Source of the DNA: Desulfuromonadales bacterium
GTDB lineage: Bacteria; Desulfobacterota; Desulfuromonadia; Desulfuromonadales; SZUA-540
Reading direction: 5' to 3'
DNA: 64,000 bases
Assembly (NCBI GenBank): GCA_033549025.1
Contig: JAWSUS010000008.1
Span: 59,905 to 123,904, forward strand
Part shown: piece by piece, positions 1-64,000 of the stretch
Numbering within the stretch: position 1 is the stretch's first letter
Layout of the letters: the number at the start of each line of letters is the position of its first letter
Position numbers and translations under genes: made by a program
The notes under the pieces: model-generated
What the model saw: only the letters and a program-made list of their open reading frames with translations
Told to the model about the DNA's origin: nothing
Database searches by the model: none

Positions 1-3000
1 TCGTTTGTAGTCGGCGCTCTTGTCGGTCTTGCGGATGTAGGCGAGCTTTTCGAGATACATCTGCTCGGCGTTTTCCGCCGTGGCCACCCGGGTATCGATC
101 CCAAGCTGTTCGAGCTTTTCCAGCATCGCCTCGACCCGTCCAGGGGTGGCGTCGCCGTCCAGGATCATTTCCAGCTCGCCGCGCTGGGCATAGAGGTTGG
201 TGTCGGACCAGGGGCGATAGCGGACCCGGGTGCCGTCCTCGAAGGTGACGGTGTACTGGTGCCCGTCCTGCATGCGGGAGTTGTGATTGAACAGCGTCCG
301 GTTGTCGATGTCGTCGGCCTCGACGGTAATGGTGCCGGACCCGATCCTGCGCTTGGTATGGGTCACCTTGCCACGTTCCACCTTGAACGGCGGTTTCTCC
401 TTGGGTTTCTGCGCGTCGAGCTTGGGCAAGTACTGATCGAATACGCCGTTGGTGGCCCGGTCCCAGTCGACGGACTCTTCGATCTCCTTGACCCATTTCA
501 GATAGTGGTCCGCCATCTCCTTGACCTTGGGGTCGGCGCTCTTTTGCAGGGTCTCCAGTTTCTTGCGCAGGCGCAGGGCCTTGTCGATCTTGGTCCGGTT
601 GTACTTGCCGTCGCCCACGTGGAAGTTGACGTTTTTGACGGCGTCCAGAATCGTCGGAAAGAAGCTGTCTTCGACCAGCGGTTGTCCCTTTTCCCCGGCC
701 GCCGTCTGCACATACCTGCGCAGCACCTCGTCGATGCGGCGATCAGTGTCCGGCCGGATCTTCATCTTGACCACGGTGCGCTTCTTCCCCTTGAAGCTCT
801 CGGTGAAGATCAGCGCGTTCTGGTCCTCCACGTCGCCGCTGTCGAAGGGCAGCGTCTTGCCCTGCCAGCCGAGTTTGCGGGCCTCCTCGACCAGGGTCTC
901 TTCGGCGGAGGAGAGCAACTTTTTCTTCCCGGTGGCGGCGCTCAGCTTGTCGAAACGGAAGCCCCGATCCCCCAGCACATCGGCGTAATAGCCTTCGAAG
1001 TCCCGCCTGAGATTGTGTTTCCGCTCCAAGACCAGATCATAGAAATGCCGCAGCCCGGCCGGGTCCTTGGAAAACCGTCCCTCGGCGTAGGGCCGCAGCA
1101 GATCGAGGTAATCCTCGTCGGCGATCTTTTCGACTTCCTGGATGTAGCGAAAGGTCGGGTTCGGATCGACCCGTACCTTCCCTTCCTTGGCCGCCCGGAA
1201 GACCTTGTTGTAAAACGGCTCTTCCTCGCCGCAGACACCGTTGGGGTGATAGTCGAGCGAGAGCTTGTCCTGCCCCAGAAACTTGAATGCCTGGCCTTTG
1301 TCGATGCCGTAGACGCGACCGTCCCGGGCGCGGATGAACTGCTTGGAATGTCCGTCGTGGTTGGCGATCAGCCAGTCGACCACATGCTCGCGCTGGATCT
1401 GCTCCAGTTCGATGGTGGTCAGATCCTGGGGCAGGATGTTGCGAAAATCGAAGTCGTCCCGCAGATCGGTGCGCCATTTCTGGATGGAGCCGGTGCGGCC
1501 GTTCAATTGGATGGTGCGCACCTCGATGGAATGGGGGTCGATCAGGCGGCCAATCTTGTAGGCTGCTTCCTCTCCGAAGGCGATGAACTCATCGTCCTTG
1601 CGGCCAACGGGCTTGAACAGCCATTTGTCGCCGTTTTCGTCGGTCCAGAACTCCTTTTCATGTGCGCCGCCGACAGCGGCCTTGCCGGTTTTCTTGAATT
1701 TTGACGGCAGACCTTTCTGCTGCCACGCTGAATCGACTGTGGCGAACTCCGCGCCTTTCTTGCCGATCTTGGCCTCGGGCGGCTTGACCGGGCTCGGCTG
1801 TGGAGCCGGTTTCGGCGGATCTTTCTTCGGCGTGGCGGGCTTGGCAGGAGCGGTTTTCTTCTTGCCGCCATGCTTTTCGGCCCAGGCGGCGTGCTTGGTG
1901 TCGATGCTGGCCTGAACCGCCTTGATTTTCGCGGGATCGGTCTCGGTGAAGAGCGTGGTCAGCTCGTCTTTGTTGGCCCACTGCCAATACTGGACCTTGG
2001 TCTCCTTGGCGAGCGTCTTGAGTTCCGTCGATTTCAGCTTGCCGACCTGGTCCTGGAAGAGCTGTTTCTTGAGGGCGATTTCCTTGCTGTGGGCTGCAAG
2101 CAGATCCTGGGGCAGATCGGTGCCGCCGGAAACCGCCTGTTCCGCCTTGGCAATCGCGTCGAGGAAATCCTTGTAGCCGGTTGGCGTGTCGGGAACGACC
2201 ACGGCCTTGGCGGCGTCTTCGAGGGCCGTTTTCTGTTTCAGGATCAACTTCTGCTTGGCCTCGTCGACCGCCTTTTTCTTGACCGACTCGGCCATGTCGG
2301 CACCGGCCTTCTTCTGCAGCGCCTCGACGAGCTGCTGTTTGTTCTTGAGGATGCCGATGCCGTGCTTCTGTTTGGCCGCCGCGAGTTCCTTGCCCATCAG
2401 GCCGCTGTGGTCCACACCGGGCTCCAGCTTATCCAGCAGCTCGATGGTCTCCTGTTTGGTCATGTTGAGGGAGATGCCGTTCTCCTTCGCCATCTCCTTG
2501 AGCTGCTGGGCAGTCATGCCCCCCAGCCCCTCGGCGGGAGGGATCTTCGCCATCTGGGCGGCGAGCAGCTTGGCCTGTTTGAGTTCCGCCTGCTTCAGTC
2601 CGAGCAGCTCGACCAGTTCTTCCTTGGTCCGCAGCAGACCGATCTTATGTTCCTTGAGCTTGGCGCTGAGCGCCGCTCCGGCCAGGTCGCCGTGATCGAT
2701 CCCGGGTTCGGCCAGATCGAGCAACTTGATGAAATCGGCCTTGGTCCGGGCGATGGCCACGCCGTTCTGTTTCGCCAGGGTCTGGAGCTGTTTGACCGTC
2801 AGCGAGCCGAGGTCGGCGATGTCGCCGTTTTCAAAGGCGCTCTTGAGCTTGGCATTCTCCTTGGCTTGGGCGTCGGCCATGCCTTCCAGTACGTGGGGCG
2901 GGAGAATGCAGGCGTCCCCCTGAGATGCCTGTGCGGCTGCCTTGGCGGCCATCTCGCTGCCGCAGACGGTCATCGGCCAAGCCACGATATTTGTGCAGCG

Positions 3001-3813
3001 GCAGTGCGGATGCGCGGGTTGCTGGGGGAACTTGTCGATTAGAAAGATCTTGCCGTCCAGGCCGCCGCAGACCGGGCACATGCGCTCGTCCTCCATGGCC
3101 AGCCATTCCAGCTTCTGGATGCCGACCCGCTCGTGGAACTTGAGCCTGCCCATGTTGTGGGCGCGGAGGACCTCGGTGCGGGCGATCATCTCCATGCGGT
3201 ACTGCGCCTTGCTGAACACCCGGCTTCCGGCCTGACGAAAGGAATCCTTGTCGATGATCACCTTGCCCATGTCCCGGACGATGTCGTCGGCTCCCTTGCC
3301 CGTGGCGACGCCGTTCAGGATGGTGCGCTTGATGCCGTCTGCGAGTTCGCGGTGGACGTCACCGGCGAGCGTGAGGTTGTACTGAGCCATGAAGTCGAGG
3401 GCGTTGGTGTCGACAATGGTGAACACATTGGTGGCCAACTTGTCGATGCCCTCGGGCTTCAGGTCGGCGTAGAACGGCAGCGCCGCGTCGGCGAGCTCTC
3501 CGATTCCCTGCTGGATGCCGAGCTTGAAGGAGTCCTTGGTCGTCTTGCGAAAGACCAGGGTCTGCTCCCGCTTGAGCCGCTTCATGGTGTCGTCGAGTTC
3601 GAGCTGGAGCTTTTCCAGCCCCTTGAGCGCGGCGAGCTTGTTGTCCGGCAGGGAGCCGAGGGAGCGGTACTGGAGAATGGCGCGGGCGACCTCGTCTTCG
3701 GCCTGTTTCAGCGCCTGGGTGAGCTGGGCCGTGACCTGGTCGTTGTAGCGGTTGCGGGCCGTCAGGCTTTTCAGGGTGGCGACCTGGATGCGCTGCTTGA
3801 GGTCCGATGGCAT
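1..3813 (-). CDS. MuF (SPP1 gp7-like) head morphogenesis protein fused to HeH/SAP-like repeats and a HipA/PI3K-like kinase domain; >1271 aa, truncated by the window edge
   Basis: Hand translation from ATG 3813 (TGATG overlap with the portal stop) stays open to base 1. MuF motifs MIARTEVLRAHN, EDERMCPVCGGLDG, HPHCRC; kinase-like motifs WLFKP, DWLIANHDGHSKQF, YGIDKG. Confidence 0.85.
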   Translation of the reverse strand, partial: MPSDLKQRIQVATLKSLTARNRYNDQVTAQLTQALKQAEDEVARAILQYRSLGSLPDNKLAALKGLEKLQLELDDTMKRLKREQTLVFRKTTKDSFKLGIQQGIGELADAALPFYADLKPEGIDKLATNVFTIVDTNALDFMAQYNLTLAGDVHRELADGIKRTILNGVATGKGADDIVRDMGKVIIDKDSFRQAGSRVFSKAQYRMEMIARTEVLRAHNMGRLKFHERVGIQKLEWLAMEDERMCPVCGGLDGKIFLIDKFPQQPAHPHCRCTNIVAWPMTVCGSEMAAKAAAQASQGDACILPPHVLEGMADAQAKENAKLKSAFENGDIADLGSLTVKQLQTLAKQNGVAIARTKADFIKLLDLAEPGIDHGDLAGAALSAKLKEHKIGLLRTKEELVELLGLKQAELKQAKLLAAQMAKIPPAEGLGGMTAQQLKEMAKENGISLNMTKQETIELLDKLEPGVDHSGLMGKELAAAKQKHGIGILKNKQQLVEALQKKAGADMAESVKKKAVDEAKQKLILKQKTALEDAAKAVVVPDTPTGYKDFLDAIAKAEQAVSGGTDLPQDLLAAHSKEIALKKQLFQDQVGKLKSTELKTLAKETKVQYWQWANKDELTTLFTETDPAKIKAVQASIDTKHAAWAEKHGGKKKTAPAKPATPKKDPPKPAPQPSPVKPPEAKIGKKGAEFATVDSAWQQKGLPSKFKKTGKAAVGGAHEKEFWTDENGDKWLFKPVGRKDDEFIAFGEEAAYKIGRLIDPHSIEVRTIQLNGRTGSIQKWRTDLRDDFDFRNILPQDLTTIELEQIQREHVVDWLIANHDGHSKQFIRARDGRVYGIDKGQAFKFLGQDKLSLDYHPNGVCGEEEPFYNKVFRAAKEGKVRVDPNPTFRYIQEVEKIADEDYLDLLRPYAEGRFSKDPAGLRHFYDLVLERKHNLRRDFEGYYADVLGDRGFRFDKLSAATGKKKLLSSAEETLVEEARKLGWQGKTLPFDSGDVEDQNALIFTESFKGKKRTVVKMKIRPDTDRRIDEVLRRYVQTAAGEKGQPLVEDSFFPTILDAVKNVNFHVGDGKYNRTKIDKALRLRKKLETLQKSADPKVKEMADHYLKWVKEIEESVDWDRATNGVFDQYLPKLDAQKPKEKPPFKVERGKVTHTKRRIGSGTITVEADDIDNRTLFNHNSRMQDGHQYTVTFEDGTRVRYRPWSDTNLYAQRGELEMILDGDATPGRVEAMLEKLEQLGIDTRVATAENAEQMYLEKLAYIRKTDKSADYKR

Positions 3814-5321
3814 CAGCGGAGCTCCCGGCGGTCGATGAAGCGACAGGCCGGGGCGTCGAAGGTGCGCTCGCTGTTGTGGACCCGGCAGTGGTTGGTGTCA
3901 GCAATGAAGTGGCTGCACTCGTCGCACACGGCCGCATCGCCGGTGGACTCCAGGTCGCCCGACCAGACCAATGCCGCCTCCGCCGTGGGTTCATCGTCCT
4001 CGGCCGGAATCCCGAGCATCTTCCGGGCGCGAGGCACGCTGAGGATGCCGGAGACGACCATATCCACCACCGGCTTCACCTGCTTCTCGTCCATCAGGTC
4101 GATCTGCTTACGTTCGGTCTCGCGGTTGGCTGCCTCGATGTCCGGGTCCAGGTCCATCTTGAGCTGAAGGCTGGAGCGGCTGATGAGCTTGCGGTCGTAG
4201 AGTTCGATGAGGAGCTTCTTGAAATCGACCGCGTCGCTTGGGTCGAGGTCGTTGAAGATGAACTGGATGCTTTTGTCGCCGTGGCCGTTCAGCTCCATCC
4301 AGTCGTCGAACACCCAGTCGAGGAGCTTGCGGGCGGCCTGTTTGATCTCGCGGATCATGACCATCATCTTCTGCATGCTCACCGAGGCGGTGGCGAAATT
4401 CGGGCCGTCTCCGGTCACCAGCGAGCGTGACAGCCCCAGGGCCACCACGATGTCTTCCTTTACCTCTTTGACCTTGTCCTCGACGTTGAGGACCTGACCG
4501 TCGGTGCCGTGGGTTTCGACGTTGACGTAGAACGGGACCACCAGGCCGCTTTTCATATCCATCTTGTTGACCATGTCGCGAACCTGTTCGAGCATCCGCT
4601 GGTCCGGCATCACCATCTTCTGGCCGAACGCGCCGCCCACCTTGAGCAGGCGAAAGGGCGTGGCCCAGCGCTTGGCGATGGCCTGTTCGGCCCGGCGGTA
4701 GTCGCGCAGCAGTTCGATGGCTTGAAATGCGGGAAGCACGAGGGAGTTACCCCGGGGCGAGAAGGCCGGAGCATCCCATTTGAGGTGGACCACCTGTTCG
4801 ACGGGCAGCGGGATGGATTCCCCGCCGCCGGGGGTGTCCTCGGGAAATTGCCGGGCCTCGATCAGCTCGCCCTGGGCGTATTTGACTTTGACCGAAACCG
4901 GGTTGACGCAGACCAGTTCCTCGATGTCCTGGCCGGACTTGGTGAAGCGCTTGAAGCCGATGGCGTCACCTTTCACCAGGAGCTGAAGAACCATGTCCTT
5001 GATGAATTGCGTGATGTTCAACCGCCAGGCGGCCTCCAGTGCCTGCTCCTTGAGGGTCTCGTCATCGCTGGTGATCTTGATCTCGTCGCCCACGGCGAAG
5101 GTGCGCCAGGAGTTGACGCAATTCTTCACCAGCGGCTCCTCGACGTAGTATTCCCAGGCCTTACGGGCGCGTTCTTCCCAGGTGGCCGGAATAGCCTCGG
5201 CGGCGTTGACCTTGCTGAAGGCCGCCGAGTCGAGCGCGGCCGCTGCGGCCAGCGGCGCGATGACAAAGCCGGTGGTGTCCAGGCTTTCGGGTTGTTCGTC
5301 CTGATGGGCGGTGCTTTCCAC
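3813..5321 (-). CDS. Phage portal protein
   Basis: Lies between TerL and the MuF gene; portal-like stretches (LLVKGDAIGF, VVHLKWDAPAFSPRGNS); GTG start at 5321 after a GAGGA RBS. Confidence 0.75.
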   Translation of the reverse strand: MESTAHQDEQPESLDTTGFVIAPLAAAAALDSAAFSKVNAAEAIPATWEERARKAWEYYVEEPLVKNCVNSWRTFAVGDEIKITSDDETLKEQALEAAWRLNITQFIKDMVLQLLVKGDAIGFKRFTKSGQDIEELVCVNPVSVKVKYAQGELIEARQFPEDTPGGGESIPLPVEQVVHLKWDAPAFSPRGNSLVLPAFQAIELLRDYRRAEQAIAKRWATPFRLLKVGGAFGQKMVMPDQRMLEQVRDMVNKMDMKSGLVVPFYVNVETHGTDGQVLNVEDKVKEVKEDIVVALGLSRSLVTGDGPNFATASVSMQKMMVMIREIKQAARKLLDWVFDDWMELNGHGDKSIQFIFNDLDPSDAVDFKKLLIELYDRKLISRSSLQLKMDLDPDIEAANRETERKQIDLMDEKQVKPVVDMVVSGILSVPRARKMLGIPAEDDEPTAEAALVWSGDLESTGDAAVCDECSHFIADTNHCRVHNSERTFDAPACRFIDRRELR

Positions 5322-5395
5322 GTGATCCTCTCGGTAGTTTCGGCCATGACAGCCACACATCCGGCCCGTGTGGGCCGAACCCGGCTCGATGCCGG

Positions 5396-5426
5396 TTACT
5401 TACCGGAGCGGGGTGGAAAGCGTCGG
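5396..5426 (-). promoter_or_regulatory. Element-specific promoter-like motif CCGAC-N14-TCCGGTAAGTAA upstream of portal
   Basis: Exact copy of a bipartite motif found five times in the element, always upstream of a gene. Confidence 0.7.
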
Positions 5427-5435
5427 AGGATGCGA

Positions 5436-6959
5436 TCAGATGAAGACCGGATTGGTGAGCACGGGTTTGAGCGAAACCACCTCTTCGCCGACCGGGTCGA
5501 GGTTACCTTCTTCCCGGATCAGCATGGCGCATCGCACCGCGTCGATGATGTGGTCGTTGCCCTTGGAATAGATGATCTTGCCGTCCCGCAGGGTGTAGGT
5601 GTGGGTGGTGAATTGGTCTTCCACCTCCAGGTCGTCCGAGGGGAAAATGACCTGCTTACGCTGTAGGGCTCCGTTGATGAGGCTGGTCATCAGCTCCTTG
5701 GTTCGCTTCTTGATTTCCTTTCCGTCCCGCACCGCCAGCCGGGTCATGCCGCCGAAGTCGTATCCCTTGAGCCTGCCTTCCAGCTCCAGCCCTTTGTACT
5801 TGTCCAGGGTGAGCAGCTCCTGAACCACCGCCAGACCGTTTCCGCCGTTGTCCACGCCGATGCCCGCCGGGGTGTAGTAACGCTCCAGCAGCGCGATGAT
5901 CTGGGCGATGTGCGGATAGGAAACGTGTTCAAGATGCACGCGCAGGATCATCTTCAGCAGCGTCCGCTCGCCGATCTCCGTCTCCTGGAATACGACGATC
6001 TCGGTGGGGTCGTTGGTGTAGCCCAGGTCGCCGCCAACCCAGAACTGCCCGCTGCGGGGCGTGAGGTTGAGCAGCATCTCCAGCCGGTCGTGGGCCGCTT
6101 CCTCAGTGTCGCAATCGCGCAGCTCGGAATCGGTGATGACGATCTTCTGATACTCCAGCAGATCTTGCCGACAGAGGTTGAACTGTTCGACATTGAAGGC
6201 CCCATAGGAGGGCTTGCCGTGTTCACCGGCCACTTCGTGCTGCCAGCCGGAACTGTCGCGGCCGCCGTAGAACTCCAGCAGTTCGGCCTCGCGATCCTCA
6301 GTCCAAAGAGGGTTGAGCCAGGACGGCCAGCGGAACACATGGAACTGCACCGACGAGGTGAGCCGGTAATAGGTGGTGTCGCGCAGGCCGTTGGGCGTGG
6401 AGTAGATGCGTAGCGTCCCCCCGGCCTTGAGGCACTGGCGCAGCGCCTTCCAGGCCCGTTCGGTCAGCCAGGCTCCTTCATCGACCCAGACGCGGCCCAC
6501 GTGCAGGGACCGGAAGGCGTCGCCATAGGCCCCGGCCGGGCGGAAATAGAGCACCGAACCGTTGGTGAACTCCAGCCGGAAGTAGGGTTTGCGGTGGATC
6601 TTGGGCTTGCCGTACTTGGTCAGGGCAATGCTGTTCATCAGATCCGGGTTGGTGTCGAGCTGGAACTCGATCTCCTCGATGATGGTATCGAGGTGGCCCT
6701 GGTGCGGAGCCGCGATGAGGCCCTGGCCGCCTCGGGTGGTGAAGGCGTAATGGAGCGCGTCGGTCGAGAGCACGATGGACTTGCCCACGTCCCGGCCGTC
6801 GAGGTGAATGATGTTCTTGGCCGGGCAACGCAGGTCCTCCACCTGGTGCGGCCAGTAGTCGCGGCCTGAGCCATCCCGGTTGTAGAGATAGGCTTGCCCC
6901 CACAACACGGGGTCGCTCAGGGTTGCCGCGAGTTTGCGCTCCTTGTCGGTTACCGCCAT
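5436..6959 (-). CDS. Terminase large subunit
   Basis: Walker A-like GRDVGKS, Walker B VWVDEG, coupling motif STPNG, RNase H-like nuclease motifs GGDLG and NDHIIDA; start taken at MAVTDK. Confidence 0.9.
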   Translation of the reverse strand: MAVTDKERKLAATLSDPVLWGQAYLYNRDGSGRDYWPHQVEDLRCPAKNIIHLDGRDVGKSIVLSTDALHYAFTTRGGQGLIAAPHQGHLDTIIEEIEFQLDTNPDLMNSIALTKYGKPKIHRKPYFRLEFTNGSVLYFRPAGAYGDAFRSLHVGRVWVDEGAWLTERAWKALRQCLKAGGTLRIYSTPNGLRDTTYYRLTSSVQFHVFRWPSWLNPLWTEDREAELLEFYGGRDSSGWQHEVAGEHGKPSYGAFNVEQFNLCRQDLLEYQKIVITDSELRDCDTEEAAHDRLEMLLNLTPRSGQFWVGGDLGYTNDPTEIVVFQETEIGERTLLKMILRVHLEHVSYPHIAQIIALLERYYTPAGIGVDNGGNGLAVVQELLTLDKYKGLELEGRLKGYDFGGMTRLAVRDGKEIKKRTKELMTSLINGALQRKQVIFPSDDLEVEDQFTTHTYTLRDGKIIYSKGNDHIIDAVRCAMLIREEGNLDPVGEEVVSLKPVLTNPVFI

Positions 6960-7237
6960 CAGTGCATTCCTGTCCTCAAGGCGTTGCCGAGGATGGTGCC
7001 CACCAGTTCCGTCAGGATCTGCTGCACGGCCAGGGTGTTCTTCCGGTCGTGGACAGCTTCCTGAATGTCGATGATGGCCTGGTCCAACTCCGCCCAAGCC
7101 AGGTACTGCTGCTGGGCCGCTTCCAGACGGCCGAGGGCGTTCTCTATCCGTCCCGCCGCCAGCTCGGTGCCGATTTCGACCAGGGCCTCACCGGCCTGGC
7201 GGACGGCATCGCTGTTTTCCTGAAGGATCTCTTTCAT
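6959..7237 (-). CDS. Hypothetical helical protein (92 aa)
   Basis: ATG after GGAGG; overlaps both neighbouring genes. Confidence 0.7.
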   Translation of the reverse strand: MKEILQENSDAVRQAGEALVEIGTELAAGRIENALGRLEAAQQQYLAWAELDQAIIDIQEAVHDRKNTLAVQQILTELVGTILGNALRTGMH

Positions 7238-7506
7238 TGGCCTGCCTCCTGGTTCGAGCCGTTGGCCCACTGGTCAAGGGCGTCCACGGCGGTCTGCAGG
7301 CGCAGGCCGACACCGGTCAGGCGCTCGGCGTCCGGGTGGCCGACCTCGCGTAGCGCCTTGTTGGCCTCGGTCACATACTCGGGTGTGTGGCGGTTGACGG
7401 TGGCCACTGCCGACTGGATCTGGGCCGGAGGCCGGTAGGTGGCGCAGCCGGTCATGATCCCGGCAAGGACCAGCGGGATGGTCCATTCGAGTGTCTTCTT
7501 CAACAT
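7234..7506 (-). CDS. Predicted lipoprotein (90 aa)
   Basis: MLKK + hydrophobic stretch + lipobox-like IMTG-C; AGGAG RBS. Confidence 0.7.
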   Translation of the reverse strand: MLKKTLEWTIPLVLAGIMTGCATYRPPAQIQSAVATVNRHTPEYVTEANKALREVGHPDAERLTGVGLRLQTAVDALDQWANGSNQEAGQ

Positions 7507-7646
7507 GTTGATCTCCTTTGGTTTATGGGTTTGGGGCACATGCAGAAAGATCTCTGCAAACACTTGATTTCCAACGAAATAGAAGCGTCATTGGATGTGA
7601 CGCGGGATGGTCCCGCATCCACGAAAACCGGAACCGGAGGCAGGCC

Positions 7647-7841
7647 ATGACCTACGACAGAAACCGCCAGCAGGCACTCAAGGCGTACCGAGAAAAGCAG
7701 GAGAACATCGCCCGGCTGATCGAGGGCATTCGCGGCAAGCTCGAAGCGGACGCGAAGCAGCCGGACATCACCTGGGCGAGCGTCGGCTCCCTCGGCCACG
7801 TCGAGGAACTGCTGCGGGAGCTGGACGAGTTCCTGTCCTGA
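7647..7841 (+). CDS. Small hypothetical protein (64 aa), first gene of the tyrosine recombinase cassette
   Basis: ATG after GGAGG; amphipathic helical sequence; same direction as the next two genes. Confidence 0.7.
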   Translation: MTYDRNRQQALKAYREKQENIARLIEGIRGKLEADAKQPDITWASVGSLGHVEELLRELDEFLS

Positions 7842-7874
7842 ACACACCGGGCCACCGACAAAGGAGACATCGAC

Positions 7875-8249
7875 ATGACCGAATGCACCGTGCATCAAGC
7901 CGCCGAGGCTTTCATCGGCTACCTGCGGGAATCCGGAAAGAAAGAGCGGACCCTTTACACCTACCGGAAGGACCTCGACGCGGTGGAGGCCTTCTTCGGC
8001 GCGGATCGCCAGCTCGCCGAGATCCGGCTTCCCCAGGTCGGCAAGTTCTACAAGTCCGACCTGCTGCTCAAACTCCCTGACGGCAAGGAGCGGGCCGAGC
8101 GCACCATTGCCAAGACCGTCCGGGTGTTCCGCATGATGATGGTCTGGGCCAGGGAGTCGGGGCGCATCGAGGAGCTGCCGCTGCCCAAGAGCACGCCCAT
8201 GGGCCACAGCCGGGTAAAGGAGTCCAGCGATGAGCAACCGAACGGCTGA
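7875..8249 (+). CDS. Stand-alone integrase N-terminal SAM-like (core-binding) domain protein, no catalytic domain
   Basis: FIGYLRESGKKERTLYTYRKDL ... AERTIAKTVRVFRMMMVWA parallels the N-terminus of the adjacent recombinase; AAGGAG RBS. Confidence 0.75.
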   Translation: MTECTVHQAAEAFIGYLRESGKKERTLYTYRKDLDAVEAFFGADRQLAEIRLPQVGKFYKSDLLLKLPDGKERAERTIAKTVRVFRMMMVWARESGRIEELPLPKSTPMGHSRVKESSDEQPNG

Positions 8250-9144
8250 CCTCGATCTGACGGGCGCGACAGAGGCGTTCTGTGCCCGCCTGTCGGCCGA
8301 AGGACGCTCCCCGGCGACCATAGCCGCATACCGCCGGGACCTCGCCCTGGTAGTCCGCGTGGCCGGGGAGCTGGCCCCTGGGATCGTCTGCCGGGAGGTC
8401 ACGGTCGGGTTCCTCGACCAGGTGTTCTCCGCCGGGGCGGTCACTGAGAGTGAGCGAGGCCCACGTTCGGCGGCCTCGCTCCATCGGATGAAGGCGGCGG
8501 TGCGGGCCTTTTTTGCCTGGGCCGCCGAGACGGGCGTGGTCGGTGACAACCCGGCCCGGTCCATCCGCATGCATCGGTTGCCAAGAAAGCTGCCAGTCTT
8601 CCTGACTACCGCCGAAAAGAAACGTCTGCTCAAGGAGCTCAAGGGGCGGACCGATTTCTCCACGCTGCGCGACCGCGCCATGATCGAGGTGTTGCTGGGC
8701 ACGGGGATCAGGCTTGGCGAGCTGGCCGCGCTCGACATGGATGACATCGACCTCGACGCCAAGCATCTGCGGGTGCGGGCCAAGGGGAATGTGCCGCAGG
8801 TCAAGTTCATCAAGACCGACCTCCGCACATTGCTGCGCCGTTACCTGGCCGAGCGTCGTCGACACGGCCGCCCAGAAATGGAAGCCCTGTTCCTGTCGAA
8901 CCGGGACGGCAGACTCTGCCAGCGGCAGATAGCCAACCGGCTCGCCCACTGGCTGCGGAAGGCCGGGATCGAAAAGGAACTGACGCCGCACGGGCTGCGG
9001 CATACCTTCGCCACCCACCTCTACGGCGCGACCAATGACCTGCTCGTGGTGCAGCGGGCCTTGGGGCACCGGGACGTGTCCACCACCCAGATCTACACCC
9101 ACCTCGTGGACGGTCAGCTCGAGGAAGCCCTCGAACGCCTTTGA
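8230..9144 (+). CDS. XerC/XerD-like tyrosine recombinase
   Basis: Full catalytic set: GTGIRLGEL (R), RAKGN (K), HGLRHTFAT (HxxR), LGHRDVSTTQIY (H, Y). Confidence 0.95.
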   Translation: MSNRTADLDLTGATEAFCARLSAEGRSPATIAAYRRDLALVVRVAGELAPGIVCREVTVGFLDQVFSAGAVTESERGPRSAASLHRMKAAVRAFFAWAAETGVVGDNPARSIRMHRLPRKLPVFLTTAEKKRLLKELKGRTDFSTLRDRAMIEVLLGTGIRLGELAALDMDDIDLDAKHLRVRAKGNVPQVKFIKTDLRTLLRRYLAERRRHGRPEMEALFLSNRDGRLCQRQIANRLAHWLRKAGIEKELTPHGLRHTFATHLYGATNDLLVVQRALGHRDVSTTQIYTHLVDGQLEEALERL

Positions 9145-9345
9145 TCCTTCCGGACCCGACGATGGGAGCGGCCTCGGCTGCTCCTGTTTTCGTTGGGCGA
9201 GACAGTGTCGAAGACAGTGAATGACAGTGCCCGCAGAAGAACACATCCGCCGATGATGAATGATCATGACGGAGGGTCTCTACATCCCGGGTGGGGCGGG
9301 AAATATCGATTGACCGGAATTTCTCCTTCGCTGTCTGTCGGCCGC

Positions 9346-9575
9346 ACATCGCTATAACTGCTTGGCTTGTGCGCTCCAGTCGCGGAACACACATGGCAAT
9401 ATCTGCTTGGCATATGCGAGGGCCGTTGCCGAAGGAATGGCTGTTTGCGGGGCTTGTCCGGTTCGGCCTGGGTCTCGACATGCCAATATCTACTTGGGTT
9501 ATGTGAGAGAGCCCCGGCGTGAACATGCCTATATCTGCTTGGCTTATGCGGTTCGGCTTATGCGCACACATGCCA
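9346..9575. repeat. Array of about 5.5 units with 45-bp period: ~28-bp conserved core plus ~17-bp variable segment
   Basis: Core ACATGCCWATATCTGCTTGGCTTATGCG starts at 9346, 9391, ~9435 (degenerate), 9478, 9523 and, partially, 9568. Confidence 0.85.
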
Positions 9576-9668
9576 AGCGGATATCGGGAGCTGCTGGAGG
9601 AAGTCGAGGAGTGGAAATGATGATCGACGGCCGGTGAATGCCGATTCCGAAAGTGCAAGGAACACGTC

Positions 9669-9757
9669 TTATCCGCAATTCCTGGTGTAGCTGTCTGCCG
9701 CAAGTCGCCGTGTGCCGGGGTCATCGGAAAAGCCCTCCATGGTGTTATCCGCAATTC
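9669..9757. repeat. 13-bp direct repeat TTATCCGCAATTC (9669-9681, 9745-9757)
   Basis: Exact duplication; the second copy contains the stop codon of the TerS-like gene. Confidence 0.75.
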
Positions 9758-10245
9758 TTTCCGCGTTTCTTGCGGCCGGAGGTTTTCGTTGCCGGGGCGT
9801 TGGCGGCCTCGGCCACCTTCTCGAGCAGCGCCGCCGCCCATTCCGCCGGAGAGGTCTGCGGGCCTTTCGGCTCCTCACCCTCGCGGGCAATCTTGGTGGT
9901 CTTGAGATCCTTCATGTGGCAGCGGATCATCCGGTCGAGCTTTTCGGCGGCGTCGGTGTTCCCCTCGATCTGGGCGCGGACCAGCTTCACCGAATAGACG
10001 CCCACCAACTCCACCTGCAGGAAGTCGCTGGACTTGTTGAACTCGAAGTCCTGGTTGAGTCGGTCGATGATCGCGTCGAACATGACCTTCTCTTCCGGAG
10101 TCAGGCAGCGGTCGGCGAAGATGCCGTGACGCAGCCGGTTCTGGTTGCCCTCGGGCGCACCAGGCCCGCGCCGGGGCGGTTCGGTCTTACCCTCGTTGCG
10201 GTGCCAGCGGTCCAGCGTCTCTTTGTCCGGTTTGTTCAGTGCCAC
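9745..10245 (-). CDS. Probable terminase small subunit
   Basis: GAPEGNQNRLRHG resembles the GAPxGNxNAxKHG motif of TerS proteins; upstream of TerL on the same strand. Confidence 0.65.
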   Translation of the reverse strand: MALNKPDKETLDRWHRNEGKTEPPRRGPGAPEGNQNRLRHGIFADRCLTPEEKVMFDAIIDRLNQDFEFNKSSDFLQVELVGVYSVKLVRAQIEGNTDAAEKLDRMIRCHMKDLKTTKIAREGEEPKGPQTSPAEWAAALLEKVAEAANAPATKTSGRKKRGKNCG

Positions 10246-10336
10246 GTGGAAATCCTGCCGAATATTGTTTTCCCAAGCCGGGATGCGGGGCGGGAGGCCG
10301 ATTTAGCCTCCAAACGCGCTCCCGCCGGTTCAGGGG

Positions 10337-10367
10337 TTACTTACCGGAAGCGGCGGCCAACTGTCGG
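10337..10367 (-). promoter_or_regulatory. Element-specific promoter-like motif upstream of the TerS-like gene
   Basis: CCGAC-AGTTGGCCGCCGCT-TCCGGTAAGTAA; the final TAA is also the stop of the upstream gene. Confidence 0.7.
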
Positions 10368-10615
10368 TCCCGGTCCTGTTTTCGTTCGGCGGCGATGATC
10401 TGATTGACCCGGCGAGTGGTCACTCCAGCGAGGTTGGAGATCTCCTGGCTGCTGATCCCCTGCAGATGAAGGGCAAGCACCAGGTCGCGGCGCTCCTGGT
10501 AAAACCTGCTCGGTGCAGGAACCCAGAGAATCCCGGTGTAGTGCTTCTGGATCTGCTCGAAGAGTTCCTCGGGCAGGACTTCCTTGGCGTTGGCGTAGCG
10601 TTTCTTTTTCTTCAC
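10337..10615 (-). CDS. Small HTH transcription regulator (Mor/CD3324-like)
   Basis: YANAKEVLPEELFEQIQKHYTG.LWVP N-terminus plus C-terminal HTH (ISSQEISNLAGVTTRRVNQII). Confidence 0.7.
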   Translation of the reverse strand: MKKKKRYANAKEVLPEELFEQIQKHYTGILWVPAPSRFYQERRDLVLALHLQGISSQEISNLAGVTTRRVNQIIAAERKQDRDRQLAAASGK

Positions 10616-10618
10616 GGC

Positions 10619-11389
10619 TCAATCCTCCACTTTCTTCATCCACGGCTGCGGCACGTCCGGGTTGTAGAACCGCAGCGTGCTGGGACGCCCGGACTTCGGC
10701 CCGTGGATAATTTCGATAGAACGCTCGGTGACCTCGCCAATCTCCTGATCGCCATCGACGAAGCAGACCAGGCCGTAGTCCTCGCCGCAGGGAAACCGGA
10801 AGCGGCCCTGGTTCTGATAGAGGCGTGCCTCGGACCAGCCCTTGGCCATGGCCTCCTCACGGATGGCGTCGACCTTGGCGACAGCCTGGGAAGTCACCGG
10901 CTGCTTACATTTCCAAGCTTGGTTCCCGGGATAAATCCAGTCCTTTCTGGGAGTTTCGACGGGTTTCTCCTGGGACTCGGGACGAAGCGCGGGTGGCCGG
11001 TAGTTCTTCGGGGAAAAGGACTGCAGGACCTCCTGGAGGCTTTCCTTGCCGAATTCCCGGATGGCCAGCTCCTGCAGGGCGTTGAATCGCTGCCGCAGCG
11101 TATTCCAGGCATCCTCGGGGAGCTTTCCGGCCTTGTGCGCGGCTTGGGCGGTGACCATGCGGGAACGTAGCCAGGCAAAGTATTCAGGCGACAGACGGCG
11201 ACACAGCGTGCCGTCGATCTCCATGTCTTCAGGCCAGTCGCGTGCGTCTTCGATCTCGTGGACGTCGAGCCCAGTGGAGACATAGATGGCGGGCTGCGGT
11301 GGTTGCGGTGGTAATAATGGGACTTCACATCCGGCCGAGGCGTCCTGACCTCCGGCGGTGTGCTTGATCATGGTTTTCAGAAGGCTCAT
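10619..11389 (-). CDS. Hypothetical protein (256 aa)
   Basis: Clean ORF downstream of a promoter motif; no family recognised. Confidence 0.7.
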   Translation of the reverse strand: MSLLKTMIKHTAGGQDASAGCEVPLLPPQPPQPAIYVSTGLDVHEIEDARDWPEDMEIDGTLCRRLSPEYFAWLRSRMVTAQAAHKAGKLPEDAWNTLRQRFNALQELAIREFGKESLQEVLQSFSPKNYRPPALRPESQEKPVETPRKDWIYPGNQAWKCKQPVTSQAVAKVDAIREEAMAKGWSEARLYQNQGRFRFPCGEDYGLVCFVDGDQEIGEVTERSIEIIHGPKSGRPSTLRFYNPDVPQPWMKKVED

Positions 11390-11429
11390 GGTTTCAGGCT
11401 CCAGAAATACGGGTTAATCGCTTTTCCCG

Positions 11430-11460
11430 TTACTTACCGGATCTGCCCTGAAACCGTCGG
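11430..11460 (-). promoter_or_regulatory. Element-specific promoter-like motif
   Basis: CCGAC-GGTTTCAGGGCAGA-TCCGGTAAGTAA, about 40 bp upstream of ATG 11389. Confidence 0.7.
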
Positions 11461-11471
11461 TGACCATCTGC

Positions 11472-11823
11472 TGCGGTGGATACGTGCGGTGGCTGCGGTG
11501 GTCGTGCGGTGGAAGGTTTCCTCGTCCCACCGCAGGGCATGGCTCTTTGTTTGTTATTTGTTTTTAGATAGTTATGAAGAAAGAGAAGATAGAGTGCGGT
11601 GGTTGCGGTGGTATTTGGGGAATGTCTCTCTCGCTGGGCCGGAATTTCTCTAGCGGGAAACGCCAGGTTGGTAGGAAGGAAAAATATTTCAGCCCATAGG
11701 GGGTGAGACCTCTGGGTTTACCACCGCAACCACCGCAAAGGCCATGAAAGCTCTGTCTGGCAAGGGTTTGGCGTGCGGTGGTTATCCACCGCAAGGGACA
11801 GCGGTGTTCACCGCACCACCGCA
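11472..11823. repeat. Putative replication origin: 12 TGCGGTGG octamers in both orientations with an AT-rich tract
   Basis: Direct copies at 11472, 11485, 11494, 11505, 11595, 11604, 11774; inverted at 11527, 11721, 11730, 11786, 11816; AT-rich ~11545-11592; immediately downstream of the primase-helicase. Confidence 0.75.
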
Positions 11824-11876
11824 AAAGAAAAGGACGCCCGAGAGCGTCCTGGATGATTTGGTCAGATGGCGTGGAG

Positions 11877-14800
11877 TTAGAGATTGGCAGTCTTGACGAT
11901 CCGGTATTCGAAGTTCTTGGTGTGGGCGTTGCGCTGCCGGTCGATGTCAAACCCGGCGTCCCGGATGACGTCCAGGTCGTTGCTGATGCGCCGACCGAGC
12001 TGGGCGGGCTTCTTGTATTCGAACTCGAGGTTGAATTCCCGGCCGACCCTGCGCAGCGCCGCGAGCAGCCGTCCCGCCGACACCGGTTCCATGGTGTTCT
12101 CGTTCTCGAACCTCACCTGATAGCGTTCGATGAACCCCACCACGTGGTTTGCCCGGTCGTCCTCGCCGTAGCGGGCCTTCTCGTCCAGTTCCACCGCGTT
12201 CCGGTAGGCATGGAAGAGCGACGCCAGCGCCGTGGCAATGGGGTTCGACTCCCGGGCCATTTCCTGGCTGGTGTCGTTAATGGAATGGATCTGCTCGATG
12301 AACAGCGGGCTCAGCTCCTCGAGTCCGGTGGTCACCTCGTGCTCCTCGGACCCGGCCAGCATCATCAGATACATCAGGCTCAGATAGTCGTTGCACCGGC
12401 GCTTGCCATGAGTCGGCATGGTTCGGTGCAGCAGACGCATGACCTGTTTCTGGGCTCCGTCCCGAATCATCGCCAACACATGGCTCGTCCGCTTCATGAT
12501 GGCCGAAATGATCAGATCCCGGTTCTGCTGGATGGCGGAGATGACCTCCGATTCCAGAAAGCAGTCGCTGGCCTGGTTGGCGAGGTCGAAGTTGATGACG
12601 AAGGACCTCGACAGTATCTCCGAAAGCTCCCCGCACAGCGGCTCGATGCCGGTGGTGTTCAGCAGGCATTTGGTCCGCTCGGTGATGGTCTCGCTGTCTG
12701 TGCCGCTCTTGCGTTTCTCCTTGGCGATGCCGGTGATGCTGGTCAGCATGAAGGTGGTCAGATCCTCGGTCATCTGCTTGACCTCGATGTTGTCGAGGAC
12801 GATGAGCGGGTTCTGCGAGCCATCGGTGTAGTTCGCCGCGTCGGTGGCTTTCTTGTGCTGGGGCTCGCCGTAAAGCAGCGTCGACGTGATCTTGCTGGCG
12901 GTGGTCTTGCCCGATCCGGCCGAACCCTCGAAGCGGGTCATGGGCCGCGTCCCGGCGAAGTCGATCAGCAGGAAACAGGAGAGCCAGGAAAGGATGAGAA
13001 ATCGATCCCCCTGCGGACAGGTCATATTGCCCACCAGCAGATCGACCAGGAGCCGGTCCGCCTCTTCGAGGTCGGCGTCGGGCAGGAATTTCAGCGGCTT
13101 CATCTTGCGCGAGCCGTCCAGGATGATGCCGTCCTCGTTGCCGCCGTTCTTCATGATCTGAATCTCGTCCGGGGTGATCTTGGCGATCTCGTGCTCCGGA
13201 TTGTTCAGGTTGAAATAGACGGTGTAGGAGGCCACATCGGTGTGCAGCCAGGAAAAATGGTCGCGCACCTGGCCACGGATCATCGCCAGGCTTGGCAACA
13301 CCTCGAAAAATGTCCGTCCGCCGTTGGAGGTCGGCACCATGCCCGCGTGCTTATAGAGCATGGCCGCGTAATGGCGCTTGCGGCCCCGGTCCGGCGAATC
13401 CATCCAGTAGATGGCGTTGTCGAAATACATGAACGGCTCGCCCTGCAGGGTGTGAAAGAACTGGGCACCGTTGGCGGTGAACCAGTCGTAGGCGGCCTCG
13501 GCGGCCAGGGTGTAGTCGGGAGCGCCGTTCTCCAGTTCCGTGTCGATCAGCACCTCGTCGACCCGGGCGCGGCATGATCCGGGCATCGCGCCGGACATCC
13601 GCTTGGCCTTCTTCTTTTCATTACGGAACTCGACCTTGCGGTCCTTCTGGATGGCGCGGATCTGCTCTTTCAGGGTGGCCATCGAAACGCCACCGCCGAT
13701 GCGCTCCTGCACCAGCTTCAGCAGGCGGGCCTGTTCCAGCGGCGACTGCTCGGAAATCTCCCTCAGGATCGGTTCGAGCAGGCGGTTGCGTTCCTCCTCA
13801 TCAGCGCCCTCGGGTAGCGAGCGCACGCCGAACTCGATGGGCGTGCTGGCTTCTGCGAGCAGGCGTTCGAAATCCTCCCGGGTATGCCCGGCGGCAATGT
13901 AATCGTTGACGTCTATCTTGGCGGTGGCGAGAAGCGCCTCGGCCGCCTGAATCTCTTCGGCGGGACGTCCCGCCAGCAGCTTGGCCAGCTCCTTCGGCCC
14001 CACGCTCGCCGTCAGGCCGAAGCGTTTGGTCAGCTCCTGCCGGGCCGAGATCTGTGTCTCCGACAAGGGCAGCGTCACCAGGCGGGTGTCGATCTTGTGT
14101 TCGGCCAGGGTGCGAGCGGTTTGCAGCGCCCCCTTGAGACCGGCCTGGGAGAGTTCGTTGTCCTGGCAGATGTAGACGGTTTCGACGCCGCGCAGCTTGG
14201 GGATCAGGCGCTCCCAATCGGCGGCCCGGATGCGAACGGTGACCGGCGACACGGTGGGCAGGCCCAGTTGCATCAGCGCCAGGCAATCGGTCACCCCCTC
14301 GGTGATGATCACCTTGCCGGGCCTGGCCAGCAGGCAGTCCTCGTTGAACAGCAGCGCGTTGTTGATGAAGTCGGCGACGTAGGGCCGCTGGTGCTCGTCG
14401 TGAACCGGCAGTTTCTTGTATTTCCCTTGCTCCCAGCCCACGTCCGGGGTCCACGGCGTCTTGCGGCCGATCATGAACACCACCCGGCCACGGCTCCAGT
14501 AGGGAAAGACGATGCGGCGCTCGAAAAATGGCGTCAGGCCATCCTGGCTCGTGGGCCGGAAAGCGCCGGTGGCGGCAAGCTCCCGCTTGGAGAAGCCGTC
14601 TTCGCCCCGGGTCAGTTGGGCGACCGCGCCGGACGCGTTGTCCGCGTAGCCGATCAGGAGATCGTCGATGGTCTCCTCGCTCAGGGCGTATTTGGATTTC
14701 AGCCAGTCGAGGACCTCCGGCGACTCCTTGAGCCTGGCGTGGTAAAGCCTGGCCAGCGCGGTCAGCGCGTCCTTGACCCGCAGTTCGAAGGCGCGGTCGG

Positions 14801-15191
14801 CCTCTGTCTGGGCCAGACGCTCCTGGCTGAGGCCATAGCGCGACAGCGGCGGCAAGCCCGCCTTCTTGGCGAGATAGTCCCGGGCCTGACGGTGGCTGTC
14901 CGGCATCGGACCGGATTGCCCGGCGGTGACCGAGCCCGTCTGAATGAACTCAACGAGCTGCAGCACATCACCGCCGACTCCGCAGCCGAAGCAGTACCAG
15001 CCCTGCTTGTCGAGCATCACGTGCAGCGACAGACGCGACTGGCTCTGATGGTTGGGGCAGTCGCACATCAAGCGCTGGCCGGTCTCTTGGGTGATCCGTC
15101 CCGGCAGGAGTGCCCGGGCCACGTCACCGATGTCCATCTCGGTGACGAGCCGGTAATACTCCCTGACGTTATCCGTTCCGCCCATACTCAT
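11877..15191 (-). CDS. DNA primase (CHC2 zinc finger + TOPRIM) fused to a C-terminal P-loop helicase-like domain
   Basis: CPNH...WYCFGC, IITEGVTD, ICQDNE; C-terminal EGSAGSGKTT and LIVLDNIE. Confidence 0.9.
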   Translation of the reverse strand: MSMGGTDNVREYYRLVTEMDIGDVARALLPGRITQETGQRLMCDCPNHQSQSRLSLHVMLDKQGWYCFGCGVGGDVLQLVEFIQTGSVTAGQSGPMPDSHRQARDYLAKKAGLPPLSRYGLSQERLAQTEADRAFELRVKDALTALARLYHARLKESPEVLDWLKSKYALSEETIDDLLIGYADNASGAVAQLTRGEDGFSKRELAATGAFRPTSQDGLTPFFERRIVFPYWSRGRVVFMIGRKTPWTPDVGWEQGKYKKLPVHDEHQRPYVADFINNALLFNEDCLLARPGKVIITEGVTDCLALMQLGLPTVSPVTVRIRAADWERLIPKLRGVETVYICQDNELSQAGLKGALQTARTLAEHKIDTRLVTLPLSETQISARQELTKRFGLTASVGPKELAKLLAGRPAEEIQAAEALLATAKIDVNDYIAAGHTREDFERLLAEASTPIEFGVRSLPEGADEEERNRLLEPILREISEQSPLEQARLLKLVQERIGGGVSMATLKEQIRAIQKDRKVEFRNEKKKAKRMSGAMPGSCRARVDEVLIDTELENGAPDYTLAAEAAYDWFTANGAQFFHTLQGEPFMYFDNAIYWMDSPDRGRKRHYAAMLYKHAGMVPTSNGGRTFFEVLPSLAMIRGQVRDHFSWLHTDVASYTVYFNLNNPEHEIAKITPDEIQIMKNGGNEDGIILDGSRKMKPLKFLPDADLEEADRLLVDLLVGNMTCPQGDRFLILSWLSCFLLIDFAGTRPMTRFEGSAGSGKTTASKITSTLLYGEPQHKKATDAANYTDGSQNPLIVLDNIEVKQMTEDLTTFMLTSITGIAKEKRKSGTDSETITERTKCLLNTTGIEPLCGELSEILSRSFVINFDLANQASDCFLESEVISAIQQNRDLIISAIMKRTSHVLAMIRDGAQKQVMRLLHRTMPTHGKRRCNDYLSLMYLMMLAGSEEHEVTTGLEELSPLFIEQIHSINDTSQEMARESNPIATALASLFHAYRNAVELDEKARYGEDDRANHVVGFIERYQVRFENENTMEPVSAGRLLAALRRVGREFNLEFEYKKPAQLGRRISNDLDVIRDAGFDIDRQRNAHTKNFEYRIVKTANL

Positions 15192-17416
15192 TCGGCCTCC
15201 GCGACACGGGCGAAATCCGCCTCCGCGTGCTGGGCGGCGTCCAGAAACAGGGGCAGAAAGGTCCGGCGGTCATCCACCTGGCACCGTTTGGCGCAGTTCT
15301 GGATGCCCCAGTGATCACCCAGAACAATGGCGGTGCGTCGGGCGCGGGTCACCCCGGTGTAGAGCAGATTGCGGTGGTGCATGAAGGAATGCGCCTTGTG
15401 GACCACCACCACGGCGCAGGGGAATTCGGAACCCTGGGTTTTGTGGATGGTGAGCGCATAGGCGAGCTGCAGGTCCTGCAGGTCGGGCGAACCCTTTTCC
15501 ATCTCCACCGGCATGCCGTCGAAGTCGATGACCAGGGTGCCGTTCGCGAGGACATCGACCACATAGCCGATGGCACCGTTCATCACATTCAGGTCGTAAT
15601 TGTTCCGGGTCTGGATGACCTTGTCGTGCTTGAGAAACGGAGCGCGGCGGCCCATAGCGACCGGCGGTACCTCGGCGTTCCAGAGCTTGCGCTGGATGAG
15701 CCGCTGCAGTTCCTCGTTCAGTTCCTTGGTGCCGAGCGGCCCCTTGTGGGTCGGCGTCAGCACCTGCACGTCCTTGATGATGTCGAACCCCAGGGCGTCG
15801 AGCCGCTCCTGAAACAGCTCCAGCAGGAACGAGCGTGCCGCCATCGGGTCGGTGAACTGATCCACCAGATACCAATCCCGGCATCCGGCCACCGATGCCT
15901 CGCTAGTCTTGCGCACCTCGCCCTTGAGAACGGCGGTGCAGTTCTCCTTGAGGACGCCAGCCTGACGCACGACCTTATCGAGGATGACCGTGGGGATGGC
16001 GCGTGTCTGGATCAGATCGCGCAGGATGTTTCCGGGTCCCACCGGCGGAAGCTGGTTGTGGTCACCGACCAGCAGCACCGTGGTCCGCGACAGGTCGACT
16101 GCCTCGAACAAGTGCCAGGCCAGCGGCACGTCGACCATCGAAAACTCATCGACCACCAAGACGTCGGCATCGATGGGGTTCTCCTTGCTACGCGAGAAAC
16201 CCTTGCCGTCATAGCCGAGCAGACGGTGGATGGTGGTGCCGCTACGGCCGCTGACTTCCTCCAGGCGCTTGGCGGCCTTGCCGGTCGGCGCGGCGAGCAC
16301 GACCTCCAGGTCGCTCTCCTCGCAGATGGTGTTGATGACCGAAATGGTGTAGCTCTTGCCCGAACCGGCTCCACCCGAAATCAGGCTGATGCTGTGCTGG
16401 AGGGCCGAGCGCACCGCTTCGAGCTGCTTCTCGTTCAGCGTTGATGCGCAGCGCCGAATCAGGGCATCGAGTTTCTTGACGGACTGGAAATGCGGGTTGG
16501 GTGTTTCGGCCTGGCCGAACAGCGAGGCCAGCTCCCGCTCCATGCGGACGATCTCCGGCAGAGCGACCACGAAACGTCCACCGTGGGAATCGCAGGAAAG
16601 CGCCTGTTCTTCGATAAGAGCGTCGAGGGCGCTCTCGATGCGGACCCGGCTGTCCAGGGCATCCATGACCAGTAGCAGATTGGTCTGGTCCACCAGATCC
16701 TCGTATTCGATCCAGCAGTGGCCATTGTCCAGGGCATCACGGACGCAAAACAGCAGACCGGCCCGGATACGGGGAACGTGGTCCTTGGGGGTGCCCAGCT
16801 TGCGGGCGATCTTGTCGACCTTCTTGAAGCCGAATCCCCGGATCTCCCGAATGAGGATGTACGGGTCTTCCTTTAGAATATCGAGGCAGTTGCCGCCGAG
16901 TCTTTCGACCAGGGTGGTGACCTGATGATGGGTCAGGCCGAATGCCGACAGCCAGGCCATGACGGTGTTGACGCTGCGGTTCTTCAACCACTCGTCACGC
17001 AGCCGCCGGGCCGCGTCCAGCGGCAGCCGAGCCTTGAGCGCGATGCGTTCGGGATCATTCAGAAGGGTTTCTTCAAAGGCGTCACCGAAGCTCTCGACGA
17101 TCAATCTGGCCTTGGCCGGACCAATGCCCTTGATCTCCGGATGGTTGGCCAGATAGTGGATCAGCCCCTCCGGATCGAGTTCGAGGTCGTGCTCCATCCC
17201 GTCGACCTTGAACTGACGGCCGTATTTGGGATGGGTGGACCACGACCCGAGCAGGACCACAGGCTGATTTTCCCGGGCGAACAAATTGCCCGCGAACTGG
17301 ACCTCCTCACCGGTCGGGGTGAGCAGTCGGCCTGCGGAAAACTTGGGTCCGGCATAGTAAACGCGCTCTATTCTTCCCCGGAGTCGCGCCGGGTTACTCT
17401 CATTTCTTTTTGGCAT
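15188..17416 (-). CDS. RecD2-like ATP-dependent helicase
   Basis: HhH IKGIGPAKA, GGAGSGKS, AAPTGKAAKRL, VVDEFSM, GDHNQLPPVG, YALTIHKTQGSE, LLYTGVTRA; start taken at MPKRN. Confidence 0.9.
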   Translation of the reverse strand: MPKRNESNPARLRGRIERVYYAGPKFSAGRLLTPTGEEVQFAGNLFARENQPVVLLGSWSTHPKYGRQFKVDGMEHDLELDPEGLIHYLANHPEIKGIGPAKARLIVESFGDAFEETLLNDPERIALKARLPLDAARRLRDEWLKNRSVNTVMAWLSAFGLTHHQVTTLVERLGGNCLDILKEDPYILIREIRGFGFKKVDKIARKLGTPKDHVPRIRAGLLFCVRDALDNGHCWIEYEDLVDQTNLLLVMDALDSRVRIESALDALIEEQALSCDSHGGRFVVALPEIVRMERELASLFGQAETPNPHFQSVKKLDALIRRCASTLNEKQLEAVRSALQHSISLISGGAGSGKSYTISVINTICEESDLEVVLAAPTGKAAKRLEEVSGRSGTTIHRLLGYDGKGFSRSKENPIDADVLVVDEFSMVDVPLAWHLFEAVDLSRTTVLLVGDHNQLPPVGPGNILRDLIQTRAIPTVILDKVVRQAGVLKENCTAVLKGEVRKTSEASVAGCRDWYLVDQFTDPMAARSFLLELFQERLDALGFDIIKDVQVLTPTHKGPLGTKELNEELQRLIQRKLWNAEVPPVAMGRRAPFLKHDKVIQTRNNYDLNVMNGAIGYVVDVLANGTLVIDFDGMPVEMEKGSPDLQDLQLAYALTIHKTQGSEFPCAVVVVHKAHSFMHHRNLLYTGVTRARRTAIVLGDHWGIQNCAKRCQVDDRRTFLPLFLDAAQHAEADFARVAEAE

Positions 17417-17850
17417 CTCGCGATCCTCCGGTGAAAACGTGTCAGGTACTCCTCGACAAAACGGCAGGCGGCCTGCCGGTCCGAGCAGAAGTAGACGGGG
17501 ACACCGAAGTCGACGACGATTGAGGCGACCGTTCCGATCAGCGCGTGCGGGTGGGCATCGCTGCGGTAGCGGCCATCGACCAGATCGCGAAAGTTGCACT
17601 CGACAACCACACAGGCGGATTCGTAGGCGGAGAGCTTTTCCAGCACGCGGTGAAACCGCTTGCGCCCCCGGATGACGGTGGAGACGAAATCCGTCAGGGA
17701 TTTGCGCTCCACCGCCACCCGTTCTTCGAGGCCGACCAGTGAGTAATCACCGGCGGGCAGCGCCTTGCGAACCGCCGAAACCTTGTCGCTATCGAAGCTG
17801 TAGGGCTCCTGTTCGCGGGTGTCGACGACAACGGTGATCCGGTCCATCAT
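17368..17850 (-). CDS. ERCC4/XPF-family nuclease domain protein
   Basis: VVDTREQ, GDYS and VERKSLTD motifs. Confidence 0.9.
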   Translation of the reverse strand: MMDRITVVVDTREQEPYSFDSDKVSAVRKALPAGDYSLVGLEERVAVERKSLTDFVSTVIRGRKRFHRVLEKLSAYESACVVVECNFRDLVDGRYRSDAHPHALIGTVASIVVDFGVPVYFCSDRQAACRFVEEYLTRFHRRIARCQKEMRVTRRDSGEE

Positions 17851-18323
17851 CAGAACGGGATCATGTCGTCCATCGCCGCGCCGGGAGCCCCGGCATCGTC
17901 GGCCATGACAATGTGACGGTTGAAGTAGATGTTCTCGTTTTCACCGCGAGTGCGTTTGGTCACCTCCAGCTTGATGTTGAGAAGCTGCTCGAGGTGGCCC
18001 GGCAGGTCGGAGAGCTTCTGAAGCTGCAGCCCGCAGGTATAGAGGTCCTGCTTGAGCCACTTGATGTTCTCGTTGCTGGCCATGACGTTGTTGCGCCAGA
18101 GCAGACGACCCTTGTGGGTCGGCGCGAGAATGCGCAGAGTCCACTTGAGCATGGGATTGCCCGAGGTCTGGGCGCGGGTCAGTTCGACCCGGTCGACGTT
18201 GACCTGGTACTTGCCGTCGGGGACGGCCTCGAACTCACGTTCCTCGACTTCGGCGGTTTCAAAGGCGTCGTCGAACTGCGCCAGGTCGAGGTTGCTGCTG
18301 GATTGGTTTTCGTAGTGTTCCAT
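17850..18323 (-). CDS. DUF669-like putative single-strand DNA-binding protein
   Basis: VPDGKYQVNV, SGNPMLKWTL and an acidic DDMIPF tail. Confidence 0.8.
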   Translation of the reverse strand: MEHYENQSSSNLDLAQFDDAFETAEVEEREFEAVPDGKYQVNVDRVELTRAQTSGNPMLKWTLRILAPTHKGRLLWRNNVMASNENIKWLKQDLYTCGLQLQKLSDLPGHLEQLLNIKLEVTKRTRGENENIYFNRHIVMADDAGAPGAAMDDMIPF

Positions 18324-18335
18324 GGTCGGATCTCC

Positions 18336-19106
18336 TTACTGTTGAGGTTTCGCCGCCGCACTCGCGGTCGGCTCCGGCTTCGGCCGGGCGGCACTCGCCG
18401 CAGCTCCGGCTGCCGTGTTGTTGAAGGCTTTAACGAAGCTCGAAAAATCGAGGGGGATGACTTCGGGGAGTCGGCCGGTGCGGTCACCAGCGTCGTAGTT
18501 GGGACTGGGCTTGGTGCGCATCACGCGCTGCCAGACCGGCTTGCCGTCATCGCCGGTTTTCATGTCCAGATCGCAGAACAGGATCAGATCCACCAGGCCG
18601 GTGACCAGCTTCCGCGCCTTTTCCGGCAGCGTCGGCACGATGCGGGTGTGTTTGCCGGTCCGGGTCTCAATGTCCCGCTCCTGGGAGTGGGAGATCAGGA
18701 TCAGCCCGTAGGGCAGGAAGGCCAGCTTGTTGATGACGCGCTGGAACTCGTTGTTGATCAGCGCGTAGCCCTTGCCGTAGCCCAGGTCGGATTCGTGCTC
18801 GATCTTGAATTTCTTGCAGACGTAGTCCGAGCACATCTTGTAGGCGTTATCCACCGTGTCGACGACGATGGTCTTGAACTCGTGCTTGCCCTCGGCGATT
18901 TCGGCGCAGGCCTGCAAGAGGTCGTCCCAGCAGGTGATCGGGGTCTGGAACACCTCCAGGGCGTTCAGGCCCGGCTCGGTCGCCAGGAACAGTGCGTCAT
19001 CGGCCTTGGAGCACCAGGTGCTCTTGCCGATCTTGCTCGGGCCGTACACCAGGGCGGTGAGGTCCGAGAGCGTGTGTTTGGGTTTGCTTTTGGTCTTGGG
19101 AAGCAT
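18336..19106 (-). CDS. AAA_24 / Sak4-like ATPase
   Basis: YGPSKIGKST, TIVVDTVD, LILISHS; adjacent to SSB-like and exonuclease genes. Confidence 0.85.
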   Translation of the reverse strand: MLPKTKSKPKHTLSDLTALVYGPSKIGKSTWCSKADDALFLATEPGLNALEVFQTPITCWDDLLQACAEIAEGKHEFKTIVVDTVDNAYKMCSDYVCKKFKIEHESDLGYGKGYALINNEFQRVINKLAFLPYGLILISHSQERDIETRTGKHTRIVPTLPEKARKLVTGLVDLILFCDLDMKTGDDGKPVWQRVMRTKPSPNYDAGDRTGRLPEVIPLDFSSFVKAFNNTAAGAAASAARPKPEPTASAAAKPQQ

Positions 19107-19132
19107 GGCTTCGTCTCCTTATGGTTGGGATT

Positions 19133-20149
19133 TCAAAACACCGGAGCGGCGTCTTCACCGGCTCCGTCCCGCAGCTCTTCGTGCGGGGCGATCCGTTGGA
19201 AATGGTTTTCGATGACGTTGGGGTTGCCGCCCGAGCGGCAGAGCTGGAAGTAGGCGCAGGGCCTTCCGTACTGGAAGCAGTAGCTGGTGTTGCGGTAGAA
19301 GGTGTCGCGCCGACGGGCGTCGAGCATGGCCTTGGAGAGTTCCCACAGCTCCGCCCGCAGTTCCTCGAACTGGTCGCGGGAGATGTAGAGCACTTCGCGA
19401 TGGAACATGCCCGGCTCGAGGTACTTCTCCTGGAGCCGCTGCTGGAAGGTGTCGTCGTCCTCCGGCAGCTTGCGCTTGGCGCTGCTCTTGCCGGTTTTCG
19501 ACTTGGCGAGCAGCTCCGCCCGGCGGGCCTCGAATTCGGCCTCGGTCTCACCCTTGCCCTGGCGCAGCTTGGCCTTGACCAGGACGTTGTAGATGATGCC
19601 GCTGACCGTGATGCCGAGGGTCTGCTCCAGGTACCAGGCGTAGAGGATGATCTGGAAATCGGTCCACAGCCGCTCCAGGTAGCTGGCATCGATCTGTGAG
19701 GCGGTTTTGTGTTCCAGCAGAAAATACTGGCCATCCTGACGGACGATGCCGTCCACCTTCCCGGCGAGAATAAAACTGCGCGAGGTAGCCCCGGTCGCCG
19801 GGTTGACGATGGGATCTTCGAAGGTCTTCTCGAGCGCGACGACATCGAACTCTTCAGCCGGGTAGTGTTCCGCATAGGCGCTCATCATGGCCCTGGCGAG
19901 ATGCCAGTCGGCCTGTTGATGATCGTCCTGCGCCCGGTTCGGATAGGTCCGGTCGATGTGGTCGAGGACCTTGGCCAGATCCCGCTCGCCGTGCCAGCAC
20001 TCCAGGCAGTCGTGAATGACCGAGCCGAAGGCCAGATTGGGGTCGCGCTCGAGTGGCACCAGCTCGTCGATATAGCGCCACTTGCAGGCCATGCGGCAGT
20101 TGCGGAACAGCCGCCACATGGAATAGGTGGTGGTCATCAGCTCGCTCAT
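19133..20149 (-). CDS. PD-(D/E)XK (RecB/Cas4-like) exonuclease
   Basis: GKVDGI, LLEHKT, QIILY; N-terminal Cys plus C-terminal CFQYGRPCAYFQLC cluster. Confidence 0.85.
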   Translation of the reverse strand: MSELMTTTYSMWRLFRNCRMACKWRYIDELVPLERDPNLAFGSVIHDCLECWHGERDLAKVLDHIDRTYPNRAQDDHQQADWHLARAMMSAYAEHYPAEEFDVVALEKTFEDPIVNPATGATSRSFILAGKVDGIVRQDGQYFLLEHKTASQIDASYLERLWTDFQIILYAWYLEQTLGITVSGIIYNVLVKAKLRQGKGETEAEFEARRAELLAKSKTGKSSAKRKLPEDDDTFQQRLQEKYLEPGMFHREVLYISRDQFEELRAELWELSKAMLDARRRDTFYRNTSYCFQYGRPCAYFQLCRSGGNPNVIENHFQRIAPHEELRDGAGEDAAPVF

Positions 20150-20484
20150 ACCGCCACCCCCGCTGCCGCAGCGGCGGGCGCTGCGCGATGCTTGGAGGCA
20201 CAGGCGCAGCCCGACGGCTGGGATCGTTCGATCAGGACCGAGCGTTCGCCGTATTCCTTGGTGGCGAAGCCGGTGAAGATGCGGGCGAGGTCGCTGCCGA
20301 CATCGGTGGAGGCGTCGATCACGCAGGTGCGTCGGGCCTTGTCCAGATTGAACCGGCTCTCCATCCGCACACGGGAACGGCCATGCAGGCTTTCGACGGC
20401 CAGCATCGCCAGCATGAAAGTGTCTTCCAGTTCCTGGGCCGGGACCGACTCGTCAAAACGGTACTTGTAGGTGTCGTGAGTCAT
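20146..20484 (-). CDS. Hypothetical protein (112 aa)
   Basis: ATG (MTHDTY) after GAGGAG and downstream of a promoter motif. Confidence 0.7.
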   Translation of the reverse strand: MTHDTYKYRFDESVPAQELEDTFMLAMLAVESLHGRSRVRMESRFNLDKARRTCVIDASTDVGSDLARIFTGFATKEYGERSVLIERSQPSGCACASKHRAAPAAAAAGVAV

Positions 20485-20554
20485 GGTTGAACTCCTCTTT
20501 CGTTCAGGTTCTGATTTCCGAGGCCCCGGATAGCCGCACCATGCGGCACGGTGC

Positions 20555-20585
20555 TTACTTACCGGAGCCGGAGCCGATGCGTCGG
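20555..20585 (-). promoter_or_regulatory. Element-specific promoter-like motif heading the replication/recombination operon
   Basis: CCGAC-GCATCGGCTCCGGC-TCCGGTAAGTAA directly after the sigma-factor stop codon. Confidence 0.7.
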
Positions 20586-20588
20586 AGA

Positions 20589-21173
20589 TCACAGGTAGTC
20601 CTCGAGCCCGGCCTCGCGGAATGCGTCCCGCAGCTTGCCCAGCCGGTCGTAGAGGGTGGTTCTGGGGATGCCCATCTCCCGGGCGATTTCGGCCATGGTG
20701 CTGTCGTGCAGGCGCACGCACAGATCCCGGAGCTCTTCCGGAAGCGAGGCGATGGCCCGGTCGAGATCCATGCGGATCTCATGGGCGAGGCGCTCCCTTG
20801 TTTCGCGGGTGCCGCCTCCCAGAGAGCCCTCGCTATCTAGGAAGTCGATCCGCTCGGTGGTGTCGCCTTCGCCGTTGTCGAGGGGTTCGTTGAGCGAGGT
20901 TTGGCAGAGCCGCCAGTCCCGGCATTGGGCGAACCGTGCCTCCAGAATGGTGGAGATGTGACGTTCGACGATCCGGGCCATGAAGGTGGTCTTCTTGGCC
21001 TTGGCGGGATTGAAATGCCGCATCCGCTGCAGCAGATCGATCATCAGTTCCTGTTCGAGGTCGGGTCTGTCGTCCTCGGTGAATCCGGCCTTGCCTACGA
21101 GTTGACGTGCTTTGTGCCGAATGAGGTCGGCGGCATACTTGTCGATGCCGTCGTAAGAATTCTGTGAAACCAT
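20589..21173 (-). CDS. ECF-like sigma-70 family RNA polymerase sigma factor
   Basis: Region 2-like DLEQELMIDLLQRMRHFNPAKAKKTTF; region 4 DLDRAIASLPEELR...TMAEIAREMGIPRTTLYDRL. Confidence 0.85.
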   Translation of the reverse strand: MVSQNSYDGIDKYAADLIRHKARQLVGKAGFTEDDRPDLEQELMIDLLQRMRHFNPAKAKKTTFMARIVERHISTILEARFAQCRDWRLCQTSLNEPLDNGEGDTTERIDFLDSEGSLGGGTRETRERLAHEIRMDLDRAIASLPEELRDLCVRLHDSTMAEIAREMGIPRTTLYDRLGKLRDAFREAGLEDYL

Positions 21174-21320
21174 CGGGGCCTCCTCGGAGCGAGGAGGAGG
21201 TCCGCGTGGGTGTCGGCACGGGCCAGATCACAGGACAAAGCTGTCGCGTGGGCGAAGGGGTCGCAGGTACGCCGCCAATTGCCGTATTCGGCTCGGCGAC
21301 ACCCACAACAGCCTCCGCCA
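21174..21320 (-). promoter_or_regulatory. Structured leader of the sigma gene (long-range stem plus SD-sequestering hairpin)
   Basis: GTGGGTGTCG pairs with CGACACCCAC; hairpin CCTCCTCG-CTC-CGAGGAGG buries the RBS; related copy at 25218-25303. Confidence 0.5.
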
Positions 21321-21368
21321 TGCGTCCAGCTTGTTGTCCAGTGTCTAAGGGTTCAGGTCGTTACGTGT

Positions 21369-21695
21369 TCAGGCTGCCCGTTCCTCGATGCGCATCAGGA
21401 ACGGGAGACCGTGCTTGATCTCGAGCAGGCAGACTTTTCCGCTGCCCATCTGCGCGAGGTGCTCCAGCAGCGCCACGACCTCTTGCTTGAGGATGAAGTC
21501 ATCCTGGTCGCGCTCGGGCCGGGGACCGCTCTGTCCGCCCAGCTTGATCTCGCGCTCGATGACCGTGTCAGGGGTGAGTTCCGGTTCGCCGTCGCGGATC
21601 GGAATGTTGGTGATGCGGCCGAAGTTGATGTCCTGCATCAACTCGATGAGTCGCCGCTTCGGTGGGGTGAGGTGTGCTTTGTTGACTTGTGCCAC
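21369..21695 (-). CDS. Hypothetical protein (108 aa)
   Basis: GTG start after AAGGAG; same direction as the sigma gene. Confidence 0.7.
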   Translation of the reverse strand: MAQVNKAHLTPPKRRLIELMQDINFGRITNIPIRDGEPELTPDTVIEREIKLGGQSGPRPERDQDDFILKQEVVALLEHLAQMGSGKVCLLEIKHGLPFLMRIEERAA

Positions 21696-21755
21696 TGCCA
21701 GTCTCCTTGTTCGGAAGTTCTGGCACGCCCGGTGGCCAACCCTGTGCTGACCAAT

Positions 21756-21804
21756 AAAAAACGCCGGATCGCGCCTTCATTGGGGAAGGCGCTACATCCG
21801 GCGT
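21756..21804 (-). terminator. Intrinsic terminator between the QueC-like operon and the sigma operon
   Basis: ACGCCGGAT..GCGCCTTC / GAAGGCGC..ATCCGGCGT stem followed by a T-run on the minus strand. Confidence 0.7.
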
Positions 21805-21868
21805 CGCAATGGCTACATTTGGCGTAGCGGAAATTTTTTTTAGTTTTTTCTTCCTGGGTGGTCCCGGG

Positions 21869-23971
21869 TCATTCGTTGACTATCGGACGGACCTCCCAAA
21901 CGATCTCCTCTTCGGTCCGGTAGACCGGTTCGTTGCCGCACTTGATGGATTCCTTCAGGTGGGCAGCCAGCGGCTTGTCGTACTTCTCAAGATACTTGAT
22001 GGCCCGGTTTACGGCGTTCCGGAAGGCGTCACGGACGTTCTTTCGCTTGTCGTTGGATTTCCGGAGTTTGCCACCCAAGCCAACAGCCTCGTTGATCGCT
22101 GTGGTCACCTTTGCCATTTCTTCTTCAAGCCGCTGAATCTCGGCATCGTTGTTTTCTGCCCGTGCGTCTTCAATTTCTCGAAGAAGATCGTGAGCCGCCT
22201 CCCGGTACTGCTCGATAGCCTTGCGGTCGGCGACGAAGCCGGTATCGCCCAACGGAACCCCCTGGGTGACCTGAAAACCGTCTTCGGTTTCATCAGAGTT
22301 CAGAAACGTGTTGCAGGTATTGATGGCGAACCCGCAGACGATCTCGTAGACCGAGGTTTCCTTGTTCGGCCTTGCCAGGAGGAAATTGATGTACTCGGCC
22401 CCTTTATCAACACCCGTCACGAGCACTTCGGCGTTGCCGTTAAAGCGTGCAGCCCAGACACCCCCGCGCTTCCTGAAGTAGTTGTCCGGCTGATTCTGCT
22501 CAACCGGAATGGCGGGGACGGAGATTACCGATCCCGATTCATAGACCGTCCTGAGCAGGCAGTCTCCCGGCAAGGTTCGTTGGCGAATGGCGGTGATGTT
22601 ACGGCCAACCATGGTGTCCATTGCATCGCAGACCTCCTTGGCGTGGCGCTTGTAAAGATCATAAACCTTTTGTGCCACTCTTCCGGAGTTCCCATTAAGG
22701 TAGCGGAAGACCCGACTGACCTCGCTGAATCGGGCGATAAACTGGGTGATGTCGTCCTGCTCGCGTACCTGATTGGCACGCTCCAGGTACGCGGCTGTCA
22801 TGATCTTGTCTTCATCCTTGCTTCTGCTTTGGGTGAAGATATCGGCCTTATAGGCTTCCACGGGGTCATGCTGATCCGCTTTTGCCGCAATCATGGCAAA
22901 ACGCCTGTCGATGCACTGCGAACACGTTCCGCAATGCGTATGGTGATTGGTCATCTCCCAGGTATGGGTGCAGGTGGTCGATGCCGCGATCATGTCCTGG
23001 CATCCGGCCTTGGTGATCACCTCGATGACACCGGCCTTGGTTTTCCAGATGTAGGGATTCTCAATCGTGAACGGTTCGCCAGCCACCAGGCTGATGATTT
23101 CCTGAAAGCCTCGGATCACCCTGGGGTGGGTGGTGCGTGTTGCCCGGCCTCCGACTACCTGAGCGCAGACCGGCAGATTCAAACTGATGACCCCGTTTTC
23201 GTAAAAACGGACGCTTTTCAGATTGAGCATTTTTGCGATGGTCGCCCCGATAGACACATAGAGGAAGGATCGGCTGCGCTGGGTGTACTCGTAGTTCAGT
23301 CCCTTGTTCTTGTTGACCCGGACGCCGATGTGTAGCGGGGCGTTTTCCCCAGCCTTGTCGGCAATCATCTTTTCCAGTCGCCGGTGGCGCGTGTTGAGCT
23401 TCGGTGTCGACTTGTGGGTAACAAGGACGACCTTGTGTTTTTCATTCAGAACTTCATCGATGGCTCCCGCCAGCGAGTCCAGCCCACCTGAAAACATCAC
23501 TACCTGTTCCGGATAGCCGAAGAGCCGTCCGTCATCATCAAATTTCAGATATCCCTGGAATGCCTGAGCCTCTTTCAGTTTGACGAACTCGAAGTGATAG
23601 TTGTCATCAGACAAGAAACCAAGCGTGGAGCGCAGCGCCTGGTGGATATCGTCTCCGTTCCAAAAATCTGGCTTCCGCACCGGGATGATGAAGTGCAGAT
23701 CCCTGCGCCAGCCATGGCCAAAAGAATCGACGTCGTCGGCCCCTCGTGGGATGGCCTGATCGGCACTGTAAACGTAGGTGGCGATTTCGAGCAGGTCCTG
23801 GAAAGAATCAGGCACGTCCTTGCTCATCTTTTTGTGGATGTCTTCAATGCGTAGGGTGATCTTGTCCGGCCCATCCTTGCCCCAAAGGCGCAGGCGCAGA
23901 TCACGGTCAGGATTTTCTTCAATCCCATCGGTCGGTGCGTTCCCACAGATGATATATCGTTTATCTTGCAT
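21869..23971 (-). CDS. QueC/QatC-like PP-loop protein with an extra ~200-aa C-terminal domain
   Basis: MFSGGLDS PP-loop, QRSRSFLY, TRTTHP, Zn motif TCTH...HCGTCSQCIDRR. Confidence 0.85.
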   Translation of the reverse strand: MQDKRYIICGNAPTDGIEENPDRDLRLRLWGKDGPDKITLRIEDIHKKMSKDVPDSFQDLLEIATYVYSADQAIPRGADDVDSFGHGWRRDLHFIIPVRKPDFWNGDDIHQALRSTLGFLSDDNYHFEFVKLKEAQAFQGYLKFDDDGRLFGYPEQVVMFSGGLDSLAGAIDEVLNEKHKVVLVTHKSTPKLNTRHRRLEKMIADKAGENAPLHIGVRVNKNKGLNYEYTQRSRSFLYVSIGATIAKMLNLKSVRFYENGVISLNLPVCAQVVGGRATRTTHPRVIRGFQEIISLVAGEPFTIENPYIWKTKAGVIEVITKAGCQDMIAASTTCTHTWEMTNHHTHCGTCSQCIDRRFAMIAAKADQHDPVEAYKADIFTQSRSKDEDKIMTAAYLERANQVREQDDITQFIARFSEVSRVFRYLNGNSGRVAQKVYDLYKRHAKEVCDAMDTMVGRNITAIRQRTLPGDCLLRTVYESGSVISVPAIPVEQNQPDNYFRKRGGVWAARFNGNAEVLVTGVDKGAEYINFLLARPNKETSVYEIVCGFAINTCNTFLNSDETEDGFQVTQGVPLGDTGFVADRKAIEQYREAAHDLLREIEDARAENNDAEIQRLEEEMAKVTTAINEAVGLGGKLRKSNDKRKNVRDAFRNAVNRAIKYLEKYDKPLAAHLKESIKCGNEPVYRTEEEIVWEVRPIVNE

Positions 23972-24749
23972 CGGCTCGCGCTCCTTCTTTTAGCTCGTCC
24001 TTCATCTTTTTCAGCGCGTAAGAGGCGAAGCCATTGGAAGACTCCCTGGAGATGTCACCACCTTCTTCGTACCTGTGCTTCGAAAACCAATCTGCTGAAA
24101 ACTGCTCGACGATCAGGGACGCCTCTTTACAGTGCGTGTTCAGAGCCTTCTCGAATTGTCCCATTTCATTCATGGTGGCAAAGCGCTGGCCCTCGCCCAG
24201 ATGGGTAGCCAGCGTTTTTGAGAGGAAGTAGTTCATGCTCTCGTTGGTCAGCTTGGCGAAGAAAGTCCGCGACAGCTCTCCGAACTCCCGCTTTTTCCCG
24301 AGCGCTGCCAGTGCGGCCCGAACATCATCTGGCCCGGGGGCGAAGAGAGACGGCAGTTTGGGTGAGATGTGCTCTACCAGGGCTCCGACCAATGCACGCT
24401 GAGACATTTCACCGAGGTCGGATCGGCCACCGTTGGACTCCAATTTGTTATCCAGGGCCTCGGAGACTGCGGCTGCAAGATCGGGAAGGGATGTATCCTG
24501 CGGCAGGTTGACGCCGAGGGATTGGAGATGCTCGCCGAGGTTCTCCTTTTTTGCGGCAATGGCGAGTTGCGTCATCAACCAGACCGCCTCGGTGAACCCC
24601 TCATCGTTGAGCACGAAGGTGAATGCTTTATCGGCTGCCCGGATTGTTGCGTTTGCGATTTGGGACACGTCGGCACCGGCCGTGATCAGGCCGACCACCT
24701 CTTTCCATGCCCTCGACCTCGGAAGGCTTCCAAGTCTGACGTGCCCCAT
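23961..24749 (-). CDS. QatB-like helical partner protein (starts MGHVRLG)
   Basis: Overlaps the QueC-like gene; size, position and N-terminal Gly match the QatB-QatC arrangement. Homology is inferred, not shown. Confidence 0.6.
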   Translation of the reverse strand: MGHVRLGSLPRSRAWKEVVGLITAGADVSQIANATIRAADKAFTFVLNDEGFTEAVWLMTQLAIAAKKENLGEHLQSLGVNLPQDTSLPDLAAAVSEALDNKLESNGGRSDLGEMSQRALVGALVEHISPKLPSLFAPGPDDVRAALAALGKKREFGELSRTFFAKLTNESMNYFLSKTLATHLGEGQRFATMNEMGQFEKALNTHCKEASLIVEQFSADWFSKHRYEEGGDISRESSNGFASYALKKMKDELKEGARADAR

Positions 24750-24782
24750 GTCGATCTCCTTATTTTTCGCGACCCAGCATCG

Positions 24783-25016
24783 TTATTCGGGCCTCCTGAT
24801 GACGACGATGCTTCGGGCCTTACGAGCTTCTTTCTTCAGATAGCCTTTCCGTACCAGTTGAGCGATCTGCTCGTGGGCGCTCGCGTGGCTGATACCAAGG
24901 ACTTCCGACAATTCCTTCACCGTTGGCGGCAACCCCTTTTCATCGATGATTTGGCAAATGACCCTCAGCGTGTTTGCTTGTGGGTCGGTTATTTCCGATA
25001 CCTTTTTCTTTCCCAT
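24783..25016 (-). CDS. LexA-type DNA-binding domain repressor lacking the peptidase domain (77 aa)
   Basis: ITDPQ...GLPPTVKELSEVLGISHASAHEQIAQLVRKGYL...ARSI matches the LexA winged HTH. Confidence 0.85.
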   Translation of the reverse strand: MGKKKVSEITDPQANTLRVICQIIDEKGLPPTVKELSEVLGISHASAHEQIAQLVRKGYLKKEARKARSIVVIRRPE

Positions 25017-25072
25017 GGCGATTGCTCCGTGTCGTAGCCACTGAGCGGATTAAGCCCAATTTATGACCACAA

Positions 25073-25101
25073 AATATACGACCTGATGAACATCAGGTCA
25101 A
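25073..25101 (-). promoter_or_regulatory. Sigma70 promoter TTGACC-N17-TATATT overlapped by a perfect palindromic operator GACCTGATG-AA-CATCAGGTC
   Basis: Seen directly; the palindrome (25080-25099) fills the spacer upstream of the LexA-like gene. Confidence 0.75.
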
Positions 25102-25129
25102 TCAAAAAAACAGGACTTCTCGTCTGATT

Positions 25130-25160
25130 CCGTCATCTTGCACGTCCCTCCGGTAGGTAA
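25130..25160 (+). promoter_or_regulatory. Variant element-specific promoter-like motif pointing into the recombinase operon
   Basis: CCGTC-N14-TCCGGTAGGTAA: two mismatches to the consensus, identical spacing. Confidence 0.65.
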
Positions 25161-25312
25161 CGAACGCAAGTCCGGTTCAAGCCGGATGTAACCAGATAAC
25201 CGACCAGAGGCGGAGCTGAGGCGGTTGTGGGTGCCATAGAACGCGCATCCCGACCGCCACCGTTTTCTGGCATCCACACCATCCAGTCCCCCGGTCCCAC
25301 CGGAGGTGTTCG

Positions 25313-25555
25313 ATGTTGGATGTCCAGGAAATGAATGATGGGCCGGGGATGGATGACCTTGGCGAAAACGGCAAACCCGGCCGCTTGTCGGGTGAGGCGA
25401 GGCTCCAGTCAGCCGCTTCCATTCTGGCCACGGCGATCCTGCGCCGAAAGGCAAAAAACGCATGTGTGGGCAATGAGTTAGATGCTTTCGAAGATTCTTC
25501 CCCTGTGCTCGGAGAAGGACTTGATTCATTGCCGGAACAGAGCATTCATTCATGA
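25313..25555 (+). CDS. Small hypothetical protein preceding DUF2924
   Basis: GGAGG RBS; ARLQSAASILATAILR resembles small proteins seen in such recombinase modules. Confidence 0.55.
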   Translation: MLDVQEMNDGPGMDDLGENGKPGRLSGEARLQSAASILATAILRRKAKNACVGNELDAFEDSSPVLGEGLDSLPEQSIHS

Positions 25556-25589
25556 CAACTCGTCCGGAAAACAAAATAAGGAGTTGAAA

Positions 25590-26114
25590 ATGAATGAGTT
25601 ACAGAACGCCGCCACCGGCGGCAAGAATCAGGACCGAACCCGAAACTCGGTCCTTCGGCAGATGGCCCTGCTGCAATCCATGTCCCTGGAGCAGCTCCGG
25701 GAAAAATGGCTCGACCTCTACGGAGAAGAGCCGCCCCAGTACAAAAAGCAATTCCTCATCAAGCGGCTGGCTTATCGCATCCAGGAGCTTTTCTACGGCG
25801 GGCTGTCCGAGCAGGCCAAGGTCCATCTTCAGCAGGCCGCTAAGGAGGACCCGGTCGCCACTGTCAATCGACGCATCCCAGAGGAGCGGAAATCGAACGA
25901 GGCGATCCTGCCCGGGACCAGACTAGTGCGGATCTGGAACGACCGGCGCTATGAGGTGATCGTCCTTGCCGATGGCTACGAGTTCGAAGGTCGCACATTC
26001 CGGTCGCTCAGCGCGGTGGCCAGGGAGATCACCGGGACGCGCTGGAACGGCAAAGTCTTTTTCGGGCTGAAGAAGGTTTACGGCAGAAAAGCCGAGGGAG
26101 GTTCGGATGCTTGA
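25590..26114 (+). CDS. DUF2924 domain protein
   Basis: LREKW..LYG..PP, RLAYRIQELFYGGL, PGTRLVRIW, SLSAVAREITGTRWNG. Confidence 0.9.
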   Translation: MNELQNAATGGKNQDRTRNSVLRQMALLQSMSLEQLREKWLDLYGEEPPQYKKQFLIKRLAYRIQELFYGGLSEQAKVHLQQAAKEDPVATVNRRIPEERKSNEAILPGTRLVRIWNDRRYEVIVLADGYEFEGRTFRSLSAVAREITGTRWNGKVFFGLKKVYGRKAEGGSDA

Positions 26115-27693
26115 TAACAGCAATGTCGCGCCGGGCAAGAACAAGACCCTGCGCTGCGCCATTTACACACGCAAGAGTCATGAGGAAGGACTCGAACAGG
26201 AGTTCAACTCGTTGGATGCGCAACGGGAATCGGCGGAACACTATATCGAAGCCCAGAGGATGCGGGGCTGGACGGCTCTGCCGGATCGCTATGACGATGG
26301 TGGTTTCTCGGGCGGGAACATGGAGCGTCCGGGGCTACGCCGCCTGCTGGCGGATATAGACGCCGGGAAGATCGATGTGATCGTCGTCTACAAGGTCGAC
26401 CGCCTGTCCCGCTCGCTGCTGGACTTCATGAAGATGATCGACCTCTTCAACGAAAAGGGCGTCAGCTTCGTCTCGGTCACCCAGCACTTCAGCACCACCG
26501 ATCCCACCGGCCGGATGTTTCTCGGCATCCTGATTACCTTCGCCCAGTACGAGCGGGAGGTCATCGCCGAACGTATCCGGGACAAGGTGGCGGCAGCCAA
26601 GCGCCGGGGAAAATACTGCGGCGGCGTGCCCATCCTCGGATACGACGTCGACCGGGATAACAAGAAGCTGCTGGTCAACCCGGATGAAGCCAGGACGGTG
26701 CAGTACATCTTCCGCCGCTTCATCCAGATCGGCTCGGCCAAGAAGCTGGGCCAGGAATTGAACGAACAGGGGTACCGCACCAAGGCCTGGACCACCAAGA
26801 AAGGCAAGGTGCGCGAGGGCTCCGAATGGAACACCGCCCACATCTACCGGCTGCTCAACAACCGGATCTATATCGGCGAGATCGCCCACAAGGACCGCAG
26901 CTACCCCGGCGAGCACGAAGGGATCATCGACCGGGCGACCTGGGACAAGGTTCAGGCCATCCTGGAGGACAACAAACCGGTCAAGGTATCCATGGCCAGA
27001 ACCAAAATGGTCGCCCCGCTGAAGGGTGTCATCCGCTGCGGCCACTGCGGCTGCTCGATGGGACCGACCTACGCCCGCAAGAACGGCCGCCACTACACCT
27101 ATTACATCTGCCAGAAGGACAGCAAGCGGACCGTGAGCCGGTGCCCGCTCAAGCGGATTCCTGCCGGGGATATCGAGCAGGCCGTGGTCGAGCAGTTGAG
27201 CGCGGTGTTCCGCACACCGACGCTGGTGGCCAAAACTTACTTCGCGGCTCGGGACATTGAGCAGGTGGAGCGGGAGCGGCTGTTCAAGCAAAAAGCCCAA
27301 CTCGAGATGGAGCTATCACAAGCGCGGGAGCAGGCACTTGAACTGATGAAACCCGGCAACGATCAGCCGGGCAAATCCGAGATGCTGACGACCGTCAACC
27401 GTCAGGCGGTCGAGCTCTCGAAACAACTGACCCATGTGAGCGAGCGCTGCAGAGCCTACCAGGGGAACAGCATCACGGAACAGGATGTGTCGGAGGCCTT
27501 CCAAAATGTCGAGGGCTTCTGGGAAGACCTTTTCCCGGTGGAGCGGAATCGCCTCATCCGCCTCCTGGTGGACAAGGTGGAGATCCGCGAGACTGGAATC
27601 GACATGGAGCTGCGCACCAACGGGCTGACAACGCTCATCGCCGAGCTGGCCGGTCTGGCATGCGAAGTCACTGAACGGAGAGCAAGCCGATGA
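26107..27693 (+). CDS. Large serine recombinase (resolvase + recombinase + Zn ribbon)
   Basis: CAIYTRKS catalytic Ser, VYKVDRLSRS, CGHCG...YYIC zinc ribbon, coiled coil. Confidence 0.95.
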   Translation: MLDNSNVAPGKNKTLRCAIYTRKSHEEGLEQEFNSLDAQRESAEHYIEAQRMRGWTALPDRYDDGGFSGGNMERPGLRRLLADIDAGKIDVIVVYKVDRLSRSLLDFMKMIDLFNEKGVSFVSVTQHFSTTDPTGRMFLGILITFAQYEREVIAERIRDKVAAAKRRGKYCGGVPILGYDVDRDNKKLLVNPDEARTVQYIFRRFIQIGSAKKLGQELNEQGYRTKAWTTKKGKVREGSEWNTAHIYRLLNNRIYIGEIAHKDRSYPGEHEGIIDRATWDKVQAILEDNKPVKVSMARTKMVAPLKGVIRCGHCGCSMGPTYARKNGRHYTYYICQKDSKRTVSRCPLKRIPAGDIEQAVVEQLSAVFRTPTLVAKTYFAARDIEQVERERLFKQKAQLEMELSQAREQALELMKPGNDQPGKSEMLTTVNRQAVELSKQLTHVSERCRAYQGNSITEQDVSEAFQNVEGFWEDLFPVERNRLIRLLVDKVEIRETGIDMELRTNGLTTLIAELAGLACEVTERRASR

Positions 27694-28112
27694 AAATGAA
27701 GCCGACCATTACCGTAGCCGACAACGGCAACCTGCAGATCCACATCCCGATGCTGATCCGGCGCATGCGTGGCCGCAAGACGGTCATCGCGCCCCAGGCC
27801 CTGGACGGAGCGATCTCTGGTGCGCAGGAGCCGGTGCAGTCCGCCGTCCTCCAGGCACTGGCAAGGGCCTTTTCCTGGGCCGACATCCTCGAATCCGGCC
27901 AGATCAAGTCCATCAGCGAGCTTGCCCGTACCCTCGACGTCGATGGCTCGTATGTGGCCCGCATCCTCAAGCTGACGACTCTGGCCCCCGACATCGTAGA
28001 AGCCCTGATCAACGGCGAGGAACCCAACGGGCTCTCGCTGGCCAAGCTGACCCAGACCTTCCCTGAAGACTGGGTCGAGCAGCGCCGCCAGTTCGGCTTC
28101 GCCACCGACTGA
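27690..28112 (+). CDS. HTH-containing accessory protein of the serine recombinase module
   Basis: SISELARTLDVDGSYVARILKLTTLAPDIVEALING; ATGA overlap with the recombinase. Confidence 0.8.
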   Translation: MKMKPTITVADNGNLQIHIPMLIRRMRGRKTVIAPQALDGAISGAQEPVQSAVLQALARAFSWADILESGQIKSISELARTLDVDGSYVARILKLTTLAPDIVEALINGEEPNGLSLAKLTQTFPEDWVEQRRQFGFATD

Positions 28113-28137
28113 CGACCGGACCGGAGACCACCCCAGA

Positions 28138-28169
28138 GAGCCGACCATCAGCGTCGGCTTTTCTTCTTT
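28138..28169 (+). terminator. Intrinsic terminator of the recombinase operon
   Basis: AGCCGAC-catcagc-GTCGGCT followed by a T-rich tail. Confidence 0.7.
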
Positions 28170-28473
28170 GGGGGGGGCAGGAAACCGGAGTTGACCACAC
28201 TTCTTTTCATGGGCGAAGCGGGTGATTTCGAAAAAAACGTCCGGTTGCGGCATCGAGCGATGACCTAAGACAACCGCCCAAAACGGCAACAAGCCGCAAA
28301 CCCATATCAATCAAGGATGTAGCTTCCCGGACGAGCTTCGGACTTGGTCCGGAGAAAACAGAGAATCAGGGGCCAAACAGAGAAAGAAAGGCGGGAGGAT
28401 GGGGAGAATCGATGGTGCGGAGAGGTGCTTTGGAAAGATGTGAAACGGGCGCAACCCCTTTAGAAACAAGGGG

Positions 28474-28521
28474 AAAAAGAAAACCCGTCACCCCGGAGAA
28501 TGACCCCAGAGAGACGGGTTT
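28474..28521 (-). terminator. Terminator downstream of ssrA
   Basis: AAACCCGTC...GACGGGTTT stem plus T tract on the minus strand. Confidence 0.65.
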
Positions 28522-28533
28522 GTCTTTTCTAAA

Positions 28534-28889
28534 TGGTGGAGGTGGCGGGAATCGAACCCGCGTCCGAAAACCTTTCACGTAAGGCTTCTACATGCTTAGT
28601 CGGTGTTTTGAGTTTAACCCGGAACCGCTCCCACAGACAGGATTTGAACCGGGCGAGTCTGCTTTATTTCGCCTCTGCACCGCAGTCACTTGCAGAGACT
28701 AGCCCACTAAATTGACGTCTCAGACCCTACGCGGGCGATAAGGAAAGAGACGAGGCAGCAATTAAGCTGCCAGTGCGTACGAAACGTCAGAGTCGGCGTT
28801 TGTATTGTTGCCAGTTTTTTAACGAGGCCCACTGGCGTCCCCGGCATGCCACCTTCGCTTCCGATCCCCGTCGAAACCTTGACACCCCC
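28534..28889 (-). ncRNA. ssrA: tmRNA; tag reading frame 28797-28762 encodes ADSDVSYALAA
   Basis: 5' GGGGGTGTCAAGGTTTCGAC; 3' GGTTCGATTCCCGCCACCTCCACCA; tag ends YALAA; next to smpB. Confidence 0.97.
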
Positions 28890-29003
28890 TTTGAAATATA
28901 CGGAGTTAAGCGAACTGGGTGAGGCGCGAAATCAACGCCTCATAAACTTGTTTAACTTTTATACCACAAGTGCCCGAAAAATCCAAGGAAAGTTTTACTT
29001 GCC

Positions 29004-29465
29004 CTATTCCTCACGCCTTACGTTTTTAAAGGCCTTGGCCATCTCGCGGTCGGCCTCTTTCTGCTTGAGAGATTCGCGTTTGTCGTGCAGTTTCTTGCCC
29101 CGCCCGATGCCGATCTCCAGTTTGACGCGGCTGTCCTTGAGATAAATCCTGGTCGGCACCAGCGAAAGGCCTTTTTCATCGACTTTGCGAATAATTTTAT
29201 TGATCTCTTCGCGATGCAGCAGCAGTTTGCGCACCCGCGTGGGGTCGACATTTTCGCGGTTGCCCTGCTCGTAAGGACTGATGTTCATATTGTTGATGAA
29301 GATCTCCCCGTCCTTGATGCGGCAGAAGGATTCCTTGATATTGACCTTGCCCAGGCGCAGCGACTTGACTTCGGTGCCGGTAAGGACCATGCCGGCCTCG
29401 TAGACTTCGTCGATGAAGTAGTCGTGGTAGGCCTTTTTATTATTGGCGATAATCTTGATTCCCAT
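29004..29465 (-). CDS. smpB: SsrA-binding protein
   Basis: [32 protein letters not shown]. Confidence 0.98.
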
Positions 29466-29470
29466 AAATC

Positions 29471-29932
29471 CTATCCGCCCGCAGGCAGGTCTTCGTCGTC
29501 AACAATCTCGGTAATATGAGGCATGAAGGATTCGCGGGCCAGAGTGCGGGTTCCCACCCGGATAATCAGGAACGACCCGACCAGAAAAGCGACCCCGATG
29601 ATCGCGGAGAGCAGGTTGGGGTCGGGACCGTTTTCGAGCCATTCACCGACGGCCAGGCCGGCGACAGCGCCGATGACCAGGGCAATCAGGGGAACGATAT
29701 ACAGCATGAAGGACGACTGCAGAAACGTCTTGGTGCTGGTAACGAGCCGCACCCGGTCCCCCACCTTGGCGCCGAGGCGATTATGCGCTTCGACCAGCAT
29801 GGATTTGTTGTCATTGCCGACCTGGCACAACCCGTTGGAAGCGCAGTGTTTGCAAAAAGAGCCTTTCTGGCACAGGACAAGAGCCACAGCCTTGCCCTTG
29901 ATCTCGACAACGGTTCCAACCTCTTCCATCAT
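29471..29932 (-). CDS. RseC/MucC family membrane protein
   Basis: EEVGTVV, CKHC...C, AKVGDRV, LYIVPL and two TM helices. Confidence 0.85.
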
Positions 29933-30025
29933 GGGGCACCTCGGGATATCGTCTGGTTCCAGCGGCGGCGTCAATTTCCGCCCTGGCTCTACCCGGTTTT
30001 GCGAAGGTCGAATTATACGGGGTGA

Positions 30026-31294
30026 TCAGGCTTTTTGCAAGACATCCCTGCCGCAGAGGTAGAGGCTGCTGACCTCTTCACTGCGGCCAGGCTGGCAGAG
30101 AAAATCAAGGAGGCCAGCGGCTGAAGGCAGCCTCTGCGGACGGAGAATCTGGAAGTGTGCCCCGTAACCCGCCTGCAGACAGCCCATCTCGCCTTCAAGG
30201 CCAAGGGCGCGGGCGCCATCGGCCGTGGCCATGACCAGCAACGCCGCGGGGGTGAGAGACCCCTCGAACCAGTCGAGGGCAAAAGCCATTTCGTCCCAGA
30301 TGGACAGGGTGTCGCAACTGGCCAGACTGTCCGTACCCAGCACGAGGGGCACGCCGGCCTGGCAATAAAGGGACACGGGGGCTTTGCCCACGCCCAGGCG
30401 GGCATTGGAGCGGGGACACAGAGCCAGGGTCACCTTGTTTTGACGCAGCAGGCACACATCCTCCTCATCGACCTGAACCCCATGCGCCAGCATGGTTGAA
30501 GGCAGCAGGCCGCCGCGCTCATACAGATAGGCGGTTGGCGTGCGGTGGGCCGGGGGCGGAACCTCCTGCTGCCAGCCCACGTAGGGATAGAAGACCTGGG
30601 CCAGATCCCCGCCAGAGGAATCAAGAAAAGTTCGTTCTTCGACCGATTCCCCCAGGTGGATAGACAGAGGAGCCTGCTGACGCCGGGCAAAATCCACCAC
30701 CTCCTCCATGTAGCGGTCGGACAGGGTGTAGGGCGAGTGCGGCGAGAGCCCGAGCATCAGGTGCCCCGCCCTGCCCTCGCGCAGCATATCGCCGACGGCC
30801 TTGAGCAACCGCCGCCCCTGCTCAGGATGACGACCGAGGGTTTCCAGATAGAGGGTGCCGAACAGCGGCGCCTGCCGGTAGGCAAGGCGGGCGGGAAACC
30901 AGGAGAGGATATCGCCAACGGCGCCCGTGCCGGCAGCCAGACTTCGCCGGATGCCGTCTTCCAGGGAAGGCAGATAGAGCTGCGGGTCGAGGCCGCGCTT
31001 GACCCGGACAACCTGCAGAATCCAGTCGACGAAGGTGGCGGGTGTTGCGATCTCGCCCTTGCGCCTGGCCCAGTCGGGAAAATGGGTGAGTTCGAGGTGG
31101 GTGTGGGCGTTGACCAGCGGCGGCAGCAGGATACCGTCGGGAAAATCAACTTTTTGAGCCTGGGGATAGGCTGCCAGCAGCTCCGGACGGGAACCGACGG
31201 CAAGCAGGCGTCCATCCCGCACGGCGATGGCACCATCCTCCAGCGGTGGCGCGCTGATAGGCAGAACGAAGCGGGCGGTATAGAGAGTCACCAT
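30026..31294 (-). CDS. Amidohydrolase family metal-dependent deaminase
   Basis: NAHTHLE, SPHSPY, IHLGES, LGTDS. Confidence 0.9.
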   Translation of the reverse strand: MVTLYTARFVLPISAPPLEDGAIAVRDGRLLAVGSRPELLAAYPQAQKVDFPDGILLPPLVNAHTHLELTHFPDWARRKGEIATPATFVDWILQVVRVKRGLDPQLYLPSLEDGIRRSLAAGTGAVGDILSWFPARLAYRQAPLFGTLYLETLGRHPEQGRRLLKAVGDMLREGRAGHLMLGLSPHSPYTLSDRYMEEVVDFARRQQAPLSIHLGESVEERTFLDSSGGDLAQVFYPYVGWQQEVPPPAHRTPTAYLYERGGLLPSTMLAHGVQVDEEDVCLLRQNKVTLALCPRSNARLGVGKAPVSLYCQAGVPLVLGTDSLASCDTLSIWDEMAFALDWFEGSLTPAALLVMATADGARALGLEGEMGCLQAGYGAHFQILRPQRLPSAAGLLDFLCQPGRSEEVSSLYLCGRDVLQKA

Positions 31295-31303
31295 GACGAG
31301 CGA

Positions 31304-32965
31304 TCAACCGGCTTTCTGGGCCGAGTGCGGCAACCGCAGGATATCACGGATCTGCCGCAGCAGCTCCTGAGTCTCCTCATGCTGCACGAGGTCGCACTGT
31401 TCCTGCAGGACCTCATCGAGGATGTCGTCGGTGGTCAGGGGATTGGCCAGCACCACCCGGAAGACCGTAAGGGTCGCATGGCCATAGCGCGCAAAGCGAA
31501 GACTGGTACGCGAAACAAAGGTGTTGCCGACTTCCCGCTGCTCTTTCTGAATCAGGCGGGTGATCTGGTCGAGCAGATCGTTGACCTGTCCCAGGCTCTC
31601 TGGCGGCGCCTGGGACAGCACGGCCTGCACATCAGCCGGATTGTAGCGGTAGGTCAGGATGTTCAGCTCCGGTTCGGACATGAGTTCGAAATCGGGATGC
31701 CTGCGGATCTTGTCGGCAAAGGTGCGGGCCCGGGCGATGCCCAGGTCGATGAGAAGTTCGTAACCCTTGCGCCCAATGATGGACAGGCCGGCATGGACCA
31801 GCATCGACTTGCCGGGCCGGGAACCTTCCAGGGTGTGACTGCCCAGATCCTTGGAGCCATGGCGCAGGATATAGGCGGCATGGTGTTCGATTGCGGTCAG
31901 GGCGGCGGGATCCTTGAAGAGCACCATGCCGGCGCCCATGGGGACGTAGAGCTGTTTGTGCGCGTCAATGGTGACCGAGTCGGCCCGTTCAATCCCGCGG
32001 AGAAGATGCCGGTGGTTTTGGGAAAAGAGGGTGGGCCCGCCCCAGGCCGCGTCGACATGGAAATGGCAGCCGATCTCCCCGGCGTAGTCGGCCATGGCTT
32101 CCAGAGGATCGACATTGCCGGTCTCGGTGGTGCCGGCGATGCCGATCAGCGCCATGGGACGAATGTTGCTGTCCCGCAACCGCTCGACCTGCAGGCGCAG
32201 ATGGCCCATATCCATGCGGTTGTTGTCATCCGTTTCCACCAGGACCAGGTTGTCGCGCCCGATGCCCAGCACGTCGGCGGCCTTGCCCAGGCTGTAATGC
32301 CCGCGCCGTGAAACCAGGATCGCCAGCCCCTGGTAGCCCAGATGCTCAATGGCCCGAAAAAGCCCTTCCTGGGCAATGCCGCGAAAATCGCCGGACGGGC
32401 CGCACAGACGGTTGCGGGCGGTCCACAGGGCCGTCACGTTGGCGATCGTCCCCCCGGAACAGAAAGCTCCGAGCGCCTGGTCGCTTTCGTGGATCCAGCG
32501 GGTGTAAAAGTGGTCGTTTTCGGCGTAAATAAGACGGTGCAGCATGGCCAGCACCTGGCGTTCCATCGGCGTAAAAGCCTTGGAAGTTTCCACCTTGACG
32601 AGATTCTGGTTGAGTGCCGTCATGATCCGCGACAACGGAAGCATGAAATAGGGCAGCGCCGAGGTCATGTGACCGATGAAGCTGGGCGAGGCGGTATGGA
32701 CCGACTGGGCTACCAGCTTCTCCTTGACGAAGTCGGTGTAGTCGGAAACGTAGGTCGGATCTTCAGGGATGTGGGAATCGGAAAAATCTTCCTCGATCTC
32801 TTCCAGACTGCGTTCCAGAGCGACGATGTGTTCCTGCAGAAAACCGGTGACGTTGTCGGAAATCGCCCTGTCCACCTCGCCGAGTGTGGAATCGGGGCTT
32901 TCAGGGACGGTGAAAATACGGTACAGGTTTTCCAGGTTGGCCTTGGCGAGTTCTCGCGGTGTCAT
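31304..32965 (-). CDS. panP: PLP-dependent aspartate 1-decarboxylase
   Basis: Group II decarboxylase motifs HVDAAWGG and DAHKQ; NQNLVKVETSK; follows panB-panC; start taken at MTPREL. Confidence 0.9.
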   Translation of the reverse strand: MTPRELAKANLENLYRIFTVPESPDSTLGEVDRAISDNVTGFLQEHIVALERSLEEIEEDFSDSHIPEDPTYVSDYTDFVKEKLVAQSVHTASPSFIGHMTSALPYFMLPLSRIMTALNQNLVKVETSKAFTPMERQVLAMLHRLIYAENDHFYTRWIHESDQALGAFCSGGTIANVTALWTARNRLCGPSGDFRGIAQEGLFRAIEHLGYQGLAILVSRRGHYSLGKAADVLGIGRDNLVLVETDDNNRMDMGHLRLQVERLRDSNIRPMALIGIAGTTETGNVDPLEAMADYAGEIGCHFHVDAAWGGPTLFSQNHRHLLRGIERADSVTIDAHKQLYVPMGAGMVLFKDPAALTAIEHHAAYILRHGSKDLGSHTLEGSRPGKSMLVHAGLSIIGRKGYELLIDLGIARARTFADKIRRHPDFELMSEPELNILTYRYNPADVQAVLSQAPPESLGQVNDLLDQITRLIQKEQREVGNTFVSRTSLRFARYGHATLTVFRVVLANPLTTDDILDEVLQEQCDLVQHEETQELLRQIRDILRLPHSAQKAG

Positions 32966-32982
32966 CGCATCCTCTTCGGATC

Positions 32983-33870
32983 TCAGCCTCGGGATGGGGC
33001 CGAATCCAGCAAAAAGCCGTTGTCGATCAGGCGGGTCTGGCCGATAAAGACCGCCAGCAGCAGGACGGAATCCGGGTCGATCGTGGCCTGCTGCTGCAGG
33101 GTCTGCTGATGGCAGATCTGAAGGTAATCGATGCGGGCTTCGGGCATGGCGGTAATAAGCTGCGTCAGCTCGGCAATGACCGCATCGGCCGCGGTCTGGC
33201 CCCGGGCGGCCATCTGTCTGGCCGCCGCCAGAGCGCGGGAGAGCACCAGGGCCTGTCGACGCTGCTCGTCGCTCAGATAGACGTTGCGTGAGCTCATGGC
33301 CAGCCCGTCCGCCTCGCGCACGATGGGCATGCCGACGACATCGACGGGCAGATTGAGATCCATAGCCATGCGGCGGATAACGGCCAGCTGCTGGAAATCC
33401 TTCTGACCGAAGAGCGCCACATGGGGCTGCACGATGGTGAACAATTTGGTCACCACCGTCGTGACGCCACGGAAATGGCCGGGGCGGCTGGCGCCGCACA
33501 GCACCTCCGTCAACCCTTCGACATCGACATAGGTGGCATAGCCCCGCGGATACATGTCGCTGGCCACGGGCGCGAAGATCAGGTCGGCTCCCGCTGTCGC
33601 CGCCAGGGCGGCGTCCCGGTCGAGATCGCGGGGATAGTTGTCGAAGTCTTCGCCGGCACCGAACTGGGTCGGGTTGACGAATATCGACAGGACCAGCACA
33701 TCCCCCCGCCGGCGGCCCTCCCGCAGCAGCGAAAGGTGCCCTTCGTGCAGCCAGCCCATGGTCGGCACAAAGGCGATGCGCTTGCCCGCTTCACGCAGAG
33801 CCAGGCAGCGCTGCTGCATCTCGTCGACAGAACGGACAATCTCTGGAGTCTTATTCACGGCGCTGGTCAT
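32983..33870 (-). CDS. panC: Pantoate--beta-alanine ligase
   Basis: [29 protein letters not shown]. Confidence 0.97.
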
Positions 33871-33878
33871 GCCTGCCC

Positions 33879-34682
33879 TCACTTGAAGCTGTGCTCGGGG
33901 CCGGGAAAAGTCCCGTCCTTGACTTCACGAATATAGTCGCCGATGCCCTGGCTGATGGTTTCGGAGACATCGGCAAAGCGTTTGACGAACTTGGGCGAGT
34001 ATTTCTCGCAGAGCCCGAGAATATCGTGGATGACCAGCACCTGTCCGTCACAGTGGATCCCGGCGCCGATCCCGATGGTCGGGATGGGAACCGCCTCCGA
34101 GATCTGCCGGGCCAGCTCAGAAGGTATGCCCTCCAGCACCAGGGCAAAGGCGCCGGCCTTTGCCACCGCTTTGGCGTCGGCCAGCAGCTGGCGCGCCTGC
34201 TCATCCTGGCGTCCCTGCACCCGGTAGCCGCCCATGCGATGAATGGACTGGGGCGTCAGGCCAATATGACCGACCACGGGCACATCCATGGCGACGATGG
34301 CGGCAATGGTCGCGGCGATGTTCTCGCCTCCCTCGAGCTTGACGGCCTGGGCTCCTCCCTCTTTCACCAGACGCCCGGCATTGAGGCGGGCATCCCGCAT
34401 ATCGACCTGGTAGGACAGAAAAGGCATGTCGGCAATTATGACGGCGCTGGAACTGCCGCGCACCACGGCGCGCGTATGATAGATCATCTCATCCATGGTG
34501 ACCGGCAGGGTGTTGTCGTAGCCGGCGACCACGGAACCGACGGAATCCCCGACCAGAATCATGTCGATGCCGGCCTGATCCATCAACCGGGCGAAGGGAT
34601 AATCGTAGGCCGTCAAAACGGTGATTTTCTCACCGGATTCCTTCATTTTCTGGATATCGAGAATGGACTTCTGTTTATTCAC
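33879..34682 (-). CDS. panB: 3-methyl-2-oxobutanoate hydroxymethyltransferase
   Basis: [25 protein letters not shown] start inferred. Confidence 0.97.
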
Positions 34683-34714
34683 GGCAACTGGTTCCTTTCG
34701 ACCATTCAGGCGAC

Positions 34715-34850
34715 CGCCACAAAAAAAAGCCTTCCGGACGGGATCCGAAAGGCATGGGGTCAGCAAGGGCGGCAGACGCCCGTCTTCTTCGTTGCTTACC
34801 TTCCGTCCCGGTCCAAAGATCCAGGCGGTATCTATGTATGCGGCTTTTCT
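34715..34850 (-). promoter_or_regulatory. panB leader: bulged hairpin (pan RNA motif-like) followed by an intrinsic terminator
   Basis: CCGCCTGGATCTTTGGACCGGGACGG hairpin, then GCCTTTCGGA-tcccg-TCCGGAAGGC-T8 just before panB. Confidence 0.55.
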
Positions 34851-35018
34851 GACGTCGGGTTCCCCCGGGCTCCGGTACGGGTTCCGGGCCTTAATGAAAT
34901 CGTAAAAAAGCGTTTCTCCCTATAACATACTGAAAAGTGGAGTGTCCACCGCTATATTGTCCCGGCAGACTTCAAACGGGGTTCTTATCGAAAAAAAACA
35001 TTAAAAATCGGCCCTGTT

Positions 35019-35597
35019 TCAGGGCTTGAAAAATTTCTTGCCATCACGGTAAGCCTGGGCCTTTTTCTCCCCCAGACTCCAGTATTCGCGAATCCCCCCC
35101 AGATAGACCAGAGGATCAAACGCCAGGGCATCCATCCCCCCGCCGTCTTGAAAAGCCTCCTCACAGGCGTGTATTTCGACAATTTCCCCCAGCAGCAGGC
35201 TGTATTCGCCCAGGGGGATTTCGGAGGTCAGACGGCACTCCACGTTGAGCGGGGATTCGGTCACCAAAGGCGCCTCGACCAGAGAGGCGGATTCCAGGGT
35301 CAGTCCGGCGACAGCCGCCTTGTCCTCTTCGCGCCCGGATTTAAGCCCGCAATAATCCGCCTCAACCGCAAGAGAAGCCGGTACCATATTGATCACAAAG
35401 GATCGGGTCTCTTTGATGTTCGCGTAGGTTTTTCGTGAATGGTTCAGCGACAGCCCGATGGTGGGCGGGGTCTTGCTGACAATCCCCACCCAGGAGGCCG
35501 TCATCAGGTCGGATGAGCCTTGCCCGTCCACGGAGGAGACCAGGGTGGTCGGTTGCGGGAAGAAGGTCACACAGGGACCGAGCTTTCTTTTCAGCAT
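35019..35597 (-). CDS. Flavin reductase family protein
   Basis: PQPTTLVS, TYANIKET..FVIN, ESPLNVECR. Confidence 0.9.
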   Translation of the reverse strand: MLKRKLGPCVTFFPQPTTLVSSVDGQGSSDLMTASWVGIVSKTPPTIGLSLNHSRKTYANIKETRSFVINMVPASLAVEADYCGLKSGREEDKAAVAGLTLESASLVEAPLVTESPLNVECRLTSEIPLGEYSLLLGEIVEIHACEEAFQDGGGMDALAFDPLVYLGGIREYWSLGEKKAQAYRDGKKFFKP

Positions 35598-35623
35598 GCA
35601 GCATCCTTTCTTTGTTTCAGAAT

Positions 35624-38600
35624 TCAGACACACAGCCCTTCAGCGGCGTTCAACAGAACCGTAAAGGGGTGGAAGTTAACGGCGACCTGGCCCCGCAAAC
35701 TCTCTCGCAGGGCCTGAAAGCGGCGCAGTTTCTGTTTGCGAAGGGAGCAGAGGGCGTCGAGATTGCCCTGATGGTCTTTCAGAACCACCCGCACCATATC
35801 ATAGACGACCGTCTCAAAACCTTCCTGCAGGGACCTCCTCGCCATGCGGTCCCAGCGGTCGCGCAGAGGCACCCGTTCCACATCCTTGAGCAGGTCCCCG
35901 TAGCCGAGAAGCTGCCGGATCTCCCTGAAAGCCTGGGCGACGGCGTAAAAATCCCCCCCGGTCTCTTCCGCCAGGGTCATGAGCGGCAGGAAATCGGCGG
36001 CGTGATCGAGCAGGGACAGGTGGTGGGCGACCTCCGTATCAAGTCCGGCTTCGACCAAAGCGGCCGCCTCGTCCTTACAGCCGGCCCAGATCTCGGCAGG
36101 CAGCACCCCGCCAATGGTTTTGTAGAACAGCGCCAGGTTCTCACGCAGGGTTTCGATCCCCTTATCAGCGAGAGAGCCCCACACATCGTGCAGAAGCGCC
36201 CAGTGACACAGGGACTGCAGAGCCTCTTCGAGACGAATGAGAAGGGCCTGCTGCCGCTCGGCGGACAGCACGTTGTCCAGGGCGTAAAGACCTGCGCGCA
36301 GGCGCTCGCCTTCCAGCATGCGGTCAAAGGTCAGGTAGGCGGCGGCCGCGTCGATCAGGGACTTGCCGGTCTGCTGCACCAATGCGCTGAGAAAAGCACT
36401 GCCCGCCTGATTGATGATGTTGTTGGTGATAACCGTGGCGGTAATCTCCCGGGCGAGCGGGTGCTCGGGAAGATCGGTCAGAAAAGATCGCCGGATGGGA
36501 CCCGGGAAATAGCGCAGCAGAAAATCGCCGGCTTCCGGACTCCGGGGAAGTTCGCTCTCAAGAATCCCCTGGTAGAGCTGCATTTTACTGTAAGCCATGA
36601 GAATGGCCAGTTCAGGCCGGGTCAGTTTCTGCCCCTGCCGCGCCTGAATATCTTTGGCGGAGGGGAGGAATTCGCCGCGGCGGTCCAGCAGGCCGCTCCG
36701 GGCGAGACTGTCGATCAACTGGACATAGGGTTCGATTTCACCCTGACTGCGGCGCAGGTCCAGGGAAAGGCAAAGGTGCTGCTCGTAGTTGTTGGCCAGA
36801 ACCTGGGAGCAGACCTCGTCGGTCACTTCGGCCAAGATACGGTCACGTTCTTGCTGTGAAGCAATTTTCCCTTTATCTTTAAGGTATTGCATGAAAATCT
36901 TAAGATTGACCTCATGGTCCGAGGTATCCACCCCGGCCGAATTATCCACCGCATCGGTATTGATCCGGCCGCCGTTCTGGGCGAACTCGATCCGGGCCCG
37001 CTGGGTAAACCCGAGATTGCCCCCCTCGCCGACGACCCGCGCCCGCAGCTGATTGCCATCGACCCGGACCGCATCGTTGTTGCGGTCACCGGCGTCCTCG
37101 TGCTTTTCGCCGCTCTCCTTGACGTAGGTTCCGATGCCGCCGTTCCAGAGCAGATCGACCTCCGCCGTCAGCAGAAGCTTGATCAGGCTGTTGGGATCGA
37201 TGCTCTCCTGCCGGATCCCCAAAAACTTGCGGACTTGCGGACTTAAAGGGATTTCCTTGGCGGAACGGGCAAATATGCCCCCCCCTTCGGAGAGAAGATG
37301 CCGGTTGAAATCGTCCCAGGAGGAGCGCGGCAGGTGGAACAGACGGCGGCGCTCGGCAAAGGTGGCGACAGCATCGGGATCAGGATCCAGAAAGATATGA
37401 CGGTGATCGAAAGCGGCCACCAGACGAATGTGCGGAGAAAGAAGCATGCCGTTGCCAAAGACGTCGCCACTCATGTCGCCAATACCGACGACGGTAAAGG
37501 GCTCCTTCTGGATATCCTGCCCCAGTTCCCTGAAGTGTGATTTGACGCACTCCCAGGCCCCGCGCGCGGTAATGCCCAACTTTTTATGGTCATATCCGTG
37601 GGAGCCGCCGCTGGCAAAGGCGTCATCGAGCCAGAACCGGTATTCCCGGCTGACCGCGTTGGCCGTATCGGGCAGATGCGCGGTCCCCTTGTCGGCGGCG
37701 ACAACGAGATAAGGGTCTTTTTCGTCGTACGCCACGATCCCTTCGGCGCGAACCACCGTATCCCCTACCCGGTTGTCCGACAGGTCCAGCAGGCCGCGCA
37801 TGAGGGTCTGGTAGGCGGCCTTGGAGAGCTCGGCCCCTTCGTCCCGGTTGCTGTAGGGGGTCTTGACGACAAACCCGCCCTTGGAACCGACCGGGACAAT
37901 CAGGGCGTTCTTGGTCATCTGGGTTTTCATCAAACCGAGAACTTCGGTGCGAAAATCGTCGGGGCGGTCTGACCAGCGAATGCCGCCGCGGGCGACCCGT
38001 CCGCCGCGCAGGTGAATGCCCTCCATGGCGGCGCTGTGGACGTAGACTTCAAAGAGGGGACGGGGCGCCGGCATGTCGATGATCCCCATGGCGCTGATCT
38101 TGAACGCGAAAAAGTAATCCTTGCTGCCGGCCCGCCGATAAAAGTTCGTCCGCACGGTCGAATCGATGAGGTTGAAGAGCGCCCGCAGAATGTTGTCTTC
38201 ATTGACATCCGAGACGTCCTGCAAGGCCGTGATCAATTGCATCCGGATGGGAGACAGGGCCTCCTCTTCCCGTTTAAGGGGATCGGCCCATTCCGGTTTG
38301 TCCAGAAAGCGCGCCTCAAAGTAGCGGTACAGCAGATGCGTGACTTCCGCATTGTGAATCAGGGCCATGGCGACCCTTTTCTTGGTATAGGGACAGCCCA
38401 GCTGGAAGTAATAGTTTCGATAGCCGCGAAACACGTCGATCTGCTGCCAGGAGAGTCCCGTAAGGACAAGAATGCCATGCAGATAATCGTTTTCGACCTG
38501 TCCGCGACGCAGGGCCTGCAGGGCGTCGAGCAGCAGAGGTCTGACCTCGGCCAGAGCCAGGGCCTTCGCGGGCGACGTCCGGATGGTAAAGCTCTTGATG

Positions 38601-40408
38601 AAGATCTTTTTACGGTCGAGGGTGACGGTAAAGTCGATTTCATCCTCAACGCACAGATTCAGGTTTTCCATATAGGGAATCAGGTCGTTGAGGAAGCTGT
38701 TATGCAGGCTGTAGAACTGCAACCGGTACGTTTTGCCCTCGAAGGGCCCCCACAGATCGAGGACTTCTTCGCCCCCCTGCAAAACCTGCTCGATGCCCCG
38801 GATATCCCGCACGGCAAACCGGGGATGCAGCAGGGCCTTGTACTCAAGGGGGAAGACATCCTGATAGCGCTTGGCCATCGCCGCCCCTTCGACCTCGCCG
38901 AGGCGATGTTCCAGCTGATTGCGGATTTTAAGATCCCAGGGACGGATTTTCCGGCTCAGTCCGCGCTCGAGGCGATCCATATCGAGGACGATTTTCGACT
39001 GGTCGACGTGAATATGGACATGAAGACTAATGAAGTCGGGACTGATGTGAATGACCTTGGAGACGACCCGTTTCGTCTGGAAAAAGAGGGAAAGATAGTG
39101 CTCGATGCGCGTCACCCGTTCGGACGAATAATAGTTCCGCGGCATGATGACCAGCAGGGTAATGCCCCGCACCGCCAGACTGCGCGTCGCCACAATCTTG
39201 ATGGCGTCGTGCCGGTAGAGCAGAGCGAAGGAACGGACCGTCTGGGTCAGCTCCTCATCACTCATGAAGAAGAGTTCGACCTTGGGAAACGTGTTGAAGA
39301 TTTCATGGGTCTTACGATAATCGTGACTTCCCGGCAATATGTGGAGACGGTTTAAAACGCCTTCAAAGCGTTGCTGCAGCGCCGGTACGTTAAAGGCCAG
39401 CTCGTCGGCGCTGCGGGGAGAGAAGAGCCCCAGGAAGATGTGCTCCAGCTGCCGCCCGTCGGCCATCTCTTCGCGAACGCCGATATAGACGAGCGGATCG
39501 GCCCGGTAGACAAGACTCACCCGCTCGAGCGTATCCACCACCACATCGCGATCCCGCTGCAGGCGGGCGCAGGTCGGCTCATGACAGTCGCCCAAAGGCC
39601 GGGGAGAGGAGAGGTCCACCTCCTCCGGGTCAAAGGGGATGCCGAGGGAATCTTCGACCTGCAGATGCACGGTCGTTGCACCCCGACGGTCTTTGGACAG
39701 ATTCAGGCCATGGTAGCCGAAAGGCAAAAAGTTGCCTTCCTGCAGCCAGCTCCAGAAATCGGCGAAGCCCCCCTTTTTCGCCAGGACCTGCATGTCCTGC
39801 AGGCGGGCGTTCATGGCGGCACCGTCCTGGTGAACGGCCAGGGTGGCCAGGAGCGCTTTACGCACCCCCTGCTCGATCCGCAAAAAGGTCTCGGAGGAAA
39901 CGCCTTCGATTTCAACGATGATAAAAGATTCCTTCGGCCCCACGGCCTCGATGGAGTCGATGGCGACCAGCTTGTCCTGCTGCCGGTGGACGGTCAGAAT
40001 GGGATGGGCGATCAGGCGAAAGTCGATATGATGACTGAGCAGGTAGGATTGCACCGAATCGAGCAGGTAGGATTGCACCGAATCGAGCAGGAAGGGTGCG
40101 TCGGGAGAATTGGTCACCAGCAGAGCGTGCCCTTCCACCTCCAGAGGCTCGAGGGCAACGACCAGCTGCTGCCGCGGCGCTTCAAGCAGGCCGAGAAAGA
40201 TATCCAGCCACGAGGCGATCTGGTCCTCTGAAGCCGCGGCCATATAGGACAACGGCGTGGTGGCACGCAGGGACTCGGCCAGGGCGGCCAGACACTGGTA
40301 CTTGGCATCATCGACCTGGGCTCGATAACCGCGCAATACGGCGTCGATGCGTTGTTCCATTTCCTGGGGCGATACCCCTTGGGTTCCGGATACGACCTTG
40401 ATGTCCAT
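35624..40408 (-). CDS. Large NAD-specific glutamate dehydrogenase
   Basis: 1594 aa; RGGIRWSDR, VAADKGTA, GIGDMSGDVFGNG, DNSAGVDTSDHEVN. Confidence 0.95.
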   Translation of the reverse strand: MDIKVVSGTQGVSPQEMEQRIDAVLRGYRAQVDDAKYQCLAALAESLRATTPLSYMAAASEDQIASWLDIFLGLLEAPRQQLVVALEPLEVEGHALLVTNSPDAPFLLDSVQSYLLDSVQSYLLSHHIDFRLIAHPILTVHRQQDKLVAIDSIEAVGPKESFIIVEIEGVSSETFLRIEQGVRKALLATLAVHQDGAAMNARLQDMQVLAKKGGFADFWSWLQEGNFLPFGYHGLNLSKDRRGATTVHLQVEDSLGIPFDPEEVDLSSPRPLGDCHEPTCARLQRDRDVVVDTLERVSLVYRADPLVYIGVREEMADGRQLEHIFLGLFSPRSADELAFNVPALQQRFEGVLNRLHILPGSHDYRKTHEIFNTFPKVELFFMSDEELTQTVRSFALLYRHDAIKIVATRSLAVRGITLLVIMPRNYYSSERVTRIEHYLSLFFQTKRVVSKVIHISPDFISLHVHIHVDQSKIVLDMDRLERGLSRKIRPWDLKIRNQLEHRLGEVEGAAMAKRYQDVFPLEYKALLHPRFAVRDIRGIEQVLQGGEEVLDLWGPFEGKTYRLQFYSLHNSFLNDLIPYMENLNLCVEDEIDFTVTLDRKKIFIKSFTIRTSPAKALALAEVRPLLLDALQALRRGQVENDYLHGILVLTGLSWQQIDVFRGYRNYYFQLGCPYTKKRVAMALIHNAEVTHLLYRYFEARFLDKPEWADPLKREEEALSPIRMQLITALQDVSDVNEDNILRALFNLIDSTVRTNFYRRAGSKDYFFAFKISAMGIIDMPAPRPLFEVYVHSAAMEGIHLRGGRVARGGIRWSDRPDDFRTEVLGLMKTQMTKNALIVPVGSKGGFVVKTPYSNRDEGAELSKAAYQTLMRGLLDLSDNRVGDTVVRAEGIVAYDEKDPYLVVAADKGTAHLPDTANAVSREYRFWLDDAFASGGSHGYDHKKLGITARGAWECVKSHFRELGQDIQKEPFTVVGIGDMSGDVFGNGMLLSPHIRLVAAFDHRHIFLDPDPDAVATFAERRRLFHLPRSSWDDFNRHLLSEGGGIFARSAKEIPLSPQVRKFLGIRQESIDPNSLIKLLLTAEVDLLWNGGIGTYVKESGEKHEDAGDRNNDAVRVDGNQLRARVVGEGGNLGFTQRARIEFAQNGGRINTDAVDNSAGVDTSDHEVNLKIFMQYLKDKGKIASQQERDRILAEVTDEVCSQVLANNYEQHLCLSLDLRRSQGEIEPYVQLIDSLARSGLLDRRGEFLPSAKDIQARQGQKLTRPELAILMAYSKMQLYQGILESELPRSPEAGDFLLRYFPGPIRRSFLTDLPEHPLAREITATVITNNIINQAGSAFLSALVQQTGKSLIDAAAAYLTFDRMLEGERLRAGLYALDNVLSAERQQALLIRLEEALQSLCHWALLHDVWGSLADKGIETLRENLALFYKTIGGVLPAEIWAGCKDEAAALVEAGLDTEVAHHLSLLDHAADFLPLMTLAEETGGDFYAVAQAFREIRQLLGYGDLLKDVERVPLRDRWDRMARRSLQEGFETVVYDMVRVVLKDHQGNLDALCSLRKQKLRRFQALRESLRGQVAVNFHPFTVLLNAAEGLCV
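40037..40091. repeat. Exact in-frame 24-bp tandem duplication inside gdh
   Basis: GAGCAGGTAGGATTGCACCGAATC x2 + GAGCAGG, giving LLDSVQSY twice. Confidence 0.95.
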
Positions 40409-40553
40409 GCAAAATCTCCAGTGGTTCCGGCAAAAGGTCCGGTTCGGCTCAAAGGACGCCTTTGGCGCAGTAAAAAACGAGGATATCCGCAGTCAAGTCT
40501 CAGGCTAAGACTAATCCATGACGGCTGCTTTGACAAGGGAGGCCACCCGGTCC

Positions 40554-40589
40554 AAAAAAAAGGCGCCGGCTTTGGCAGCGGCGCCTTTG
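40554..40589 (-). terminator. Intrinsic terminator
   Basis: AAAGGCGCCG...CGGCGCCTTT stem with a T tract on the minus strand. Confidence 0.75.
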
Positions 40590-40607
40590 GTCACGGATCA
40601 GGTCAGC

Positions 40608-41510
40608 TTAGCGAGGTGAAAATTCAATGGTTGCCCTGGCTTTAAGCTCGCCGACCCACTCCTGCAGAGCATCGGCGCCGGCCTCTTCCTGCAGAAACTG
40701 ACGGATCTTGGGAGTGGCCTCTTGCAGCGTCAGGGTTTGTGCCTGCTGACGGGAAAGGACCTGGATGAGATGGAAGCCGAACTGGGTTTCCACCACATCC
40801 TGCACAATGCCATTCTCCAGGGAAAAGGCCGCCTCTTCAAAAGGCTTGACCATGTCCCCCCGGGAAAAGTAGCCGAGATCGCCCCCTCGCCCCGCACTGG
40901 GACAGGCCGAGTGTTTTTGGGCCAGGGCGGCGAAATCCTCTTCAGTGGCTTGGTCCAGCAGGTCACGGGCCTGGGCCAGGGCCCCTTCCCGATCGTCCCC
41001 TTTGACTTTGATGAGAATGTGGCTGGCGCGGACCTTTTCGGGCGACTGCATCTTTTCGGGATAGCGATGGTAGATCTCTTCGACCTTTTCGGCGCCAGGT
41101 TCCGGCAGTTTGGCCAGCTTTGCGGCGATCAGGCGATTGACGGTCAGATCCTGCTGAATCATGCGCCGATAGACCGCCGGTTCGATCCCGGCCTTCTGCA
41201 GCGTGCCGTAGAATTCGTCTTCCGTCGGGAAGTTCCGGACGATCTTGGCCATCTCCTCGGAGACCGCCTTTTCATCGGCGACCGTGCCCTGGGAAAGGGC
41301 TTCCTGAAAAATCAGCTCACGGGCGAGCAGTTTTTCCTCGGCGAGTTCTTCCATGGCATGCAGTTCATCGGCCGAGAGCTGATCCATGGTTTTACGGTAA
41401 CGGTCCATGGCGTAACCCTGAATAGCGTTCTGGTATTCAAAGGCGCTGATGGGCCGCCCATTGACTTTGCAAAAACAATCGGACACGTCATATCCTCCTG
41501 CCGCCGCCAT
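40608..41510 (-). CDS. PpiC-type peptidyl-prolyl isomerase (SurA/NifM-like)
   Basis: VRASHILI, HSACPS..GGDLGYF, ETQFGFHLI. Confidence 0.9.
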   Translation of the reverse strand: MAAAGGYDVSDCFCKVNGRPISAFEYQNAIQGYAMDRYRKTMDQLSADELHAMEELAEEKLLARELIFQEALSQGTVADEKAVSEEMAKIVRNFPTEDEFYGTLQKAGIEPAVYRRMIQQDLTVNRLIAAKLAKLPEPGAEKVEEIYHRYPEKMQSPEKVRASHILIKVKGDDREGALAQARDLLDQATEEDFAALAQKHSACPSAGRGGDLGYFSRGDMVKPFEEAAFSLENGIVQDVVETQFGFHLIQVLSRQQAQTLTLQEATPKIRQFLQEEAGADALQEWVGELKARATIEFSPR

Positions 41511-41522
41511 TTGGCAGGGCGA

Positions 41523-42329
41523 TTAAGGGTTGAAAGATGCCTTGAGTTCGGTGGCCAGTTGGCTGAATTCGGACAGGGTCAAGGTTTCGCCGCGCCGGCC
41601 AGGGTCGATTTCAGTCCGGGCCAGCGCCCCATCCACCTGCGCGGCCGTGAAGCCGGAACCCGTCAGGGAGTTGCGCAGGGTCTTGCGGCGCTGGGCAAAA
41701 GAGGCCTTGACCACCTTGCGAAAGAACACGGGATCCTCAATAGCGACCCTCGGCTCTGAGCGGGCCTCAAACTCCAGGACGATGGAATGCACCTTGGGGG
41801 GCGGATTGAAAGCCCCTGGCGGCACGTTCACCACCTTCTGGATATCAAACCAGACCTGACAGAGCACCGAGAGAATGCCATAGTCGCGTGTGCCGGGGCC
41901 CGCCGCAAGACGGTCGCCCACCTCTTTCTGAAACATCAGCACCAGCCGGGAAAAGAGGTGGCGATGGTCGAGTATTTTGAAGAGAATCTGACTGGAGATA
42001 TTGTAGGGGAGATTGGCCACCAGCTTGTAGGGAGGCTCGGTGAGAATGTTGGCCCAGTCCAGATGCAGGGCGTCCCCTTCAAAGACGGCCAGGTTCGACT
42101 CGGTTCTGCGCGAGAGCCGTTCGACCAGGTTGCGGTCGACCTCCATGACCACCACCTGCCCGGCTACGGGCAGCATCCGGTCGGTCAACACACCGAGGCC
42201 CGGGCCGATTTCCAGCACACGATCCGCCGAGGACAACTCGGCAGCGGCGAGGATCCGGTCGATTACATGAACATCGTGCAGAAAGTTCTGCCCGAAACGT
42301 TTTTGAGGGCGATGATAGGATTGTTCCAT
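41523..42329 (-). CDS. rsmA: 16S rRNA m6,6A dimethyltransferase
   Basis: FGQNFL, EIGPGLG, ANLPYNIS. Confidence 0.97.
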   Translation of the reverse strand: MEQSYHRPQKRFGQNFLHDVHVIDRILAAAELSSADRVLEIGPGLGVLTDRMLPVAGQVVVMEVDRNLVERLSRRTESNLAVFEGDALHLDWANILTEPPYKLVANLPYNISSQILFKILDHRHLFSRLVLMFQKEVGDRLAAGPGTRDYGILSVLCQVWFDIQKVVNVPPGAFNPPPKVHSIVLEFEARSEPRVAIEDPVFFRKVVKASFAQRRKTLRNSLTGSGFTAAQVDGALARTEIDPGRRGETLTLSEFSQLATELKASFNP

Positions 42330-42339
42330 GTCAGCTCAT

Positions 42340-42822
42340 TCAGAAAGGGCGACGCGGTCTCGGCCAGCGCGAAATCCGCATCGTCTTGACAATAGGGATA
42401 AGACGCAGGGTTAGCGCATAGGTCAGCGAAGCGCAGAGAAATCCGTAGATGAGACCGCCGACAGACAGGGGCAGCAGAACCTCGAAACCAAGATCCTTAA
42501 AGGCGGCGAAACTGAATTCGACGGGCAGCCTGGCGCGTTCCATGCCCAGCAGAAGTCGACCTGATTCGTATTCGAGGGCGTAGATAACCGGTGCCGTCAA
42601 CGGGTTGGTGACCCACACGCCGACCAGGGCGGCAATACGGTTTTCACGCAGCAAAAAAGCCAGAAAAACGGCGATAATCATCTGAAATCCGAAAGTCGGG
42701 GTCATCCCAACCAGGACTCCAAGGGCCAGGCCTTTGGCAATCTCGTCCGGCGACTTGCGCAGGCGGACAAGCAGAAGCAGATTCAACTTAAGTTGCCGGA
42801 CCAGGGAAAAACGCCGCCACAT
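42340..42822 (-). CDS. DUF2062 membrane protein
   Basis: SPDEIAKGLALG..GMTP, WVTNPLT. Confidence 0.85.
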   Translation of the reverse strand: MWRRFSLVRQLKLNLLLLVRLRKSPDEIAKGLALGVLVGMTPTFGFQMIIAVFLAFLLRENRIAALVGVWVTNPLTAPVIYALEYESGRLLLGMERARLPVEFSFAAFKDLGFEVLLPLSVGGLIYGFLCASLTYALTLRLIPIVKTMRISRWPRPRRPF

Positions 42823-42831
42823 AAATTAGGC

Positions 42832-43857
42832 TCATTCTCCAGGGAACAGGCCGGCCTGATCCAGGGGCCAACTGGCAACAGCGTTGAGATCAAGGGGCCC
42901 CCTGCACCCGGACTCCAGGTAGGTATTGCCGGCGACAGCCAGCATGGCGGCGTTGTCGCCGCATAGACCCGGCGAAGGGAAAAACACCTCCAAGCCTTTT
43001 TTAACCCCCTCTTTTTGAAACGATTGACGCAGCCCCCGGTTGCAGGCTACTCCGCCCGCGACGACGATGCGCGAGAGTCCGTGTTCTTCCGCCGCCCGCA
43101 GGGTCTTGCGGGTAAGAACCTCGACAACAGCGGTCTGGAACCCGGCGGCGATATTTCGCAAAGTCGCCTCATCCACCTCCGTTTTAAGATTGCGTACATG
43201 ATTCAGCACAGCCGTCTTGATGCCGCTGAAGCTGAAATCGAGATTTTGCTGGTGCAGAAGGGGACGGGGAAAAAGGATGGCCTCGGGGTCTCCCTCGGCA
43301 GCCAGCCGATCGATGATCTGACCGCCGGGATACCCCAGTCCCAGCAGCTTGGCCACCTTGTCAAAAGCCTCACCGGCGGCGTCATCGAGGGTTCTGCCCA
43401 GTACGGTATACCGCCCGATGCCGTCGACCTGATAGAGATGGGTGTGCCCCCCGGATACGGCCAGCGCGAGAAAAGGGAACGCAATGTCCTGCTCCAGCAG
43501 GGGCGAAAGAATGTGCCCCTCGATATGGTGAACCCCCACCATAGGGATACCGCGGGCAAAGGCCATGGCCTTGGCCACGGAAAGACCGACCAGCAGGGAG
43601 CCCACGAGGCCGGGACCGCGGGTGACGGCAATCCCCTCGATTTCCTCCAGGGAAACCCGGGCTTTTTCCAGGGCCTCGTCGATGACCACGGAGATGGCCT
43701 CTACGTGCTTGCGCGAAGCCAGTTCCGGCACGACCCCGCCATAGCGGGCGTGGATATCGACCTGGGAGGCGATGACATTGGATAAAACCTCGCGGCCATG
43801 GCGCACCACGGCGGCGGAAGTTTCATCGCAGGAAGATTCAATGGCGAGTACGAGCAT
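42832..43857 (-). CDS. tsaD: tRNA t6A threonylcarbamoyltransferase
   Basis: IESSCDET, GGVVPELASR, HHIEGH, DDAAGEAFDK, DNAAM. Confidence 0.97.
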   Translation of the reverse strand: MLVLAIESSCDETSAAVVRHGREVLSNVIASQVDIHARYGGVVPELASRKHVEAISVVIDEALEKARVSLEEIEGIAVTRGPGLVGSLLVGLSVAKAMAFARGIPMVGVHHIEGHILSPLLEQDIAFPFLALAVSGGHTHLYQVDGIGRYTVLGRTLDDAAGEAFDKVAKLLGLGYPGGQIIDRLAAEGDPEAILFPRPLLHQQNLDFSFSGIKTAVLNHVRNLKTEVDEATLRNIAAGFQTAVVEVLTRKTLRAAEEHGLSRIVVAGGVACNRGLRQSFQKEGVKKGLEVFFPSPGLCGDNAAMLAVAGNTYLESGCRGPLDLNAVASWPLDQAGLFPGE

Positions 43858-43886
43858 TCTAAATAGTCTTCAAAGTAGCTAAGGTT

Positions 43887-45203
43887 CTACAACAGGTTGG
43901 CCGCCAATTCGGCCAGCTGGGAGCGTTCCCCCTTGGTCAGGGTGACATGGCCGGCAATTTCCTGCCCCTTGAACTTCTCGACCGTGTAGGTCAGACCATT
44001 GCTGGACGAATCGACATAGGGATTGTCGATCTGGTACGGGTCGCCGGTAAGGACGATCTTGGTCCCCTCCCCGGCCCGGGTGATGATGGTTTTTATCTCG
44101 TGCGGAGTCAGGTTCTGGGCCTCATCGACGATCATGTACTGCTTGGGGATGGAACGGCCGCGGATATAGGTCAAAGGTTCGATCTCCATCAGCCCCATGT
44201 CGACGAGTTCCTTGTAGCCCCTTTTGCGCTTGCCACGTTCCTCCACCGCCCCCAGCAGCAGTTCGACGTTGTCGAAAATGGGCTGCATCCACGGCGCCAG
44301 CTTTTCTTCGACATCACCCGGCAGAAACCCGAGGTCCTTCCCCATGGGAAAAACAGGACGGGACACCAGCAGCCGGCTGAAGGATCCTTCATCGGCGGAC
44401 TTGAACAAACCAGCGGCGATCGCCAGCAGGGTTTTACCGGTGCCGGCCTTGCCGACCAGAGTCACCAGCTGCACGTCGTCATCAAGCAGCAGGTCCAGGG
44501 CGAACTGCTGCTCGCGATTGCGGGGCAGAATGCCCCACACACCGTCCTTGGGAGGGCGAACCAGGGGATTGAGGCGTTCCATCTTGGCGTTGTAGCGCCC
44601 AATGGCGGTATGGGAAGGATTGGACGCCTCGGCCAGGGTGATGCCCTGGTTGGGGTAATAGGGTCCCGAAAAATCCAGATAGCCCTGACCGTAGAAGCGG
44701 TCGACCTCGTCCTTGTTGACCACAACCTGGGCCGTGCCCGAATAGAGTTCCTCGATGGAGACCTTATCCGACTCGTAATCCTCGGCCCGCAGACCGATGG
44801 CATCGGCCTTGATGCGCAGGTTGGTATCCTTGGTAACAAAAATGACCGGACAGGAGCACTGCTTTTTCATGTCCATGGCGACAGCCAGGATACGGTTGTC
44901 CCCACGATCCGCCCGCAGTTCGGGCGGCAGCAGCTTCATGGAGCCTTCGGTGTAGAGCACAACTTTGAGAATGCCACCACCTTCGAGAGGCACGCCGTCG
45001 ACCAGGGGAGCCTTTTGACGGAAGCCATCGAGAATCCGTGAAATCTGACGGGCGTTGCGACCCGTCTCACTGAGATCCTTCTTGAAATTATCAACCTCTT
45101 CAATAACCGTGATGGGAATGATGACGTCATTGTCTTCAAATTTAAAAATGGCCTGAGGATCATGGAGAAGTACGTTGGTGTCGAGGATGAAGGTCTTTTT
45201 CAT
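43887..45203 (-). CDS. PIN-PhoH family protein
   Basis: ILDTNVLLHDP PIN domain, GKAGTGKT, RGRSI, DEAQN. Confidence 0.93.
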   Translation of the reverse strand: MKKTFILDTNVLLHDPQAIFKFEDNDVIIPITVIEEVDNFKKDLSETGRNARQISRILDGFRQKAPLVDGVPLEGGGILKVVLYTEGSMKLLPPELRADRGDNRILAVAMDMKKQCSCPVIFVTKDTNLRIKADAIGLRAEDYESDKVSIEELYSGTAQVVVNKDEVDRFYGQGYLDFSGPYYPNQGITLAEASNPSHTAIGRYNAKMERLNPLVRPPKDGVWGILPRNREQQFALDLLLDDDVQLVTLVGKAGTGKTLLAIAAGLFKSADEGSFSRLLVSRPVFPMGKDLGFLPGDVEEKLAPWMQPIFDNVELLLGAVEERGKRKRGYKELVDMGLMEIEPLTYIRGRSIPKQYMIVDEAQNLTPHEIKTIITRAGEGTKIVLTGDPYQIDNPYVDSSSNGLTYTVEKFKGQEIAGHVTLTKGERSQLAELAANLL

Positions 45204-45238
45204 ACGATCCTTTCTTGGGTCGGGGCGGGCTGGTCGAA

Positions 45239-46390
45239 TCAGGCCTCTGGGCGTGACAGAATGGCATCCACCGCCGTGAGAAAACAATCGATATCGTCAA
45301 CCGTGTTGAAGAAACCGGGGCTCACGCGCACGGTCCCCCGCGGAAAGGTGCCGATGGTTCGATGCGCGGCAGGAGCGCAGTGCAGGCCGACCCGGCAGCA
45401 GATCTGGTGCTCGTGATCGAGCAGAAAACCGACTTCGGCCGGATCCCGATCGGCCAGATTAAAGGAAACGGCGCCACCATGATAGCGGAAATCCCGCGGC
45501 CCGTACAGTTCGACGCCCTTTACTTGCCGGAGGCCATCCATCAGGCGCTGCAGCAGCGTTCTTTCGTGGGCGCGAATGGCCTCGATTCCCGTTTGGGCGA
45601 TAAACTCGACACCCGCCTTGAGTCCGGCCAGTCCCGGGGTGTTGACCGTCCCGCTTTCCAGATGTTCGGGCATCGCTTCGGGCTGGCTCAGGGAATGGGA
45701 GGCATTGCCGGTCCCCCCGTAAAGAAGGGGCTTGAGGTTCAGGCCGGGATGGACGTAAAGAAATCCCGTGCCCTGGGGACCGTAGAGACCTTTGTGTCCG
45801 GGAACCGCCAACAGGTCGATGGCGAGGGCAGCGACATTGAGGGCAAACAGGCCGGCGCTCTGAGCGGCATCGACCATGAAGAGGATGCCTTCCCTGCGGC
45901 ACCAGGGGCCGATCTCTTCGATGGGCTGGAGGGTTCCCGTGACGTTGGAACAATGGTTGAGAATGACCAGTCGTGTTTTTTCCCGACAGGCCCGCTTCAC
46001 GTCCTCGGGATCGATGAATCCCTGCGAATCGGCCGGAACCTGGACGACCTGGACGCCCATTTCCTGCAGAGCGAAAAGAGGCCGCGCCACGGCATTGTGC
46101 TCCATGCCGGAGGTAACGACCCGGTCCCCGGCCTTGAGCAGACCGAAAAGCGCCAGGTTGATGGCTTCGGTCGCGTTGGCCGTAAAAGCGATGCGGGAAG
46201 AGTCCTCAATGACGAAAAGGTCGGCCAGGGCGGCGCGGGTTTCATAGACCAGGCGGCTGGCCTCGACGGCCAGCTGATACCCTCCCCGGCCCGGGCTGGC
46301 CCCGATGGTGCGCATGGTTCTGTCAACAGCGCGATAAACCGACTCGGGCTTGGGATAGGAAGTCGCTGCGTTGTCCAGATATAAAGCCAT
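45239..46390 (-). CDS. Class V aminotransferase / cysteine desulfurase family protein
   Basis: YLDNAATS, PGHKGLYGPQG, RVGLHCAP. Confidence 0.9.
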   Translation of the reverse strand: MALYLDNAATSYPKPESVYRAVDRTMRTIGASPGRGGYQLAVEASRLVYETRAALADLFVIEDSSRIAFTANATEAINLALFGLLKAGDRVVTSGMEHNAVARPLFALQEMGVQVVQVPADSQGFIDPEDVKRACREKTRLVILNHCSNVTGTLQPIEEIGPWCRREGILFMVDAAQSAGLFALNVAALAIDLLAVPGHKGLYGPQGTGFLYVHPGLNLKPLLYGGTGNASHSLSQPEAMPEHLESGTVNTPGLAGLKAGVEFIAQTGIEAIRAHERTLLQRLMDGLRQVKGVELYGPRDFRYHGGAVSFNLADRDPAEVGFLLDHEHQICCRVGLHCAPAAHRTIGTFPRGTVRVSPGFFNTVDDIDCFLTAVDAILSRPEA

Positions 46391-46597
46391 AAACACTCAA
46401 AAAAGATTGGTAGACGGGGCCCTAGCCTGCCTGTGCATTATGACAGGCGACAGCAAAACAGGCAACCAGACATTGCACGGCCTCCATTTTAAGCTGCCGA
46501 TGAAAGCGGCATAATTACCATTGCCGGCCAAGGTTGGCAACCTCTTTCGACGGGGGAAATCCACGGGGAAGGAACGACTTGGGCAAAACGCGGGAGA

Positions 46598-47656
46598 TCA
46601 GATCTCTACATCGGCATCGGGCAGAATGTGAACCTGACCGGAAACGTCGCGGTGGAGGAAGAGAAGCGTATCGAGGTGCCGTAACAAGGTGTCCAGATTG
46701 TGGCCATCCTTCGGGAAAGAAACCACGGCAGCGCTGGCTGATACCGGTCCGGCGGCGGCAACAGGCAGGTCCCGGTGGGACTTCTGCGCAATAAGATGGC
46801 ACCCTTCCCGGGCAAGTTTTAGGGCCTCTTCCAGCGGCGTCTCGGGAAGAATGGCCATGAATTCCTCTCCGCCATAGCGAAAAAGGGTGTCGAATTCCCG
46901 AAAAGACTCCCTGAGCAAGCGGGCTACCGTTTTAAGAACGAGATCGCCGTTGGAATGGCCGAAACTGTCATTGAAGCGCCTGAAGTCGTCTATATCGAAA
47001 AGAATGAGAGAAAAAGGAAAGCCATAATACTGGGAACGCGAGAGTTCCTGCTGGAATAGAGATTTGAACTGATGTTGATTATACAGACGCGTCAGGGGGT
47101 CGGTGCGGGTGAAAAAGTCGGCCTGGGTACGGATTTGCGCATTGTCAATACAGAGAGCGGCAAAGGAGGCGATGATGGAGAACATCTGGATCTGAGAGTC
47201 GTGAATCTGACGGGGCTCGAAATCGTCCAGATAAAAGATGCCGACCACGTTGTTCCGGCATTTAAGGGGAGAAGCCACCAGGGAACGAATGCCCTCTTTT
47301 TCCAAAGGCCAAGGGGTCACCGAGAAGGCCATCTGCGTATCTTCGATGACGAAAACCTCGCCCCGCTGGAGTATTCTCTGGGTGACATCCCCCTCTTCAA
47401 CCACCCAACGGTCGCGGGCCACAAATTGAGGGCTCAACCCCCGGTGCGCGTGCAGAACCAGCTGCCGGGTCTCCTCCTCATACAGGGCGATGCTTCCGGC
47501 CGGCATGGAAAGGCTTTCCATGCCAATGCGCAGCAGTTTGGCCAGCAGTTCGTCAAGTTTCTGTGGCGACAAAGCCACCTGGGACGCCTTGAAGAGCTCC
47601 TGCAGTTGCCGATTGCTGGCCGCCGTTGACTTCAGACCTTCCATCCATGCTGTCAT
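46598..47656 (-). CDS. GAF-GGDEF diguanylate cyclase
   Basis: GAF region, then DPLTRLYN, FNDSFGH, RYGGEEF. Confidence 0.9.
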   Translation of the reverse strand: MTAWMEGLKSTAASNRQLQELFKASQVALSPQKLDELLAKLLRIGMESLSMPAGSIALYEEETRQLVLHAHRGLSPQFVARDRWVVEEGDVTQRILQRGEVFVIEDTQMAFSVTPWPLEKEGIRSLVASPLKCRNNVVGIFYLDDFEPRQIHDSQIQMFSIIASFAALCIDNAQIRTQADFFTRTDPLTRLYNQHQFKSLFQQELSRSQYYGFPFSLILFDIDDFRRFNDSFGHSNGDLVLKTVARLLRESFREFDTLFRYGGEEFMAILPETPLEEALKLAREGCHLIAQKSHRDLPVAAAGPVSASAAVVSFPKDGHNLDTLLRHLDTLLFLHRDVSGQVHILPDADVEI

Positions 47657-47779
47657 CGCACCACACCCTCCATAAAACATCGTTTTATCATATTAATGAA
47701 AAGTGTAAAGATAAATTTTTTGACACAATTAATACCTTTTTGGTTATTTTTAAAAATCCCCCAAGGACTTCCTTGACAA

Positions 47780-47826
47780 CCACGACATCTTGTGGAATAT
47801 ATCTGGACGACCACAGAATATTGAGT
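47780..47826 (+). promoter_or_regulatory. Tandem NrdR boxes overlapping the nrdJ promoter
   Basis: CCACGACATCTTGTGG (47780) and CCACAGAATATTGAGT (47811), 31 bp apart, next to TTGACA at 47773. Confidence 0.7.
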
Positions 47827-47898
47827 ATCCCGGCAATTTACTGGTCCATGGACCAGCCGCACTTTGTTTTCCTCAGTTTTGACAAAAAAGGACGCCTT

Positions 47899-50127
47899 AT
47901 GAAGAAACAGCCCGCCGACAGCCATCTGCCCCTCTCCAAAAATGCCCTCACCGTACTGGAACGACGCTATCTGAAACGAAACAGCGACGGCAAGGCGCTT
48001 GAGTCGCCGGCCGACATGTTTCACCGGGTCGCCGACGCCATCGCTTCGGCCGAAACGCGTCTGAAGTCGGGCGTCAAGGCGGATGAACTGGCCAAGAGAT
48101 TCTACGACCTAATGACATCCCTCGACTTTCTTCCCAACTCCCCTACGCTGATGAACGCCGGACGGGAACTGGGGCAGCTCTCCGCCTGCTTCGTCCTGCC
48201 CGTCGGTGACTCGATGGAGAGCATTTTCGAGGCCATCAAGCAGACGGCCCTGATCCACAAGAGCGGTGGCGGCACCGGCTTTTCCTTTTCCCGCGTTCGC
48301 CCGGCCAACGACGTCGTGCTGTCGACCAAAGGGGTTTCTTCCGGTCCCCTCTCCTTCATGAAGGTGTTCGATGCGGCCACCGAGACCATCAAGCAGGGCG
48401 GTACCCGCCGCGGCGCCAACATGGGGATCATGCGGGTCGACCATCCCGACATCATGGACTTCATCATGGCCAAGCGGGACCAGAAGGTCCTCACCAATTT
48501 CAATATTTCCGTCGGATTGACCGAAGCTTTCATGGAGGCGGTGGAAAAAGGGGGGGAATACGAGATTATCAACCCCCGCAGCAACGATGTGGTCAAGAGA
48601 ATGGATGCCCGCAAGGTGTTCGAACACATCGTCGAAATGGCCTGGACCAACGGTGAACCGGGAATCATCTTCCTCGACCGTCTCAACCGGGACAACCCCA
48701 CCCCCCAGGTCGGTGAGATCGAGGCGACCAATCCCTGCGGCGAACAGCCCCTGCTCCCCTACGAGTCCTGCAACCTCGGTTCCATCAACCTCAGTCACAT
48801 GGTCGACAAGGGCAAGGTGGACTGGAAGAGGCTGGGCGAGGTCGTCAAAACGGCGACCCGCTTCCTCGACAACGTGATCGAGGTCAACACCTACCCTCTC
48901 AAGGAAATCGAGGAGATGACCAAGGCCAATCGCAAGATCGGCCTCGGCGTCATGGGCTGGGCCGACATGCTCATCCTGCTCGGCATCCCCTACAACAGCG
49001 CGGAAGCGGTGGCGCTGGGGGAAAAGGTCATGCAGTTCATTACGACCGAGTCCCGCCAGGTCTCCCGCCAGCTCGCCGAGGAGCGTGGCGCCTTCGCCAA
49101 CTTCAAGGGAAGCCTCTACGACCAGAAGGGGGAACCGGCGCTGCGCAATGCCACCTGTACGACGATCGCTCCGACGGGGACCATCTCGATCATCGCCAAT
49201 GCCTCCAGCGGCATCGAGCCCCTGTTCGCCGTCTCCTACGTACGCCAGGTGCTGGACAACGACATCCTTGTGGAAGTGCATCCTCTGTTCGAAAAGATCG
49301 CCAAGGAGCGTGGCTTCTATACACCGGAACTGATGAAGCTCATCGCCGAGCACGGTACCATCCAGGACTTCAAGCAGATCCCCGAGGATGTGCGCCGCGT
49401 CTTTGTCACCGCCCACGATATTACGCCGGAAGACCATATCGCCATGCAGGCGGCTTTCCAGAAATGCACCGACAACGCCGTCTCCAAAACGGTCAATTTC
49501 CCCCACACCGCCAGCCGGGAGGATGTGTCGCAGGTCTATCGCATGGCCTATCACCAGGGCTGCAAAGGGGTCACCATCTACCGTGACGGCTCCCGCGACC
49601 AGCAGGTGCTCTCGGTTGGCAAAAAGGAAGAAAAGGGCCCCGAAGAGGCCATTCCCATGGAGAGCCACAAGGGCAGCCGCAAAAAAGAGCGGCCCCGGGC
49701 CCTGCGCGGCGCCACCTACCAGATGGAGACCGGCTGCGGACCGCTCTATGTCACCATCAACGAGGACAGCAACGGTCTCTTCGAACTCTTCACCACCATG
49801 GGCAAGGCCGGCGGCTGTGCCGCGTCCCAGTGCGAAGCCATCGGGCGTCTCGTCTCTCTGGCCTGGCGAAGCGGCGTGCAGGCCCGTCAGGCCGTCAAGC
49901 AGCTCATCGGCATCACCTGCCACAAACCGGCCGGCTTCGGTGAAAACCGCATCACCTCCTGTGCCGACGCCGTGGCCAAGGCGATCCAGATGCACACCCT
50001 GACCGAAGGGGAAGAGGCAGCTCAGCTGGTCATCAACGGCGGCGCCTGTCCCGAATGCGGTGGTCCGGTGGAACACGAGGGCGGCTGTAGCGTTTGTCAT
50101 GCCTGTGGTTATTCTGAATGCGCGTGA
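47899..50127 (+). CDS. nrdJ: Adenosylcobalamin-dependent (class II) ribonucleotide reductase
   Basis: PNSPTLMNAG, TNPCGEQ, TIAPTGT, C-terminal TSCADA and Zn ribbon. Confidence 0.95.
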   Translation: MKKQPADSHLPLSKNALTVLERRYLKRNSDGKALESPADMFHRVADAIASAETRLKSGVKADELAKRFYDLMTSLDFLPNSPTLMNAGRELGQLSACFVLPVGDSMESIFEAIKQTALIHKSGGGTGFSFSRVRPANDVVLSTKGVSSGPLSFMKVFDAATETIKQGGTRRGANMGIMRVDHPDIMDFIMAKRDQKVLTNFNISVGLTEAFMEAVEKGGEYEIINPRSNDVVKRMDARKVFEHIVEMAWTNGEPGIIFLDRLNRDNPTPQVGEIEATNPCGEQPLLPYESCNLGSINLSHMVDKGKVDWKRLGEVVKTATRFLDNVIEVNTYPLKEIEEMTKANRKIGLGVMGWADMLILLGIPYNSAEAVALGEKVMQFITTESRQVSRQLAEERGAFANFKGSLYDQKGEPALRNATCTTIAPTGTISIIANASSGIEPLFAVSYVRQVLDNDILVEVHPLFEKIAKERGFYTPELMKLIAEHGTIQDFKQIPEDVRRVFVTAHDITPEDHIAMQAAFQKCTDNAVSKTVNFPHTASREDVSQVYRMAYHQGCKGVTIYRDGSRDQQVLSVGKKEEKGPEEAIPMESHKGSRKKERPRALRGATYQMETGCGPLYVTINEDSNGLFELFTTMGKAGGCAASQCEAIGRLVSLAWRSGVQARQAVKQLIGITCHKPAGFGENRITSCADAVAKAIQMHTLTEGEEAAQLVINGGACPECGGPVEHEGGCSVCHACGYSECA

Positions 50128-50140
50128 CATCCTCACGGTG

Positions 50141-51448
50141 TCAGATAGACACCGTGCATCCCGTTGTTGAGATGCCGCCGGGGAAGAAAAGCTTCTCCGA
50201 CGTTTGAGGTTTGAACGAAAACGGCGCAATCGTCGTTCTCGCACTACTGACGGGGATTGCGCCCCGCAGGCCGTGCCACACGGCTGGTTTAAATCGTTTC
50301 AGAAAATTGAGCCCGCTGTGATGATCGCGGGGAAATGAAAATTGGCAGCGTTCGCAGACGAAACCTCTTTTCGACGGGGAGATCCCCTGGGAATGAACGT
50401 GCCCGCAAGCGACACAGGTTCGGGTCGTGCCCCGCTCATCAAACTCGTCGACGCTCTGGCCGGTTAGGAGTTGGGCTTTGTAGCTCAACATCTCGACAAG
50501 TTTGCGAACCGGGTTGTTGTTCTGTACCGCACGGTTGATGCGGCGGTTGACAAACGGGAACGGGGTGTCGGCCAGGGTTGCTTGCTTATCCCAATCGCCG
50601 ATTTTGAATCCGCGTGCCGCCGGGTGCTGAATGAGAATCTGGTTGGCGAGCGTATGCAGATAGCTTTTCGTCCGTCCGGCGACCTTACGCCAGAGTGCCG
50701 CGATACGCTTGTTTAACCGCCGCCAGGCCAGGCTTCCTTTCTTTTTCGTGTCCCGACGGCTGGACAGTTTGTCGAGCAGTCGGTAGGTGCTCATGTTCAT
50801 GTTGCGAAGAGGGTTGATGTCATATTCGACAAATCGCCCTTCGGTGGTAATGCCGGTCAGGGTGTTCTTACATCCCGGATCGAAGTAAATCCAATAGCCA
50901 TCGGATTTCTTTTGAGCCTCGGGGACCTCGACCGACATCCAGGCAACGAACCTCTTGGCCAAGTCGTCGAACCCGACCCGAACCGTTTTGACCCCGGAGT
51001 AGTCTCCTTCGGGGAGGGTCATCGCCAGCCAATCCTTGTGTGTTCGGCCAAAGGCGATATTCAGCGTAGGACCTTCGATCTCGAAAGAGGTTCCGCGTTG
51101 CGGATAATTCTGGGTAAAGAATCGACGTCCGTTGCGAAACCCGGGCGGGTTGGCTTCCGTGTCACCGTTTTTGCGTTTGGCGAAAAAGGACCTGTAGCTG
51201 CCATCGAGGGTTTTGACCACCTCCTGCAAAACCTGGGAAGATGGATCTTTCAAGCGGGGATCGCCCTTTTTCATTCCCGGCAAGAGCCGCTTTTGTGAGT
51301 AATAGTTTGCCTTGCGACCGTCTCGCAGAGCTGCTTGCCGGTCTTCGACAAGGGCGTTCCAGACCCGGTTGCAACAACGGCCGATGTACCACAAGGTGGT
51401 CGCCGTTTCGGGTGTCAGCTCCAGATATGCGGTGCGGGTCAGGATCAT
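50141..51448 (-). CDS. tnpB: RNA-guided endonuclease TnpB (rearranged RuvC type)
   Basis: N-terminal CNRVWN, RuvC-I YFDPG, TTRTCVACG...CERC zinc finger, RuvC-III RDHHSGLN. Confidence 0.92.
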   Translation of the reverse strand: MILTRTAYLELTPETATTLWYIGRCCNRVWNALVEDRQAALRDGRKANYYSQKRLLPGMKKGDPRLKDPSSQVLQEVVKTLDGSYRSFFAKRKNGDTEANPPGFRNGRRFFTQNYPQRGTSFEIEGPTLNIAFGRTHKDWLAMTLPEGDYSGVKTVRVGFDDLAKRFVAWMSVEVPEAQKKSDGYWIYFDPGCKNTLTGITTEGRFVEYDINPLRNMNMSTYRLLDKLSSRRDTKKKGSLAWRRLNKRIAALWRKVAGRTKSYLHTLANQILIQHPAARGFKIGDWDKQATLADTPFPFVNRRINRAVQNNNPVRKLVEMLSYKAQLLTGQSVDEFDERGTTRTCVACGHVHSQGISPSKRGFVCERCQFSFPRDHHSGLNFLKRFKPAVWHGLRGAIPVSSARTTIAPFSFKPQTSEKLFFPGGISTTGCTVSI

Positions 51449-51846
51449 TTCGACTTTTGGTCCTCGATGTAGCGACGAACGGTTTCTTCGGAGATATGGC
51501 CAATGGTTTCGACAAAGGTGCTCGGATTCCAGAGGTGGCCCTTCCAGAGCTTGGCTCGGAGGTCGGGATGGCGCATGAACAAGAGTCGTCCGCTGGTCCC
51601 CTTCATAACTTTGTAGAGATAACCCGGAGCAATTTTCGGATGGGCGGACGCAAAGACATGCACATGGTCGGGCATCACCTCCAGGGCCGAGATGGTAAAC
51701 CGTTTCGACTCGGCGATCTGCGCGAGTAGCAACTTCAGATCGGTCTCGACATCGCCAACAAGCACCTTCCGCCGGTATTTGGTGGACCAGACGATATGGT
51801 AGTTGACGTTATAGACGGAGGTTCGCGAGTGGGTGTATTTATTCAT
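51445..51846 (-). CDS. tnpA: IS200-family Y1 (HUH) transposase
   Basis: YHIVWSTKYRR, MPDHVH, LWNPS, RRYIEDQ. Confidence 0.97.
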   Translation of the reverse strand: MNKYTHSRTSVYNVNYHIVWSTKYRRKVLVGDVETDLKLLLAQIAESKRFTISALEVMPDHVHVFASAHPKIAPGYLYKVMKGTSGRLLFMRHPDLRAKLWKGHLWNPSTFVETIGHISEETVRRYIEDQKSK

Positions 51847-52031
51847 GTAGATAGTATAGCATAAAGTCGCCTATCTTCTTGCAATAAAAGAATTCTTTTG
51901 GATACAGATAGACGCTTTCATCCCGGGATTGAAATCCCGGGGATTCTCGCTGGATGTGCTAAACAGAGGTGATATCCATCAGCCAGGCCCTTGGAGGCCT
52001 GCCTTTTTTGATCCGGTGAAAGGTCGGTCAC

Positions 52032-52319
52032 ATGTCTGATTCAAAAGAGTGGGAACAGATCTGCCGGCGCTGCGGGCAGTGCTGTTTCGAGAAGTGGGTG
52101 GACGAGAACGGGACGATCTTCCCCACCACCATTGCCTGCCGCTACCTGGACGTGATCGAACGCACCTGCAAGGTCTATCACAAACGGTTTGACGTGGGAG
52201 AAGGCTGCCTCAAGCTCACGCCGGCTCTGGTGGAGACCGTACAGTGGCTGCCGCCGGACTGCGGGTATGTACTCCAGCGTCAAAAGCAGGAGGCCGATGA
52301 GTCAAAAAACCGGATGTGA
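52032..52319 (+). CDS. CxxCxxCC (YkgJ/YcgN-like) cysteine cluster protein
   Basis: CRRCGQCC, CRYLD..CKVY, WLPPDCGY. Confidence 0.85.
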   Translation: MSDSKEWEQICRRCGQCCFEKWVDENGTIFPTTIACRYLDVIERTCKVYHKRFDVGEGCLKLTPALVETVQWLPPDCGYVLQRQKQEADESKNRM

Positions 52320-52401
52320 CGAATGTGTTTTTTTTTGACTGAATGCGATCTTTACAGCCCTGAAATATTCTAACAGCCTGTTCTGACAGGTTCGGCAGCA
52401 A

Positions 52402-52418
52402 TTGGCACCGGTGTTGCT
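52402..52418 (+). promoter_or_regulatory. Sigma54 -24/-12 promoter
   Basis: TTGGCACCGGTGTTGCT matches TGGCAC-N5-TTGC. Confidence 0.75.
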
Positions 52419-52445
52419 AATAGATTGGATAAGTGCAACTTATTC

Positions 52446-52485
52446 GCCCCGGTGCTTTCCCTCCTTGGCCCGGGGCATTTTTTTG
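52446..52485 (+). terminator. Intrinsic terminator about 30 bp after the sigma54 promoter
   Basis: GCCCCGG...CCGGGGC followed by A-T7. Confidence 0.75.
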
Positions 52486-52546
52486 TTTATGCTCATCCTG
52501 ACCACTCGCCGCGCCGGCCCGCCACTAATTCCCATATTCGCCACAG

Positions 52547-53857
52547 ATGGTAGCCATCATGAATGAAGCCTCCCGCCGCAAAGCCTGGTTCAGCTGGTGT
52601 CTGTATGACTGGGCCAACTCCGCCTATGCCACGGTTATCCTGGCTGCCGTGCTGCCGGTCTATTTTGTCTCCCTGGTGCCGGTCGAAGGCGCCCGTCTCA
52701 GCCTCTTCGGCTGGTCGCACAGCATGCCGGCTTCCGCCCTGTGGGGATATGCCGTCTCCCTGTCCATGCTGCTGGTGGCGATATCTGCGCCTTTTCTCGG
52801 CGCCCATGCCGACCGCAGCGCCTCCAGGCGACACTGGCTCATCTTCTTCTGCCTCATCGGTTCCGTGGCCACCACCCTCCTCTTCTTCGCCTCCTCCGGG
52901 CGGTACCTGCTGGCCGCGGGGTTGTTCGTCATCGCCAACACCGGCTTTGCCGCCGGCAACATCTTCTACAATGCTTTTTTGCCGGCGCTGGCCGAGGGGA
53001 AAGATGTCGATCGCCTGTCGGCGCGGGGATTTGCCTTGGGATATATCGGGGGCGGTCTCGTGCTGCTGGTCGTCTTTCTGATGATCCAGTTTCACGGAGT
53101 TTTCGGTTTTGTCGATGCGGGGGCGGCCAGCCGGGCAGGTTTTCTGCTGACTGGCCTATGGTGGCTGCTGTTCGCCTTGCCCATGTTTCACTACGTGCGC
53201 GAAGACGTCTTTGTCCATGAACCGCAGCCGATGCTGCAGGGATTTCGGGCTTACGTCAAAACCTTTGCCGAAATCCGTCGTTACCGGGATTTGCTGCTCT
53301 TTCTGGTGGCTTTCCTTTTCTACAATGACGGCATCCAGACCATCATCGTCGTCTCGGCCATCTTCGGCCGCGAAGAACTGGGTTTAAGTCAGGGGACCAT
53401 TCTGGGAGTGTTTCTCATGATCCAGTTTGTGGCCATGCCCGGCGCCCTGCTCTTTGGCCGACTGGCCGAACGTTTCGACCCCAAAAAGTCCGTACTGGCA
53501 AGCCTCTTTCTTTTTGCCGGCGTCACGATCTACGCCTTCTTCATGGCGGAAGCCTACGAGTTCTGGATTCTGGGGTTTGTGGTGGCTCTGATCCTCGGCG
53601 GTAGCCAGGCCATCAGCCGCTCTCTTTTCGCATCCCTCATCCCCACAGGCAAAAGCGCCGAATTTTTCGGATTTTATGCCATCAGCGGCAAATTCGCCTC
53701 CATTTTAGGCCCCATGATCTTCGCCCTCATTGCCGACCTCACCGGCTCGACCCGTCACGCCATTCTGGCCCTGATCGTCTTTTTTGTGGTGGGTATCGTC
53801 CTGCTGCTGCGGGTGGATATCGAAAGAGGCCGCCTGTTGGCCCGTGTCCCCCGTTAG
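52547..53857 (+). CDS. MFS transporter (UMF1/Atg22-like)
   Basis: WCLYDWANSAY, FYNAFLP, FYNDG; multiple TM segments. Confidence 0.9.
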   Translation: MVAIMNEASRRKAWFSWCLYDWANSAYATVILAAVLPVYFVSLVPVEGARLSLFGWSHSMPASALWGYAVSLSMLLVAISAPFLGAHADRSASRRHWLIFFCLIGSVATTLLFFASSGRYLLAAGLFVIANTGFAAGNIFYNAFLPALAEGKDVDRLSARGFALGYIGGGLVLLVVFLMIQFHGVFGFVDAGAASRAGFLLTGLWWLLFALPMFHYVREDVFVHEPQPMLQGFRAYVKTFAEIRRYRDLLLFLVAFLFYNDGIQTIIVVSAIFGREELGLSQGTILGVFLMIQFVAMPGALLFGRLAERFDPKKSVLASLFLFAGVTIYAFFMAEAYEFWILGFVVALILGGSQAISRSLFASLIPTGKSAEFFGFYAISGKFASILGPMIFALIADLTGSTRHAILALIVFFVVGIVLLLRVDIERGRLLARVPR

Positions 53858-53859
53858 GC

Positions 53860-55155
53860 TCAGACCAGCTCTCCGACCAGTCCCTCGCCCTCAAGGCCGG
53901 TAAGGCGAACCAGCAAGGCTTTTCCTGGCAAGTCATCCCCACCCCTGAAATGCACCTGGAGGTAGTTGGTCGTCAGACCTTTGCGCCAGCCATTGCGCCC
54001 GCCTCCCTCGACCACGATTTCCAGGGTCTGTCCGACAAAACGCCGGGCAAAGGCTTCGGTTTTTTCTTCGCCAACGGCTCGCAGACGAGCGGCCCTTTCC
54101 CTGGCCAGGGCAGACGGCACCTGCGCGGACATGCTGGCCGCAGGGGTACCGGGACGGCGGCTGTAGGGGAAAACATGCAGATGGCTGACGGGCAGGCTTT
54201 CGACCAGGGCGAGGGTGTTGGCGAACTCATCCTCGGTTTCGCCCGGAAAACCGGCGATGACGTCCAAACCGATGGCCGCCTGCGGCAGGCGGCCATGAAT
54301 ACGCTGCACGAGATCCCGGAAAAAGGCGGTGTGGTAATGACGGTTCATCCGCTGCAGAACCTGGTCGTCTCCGGCCTGCAGCGGGATGTGGAAGTGGGGG
54401 CAAATTACGGACGAGCCGGCCACCCGTTCGATCAGCTCATCGGAAATTTCCGTCGGCTCCAGCGAGCCCAGCCGCAGACGGCGCACGGAGGTGTCCGATT
54501 CCAGCCGGCGGACGAGATCCGTCAGGGTCAGGCTGGGGGTCAGGTCCGTGCCGTACCCGCCGATATGGATGCCGGTAAGGACGATCTCGGGATAGCCCGC
54601 CTCGACGAGACCGGCTACCTGGGCGACGACTTCCTCCGGCTGCACGGAACGGCTGCGCCCACGGGCATAGGGAATGATGCAGTAGGAACAGAAAGCGTCG
54701 CAGCCGTTTTGTATCTGCACAAAGGCCCGGCTGCGCTCGGCAAAGACGGTGGTGGACAGCACCGAGGCTTCGGTTTTTTCCCGAATCGGGGAGACCTGCA
54801 CGGCCTGGCCGTCCACACTCCTTTCAATCCACTGCAGAAAGTCCTTCTTCTCTTCGTTGCCCAGCACGAGGGACACGCCGGGAATGGCCCGCAGGGCCTC
54901 GGGGTCGACCTGGGCGTAGCACCCCGTCACCACCACCCGGCAACGAGGGTTAAGCCGGCGGGCTCGCCGCACAAGGTTGCGGGACTGGGCGTCGGTGGCG
55001 CTGGTCACCGTGCAGGTGTTGACGATGACCAGATCGGCGCCCTCTTCGAAGGGAACCACCTCGTAGCCGGCCCGCCGCAGATGCTCCTCCATGGCGGCTG
55101 ACTCGAACTGGTTGGTCTTGCAGCCGAGAGTGGTCAGTGAGACGTGGCGGGTCAT
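53860..55155 (-). CDS. mtaB: tRNA t6A37 methylthiotransferase
   Basis: TLGCKTNQFES, NTCTVT, CDAFCSYC radical SAM motif. Confidence 0.92.
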   Translation of the reverse strand: MTRHVSLTTLGCKTNQFESAAMEEHLRRAGYEVVPFEEGADLVIVNTCTVTSATDAQSRNLVRRARRLNPRCRVVVTGCYAQVDPEALRAIPGVSLVLGNEEKKDFLQWIERSVDGQAVQVSPIREKTEASVLSTTVFAERSRAFVQIQNGCDAFCSYCIIPYARGRSRSVQPEEVVAQVAGLVEAGYPEIVLTGIHIGGYGTDLTPSLTLTDLVRRLESDTSVRRLRLGSLEPTEISDELIERVAGSSVICPHFHIPLQAGDDQVLQRMNRHYHTAFFRDLVQRIHGRLPQAAIGLDVIAGFPGETEDEFANTLALVESLPVSHLHVFPYSRRPGTPAASMSAQVPSALARERAARLRAVGEEKTEAFARRFVGQTLEIVVEGGGRNGWRKGLTTNYLQVHFRGGDDLPGKALLVRLTGLEGEGLVGELV

Positions 55156-56225
55156 AGGATCCAGCCTCCGCCGAGAATCCGGTCGTCGTCGAAAAAGACC
55201 GCCGCCTGCCCCGGAGTGACGCCCTGCTGCGGTTCATCGAAAAGGACCCTGGCCTGGCCGTCCGGTCCCGGGGTGATGAGTGCGTTGGCCTCCCGGTGAC
55301 GGTACCGGATGCGGCAGCGGGCCCGCAGGGGTTCTGACGGCACGGGGATGTTCCAGATGGTTCCCTGCAGGGTCAATTCATGGACCGCGAGATGAATCCG
55401 CTCCCCCACGATAACGCGGGAGGCCGGGGCGTCGATCTTAAGGACGTAGAGCGGTTCGGGCCAGGCGATGCCAAGCCCCCGCCGCTGGCCGATGGTGTAG
55501 CGAAAGGTGCCCTGATGCCGGCCGAGAACCTGCCCGTTAAGATGGACAATTTCCCCTTCCGACTGCTCGGGGAGCCCGCGTCGTTCGAGAAAGGAGACAT
55601 AATTCCCGTCCGGGATGAAGCAGATATCCTGGCTCTCGGCCTTTTGAGCCACGGGCAGCTGGAAACGGGCGGCGTGCTCCCGTACCCTCGCCTTGTCCAT
55701 CTCCCCCAACGGAAAAAGGACATGGCCAAGCTGCTGCTGCGTCAAGGTGAAAAGAAAGTAGCTCTGGTCTTTGTGCAGGTTTTTGCCCTTTGCCAGCACA
55801 AAGCGGTCGCCTTCCTGCAGGATGCGGGCATAGTGCCCCGTCGCCAGGAAATCCCCCCCCAGTTCCCGGGCCTTTTCCAGCAGCAGGCCGAACTTGAGGG
55901 TCTGGTTGCAGAGGATACAGGGATTGGGGGTCTGACCGGCGAAATAGGTCTGGCAGAAAGGCTCGACAATGCGGCGATAGAATTCGTCGCGCAAATCGAG
56001 AACGGTCAAGGGGATATCCAGCGCCGCGGCCACCCGCTGCACATCGGCGGCGTGATCCGGGGCCCCCTTGCCGTTTCCGGCCCCAGGAGCGGAATTCTCC
56101 TCTTCTTTCCACAGCCGCATGTTCAGGCCGGCCACGTCATACCCCTGCTCCTTGAGCAGGGCGGCGGTAACGGAGGAATCCACCCCCCCACTCATGGCGA
56201 CAATAACTTTTTTCCGATGTTTCAT
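55152..56225 (-). CDS. mnmA: tRNA 2-thiouridylase
   Basis: AMSGGVDS, TPNPC, ATGHYA, KDQSYFL, SQDICF. Confidence 0.97.
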   Translation of the reverse strand: MKHRKKVIVAMSGGVDSSVTAALLKEQGYDVAGLNMRLWKEEENSAPGAGNGKGAPDHAADVQRVAAALDIPLTVLDLRDEFYRRIVEPFCQTYFAGQTPNPCILCNQTLKFGLLLEKARELGGDFLATGHYARILQEGDRFVLAKGKNLHKDQSYFLFTLTQQQLGHVLFPLGEMDKARVREHAARFQLPVAQKAESQDICFIPDGNYVSFLERRGLPEQSEGEIVHLNGQVLGRHQGTFRYTIGQRRGLGIAWPEPLYVLKIDAPASRVIVGERIHLAVHELTLQGTIWNIPVPSEPLRARCRIRYRHREANALITPGPDGQARVLFDEPQQGVTPGQAAVFFDDDRILGGGWIL

Positions 56226-56242
56226 AGGGGAAGCCTCGATGA

Positions 56243-56277
56243 AAAAGAGGGCCACTCTCTATAGGAATGGCCCTCTC
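56243..56277 (-). terminator. Intrinsic terminator after iscU
   Basis: AGAGGGCCA...TGGCCCTCT stem plus T tract on the minus strand. Confidence 0.65.
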
Positions 56278-56308
56278 TGAAAGCTAGAAACTGCTCAAGG
56301 AAAGGCGT

Positions 56309-56677
56309 CTAGGCCTTCGATTCCTTATAGTTTTTGATGGCTTCATGCAGCGCGTCTGCCGCCAGATTGGAGCAGTGCATCTTGGCGGGAGGCAGTCCGT
56401 CCAGGGCCTGAGCCACGGCCGCGTTGGTCAGTTCCATGGCCTCGTCGATGGTCTTGCCGATGGCCATCTCCGTCACCATGGACGAGGTGGCGATGGCGGC
56501 CCCGCAACCGAAGGTCTTGAACTTGATGTCCTTGATGACATCGTTTTCCACCTTGAGATAGATCTTCATGATATCGCCACAGGAGGCATTGCCCACCTCG
56601 CCGACGCCATCGGCGTTCTCGATTTCACCTACATTGCGGGGGTTGCTGAAGTGATCCATAACCTTGTCGGAATACAT
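56309..56677 (-). CDS. iscU: Fe-S cluster scaffold protein
   Basis: YSDKVMDHFSNPRNVG, CGDIM, FGCGAA, KMHCS. Confidence 0.95.
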   Translation of the reverse strand: MYSDKVMDHFSNPRNVGEIENADGVGEVGNASCGDIMKIYLKVENDVIKDIKFKTFGCGAAIATSSMVTEMAIGKTIDEAMELTNAAVAQALDGLPPAKMHCSNLAADALHEAIKNYKESKA

Positions 56678-56742
56678 ATCTTGTTCTCCTTTATCGCGTC
56701 TTTTTATTGCGTATTATCCGTGCTGATCCCGTATCGAAGGGG

Positions 56743-57951
56743 TCAGCATTTCTTGACGATCGGGCAGGTTTCGCAGGTCATCGGCTGACCGCCCCGGTTG
56801 TACAGAGGGCTCATATCACGCAGCCTTTGCACGATGGGAGGCAGCACTTCGAGAATGTAGTCGACGTCCTCTTCGGTGTTGTCAGGACCCAGGCTGAAGC
56901 GGGTGCTGGAATGGGCCAGCACCACATCCACGCACATGGCGCCCATGACGTGGGAGGGCTCCAGGGAGCCGGAGGTGCAGGCCGACCCGGAGGAGGCGGC
57001 GATGCCCTTCATATCGAAATTGAGCAGCAGCGACTCCCCTTCGATGTAGGCGAAGCTGACATTCAGGGTGTTGGGCAGACGCAGGGTCGGATGACCGTTG
57101 AGCTTGACCTCGGGAATCTGTTCGAAAATCCCTTTTTCCAGACGATCCCGCAGCGCTCGGATTTTCTCGGCGTGACTCCCTTGCTCCGCCGCAGCCAGTT
57201 CACAGGCCACTCCCAAACCGACGATGCCGGGTACATTGTGGGTACCGGCGCGGCGATTGCGCTCCTGGTGGCCACCATGTATGAGCGGGGTCAGCTTGGT
57301 GCCGCGGCGAATGTAGAGGGCGCCGACGCCCTTGGGCGCGCCCAGCTTGTGCCCGGAGATGACGAGCAGATCCACCCCGGCGGCCTGGACATCGACGGGA
57401 ATTTTACCGACGGCCTGTACGGCGTCGCTGTGAAAACGGACCTTGTGTTTTTTGGCGATGGCCCCGATTTCCTCAATGGGAAAGATATTGCCCGTTTCGT
57501 TATTGGCCCACATGACGGAGATGAGAATCGTCTTGTCGGTGATGGCGGCTTCGAGATCCTGCAGATCGAGCATGCCGTCACGGTCCACCGGCAGGTAGGT
57601 GACCTCGAACCCCTGCTTTTCCAGGGCCTGACAGGTGTTGAGCACAGCCGGGTGTTCCACGCTGGTGGTAATGATGTGATTCCCCTTCTCCCGCAGGGCT
57701 TCGGCCGTCCCCTTGATGGCGTGGTTGTCCCCTTCGCTGCCGCAGGAGACAAAGACGATTTCGGCGGGGGAACAGTTGACCAGGCGGGCGACCTGCTCAC
57801 GGGCTTTTTCTACGGCCGGGCTGACCGCCCTTCCCGCCCAGTGCACGCTGGAGGGATTGCCGAAATGTTCGCGAAAAAAGGGAAGCATCGCATCCAGAAC
57901 CTCCGGCCGCACAGCCGTGGTCGCATTATTGTCCATGTAAATCCGTTTCAA
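56743..57951 (-). CDS. iscS: Cysteine desulfurase IscS/NifS
   Basis: YMDNNATT, SGHKLGAPKG, SSGSACTS; TTG start inferred from the RBS. Confidence 0.95.
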   Translation of the reverse strand: MKRIYMDNNATTAVRPEVLDAMLPFFREHFGNPSSVHWAGRAVSPAVEKAREQVARLVNCSPAEIVFVSCGSEGDNHAIKGTAEALREKGNHIITTSVEHPAVLNTCQALEKQGFEVTYLPVDRDGMLDLQDLEAAITDKTILISVMWANNETGNIFPIEEIGAIAKKHKVRFHSDAVQAVGKIPVDVQAAGVDLLVISGHKLGAPKGVGALYIRRGTKLTPLIHGGHQERNRRAGTHNVPGIVGLGVACELAAAEQGSHAEKIRALRDRLEKGIFEQIPEVKLNGHPTLRLPNTLNVSFAYIEGESLLLNFDMKGIAASSGSACTSGSLEPSHVMGAMCVDVVLAHSSTRFSLGPDNTEEDVDYILEVLPPIVQRLRDMSPLYNRGGQPMTCETCPIVKKC

Positions 57952-57967
57952 AACCCCATCCTCCATA

Positions 57968-58420
57968 TCATGGTGAAATCTCGTTGAGCCGCCCCTGGCG
58001 GTCAAGAATCTTGTCATTGGCTTCGCGGGTCAGATCGGCGAGGGTGATGGACCCCAGAAAGGTGCGAATCCGCTCCCCCAGCCCCTGCCACACACTGTGG
58101 GTCACGCAATGGTCCGTGCAGCTGCAACGCCCCTGGGCATCCATACAGGAGACCGGTACCAGGGTTTCCTCGACGCTGTCGATGATCTGGTCGACCCGGA
58201 TCTCTTCGGCGTTCCTGGCCAGCACATAGCCGCCACCGGGCCCCCGCACACTGTCCACGATACCCCCCCGGCGCAGTTTGACGAAAAGCTGTTCCAGGTA
58301 CGTGAGAGAGATGTCCTCTCGCGCGGCGATTTCTTTCAGCGAAACAGGTGTCCCCTGAGCATTGAGATGCAGACTGACCATGGCCCTGACCGCATATTGC
58401 GCTTTGGTGGAAAGACGCAT
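57968..58420 (-). CDS. iscR: Rrf2-family regulator (IscR-like)
   Basis: [24 protein letters not shown], Cys cluster. Confidence 0.9.
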   Translation of the reverse strand: MRLSTKAQYAVRAMVSLHLNAQGTPVSLKEIAAREDISLTYLEQLFVKLRRGGIVDSVRGPGGGYVLARNAEEIRVDQIIDSVEETLVPVSCMDAQGRCSCTDHCVTHSVWQGLGERIRTFLGSITLADLTREANDKILDRQGRLNEISP

Positions 58421-59112
58421 CAGGTCGTCTCCTTCTTCTCCGCTTCAGCCAGCTGGCCTTTCAGGCGCTCCTGCTCTTCGGTAAGTGTTTTGACTTTTCT
58501 TTCCAGCGAGCGGATCTGATCGAAAAGACAGGAAATCGCCTTGGCTTCGGGGTCCGGCAGCTGGCCGTGCTCCAGGTCGGCCCGGGTAACGGACTGACCC
58601 TCGGACATCACCACCCGTCCCGGGACGCCGACGACCGTCGAATTCGGCGGGACTTCCTTGACCACAACCGAGTTGGAGCCCACCTTGCTGTTGTCTCCGA
58701 CGGTGAAGGGTCCGAGGATTTTGGCACCGGATCCGACGACGACATTGTCACCCAGGGTAGGATGGCGTTTTTCCTTGGCCCAACTGGTGCCGCCGAGGGT
58801 TACGCCGTGATAGAGGGTGCAGTTGTTGCCGATTTCAGCCGTTTCACCGATAACGACACCCATGCCGTGGTCGATAAAGAATCCCCGCCCGATTTTGGCA
58901 CCCGGATGAATTTCGATGCCGGTAAAAAACCGGCCCATCTGGGAAACCAGCCGTCCCACAAAGAAAAAGTTCCTGATCCATAGCGCATGGGCCAGACGGT
59001 AAAAAAGCAGCGCATGAAAGCCCGGATAACAAAAAACGACCTCCAGTGAGCTGCGCACAGCGGGGTCGCGGTCGAATACGGCTTTGAGATCCTCTTTCAG
59101 GGTAGCTAACAC
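58420..59112 (-). CDS. cysE: Serine O-acetyltransferase
   Basis: RDPA, EIHPGA, FIDHGMG, KRHPT. Confidence 0.96.
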
Positions 59113-59162
59113 ATCAGGCTCCTTGCGTCGTGGGATTAACTGCCATTCGCCACACGATTAAC

Positions 59163-59187
59163 ATACCTGAGCGATTCTGTCAATTAT
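59163..59187 (-). promoter_or_regulatory. IscR type-1-like operator overlapping TTGACA
   Basis: ATAATTGACAGAATCGCTCAGGTAT upstream of cysE-iscR-iscS-iscU. Confidence 0.6.
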
Positions 59188-59260
59188 TAAGTATCGGCTG
59201 ACAATCGGGCCTGATCGGCAAGGCAAAAACCACGGCGCATGACGAAAAAGGCGCCTACCC

Positions 59261-60769
59261 CTATAGAAAGAGCTGATAGGCGGGGTTATCGGTCTCCTCT
59301 TTAAAGCGGTAGCCCAGAGAATCGAGAAATCGTTGAAACTCGGCCTGATCCCCTGGCGGAATTTCCAGGCCGATGAGGACACGCCCGAAATCGCCGCCCT
59401 GCAGACGGTAATGAAAAAGGGAGATATTCCAGTTGGCTCCCATGGAAGTCAGAAACCGACTGAGAGCGCCGGGACGCTCCGGAAACCAGAAGCGGTAGAG
59501 AACTTCCTGGCCGGCTTCGGCGGAACGGCCGCCGACCATGTAACGAATGTGCGTTTTTGCCAGGTCGTTATCGGTGAGATCGAGGTTTTCATAGCCTTTA
59601 TCCGCCAGTTGGCGCGAAAAGGCCGCCCTCTCCGCTTCGTCTTTGATGGAAAGCCCGACAAAAATATGGGCCGCCTGGCGGCTGGACAGGCGGTAGTTGA
59701 ATTCCGTGATGTTCCGGCCGCCGACCAGTTCGCCGCAGAAGTGTTTCAGTGCACCGGGACGCTCGGGAATAGTCACTGCGAAGAGCGCTTCCTGCTTTTC
59801 TCCCACCTGCGTCCGTTCGGCCACATAGCGCAGACGCTCGAAATTCATGTTGGCCCCGGAGTTGATGGCAACCAGGGTCTGCCCGGTGATCTTTTCCTGC
59901 CGAATATATTTCTTGAGCCCGGCCAATGCCAGCGCTCCGGCCGGTTCGGCTATGGACCGGGTCGCTTCGTAAGTACTCTTGATAGCACTGCACAACTCAT
60001 CCGTATCGACCCGGATGACCTCATCGACGTATTTGCGGCAATAATCGAAGGTCAGCTTGCCGACCTCCCTGACGGCCACCCCATCGGCGAAGATCCCCAC
60101 ATAGTCGAGAACGACCCGATGCCCCAGTTCCAGTGAACGGGCCATGGCATCGCTGTCGACAGGTTCCACCCCGATGATGCGCACTTCCGGCCGAAGCGCC
60201 TTGAAATAGGCGGCGATACCGCTGATGAGACCGCCGCCGCCGATGGGGACGAACACGGCATCCAGCCGTCCCGAGTTTTGCCGCAGAATCTCATCGGCCA
60301 CCGTACCCTGCCCGGCAATAACCAGTTCGTCATCGAAGGGATGGACGAAGGTCATCCCCGTCTGTTCAACCAGCTCCTGGCAACGGGCGGCCGCCTCGGA
60401 ATAGCTGTCGCCATGGAGCACAACCTCGGCACCCAAAGCCTTGACGGCCGAAATCTTGATCGCCGGGGTTGTCACCGGCATGACGATCACCGCACGAACC
60501 CCCAGCTGACGGGCCGCATACGCGACACCCTGGGCGTGATTGCCGGCGGAGGCGGCCATTACGCCGCGATCCAGTTCTTCCGCACTCAGGTGCGCTACTT
60601 TGTTATAGGCTCCGCGCAATTTGAAGGAGAAGATCGGCTGCAGGTCTTCCCGCTTGAGAAGGATACGGTTGTTCAGCGCGCGCGACAGACCGGGGGCTTC
60701 CTCCAACGGAGTCTCCACGGCCGCTTCATAGACGCGGGAGGTCAGGATACGCTTGAGCATTTTTTGCAT
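59261..60769 (-). CDS. ilvA: Threonine ammonia-lyase, biosynthetic
   Basis: KREDLQPIFSFKLRGA, SAGNHAQG, two C-terminal regulatory domains. Confidence 0.97.
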   Translation of the reverse strand: MQKMLKRILTSRVYEAAVETPLEEAPGLSRALNNRILLKREDLQPIFSFKLRGAYNKVAHLSAEELDRGVMAASAGNHAQGVAYAARQLGVRAVIVMPVTTPAIKISAVKALGAEVVLHGDSYSEAAARCQELVEQTGMTFVHPFDDELVIAGQGTVADEILRQNSGRLDAVFVPIGGGGLISGIAAYFKALRPEVRIIGVEPVDSDAMARSLELGHRVVLDYVGIFADGVAVREVGKLTFDYCRKYVDEVIRVDTDELCSAIKSTYEATRSIAEPAGALALAGLKKYIRQEKITGQTLVAINSGANMNFERLRYVAERTQVGEKQEALFAVTIPERPGALKHFCGELVGGRNITEFNYRLSSRQAAHIFVGLSIKDEAERAAFSRQLADKGYENLDLTDNDLAKTHIRYMVGGRSAEAGQEVLYRFWFPERPGALSRFLTSMGANWNISLFHYRLQGGDFGRVLIGLEIPPGDQAEFQRFLDSLGYRFKEETDNPAYQLFL

Positions 60770-60810
60770 GATAAAATTCCCTCGACAGCATTGAATATCA
60801 ATTTAAACGA

Positions 60811-62070
60811 TCAATCTCTTTCCAGAATCATGGCCGCGGCCATGGCTCCGGCGGCACAGATGGAAACCAGGCCATAGCGGGATTTTCTTCTGGCCATCTC
60901 GCCGGCCAGGGTGGTGACGATGCGCGCGCCCGTGGCCGCGAAGGGGTGCCCGACGGCGATGGAACTGCCGAGGGGGTTGAGGATCGCTGGGTCGACGGCG
61001 CCGATGGCCTCATCCTTCCACCCCTGTTCCCAGGCGGCCAGATTGCAGGCGACCTGGGCACCGAAGGCCTCATGCATCTCCACGATATCCATATCGCGCA
61101 GGGACAGACCGGTCCGACGCAGCAGGGCCGGCACGGCCAGGGCGGGGGCCATCAGCAGACCGTCGTCGGGGTGCAGGGAGGCAAATTGAACATCGCGGAT
61201 AAAGGCCAGCGGCTCTCGCCCTTCCCTGGCCGCCCGTTCTTCCGACATGAGCAGCACGCCTGCCGCGCCGTCCGTAAGAGGACTGGAATTCCCGGCGGTC
61301 AGGGTTCCGCGGCTGGAGCGGTCAAAAACCGGCTGGAGCGAACCGAGTCTCTCCAGGCTCGTATCGCCGCGCACGATCATGTCGCGGTCGAGGCCTTTTA
61401 AAGGGGCGATCTCCGCGACGAGCCGGCCGTCTGCGGTCGCCTGGGCCGCTCGCAGGTGGCTGCGCAGGGCGATCTCGTCCTGAACCTGCCGGGGTATCTG
61501 CCACTGCTTGGCCATAAGTTCGCAATGTTCGCCCATCGACAACCCGGTGGACGGCTCCTTGACCGACAGGGATTCGGGACGAAAATGCCGTGGACGCAAA
61601 CGAAGAAGGGCCTGGACTTGCTGACCGGTGGAGGAAGCCAGGCCCGCCTCCAGAAAAATGCGGGAAGCCTCCCGGCTGAACAGGATGGGCGCCTGCGACA
61701 TGGATTCGACGCCCCCGGCGATGCCGGCTTCGGACCTGCCGCCGGCGATGGCCTCCGCCAGGTTGGCTATGGCATGAGCCGAAGTGATACAGTTATTGGA
61801 GACCATGTAGCCGCGAATGTGCGCCGGCAATCTGAGATCGAGCACGATCTCCCGGGCGATATTGGAAATCCGGGGGTCATGAATGACCCGTCCCCAGACA
61901 ATATCGTCCAGACTTTCGGCCTCGACACCATAACGGGCCAGCATCTCGGCGACCACATGGGTAGACATGGCCAGAGGAGACAGATCTTTGAAATAGGTTC
62001 CCGCTTTGACAAAAGGGGTTCGTAGTCCGCCGACCACAGCAACTCGCCGCCCATTGATGGTTTTACCCAT
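60811..62070 (-). CDS. Acetyl-CoA C-acyltransferase (FadI-like thiolase)
   Basis: RTPFVKA, NNCITS, MHEAF, GHPFAATG, CAAG. Confidence 0.92.
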   Translation of the reverse strand: MGKTINGRRVAVVGGLRTPFVKAGTYFKDLSPLAMSTHVVAEMLARYGVEAESLDDIVWGRVIHDPRISNIAREIVLDLRLPAHIRGYMVSNNCITSAHAIANLAEAIAGGRSEAGIAGGVESMSQAPILFSREASRIFLEAGLASSTGQQVQALLRLRPRHFRPESLSVKEPSTGLSMGEHCELMAKQWQIPRQVQDEIALRSHLRAAQATADGRLVAEIAPLKGLDRDMIVRGDTSLERLGSLQPVFDRSSRGTLTAGNSSPLTDGAAGVLLMSEERAAREGREPLAFIRDVQFASLHPDDGLLMAPALAVPALLRRTGLSLRDMDIVEMHEAFGAQVACNLAAWEQGWKDEAIGAVDPAILNPLGSSIAVGHPFAATGARIVTTLAGEMARRKSRYGLVSICAAGAMAAAMILERD

Positions 62071-62279
62071 GTAAAGACCTCCTTTCTGCAAAGAGTTCAG
62101 CACATTGTCGGCGACCTGTCACGGTTTGACAAGGATTAATTCTTTGAAATTTTTTTCCTGAGACCGGACCTTGGTGTCGACAAATGTAGCTGACTTATAT
62201 ATACTGCCTTGCTGAATGTTCATTTCAAGCGCAGAGGCCTTCTGCCGCGCGTTTCATATCATGAAAAGGAGAGAAAACC

Positions 62280-63899
62280 ATGCCGGAGTTCACGTACCAG
62301 GATCCCTTCCCCGTAGGCAAAGACACGACCAAATACTACAAGATCCCCGATTCGGAAAAGTATGTTTCCGTGTCCAACTTCGATGGCAAGGATGTCCTCA
62401 AGGTTGACCCCGAAGGCCTCACGGTCCTGGCCAACCAGGCCATGAAAGACGTCTCCTTCCTCCTGCGCCCCGAGCACAACGAGCAGGTCGCCAAGATCCT
62501 GCGTGACCCCGAAGCTTCCCCCAATGATCGCGGCGTCGCCATGGCCTTTTTGCGCAACGCGGAAATCTCCGCCAATTTTGAGCTGCCTGTCTGCCAGGAC
62601 ACCGGCACTGCCACGATCGTCGCCAAAAAAGGCCAGCAGGTGTGGACAGGCTGCAAGGACGAGGAATATCTCTCCAAGGGCGTTTACAAGACCTACACCG
62701 AGGAGAACCTGCGCTATTCCCAGACCGTCGCCCTCGACATGTACAAGGAAAAGAACACCGGCACCAACCTGCCCGCCCAGATCGACATCATGGCGACCGA
62801 AGGGGACTACTACAAGTTCCTTTTCATGGCCAAAGGCGGCGGTAGCGCCAACAAAACCATGCTCTACCAGGAGACCAAAGCGCTGCTCACTCCCGAGAAG
62901 CTGGAGAAGTTCCTGGTCGAGAAAATGAAATATCTCGGCACCGCCGCCTGCCCGCCCTACCACATCGCTTTCGTTATCGGCGGCACCAGCGCCGACGCCT
63001 GTATGAAGACCGTCAAACTGGCCACTGCCAAGGAACTCGATGGGCTGCCCACCGAAGGCAACGAGCATGGTCAGGCTTTCCGTGACACCGCTCTTGAAGC
63101 CAAGCTTCTGGAGGCTGCGCAAAAACTCGGCATCGGCGCCCAGTTCGGCGGCAAGTACTTCGCCCATGACGTCCGCGTCATCCGTCTGCCCCGCCATGGC
63201 GCCTCCTGCCCCGTCGGCATGGCGGTTTCCTGCTCCGCCGACCGCAATATCAAGGCGAAAATCACCCGCGAGGGCCTCTTCGTCGAAGAGATGGACCGCA
63301 ATCCCGGCCGCCTCATTCCCGACCAGTATCGCGGCAAACACGGCCACGGCACGCGCATCGATCTCAACCGCCCCATGAAGGAGATCCTGGCCGACCTGTC
63401 CAAACTTGAAGTCGGCGCCCCCCTCCTTCTGCAGGGCACCATCGTGGTCGGCCGCGACATCGCCCATGCCAAGTTCAAGGAAATCCTCGACTCCGGCAAG
63501 CCGCTGCCGGACTACCTGAAGAACCATCCCATCTATTACGCAGGCCCGGCCAAAACGCCGGCCGGCAAACCGTCCGGTTCCTTCGGACCGACCACGGCCG
63601 GCCGCATGGACTCCTACGTCGATCTGCTGCAGGAAAACGGCGGCTCCATGATCATGATCGCCAAGGGCAACCGCAGCCAGCAGGTCACCGACGCCTGTAA
63701 AAAACATGGCGGCTTCTACCTCGGCTCCATCGGTGGCCCCGCCGCCGTCCTGGCCGAAGAAAACATCAAAAAGGTCGAATGCATCGACTTCCCCGAACTC
63801 GGCATGGAAGCTGTCTGGAAGATCGAGGTTGAAGATTTCCCCGCCTTCATCCTGGTGGATGACAAAGGCAACGACTTCTTCAAAAAGCTCGGCCTCTAA
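62280..63899 (+). CDS. Class I (Fe-S) fumarate hydratase
   Basis: [30 protein letters not shown]. Confidence 0.96.
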
Positions 63900-64000
63900 C
63901 CATCGAGTAAAGATTGCTTTACCTGTAAGAAATTGACGCGTTGTTTACAGAATCCGATAATATCGAGGGGAGGATTTTGTAAACATGGTCATGCACAAAA

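Follow-up and report, generated by a model that had tools for sequence, protein, structure and literature searches.

What do the enzymes fused to MuF head proteins do at infection? This open question is raised by a reading frame at the edge of a 64,000-nucleotide stretch of Desulfuromonadales DNA (hereafter the window; G000:C8:59905–123904), the product of which belongs to a large, conserved, and unannotated family that bears on it. On the minus strand, 1271 codons were open from position 3813 to position 1, and the gene was missing from the ORF track solely because its frame runs off the window edge. The first-pass annotation had read a single polypeptide joining a MuF domain to a kinase-like block and proposed a kinase effector. 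Leftward extension by 776 bases beyond the edge reached the stop at C8:59128 and gave a gene of 1529 amino acids with no internal stops or frameshifts, which ruled out a break between MuF and kinase and confirmed the fusion. The newly reached C-terminus carried a predicted DarT-like ADP-ribosyltransferase (ART) fold, with two small genes, d1 and d2, downstream. The kinase-fold domain with intact catalytic motifs thus stood, whereas a kinase-only effector did not, since the DarT-like fold is also present. The domain order was MuF, five HeH-like units, Lys/Pro linker, kinase, a 375-aa middle part, and the DarT-like C-terminal domain, so that on the structural models the MuF-kinase-ART protein is a cassette of two predicted enzymes:

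Window 1..3813, minus strand: in-window part of the gene, aa 1–1271 (ORF reading)
G000:C8:59128–63717 (= L001:9129–13718): whole MuF-kinase-ART gene (genome sequence)
Window 2968..3813, minus strand: N-terminal region and MuF domain, aa 1–282 (Phage_Mu_F, aa 160–275, at 3336–2989)
Window 2599..2817, minus strand: repeat unit 1, aa 333–405, two HeH-like halves (self-alignment, library matches)
Window 2314..2529, minus strand: repeat unit 2, aa 429–500, duplicate of unit 1 (best Rho_N match)
Window 1939..2052, minus strand: fifth, weaker HeH-like unit, aa 588–625 (phrog_390, E 6.4e-5)
Window 1744..1866, minus strand: Lys/Pro-rich linker, aa 650–690, poorly conserved (composition, alignment)
Window 934..1716, minus strand: predicted PI3/PI4K-like atypical kinase domain, aa 700–960 (AF2 fold, conserved residues), including residues G716 and E749 (alignment)
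Window codon at 1614, minus strand: kinase K734 (alignment)
Window codon at 1356, minus strand: putative catalytic D820 of the kinase (alignment)
Window codon at 1302, minus strand: putative Mg-binding D838 of the kinase (alignment)
Window 1..921, minus strand: middle part, aa 965–1340, with aa 1272–1340 off the window (predicted structure)
G000:C8:59128–59697, minus strand, off the window beyond 1..3: DarT-like ADP-ribosyltransferase fold, aa 1341–1529 (predicted fold)
Within aa 1341–1529: transferase residues H1352, R1382, D1395, Y1403, R1407, D1438, and E1469 (alignment)

The N-terminal assignments made at first sight were largely upheld. Pfam Phage_Mu_F (PF04233) matched aa 160–275 with 59.3 bits (cut-off 29.6), and TIGR01641 scored 64.2 (cut-off 39.65; E 1.3e-17). 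The three repeat starts quoted earlier were located at about aa 335, 430, and 590. Units 1 and 2, each composed of two HeH-like halves, aligned to one another with a score of 178, a level far from the 52 that was the highest score reached by 1000 shuffles; the unit at aa 588–630 was weaker, its scores being reached by 9 and 12 of 1000 shuffles. Library models for HeH scored close to their cut-offs or under them (Rho_N 23.5 bits with a cut-off of 24.9, E 5.4e-5; SAP E 0.028), and the repeat region matched phrog_3281, the C-terminal part of endonuclease VII (E 1.3e-8). The expected Lys/Pro linker contained 11 Pro and 11 Lys/Arg among the 41 residues of aa 650–690.

Structural prediction of aa 690–1529 (pLDDT 94.1) yielded a PI3/PI4K-like atypical kinase fold, and all 50 Foldseek matches listed for this model were kinases. 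The kinase motifs lay where they had first been placed, with DWLIANHDGHSKQF at aa 813–826 (window 1377–1336). Among kinase domains of distant representatives, K734 was kept in 139 of 140, D820 in 140 of 140, and D838 in 139 of 140, and this near-invariance indicates that the motifs are not due to chance; from motif position, we take these residues to be the ATP-binding Lys, the catalytic Asp, and the Mg-binding Asp, respectively. The closest structures were PI4KIIa (PDB ID: 4pla; Z 16.0, rmsd 3.7, 237 aligned) and CtkA (PDB ID: 3akj; Z 14.1, rmsd 4.1, 211 aligned), with Fam20 (Z 13.7), MavQ (Z 12.5), and HipA (Z 10.6 and 9.1) ranking lower. The earlier label "HipA-like protein kinase" therefore holds for the superfamily and the kinase fold; closer kinship with HipA does not, because PI4KIIa and CtkA rank above it, and protein specificity is not established, because lipid and sugar kinases stand beside protein kinases among the nearest folds. 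The isolated domain scored 18.1 bits against Pfam HipA_C, below the cut-off of 30.5. The domain is predicted to use ATP.

The domain shares its superfamily and core motifs with the HipA/HipT kinases (PMC8262856) and differs from them, besides the HipA_C score, in lacking a Ser/Thr at the Gly-rich loop for autophosphorylation (none in aa 710–722, none conserved across the 140 domains), as HipG does, and in lacking an adjacent DNA-binding antitoxin gene: the portal gene lies upstream, and d1 and d2 have no Pfam or NCBIfam match. The HipA-like kinase of Gratiaviridae is of the same superfamily and is also encoded in a head module (PMC8008677), the main text of which describes no MuF fusion and does not contain the word "MuF". 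Phage polyvalent proteins are likewise large and multi-enzyme, and they are presumed to enter the host along with the phage DNA; the kinase described for them has no C-terminal lobe and a His-Asp insert, and their ART is H-Y-D (PMC5512222), none of which applies here, where the model keeps the full helical C-terminal lobe and H819 and D820 are adjacent.

For the C-terminal domain, comparison with DarT1 (PDB ID: 8baq) gave Z 11.1 and rmsd 4.0 over 164 aligned residues, and three further DarT entries (7omu, 7omv, and 7yk3) gave Z 9.3–10.4, the four together having rmsd 4.0–4.1 with 146–164 aligned; at about 4 Å, we regard the modelled match as moderate. These were the only ARTs among the 50 fold matches listed (down to Z 8.0); no PARP-like or toxin ART appeared among these 50, which does not exclude such folds. 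The domain keeps H-Y-E-type residues, and in 162 transferase domains conservation was 145 for H1352, 148 for R1382, 162 for D1395, 148 for Y1403, 152 for R1407, 162 for D1438, and 161 for E1469. All three profile alignments placed E1469 on the glutamate in the A-E-V/F-L strand of DarT; the Y1403–R1407 strand fell on the DarT Y-F-x-x-R strand in two of three, and D1438 on the Asn of DarT D-x-N-A in one of three, an Asn that by our own match may correspond to the base-coordinating N104/H119 of PMC11543638. R1382 lay 1–2 columns off the DarT Arg, and the base-binding position holds Asp. Sequence likeness was weak, with DarT profile probabilities of just 3–12% (E 0.002–0.013), no Pfam family, DarT (PF14487) included, at E≤1 for aa 1300–1529, and no aligned partner seen in the profile alignments for the Met that DarT1 needs (M71, PMC11543638). 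PDB sequence-profile searches with alignments A1 and A3 gave nothing meaningful; those with A9 gave only VIP2-type ARTs, via the C-termini of relatives, and 4jw1 "Effector protein B" (E 2.8), and were set aside. ESM Atlas returned unnamed clusters; in one set of these, 25% of the members carried DUF5846. Relative to 11 near-identical loci, the transferase domain had the fewest amino-acid changes (10 replacing and 127 silent codon changes, compared with 75 and 185 in the kinase).

Given its fold and its conserved residues, the domain is predicted to use NAD+; a fold in common does not reveal the substrate. The substrate of DarT is single-stranded DNA, and its catalytic set consists of Glu, Arg, and Met plus a base-binding Asn/His (PMC11543638). 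The domain resembles DarT1/DarT2 in its predicted fold, in its catalytic Glu, in the Y-F-x-x-R strand, and perhaps at the base-binding position. In contrast, DarT is described as a small stand-alone host toxin with a DarG/NADAR partner and an anti-phage role (PMC11543638), whereas the transferase here ends a phage head protein, and d1 and d2 had no DarG macrodomain or NADAR match in Pfam, NCBIfam, or PADLOC.

The middle part was modelled (aa 965–1345, pLDDT 94.3) as a beta-sheet domain with an inserted three-helix bundle, followed by a helical linker. Foldseek gave no match at E≤0.001, which does not show a new fold; the VIA-align matches, generic helical bundles and weak transcription-initiation-complex and START-type hits (Z 5.8–6.5), were rejected.

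The gene belongs to the head module of an integrated, myovirus-like element of about 62 kb and comes immediately after the portal gene. In this element, family scans found terminase, portal, capsid, primase, and serine recombinase genes, and tail and baseplate genes were read by eye:

Window 5436..7097, minus strand: terminase large subunit (family scan)
Window 5396..5426, minus strand: promoter-like motif CCGAC-N14-TCCGGTAAGTAA ahead of the portal gene (motif reading)
Window 3813..5360, minus strand: portal gene, its stop overlapping the MuF gene start codon at 3813 (family scan)
C8:58619–59131: d1, 170-aa gene, candidate inhibitor, overlapping the MuF-kinase-ART stop codon (ATGA)
C8:58269–58622: d2, 117-aa gene, candidate inhibitor, overlapping the d1 stop (ATGA)

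The next copy of the motif, which is common to other structural operons, follows d2 directly, and portal, MuF gene, d1, and d2 are framed by these two copies and therefore likely form one transcription unit. The next gene encodes a Dam-like adenine methyltransferase fused to a prohead protease. Both d1 and d2 followed in 23 of the 26 transferase clusters with enough flank and were both absent in 2. Searches of Pfam, NCBIfam, and PADLOC assigned neither of them to a family, and they accordingly show no resemblance to DarG, NADAR, or HipB; ESM Atlas placed d1 in unnamed clusters, and kinship of d2 with McProf gp55/Onyinye gp17 or of d1 with Pan1_16 was unsupported (profile E≥0.12). The prophage was 95–97% identical across genomes labelled as several phyla, and in G000 no direct repeat could be identified convincingly at the two attachment ends. 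Contigs from four RNA-library runs covered the whole stretch evenly, in one run as a 66-kb piece, which likely reflects DNA and carries no information on expression.

The architecture can be compared with known head-borne effectors. Like the MuF polymorphic toxins of PMC5576092, the protein has an N-terminal MuF1 domain, a gene directly after portal in a temperate phage, a predicted C-terminal enzyme, and small downstream genes, of which d2 (117 aa) is shorter and d1 (170 aa) longer than the <150 aa of the immunity genes; unlike them, it bears two predicted enzyme domains and repeats. Its C-terminal cassette also appears to be retained in this lineage where theirs is exchanged: both enzyme domains occurred in 120 of the 127 representatives of at least 1000 aa, a count biased by a query that contained both, and MuF-kinase proteins with a C-terminal VIP2-type ART exist. 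ARTs make up 14% of the 191 MuF toxins in that study, the main text of which does not contain the word "kinase". The Alt/VIP2 and N4 MuF-ART fusions (PMC9503650, PMC7302621) also place an ART on MuF and are thought to be head-packaged; here, a kinase stands ahead of the transferase, which is DarT-like and has no Pfam/NCBIfam model. Mycobacterium prophage McProf gp54, also located after portal, and phage Onyinye gp16 have the same kinase family (33% and 30% identity) before a C-terminal ART, but theirs is VIP2-type (PF03496), and gp54 begins with VG15 instead of MuF1. Pseudanabaena phage Pan1 gp15, which its GenBank record annotates only as a head morphogenesis protein, shares MuF, the DarT-like domain (own profile E 4e-46), and most of the middle part but has no kinase found and no d1/d2. 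MuF effector fusions are known, and we found no published description of a MuF-kinase-DarT-like protein or of this prophage among the top-ranked literature matches.

We favour, with a probability of about 0.5, the reading that this is a virion-packaged, injected kinase plus DarT-like effector, with the transferase acting most likely on nucleic acid. By analogy with MuF relatives, packaging and delivery are likely, and it is highly likely that both predicted enzyme domains are active; for nucleic acid as the transferase target, the odds appear about even. In SPP1, one or two copies of gp7 accompany the portal (PMC5576092), and T4 Alt, the head-packaged phage ART that has been characterised, is injected and modifies proteins (PMC5512222). 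The MuF protein would be made late, bound in few copies at the portal, and delivered with the genome, with its HeH-like repeats presumably holding it on DNA; d1 and d2 from the same unit may restrain both enzymes in the cell that makes the phage, d1 being the likelier partner of the transferase. In the first minutes of infection, both enzymes would modify host molecules. At the weakest step of this scheme, the transferase would, like DarT, attach ADP-ribose to a base in single-stranded nucleic acid, and host proteins would be the substrates of the kinase; together, the two enzymes might stall host replication or disarm defences until the phage is established. A strongly toxic injected enzyme suits a temperate life style badly unless the dose is small.

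The main competing explanation keeps the same delivery and has the C-terminal domain modify host proteins or destroy NAD+, its DarT likeness reflecting only the shared H-Y-E fold. The weak DarT sequence likeness is in its favour, PMC5512222 predicts protein targets for polyvalent-protein ARTs, and a VIP2/Alt-type transferase, a class known for protein targets, follows the same kinase family in 61 of 69 single-kinase proteins. This replacement of the DarT-like domain in other head proteins suggests that the transferase slot may be functionally interchangeable. Against this, the invariant Asp (162/162) aligned with the base-coordinating Asn of DarT in one profile alignment, and the four ART matches among the 50 listed were all DarT. 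We give this explanation a real but minority share of the probability.

The pairing of the enzymes might instead reflect one pathway, in which a small-molecule kinase phosphorylates the ADP-ribose mark or switches the transferase on or off, yielding a modification beyond the reach of host hydrolases. The nearest folds include PI4KIIa, Fam20, and MavQ, which we take to be kinases of ring hydroxyls. With the McProf kinase region alone as query, 67 of 69 single-kinase proteins had an ART (61 Pfam VIP2-type, 5 weak VIP2-type, and 1 DarT-like). Four long relatives have a divergent kinase subtype rather than none. A scan for loci of the NUDIX-bearing relative P0194 found none. However, 45 of 46 tandem-kinase relatives had neither ART type, Pan1_15, P0242, and P0266 had the DarT-like domain with no kinase found, and common ancestry is enough to account for a good part of the pairing. 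A single pathway is a clearly unlikely account, and the bolder proposition, that a phylum-crossing temperate phage injects a DNA-base ADP-ribosyltransferase coupled to a same-pathway kinase that marks ADP-ribose or gates the transferase, seems rather unlikely.

It is improbable that, during packaging or on entry, the enzymes modify the DNA or head of the phage itself as a shield from restriction or CRISPR, with the repeats anchoring them to the phage genome. The HeH-like repeats, the methyltransferase-protease fusion, which hints at a head with self-protective DNA modifiers, and the distant hosts, where broad anti-restriction cover would help, fit this idea; on the other hand, DarT acts on single-stranded DNA, the host-applied mark blocks phage replication (PMC9503650), and family scans of d1 and d2 found no NADAR or macrodomain. 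Also improbable, and slightly more so, is that the enzymes and their inhibitors act inside the lysogen, or the cell that makes the phage, as a toxin-inhibitor pairing directed at superinfecting phages, with MuF as scaffold or sensor: relatives of DarT and HipA serve in toxin-antitoxin systems and in anti-phage defence, and superinfection immunity was proposed for the Gratiaviridae kinase encoded between portal and capsid genes (PMC8008677), but the gene is coupled to portal behind a motif of other structural operons, and the full-length protein had no PADLOC match.

The injected kinase and DarT-like transferase would have broader meaning. Isolates from different phyla carry almost the same prophage, and the injected enzymes therefore probably hit very conserved targets. 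With two defined predicted active sites and two candidate inhibitors, the family, in which 2189 representatives (50% clustering) match aa 690–1529, is directly testable. That this kinase is found paired with two unrelated classes of transferase points to a general head-borne module, which annotations overlook: the GenBank records of McProf gp54 and Onyinye gp16 name only the ART and not the kinase. If the bolder, rather unlikely proposition is correct, phage heads would repeatedly have acquired a kinase plus ART module for modification in two steps, at least two times and with transferases that are unrelated, and DarT, a host anti-phage weapon, would have been turned into an injected phage weapon. 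A DarT-like enzyme on the side of the phage would run counter to the direction in which DarT chemistry is known to be used.

The minus-strand frame that starts at window position 3813 was open throughout the window and ran on past its edge to C8:59128 (C8, contig JAWSUS010000008.1). It encodes 1529 aa with no stop or frameshift, so that MuF and kinase lie in one polypeptide, as the first-pass annotation had proposed. The N-terminal MuF domain was likewise borne out (Pfam Phage_Mu_F at aa 160-275, well over the cut-off). The suggested HeH-like repeats proved to be real as repeats: aa 333-405 and aa 429-500 form a duplicated unit (alignment score 178 vs 52 for the best of 1000 shuffles), each consisting of two similar halves, and aa 588-630 form a weaker fifth unit. 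Near-threshold library matches (Rho_N, E 5.4e-5; SAP, E 0.028; phrog_3281, E 1.3e-8) give the HeH label only a tentative standing.

The kinase motifs were found where hand translation had placed them. An AF2 model of aa 690-1529 (73 sequences; mean pLDDT 94.1) confidently predicted a kinase fold, and all of the best 50 Foldseek matches listed were kinases, with the highest target TM-score (0.46) for CtkA. VIA-align Z scores were 16.0 and 15.6 for PI4KIIa, 14.1 for CtkA, 13.7 and 12.7 for Fam20, and 12.5 for MavQ, but lower for HipA (10.6 and 9.1) and HipT (9.7). K734, D820, and D838 were conserved in 139, 140, and 139 of 140 kinase domains, respectively. The domain missed the HipA_C cut-off (18.1 vs 30.5), its Gly-rich loop contained no Ser/Thr, and no DNA-binding antitoxin gene adjoined the gene; the latter two features are discussed for Hip kinases in PMC8262856. 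These data indicated that the domain is not a HipA family member, and the earlier HipA-like assignment holds at the level of the HipA/PI4K superfamily, of which the modeled domain is likely an active member. The predicted fold does not discriminate among protein, lipid, and sugar as substrate. Unlike the polyvalent-protein kinase described in PMC5512222, it is not of a C-lobe-less type.

The middle part (aa 965-1340) had a confident fold prediction and no clear fold match in structure searches. Extension past the window edge, suggested earlier as a way to reach the C-terminus, led to a predicted DarT-like ADP-ribosyltransferase (ART) fold. In the VIA-align comparison, model residues 645-839 (aa 1334-1528) aligned with DarT1 (8baq) at Z 11.1 (rmsd 4.0, 164 aligned), three further DarT entries matched at Z 9.3-10.4, and DarT entries were the sole ADP-ribosyltransferases among the best 50 matches listed, down to Z 8.0. 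No family match was found in Pfam, NCBIfam, or PADLOC. Among 162 C-terminal domains, conservation was high for H1352 (145), R1382 (148), S1391 (160), D1395 (162), Y1403 (148), R1407 (152), D1438 (162), G1441 (162), and E1469 (161). A weak profile comparison (probability 3-12%) against 21 DarT proteins, kept from 30 matches after exclusion of short fragments, aligned E1469 to DarT's glutamate each of three times, the Y1403-R1407 strand to Y-F-x-x-R twice, and D1438 to the Asn of D-x-N-A once. According to PMC11543638, E152, R52, M71, N104, and D54 are essential to DarT1; no Met aligned with M71 was seen in the profile alignments. Replacing/silent codon changes numbered 10/127 in the C-terminal domain, 75/185 in the kinase, 83/347 in the middle part, and 147/252 and 96/125 in the small downstream genes d1 and d2, counted over 11 near-identical loci in non-independent comparisons with the source genome. 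The most plausible reading of the C-terminal domain is an active transferase of the H-Y-E type, with DarT as its closest match, that does not belong to the DarT family.

A search with aa 690-1529 retrieved 258 proteins among 8000 candidates, with PF04233 in 111 of 120 among the listed matches; a representative search with the same segment retrieved 2189 proteins at E<=0.001 (best 150 listed). Profiles built in this analysis detected both kinase and C-terminal domain in 116 of 127 listed proteins of at least 1000 aa, and a wider kinase profile added four, giving 120 of 127, a count biased by a query that itself held both domains. Of the remaining seven, five showed just the kinase and two just the C-terminal domain. 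In 131 of 136 matches, the C-terminal domain stopped at most 40 aa short of the protein's end, and the N-termini varied (MuF, portal-MuF, NUDIX, and ART-PolyVal, among 26 proteins picked for unusual architecture). A sister group carried two kinases in tandem (relatives P0276-P0321, P0209, P0216, P0218, P0222, P0228, and others); in some of these, the kinases are joined to transglycosylase, GNAT, or ParB-like Pfam families.

Searching 50,697 phage records with the kinase gave 12 matches, all in mycobacteriophages: McProf gp54 together with four similar prophage proteins whose annotation is minor capsid-ART fusion, 'ADP-ribosyltransferases' of the Onyinye kind, and hypothetical proteins of the Phrappuccino kind. 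The top viral fold match was also an Onyinye ADP-ribosyltransferase. Kinase domains of this family without annotation were located in three genes:

L140:3648-7205, McProf gp54
L142:4461-8483, Onyinye gp16
L143:5935-12027, Phrappuccino gp195

In McProf gp54 and Onyinye gp16, the C-terminus is a VIP2-type ART (PF03496); Phrappuccino gp195 has repeated C-terminal blocks, ART-like by eye. The McProf kinase region alone retrieved 115 proteins among 2787 candidates. Among 69 single-kinase proteins, 61 carried PF03496 and one a DarT-like domain; six others were rescanned, five of which had weak PF03496, and one more lay outside the rescan. Two unrelated transferase classes fill one slot after the kinase, in counts from kin that share architecture and so are not independent events. 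Against a strict kinase-ART link, neither ART type was found in 45 of 46 tandem-kinase proteins from this search, and Pan1_15 of Pseudanabaena phage Pan1 combines MuF with a DarT-like domain, with no kinase found.

The start codon of the gene lies at the end of the portal gene, with terminase upstream. After d2 come a methyltransferase/protease fusion, a small gene of head type, and then the gene for the major capsid protein; genes assigned by eye to tail sheath, tube, tape measure, and baseplate lie further along. The prophage spans approximately C8:25.5-88 kb (window part 1-28100) and ends in a serine recombinase adjoining a tmRNA gene. Features of the prophage, its flanks, and related loci were as follows:

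Off window, downstream: d1, 170 aa, joined by ATGA overlap
Off window, downstream of d1: d2, 117 aa, joined by ATGA overlap
L001:5770-8169 (own locus; C8:55769-58168), minus: fused Dam-like adenine methyltransferase (PF02086, E 4e-25), prohead protease, and coiled-coil tail
Window 5396-5426, 10337, 11430, 20555 and C8:58222, 52830, 44389, 37414, all minus: motif CCGAC-N14-TCCGGTAAGTAA
Window 7875-9144, plus: tyrosine integrase (PF00589) and integrase N-terminal-like gene
Window 20589-21173, minus: small sigma-70-like protein (matches below cut-off to region 2, E 8e-5, and to region 4, E 4.8e-5)
Window 21869-23971, minus: 700-aa protein with QueC-like domain (E 1.5e-8)
Window 26107-27693: serine recombinase
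Window 28534-28889, minus: tmRNA at recombinase end
L226:12978-13330: tmRNA at recombinase end, Ectothiorhodospira assembly
C8:18000-25500: type I restriction-modification-like genes, read by eye
L225:1500-12800 (isolate G309): BREX-like block, read by eye

The integrase pair, which separates terminase from the replication genes and is encoded on the opposite strand, is additional to the serine recombinase. At locus L033, an additional methyltransferase-like match lies upstream of the fusion. The stretch holding the QueC-like protein was unmatched in several related prophage copies, and defence-like gene blocks at the element's other end differ between genomes (read by eye). In isolate G310, the match takes in 37 bases at the 3' end of the tmRNA, and no full tmRNA was called in 12 kb.

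A whole-genome scan for the motif (at most one mismatch on the 13-base core) found eight copies, all within the prophage, which makes up 1.9% of the genome, on the coding strand and ahead of operons, and none elsewhere; the core also occurred in eight of nine more distant relatives checked. Because one copy precedes portal and the next follows d2, the genes between them (portal, MuF, d1, and d2) are likely a single transcription unit. The motif copies may be promoters served by the sigma-like protein that the phage itself encodes.

The first-pass annotation had suggested looking for any downstream immunity gene. Two small genes were found past the edge, and their position, with the small downstream ORF at 89.4% of 191 MuF toxin genes reported in PMC5576092, makes d1 and d2 candidate immunity genes. 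After clustering at 90% transferase identity, 26 clusters with 1100 bases of flank were kept: 23 had both genes, one d1 only, and two neither. The d1-only case, locus L144, also has a divergent kinase subtype, a single hint that d1's partner may be the transferase and d2's the native kinase. Homologues of d1 had no Pfam domain or informative name in 120 listed of 188.

MuF proteins are components of the phage head, SPP1 gp7 occurring in 1-2 copies at the portal (PMC5576092), and PMC9503650 and PMC5512222 treat ARTs packaged in the head as a known strategy for early infection. On these grounds, we read the protein as a putative two-enzyme effector that would be carried in the head and delivered to the host by injection, with a transferase acting most likely on nucleic acid and with d1 and d2 holding the enzymes off while heads assemble (probability approximately 0.5). 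The closest rival retains the transferase and gives it protein or NAD+ as target; others would have kinase and ART act in a coupled pathway, or the phage modify its own DNA, and a last one would assign the protein to intracellular defence. MuF-ART fusions (PMC9503650) and a head-module HipA-like kinase (PMC8008677) are each already in print. The listings and passages covered by a literature search contained no description of the MuF, kinase, and DarT-like cassette; the supplements of PMC5576092, PMC5512222, and PMC9503650 could list it.

A GTDB genome scan located 34 loci, of which 26 reached at least 95% protein identity; labels among the 34 include Verrucomicrobiota, numerous genera of Desulfobacterota, Rhodospirillaceae, Ectothiorhodospira, and Hydrogenedentales. 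IMG/VR yielded 72 loci. DNA identity was 95-97.5% over approximately 22 kb in most full-length loci of the close group (L004-L022). Many of these genomes are MAGs and may be misbinned; for three short contigs of an archaeal MAG, misbinning is probable. All five isolate genomes tested (G309-G313; Ectothiorhodospira, Desulfosarcina, Desulfobulbus, Desulfofustis, and Desulfocarbo), one a complete chromosome, contain the greater part of window 7100-27000, with identity of 90-98%. The recombinase end in the Ectothiorhodospira assembly joins the host tmRNA near nrdR and glyA, and the head genes lie on a different contig. In G310, the chromosome carries a second, diverged copy of the replication region (~70% identity) at G310:C1:310000-327500, and G311 has two copies (94-97%). 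The listing from a literature search contained no description of this prophage, which is apparently a cross-phylum temperate phage; a phage sigma factor could help account for its wide host range.

Follow-up and report, generated by a model that had tools for sequence, protein, structure and literature searches.

A candidate phage genome-resolution module with a stand-alone core-binding-domain protein, located between the terminase genes of a Desulfuromonadales prophage

Based on gene content, related loci and conserved downstream elements, we propose with moderate confidence that the recombinase operon of a Desulfuromonadales prophage is part of a phage-encoded genome-resolution module that would act at a dif-like site (site A) downstream of the recombinase gene. 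The operon was examined in a 64,000-nt stretch of DNA, which we refer to as the window. This reading is favored because site A and a nearby copy of its right arm (site B) are present in 105 of the 107 loci that have a recombinase identity of at least 54% and at least 900 nt of downstream sequence (detection was anchored on B, with a lenient rule for A), while the 45-bp-period array located between the recombinase gene and site A is absent from 28. The module is real and probably functional, with the array as a side feature and the least important part of the locus. A core-binding (CB) domain protein encoded next to the recombinase would be an accessory subunit, although its exact role is less sure than the action of the module at A.

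The recombinase operon, its prophage setting and its relatives

The operon consists of three genes on the plus strand. The first (7647-7841) encodes a 64-aa helical-hairpin protein that corresponds to phrog_14596 and has a two-helix predicted model; a fold search of viral structures gave no match for it. This gene is optional, being present in 94 of 105 related loci, and its variation is biased towards synonymous changes (17/28). The second gene (7875-8249) encodes a stand-alone CB domain protein of 124 aa, a paralogue of the recombinase N-terminus that contains no catalytic domain. It is predicted to form a four-helix core-binding domain (pLDDT 88), its nearest folds are the CB domains of integrases and Xer proteins, none of them at E ≤ 0.001, and a profile comparison pairs it with the N-terminus of the recombinase itself (probability 97.5). 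The third gene (8230-9144) encodes an intact Xer-like (simple) tyrosine recombinase of 304 aa, with the Pfam domains Phage_integrase and SAM_1 above cut-off. As in other simple tyrosine recombinases, a CB domain is joined to a catalytic domain with an intact catalytic set, and the arm-binding domain is absent; R161, K185, H254, R257, H280 and Y289 are invariant in 19 of 19 aligned relatives. When compared with the NCBIfam equivalog cut-offs, the recombinase scored highest for XerC (223 bits vs 335), followed by XerD (206 vs 330), XerA (194 vs 220) and XerS (115 vs 267), and with all four scores below cut-off it was rejected as an equivalog of any of them. An initial annotation of the window had described these three plus-strand genes, the second as a SAM-like core-binding domain without a catalytic part and the third as an intact Xer-like recombinase. 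The open reading frames, the fold model with the profile match, and the Pfam domains with the six invariant residues, respectively, agree with that description, and its view of a recombinase system that looks undescribed and includes a paralogue without catalytic capacity is supported.

A promoter-like motif (7563-7592, plus strand) precedes the operon; of the 103 related loci scored, 98 have it upstream of the module. Three matches occur in the prophage (at 7563, at 25520 and one beyond the window), one of them being the training site, compared with 0.125 in shuffles. The motif also lies ahead of the serine-integrase operon, and a putative promoter class common to both is a hint that the module is used soon after entry or induction. 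The recombinase stop codon is followed by a terminator-like hairpin with a T-run (9164-9190, plus strand), which is present in most relatives and was missed by a consensus scan.

The three genes are opposite in direction to the genes for the terminase small subunit (terS; 9745-10245, minus strand; PHROG terminase small subunit, E 1e-4) and the terminase large subunit (terL; 5436 to about 6960, minus strand). The module thus lies between the two and against the packaging operon, as initially annotated, and two additional small genes separate it from terL. The gene content of the prophage includes a primase, a RecD2-like helicase and recombination genes. At the prophage end, a large serine recombinase gene (26107-27693, plus strand) adjoins a tmRNA gene (28534-28889) and likely encodes the prophage's integrase. 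Att repeats of the prophage were looked for and not found, so this role is one that we infer, and the prophage extent of ~63 kb (62.7 kb) rests on gene content and GC. XerC- and XerD-like genes are present in the host as well. The idea that the whole module is excised or inverted, so bringing terS and terL together, was rejected since there is no second A-like site upstream, and a 19-bp inverted pair (7238/7629) proved to be two similar ribosome-binding regions. Contigs from four runs over 6500-11500, which are blind to ends, strand and rare forms, contained no joint at the array or at site A.

Two scans for related loci yielded 142, of which 120 have a recombinase identity of at least 54%; they are loci that cannot be counted as separate phages, and some records appear twice, once in each collection. 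Among the 105 loci with enough upstream DNA, the CB gene was found in 103, the other two being broken there by foreign DNA, and terL in 100. The recombinase tree is a quick tree only.

A profile search at E ≤ 1e-10 revealed 342 clusters (50% identity) of CB-only proteins. The best 149 new clusters range from 68 to 295 aa, frequently with basic low-complexity tails, and the sole match to the catalytic-box pattern among them is not a recombinase. No fused CB-CB-catalytic form was present among four longer matches, a null result of little weight. In the window's phylum, 7 of 401 genomes had a strong CB match, each adjoining a recombinase; CB matches were also found in 20 of 401 genomes of the phylum of locus L022 (Planctomycetota by record). 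A Xer-like gene (29-41% identity) lies within ~1 kb downstream of CB in 19 of 25 loci read in the latter phylum, while five of the remaining six end too early and one has no Xer-like gene. Taken by distance, the Xer-like gene follows CB in 103/105 close loci and in 19/20 assessable distant loci.

The CB-Xer pair is accompanied by a terminase gene in three of six distant elements read. L315, L317 and L318 have the gene order (methylase)-terL-CB-Xer-primase on one strand, L315 also carrying its own integrase; L314 and L316 have a methylase together with a primase or helicase near the pair, and in L319 no phage neighbour was found among the ORFs scanned. Of the scans with distant single CB proteins, one brought in a new lineage (L207/L208), one a short close-type contig, and two came back without a match; in L207 (37%) the module again lies between terL and terS. 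Searches with the CB protein gave no match among cultured phages and one weak integrase match among plasmids. A recombinase of 41% identity (L279/L314) has a clear 11-6-11 site after it (0/60 shuffles), and the arms of that site are related. For 14 of 15 distant recombinases the search for a family-type site over 600 nt came up empty, as it did over 550-590 nt in L303, L306 and L310. With a site after only one of the 15, we regard the site model as established for the family with at least 54% identity and no further. The pair is common, yet in a literature search that covered subscription journals thinly, no description of a CB-only partner beside phage terminases was found.

Sites A and B and the elements around them

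Site A (9652-9679) is a dif-like 11-6-11 core site and the likely crossover site, having the best paired-arm score in positions 1-28500 of the window on an arm matrix that includes the window's own clade. In the manner of Xer/dif-type sites its 11-bp arms form a partial dyad, with 6 of 11 pairs here and 3-10 of 11 across 18 site types, and its centre is 6 bp long, or 7 bp in one subclade and in L035. Site B (9741-9755), a direct copy of A's right arm that overlaps the terS stop codon, is likely an accessory site. The distance between A and B is 75-76 bp in all 108 loci where they were found (76 bp in the window, where A to B spans 104 bp), and the stretch between them is gapless over 16 clade representatives, its DNA drifting. 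Diversity in 30 close alleles is 0.002 for A and 0 for B. Across relatives, which are not independent, B tracks A's right arm with 83 of 105 matches vs a shuffled mean of 64, and it is retained where terS runs across it in a different frame or a methylase gene takes the place of terS. A core with a directly repeated motif at a fixed distance, as seen in A and B, is the defining arrangement of TnpI/IRS-type sites. Covariation between the left and right arms of A is weak (59/105 vs 53 in shuffles, p=0.09). The left arm is replaced in L019, L119 and L133, and in several clades it is either common to palindrome P or swapped for cargo DNA.

Palindrome P (9299-9324), which is conserved, with a 9-8-9 layout and compensatory arm changes, may be an operator or an accessory site; it is absent from the L048-L053 group. 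An optional module with three GACAGT repeats (9201-9270; diversity 0.023) is common to several array-less clades and absent from others.

A natural hybrid contig (L160/L211) is of the window type through the array and the left arm of A, and then of the L126 type, which belongs to a 70% clade. The right side of L211 is 100% identical to L126 over 4735 bp, and the switch falls within a 15-bp block that holds A's spacer. Since the two clades have in common ~36 blocks of at least 15 bp (706 bp) over ~8 kb, the chance of a single crossover falling there is 2-3%. The hybrid is one of 61 site-bearing viral contigs and comes from a metagenome assembly, with a short side of 421 bp; the reciprocal hybrid was not found among the viral contigs searched, and several other mosaic patches between the window and T clades lie away from A. 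The contig is therefore suggestive of a crossover at A and not proof of it, an assembly or library artefact being possible. The linkage-decay ratio, 0.54 at A, is uninformative regarding a crossover hot spot because it is equally low or lower elsewhere (0.50-0.62 across 9100-9700 and 0.32 at 10500).

It could be argued that A and B (and P) are pac-type packaging signals flanking the recombinase, which would then act elsewhere or on another site. Both sites fall at the 3' end of terS, the terminase genes remain neighbours of the module, and a fixed A-B spacing would suit a terminase wrap too. However, A has the architecture of a tyrosine recombinase site (AA-N6/7-TT with dyad arms), both sites are kept in L048-L051, L053 and L068, where no adjoining terS was detected, and in L314 an A-type site lies directly after the recombinase. 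We consider the packaging-signal explanation unlikely.

A regulatory function, to which we give slightly less credence, would make the CB protein, perhaps together with the recombinase, an MrpR/SroF-like repressor on P, A/B or the array, gating read-through from terS to terL. Recombinase-fold repressors exist (PMC10516654), and both SroF and MrpR are among the weak fold matches of the CB protein. Furthermore, P is operator-like, the module splits the packaging operon, and many distant CB proteins have basic disordered tails. All six catalytic residues of the recombinase are nevertheless invariant, MrpR retains the whole fold with its activity lost, unlike the pair of CB protein and recombinase, and the distant pairs are co-oriented behind terL and not within the operon. 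Membership in the MrpR/SroF type of repressor was rejected, as the catalytic residues of the recombinase are intact and its partner has no catalytic domain whatever.

The 45-bp-period array

The array (9346-9584) is composed of five units and an inverted end, and it is lineage-specific, non-coding and mildly constrained. It produces the highest 42-48-bp autocorrelation among 1594 windows of the 64 kb; Tandem Repeats Finder does not detect it. The unit starts initially annotated at 9346, 9391, 9478, 9523 and 9568 are correct, while the third unit begins at 9433 and not at ~9435. A 45-bp period with 17-bp variable parts describes the units except unit 2, which is 42 bp long with a variable part of 14 nt. 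Likewise, four of the ~28-bp cores match the consensus at 23-27 of 28 positions, but unit 3 does so at only 14/28, and the supposed sixth unit is a partial, inverted end piece (15/28 vs the core consensus). The claimed likeness of alternate units is weak, with 9/17 for the best pair and 3/14 for units 2 and 4. The match to 10 of 11 bases of the XerC arm of E. coli dif, as that arm was quoted in the initial annotation, was found in the sequence.

Codon-variation counts confirmed that the frames crossing the array have no coding signal. Two in-register frames are stop-free in 32/32 alleles; their synonymous shares are 20/89 and 25/89 (expected 0.25 and 0.22) vs 160/243 for the recombinase, and a 15-aa repeat protein was rejected since synonymous bias is absent in both. 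In 30 close alleles, diversity is 0.065 in the variable parts, 0.053 in the cores and 0.10-0.12 at fourfold-degenerate sites, so that the array is about half as diverse as the latter. The variable parts stay the same by position across all of these alleles, and when they were compared with the host genome no informative match was found elsewhere. Because the variable parts are fixed, their diversity is like that of the cores and synonymous bias is absent, the array is neither an acquisition record nor a gene. A CRISPR-like or guide array was rejected on the fixed variable parts, the cores matching at 14-27 of 28 and the absence of an Rfam match; integron cassettes and a shufflon were rejected as the units are geneless and have one order and orientation in all alleles seen.

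The number of units does vary among strains, as the initial annotation had anticipated for a non-coding array. The window-type array is present in 54 of the 107 loci, with five units in 38, four in one, two in six, one in eight and an insertion cutting it in one; of the other loci, 25 have a different 45-bp array and 28 have none. On the quick tree, the window-type array is limited to a clade of at least 89% identity and the second array to one ~70% clade. The second array also has a 45-bp period and contains a common 15-of-16 motif in the opposite orientation (0/1000 shuffles), and for these reasons the array is not plainly junk. We read both arrays as candidate protein-binding platforms, optional and belonging to two lineages, and not as the crossover site.

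The initial annotation had instead regarded the array as the working substrate, in the form of phased recombination sites, serial integration scars or a processed RNA, which we find improbable. Some properties are in its favor: the unit number varies between one and five, the units are 11-7-11 dyads (6-8 of 11 pairs), diversity is reduced to about half of neutral, the second clade keeps a 45-bp array with the common motif, and the minus strand has a fold z of -2.95. However, the array is missing from 28 of the 107 loci, which do keep the recombinase, the dyads do not fit the family's arm matrix (-31 to -44 vs +26 for site A), the variable parts are constant across strains, and their comparison with the host genome was uninformative; recombination sites, serial integration scars and a spacer-type RNA are accordingly not supported. 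In addition, the deletions have their ends in homologous cores, a pattern that slippage or homologous exchange would produce, the terminal inverted repeat by itself would lead one to expect the fold score, and there is no Rfam match above chance.

The least probable reading is a second integrase that would insert the phage into the host dif or a similar site: there is a likeness between the arms of A and the XerC-type arm of a putative host dif (a single-copy dif-like site found in 11 of 21 related genomes), and in L036 similarity ends just right of the A arm, beside a tmRNA gene, but the spacer of A differs from that of the putative dif, which argues against integration there, A is intact in mid-prophage in 105/107 loci, and the prophage ends in a serine recombinase. 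IMEX membership (host dif integration) was rejected on the same position and spacer of A.

Proposed mechanism and comparison with known systems

In the proposed genome-resolution module, the operon would be transcribed from the promoter class of the serine integrase, early after infection or induction. The recombinase would bind the arms of A, and strand exchange would take place in the 6-bp spacer, with two A sites in direct repeat as partners. Such pairs could arise in circular dimers or replication concatemers; alternatively, if packaging begins within or close to terS, the injected genome could carry them in its terminal redundancy. A unit circle would result, available for insertion by the serine integrase or for replication. 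The CB-only protein, unable to cut, may bind B or an arm-like site and shape a synapse that favors resolution, much as accessory subunits of TnpI act at DR1/DR2; its placement at B, rather than that of the recombinase itself, is pure inference. Dimer resolution and circularisation after injection cannot be told apart from these data, and a search for a close relative of the terminase with known ends found none.

Tyrosine recombinases are given directionality by host architectural proteins, arm-binding domains or extra enzyme copies, and a free core-binding domain would, if our reading is true, be a further solution. More speculatively, the split-off CB domain may be a dedicated architectural subunit, standing in for PepA/ArgR or for the accessory copies of TnpI, in a widespread two-gene system. 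Through an ancient tie to terminase genes, the pair could resolve or circularise phage and satellite genomes in step with packaging, so that near-identical phages could operate in different host phyla without host Xer or RecA. The module may account for the ability of one prophage family to function in different phyla. The compact set of recombinase, site and helper, with its natural arm variants, could also be useful for orthogonal recombination tools.

Phage Cre/loxP of P1 lies near pac and has a role in circularisation, and loxP has a 13-8-13 layout. Like it, the module pairs a phage-encoded tyrosine recombinase with a dedicated site next to its gene, lies close to the terminase genes and does not serve normal integration. 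The module differs in its Xer-like sequence, the 11-6-11 site, and the presence of an accessory site and a helper gene; furthermore, the prophage presumably integrates by its serine recombinase, whereas P1 lives as a plasmid. Cre/loxP of P1 has been termed a multimer resolution system (PMC10999674).

With XerCD/dif, cer/psi and XerS/difSL the module shares an Xer-type protein and an 11-6-11 core, the layout of E. coli dif; the linkage of the recombinase gene to its own site resembles XerS, and the accessory sequences resemble cer/psi (PMC5357621). Unlike these Xer systems, it is phage-borne and below the Xer family cut-offs, and a fragment of a recombinase would serve as its accessory factor in place of PepA/ArgR or FtsK. 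Gp50 of Tyrovirus, whose function is also unexplained, is likewise an Xer-like recombinase encoded among phage structural genes, an 11-6-11 site lying shortly downstream; it differs in having perfect inverted arms and a location near the tape-measure gene, and no CB-only partner is described in the excerpt consulted (PMC9703825).

An extra CB domain has a precedent in RitA, with two CB domains in one chain (PMC8138268), and non-cutting DNA binders derived from recombinases have precedents in MrpR, a recombinase-fold repressor (PMC10516654), and SroF (bioRxiv 10.1101/2025.11.27.690993). Unlike in RitA, the extra CB domain is here a separate gene, and unlike the CB protein, MrpR retains the catalytic-domain fold (PMC10516654).

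In TnpI/IRS, resolution is imposed by accessory motifs that stand in direct repeat next to the core (PMC2847244). As in that system, one simple tyrosine recombinase is found beside a site of ~100-120 bp in which an inverted core is combined with directly repeated arm-like motifs. However, the module is carried by a phage and not by a transposon, a single clear accessory copy at 75-76 bp takes the place of DR1 and DR2, and the module encodes a dedicated CB-only protein, whereas TnpI itself occupies its accessory sites. In anatomy the module comes closest to TnpI/IRS, and in placement to Cre/loxP of P1.

The second array and palindrome P

Loci L022, L027–L029 and L116–L135, which are recombinase loci of other genomes or viral contigs, carry another array, which repeats every 45 bp and has TTATGYGC cores. 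It lies about 60–195 nt past the recombinase stop codon and to the left of palindrome P. This array and the one in the window (9346–9584) have a 16-bp motif in common, in inverted orientation. Palindrome P itself (9-8-9, 9299–9324) carries arm changes that are compensatory across clades; it may serve as an operator or as another site linked to the recombinase.

Cargo and insertions near the module

The stretch from the recombinase (8230–9144, + strand) to the dif-like site A (9652–9679) is a cargo hot spot in L019, L026, L036, L038, L042, L119 and L133; its genes, putatively labeled from sequence, include small antitoxin-like and Fic/Doc-like genes as well as one nuclease-like gene. The inner left arm of site A directly abuts the cargo end in L019, L119 and L133. 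Short, hairpin-rich insertions of the REP/MITE type were observed in the intergenic region and in the tail of the small terminase gene terS: inserts of 75 and 66 bp in L011, L091, L095 and L101, and insertions at the end of terS in L027 and L122.

Other motifs and repeats of the window and host genome

The promoter-like motif preceding the module (7563–7592, + strand) recurs at 25520 of the window and near position 28770 of contig G000:C8, and the genes behind it are a DUF2924 and serine-integrase operon plus one further gene. A putative host dif lies at G000:C20:53258-53285; of 21 related genomes, 11 have it in one copy only. Immediately downstream of the primase gene, TGCGGTGGT occurs nine times in both orientations (11295–11823), and this cluster is a candidate replication origin. 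A 24-bp tandem repeat of 2.5 copies (40037–40095) lies within the NAD-glutamate dehydrogenase gene region, and the host part of the window encodes a TnpB-like (IS605 OrfB) gene (50141–51448).

Related prophages and compact elements

A near-identical prophage region, with recombinase identity of at least 95%, was found at L003, L004, L008, L011, L012, L014 and L018. Its carriers are named Desulfobacterota isolates, Ectothiorhodospira shaposhnikovii (Gammaproteobacteria) and bins from several further phyla; the prophage is apparently a cross-phylum temperate phage. Among the distant loci in the phylum of L022 (Planctomycetota by its record), L315 (G520:C14:518000-532000), L317 and L318 have methylase/ParB, terL, the paired core-binding-domain and Xer genes, and primase packed in about 12 kb, with an additional integrase in L315. 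These compact elements possibly represent an undescribed type of phage satellite.
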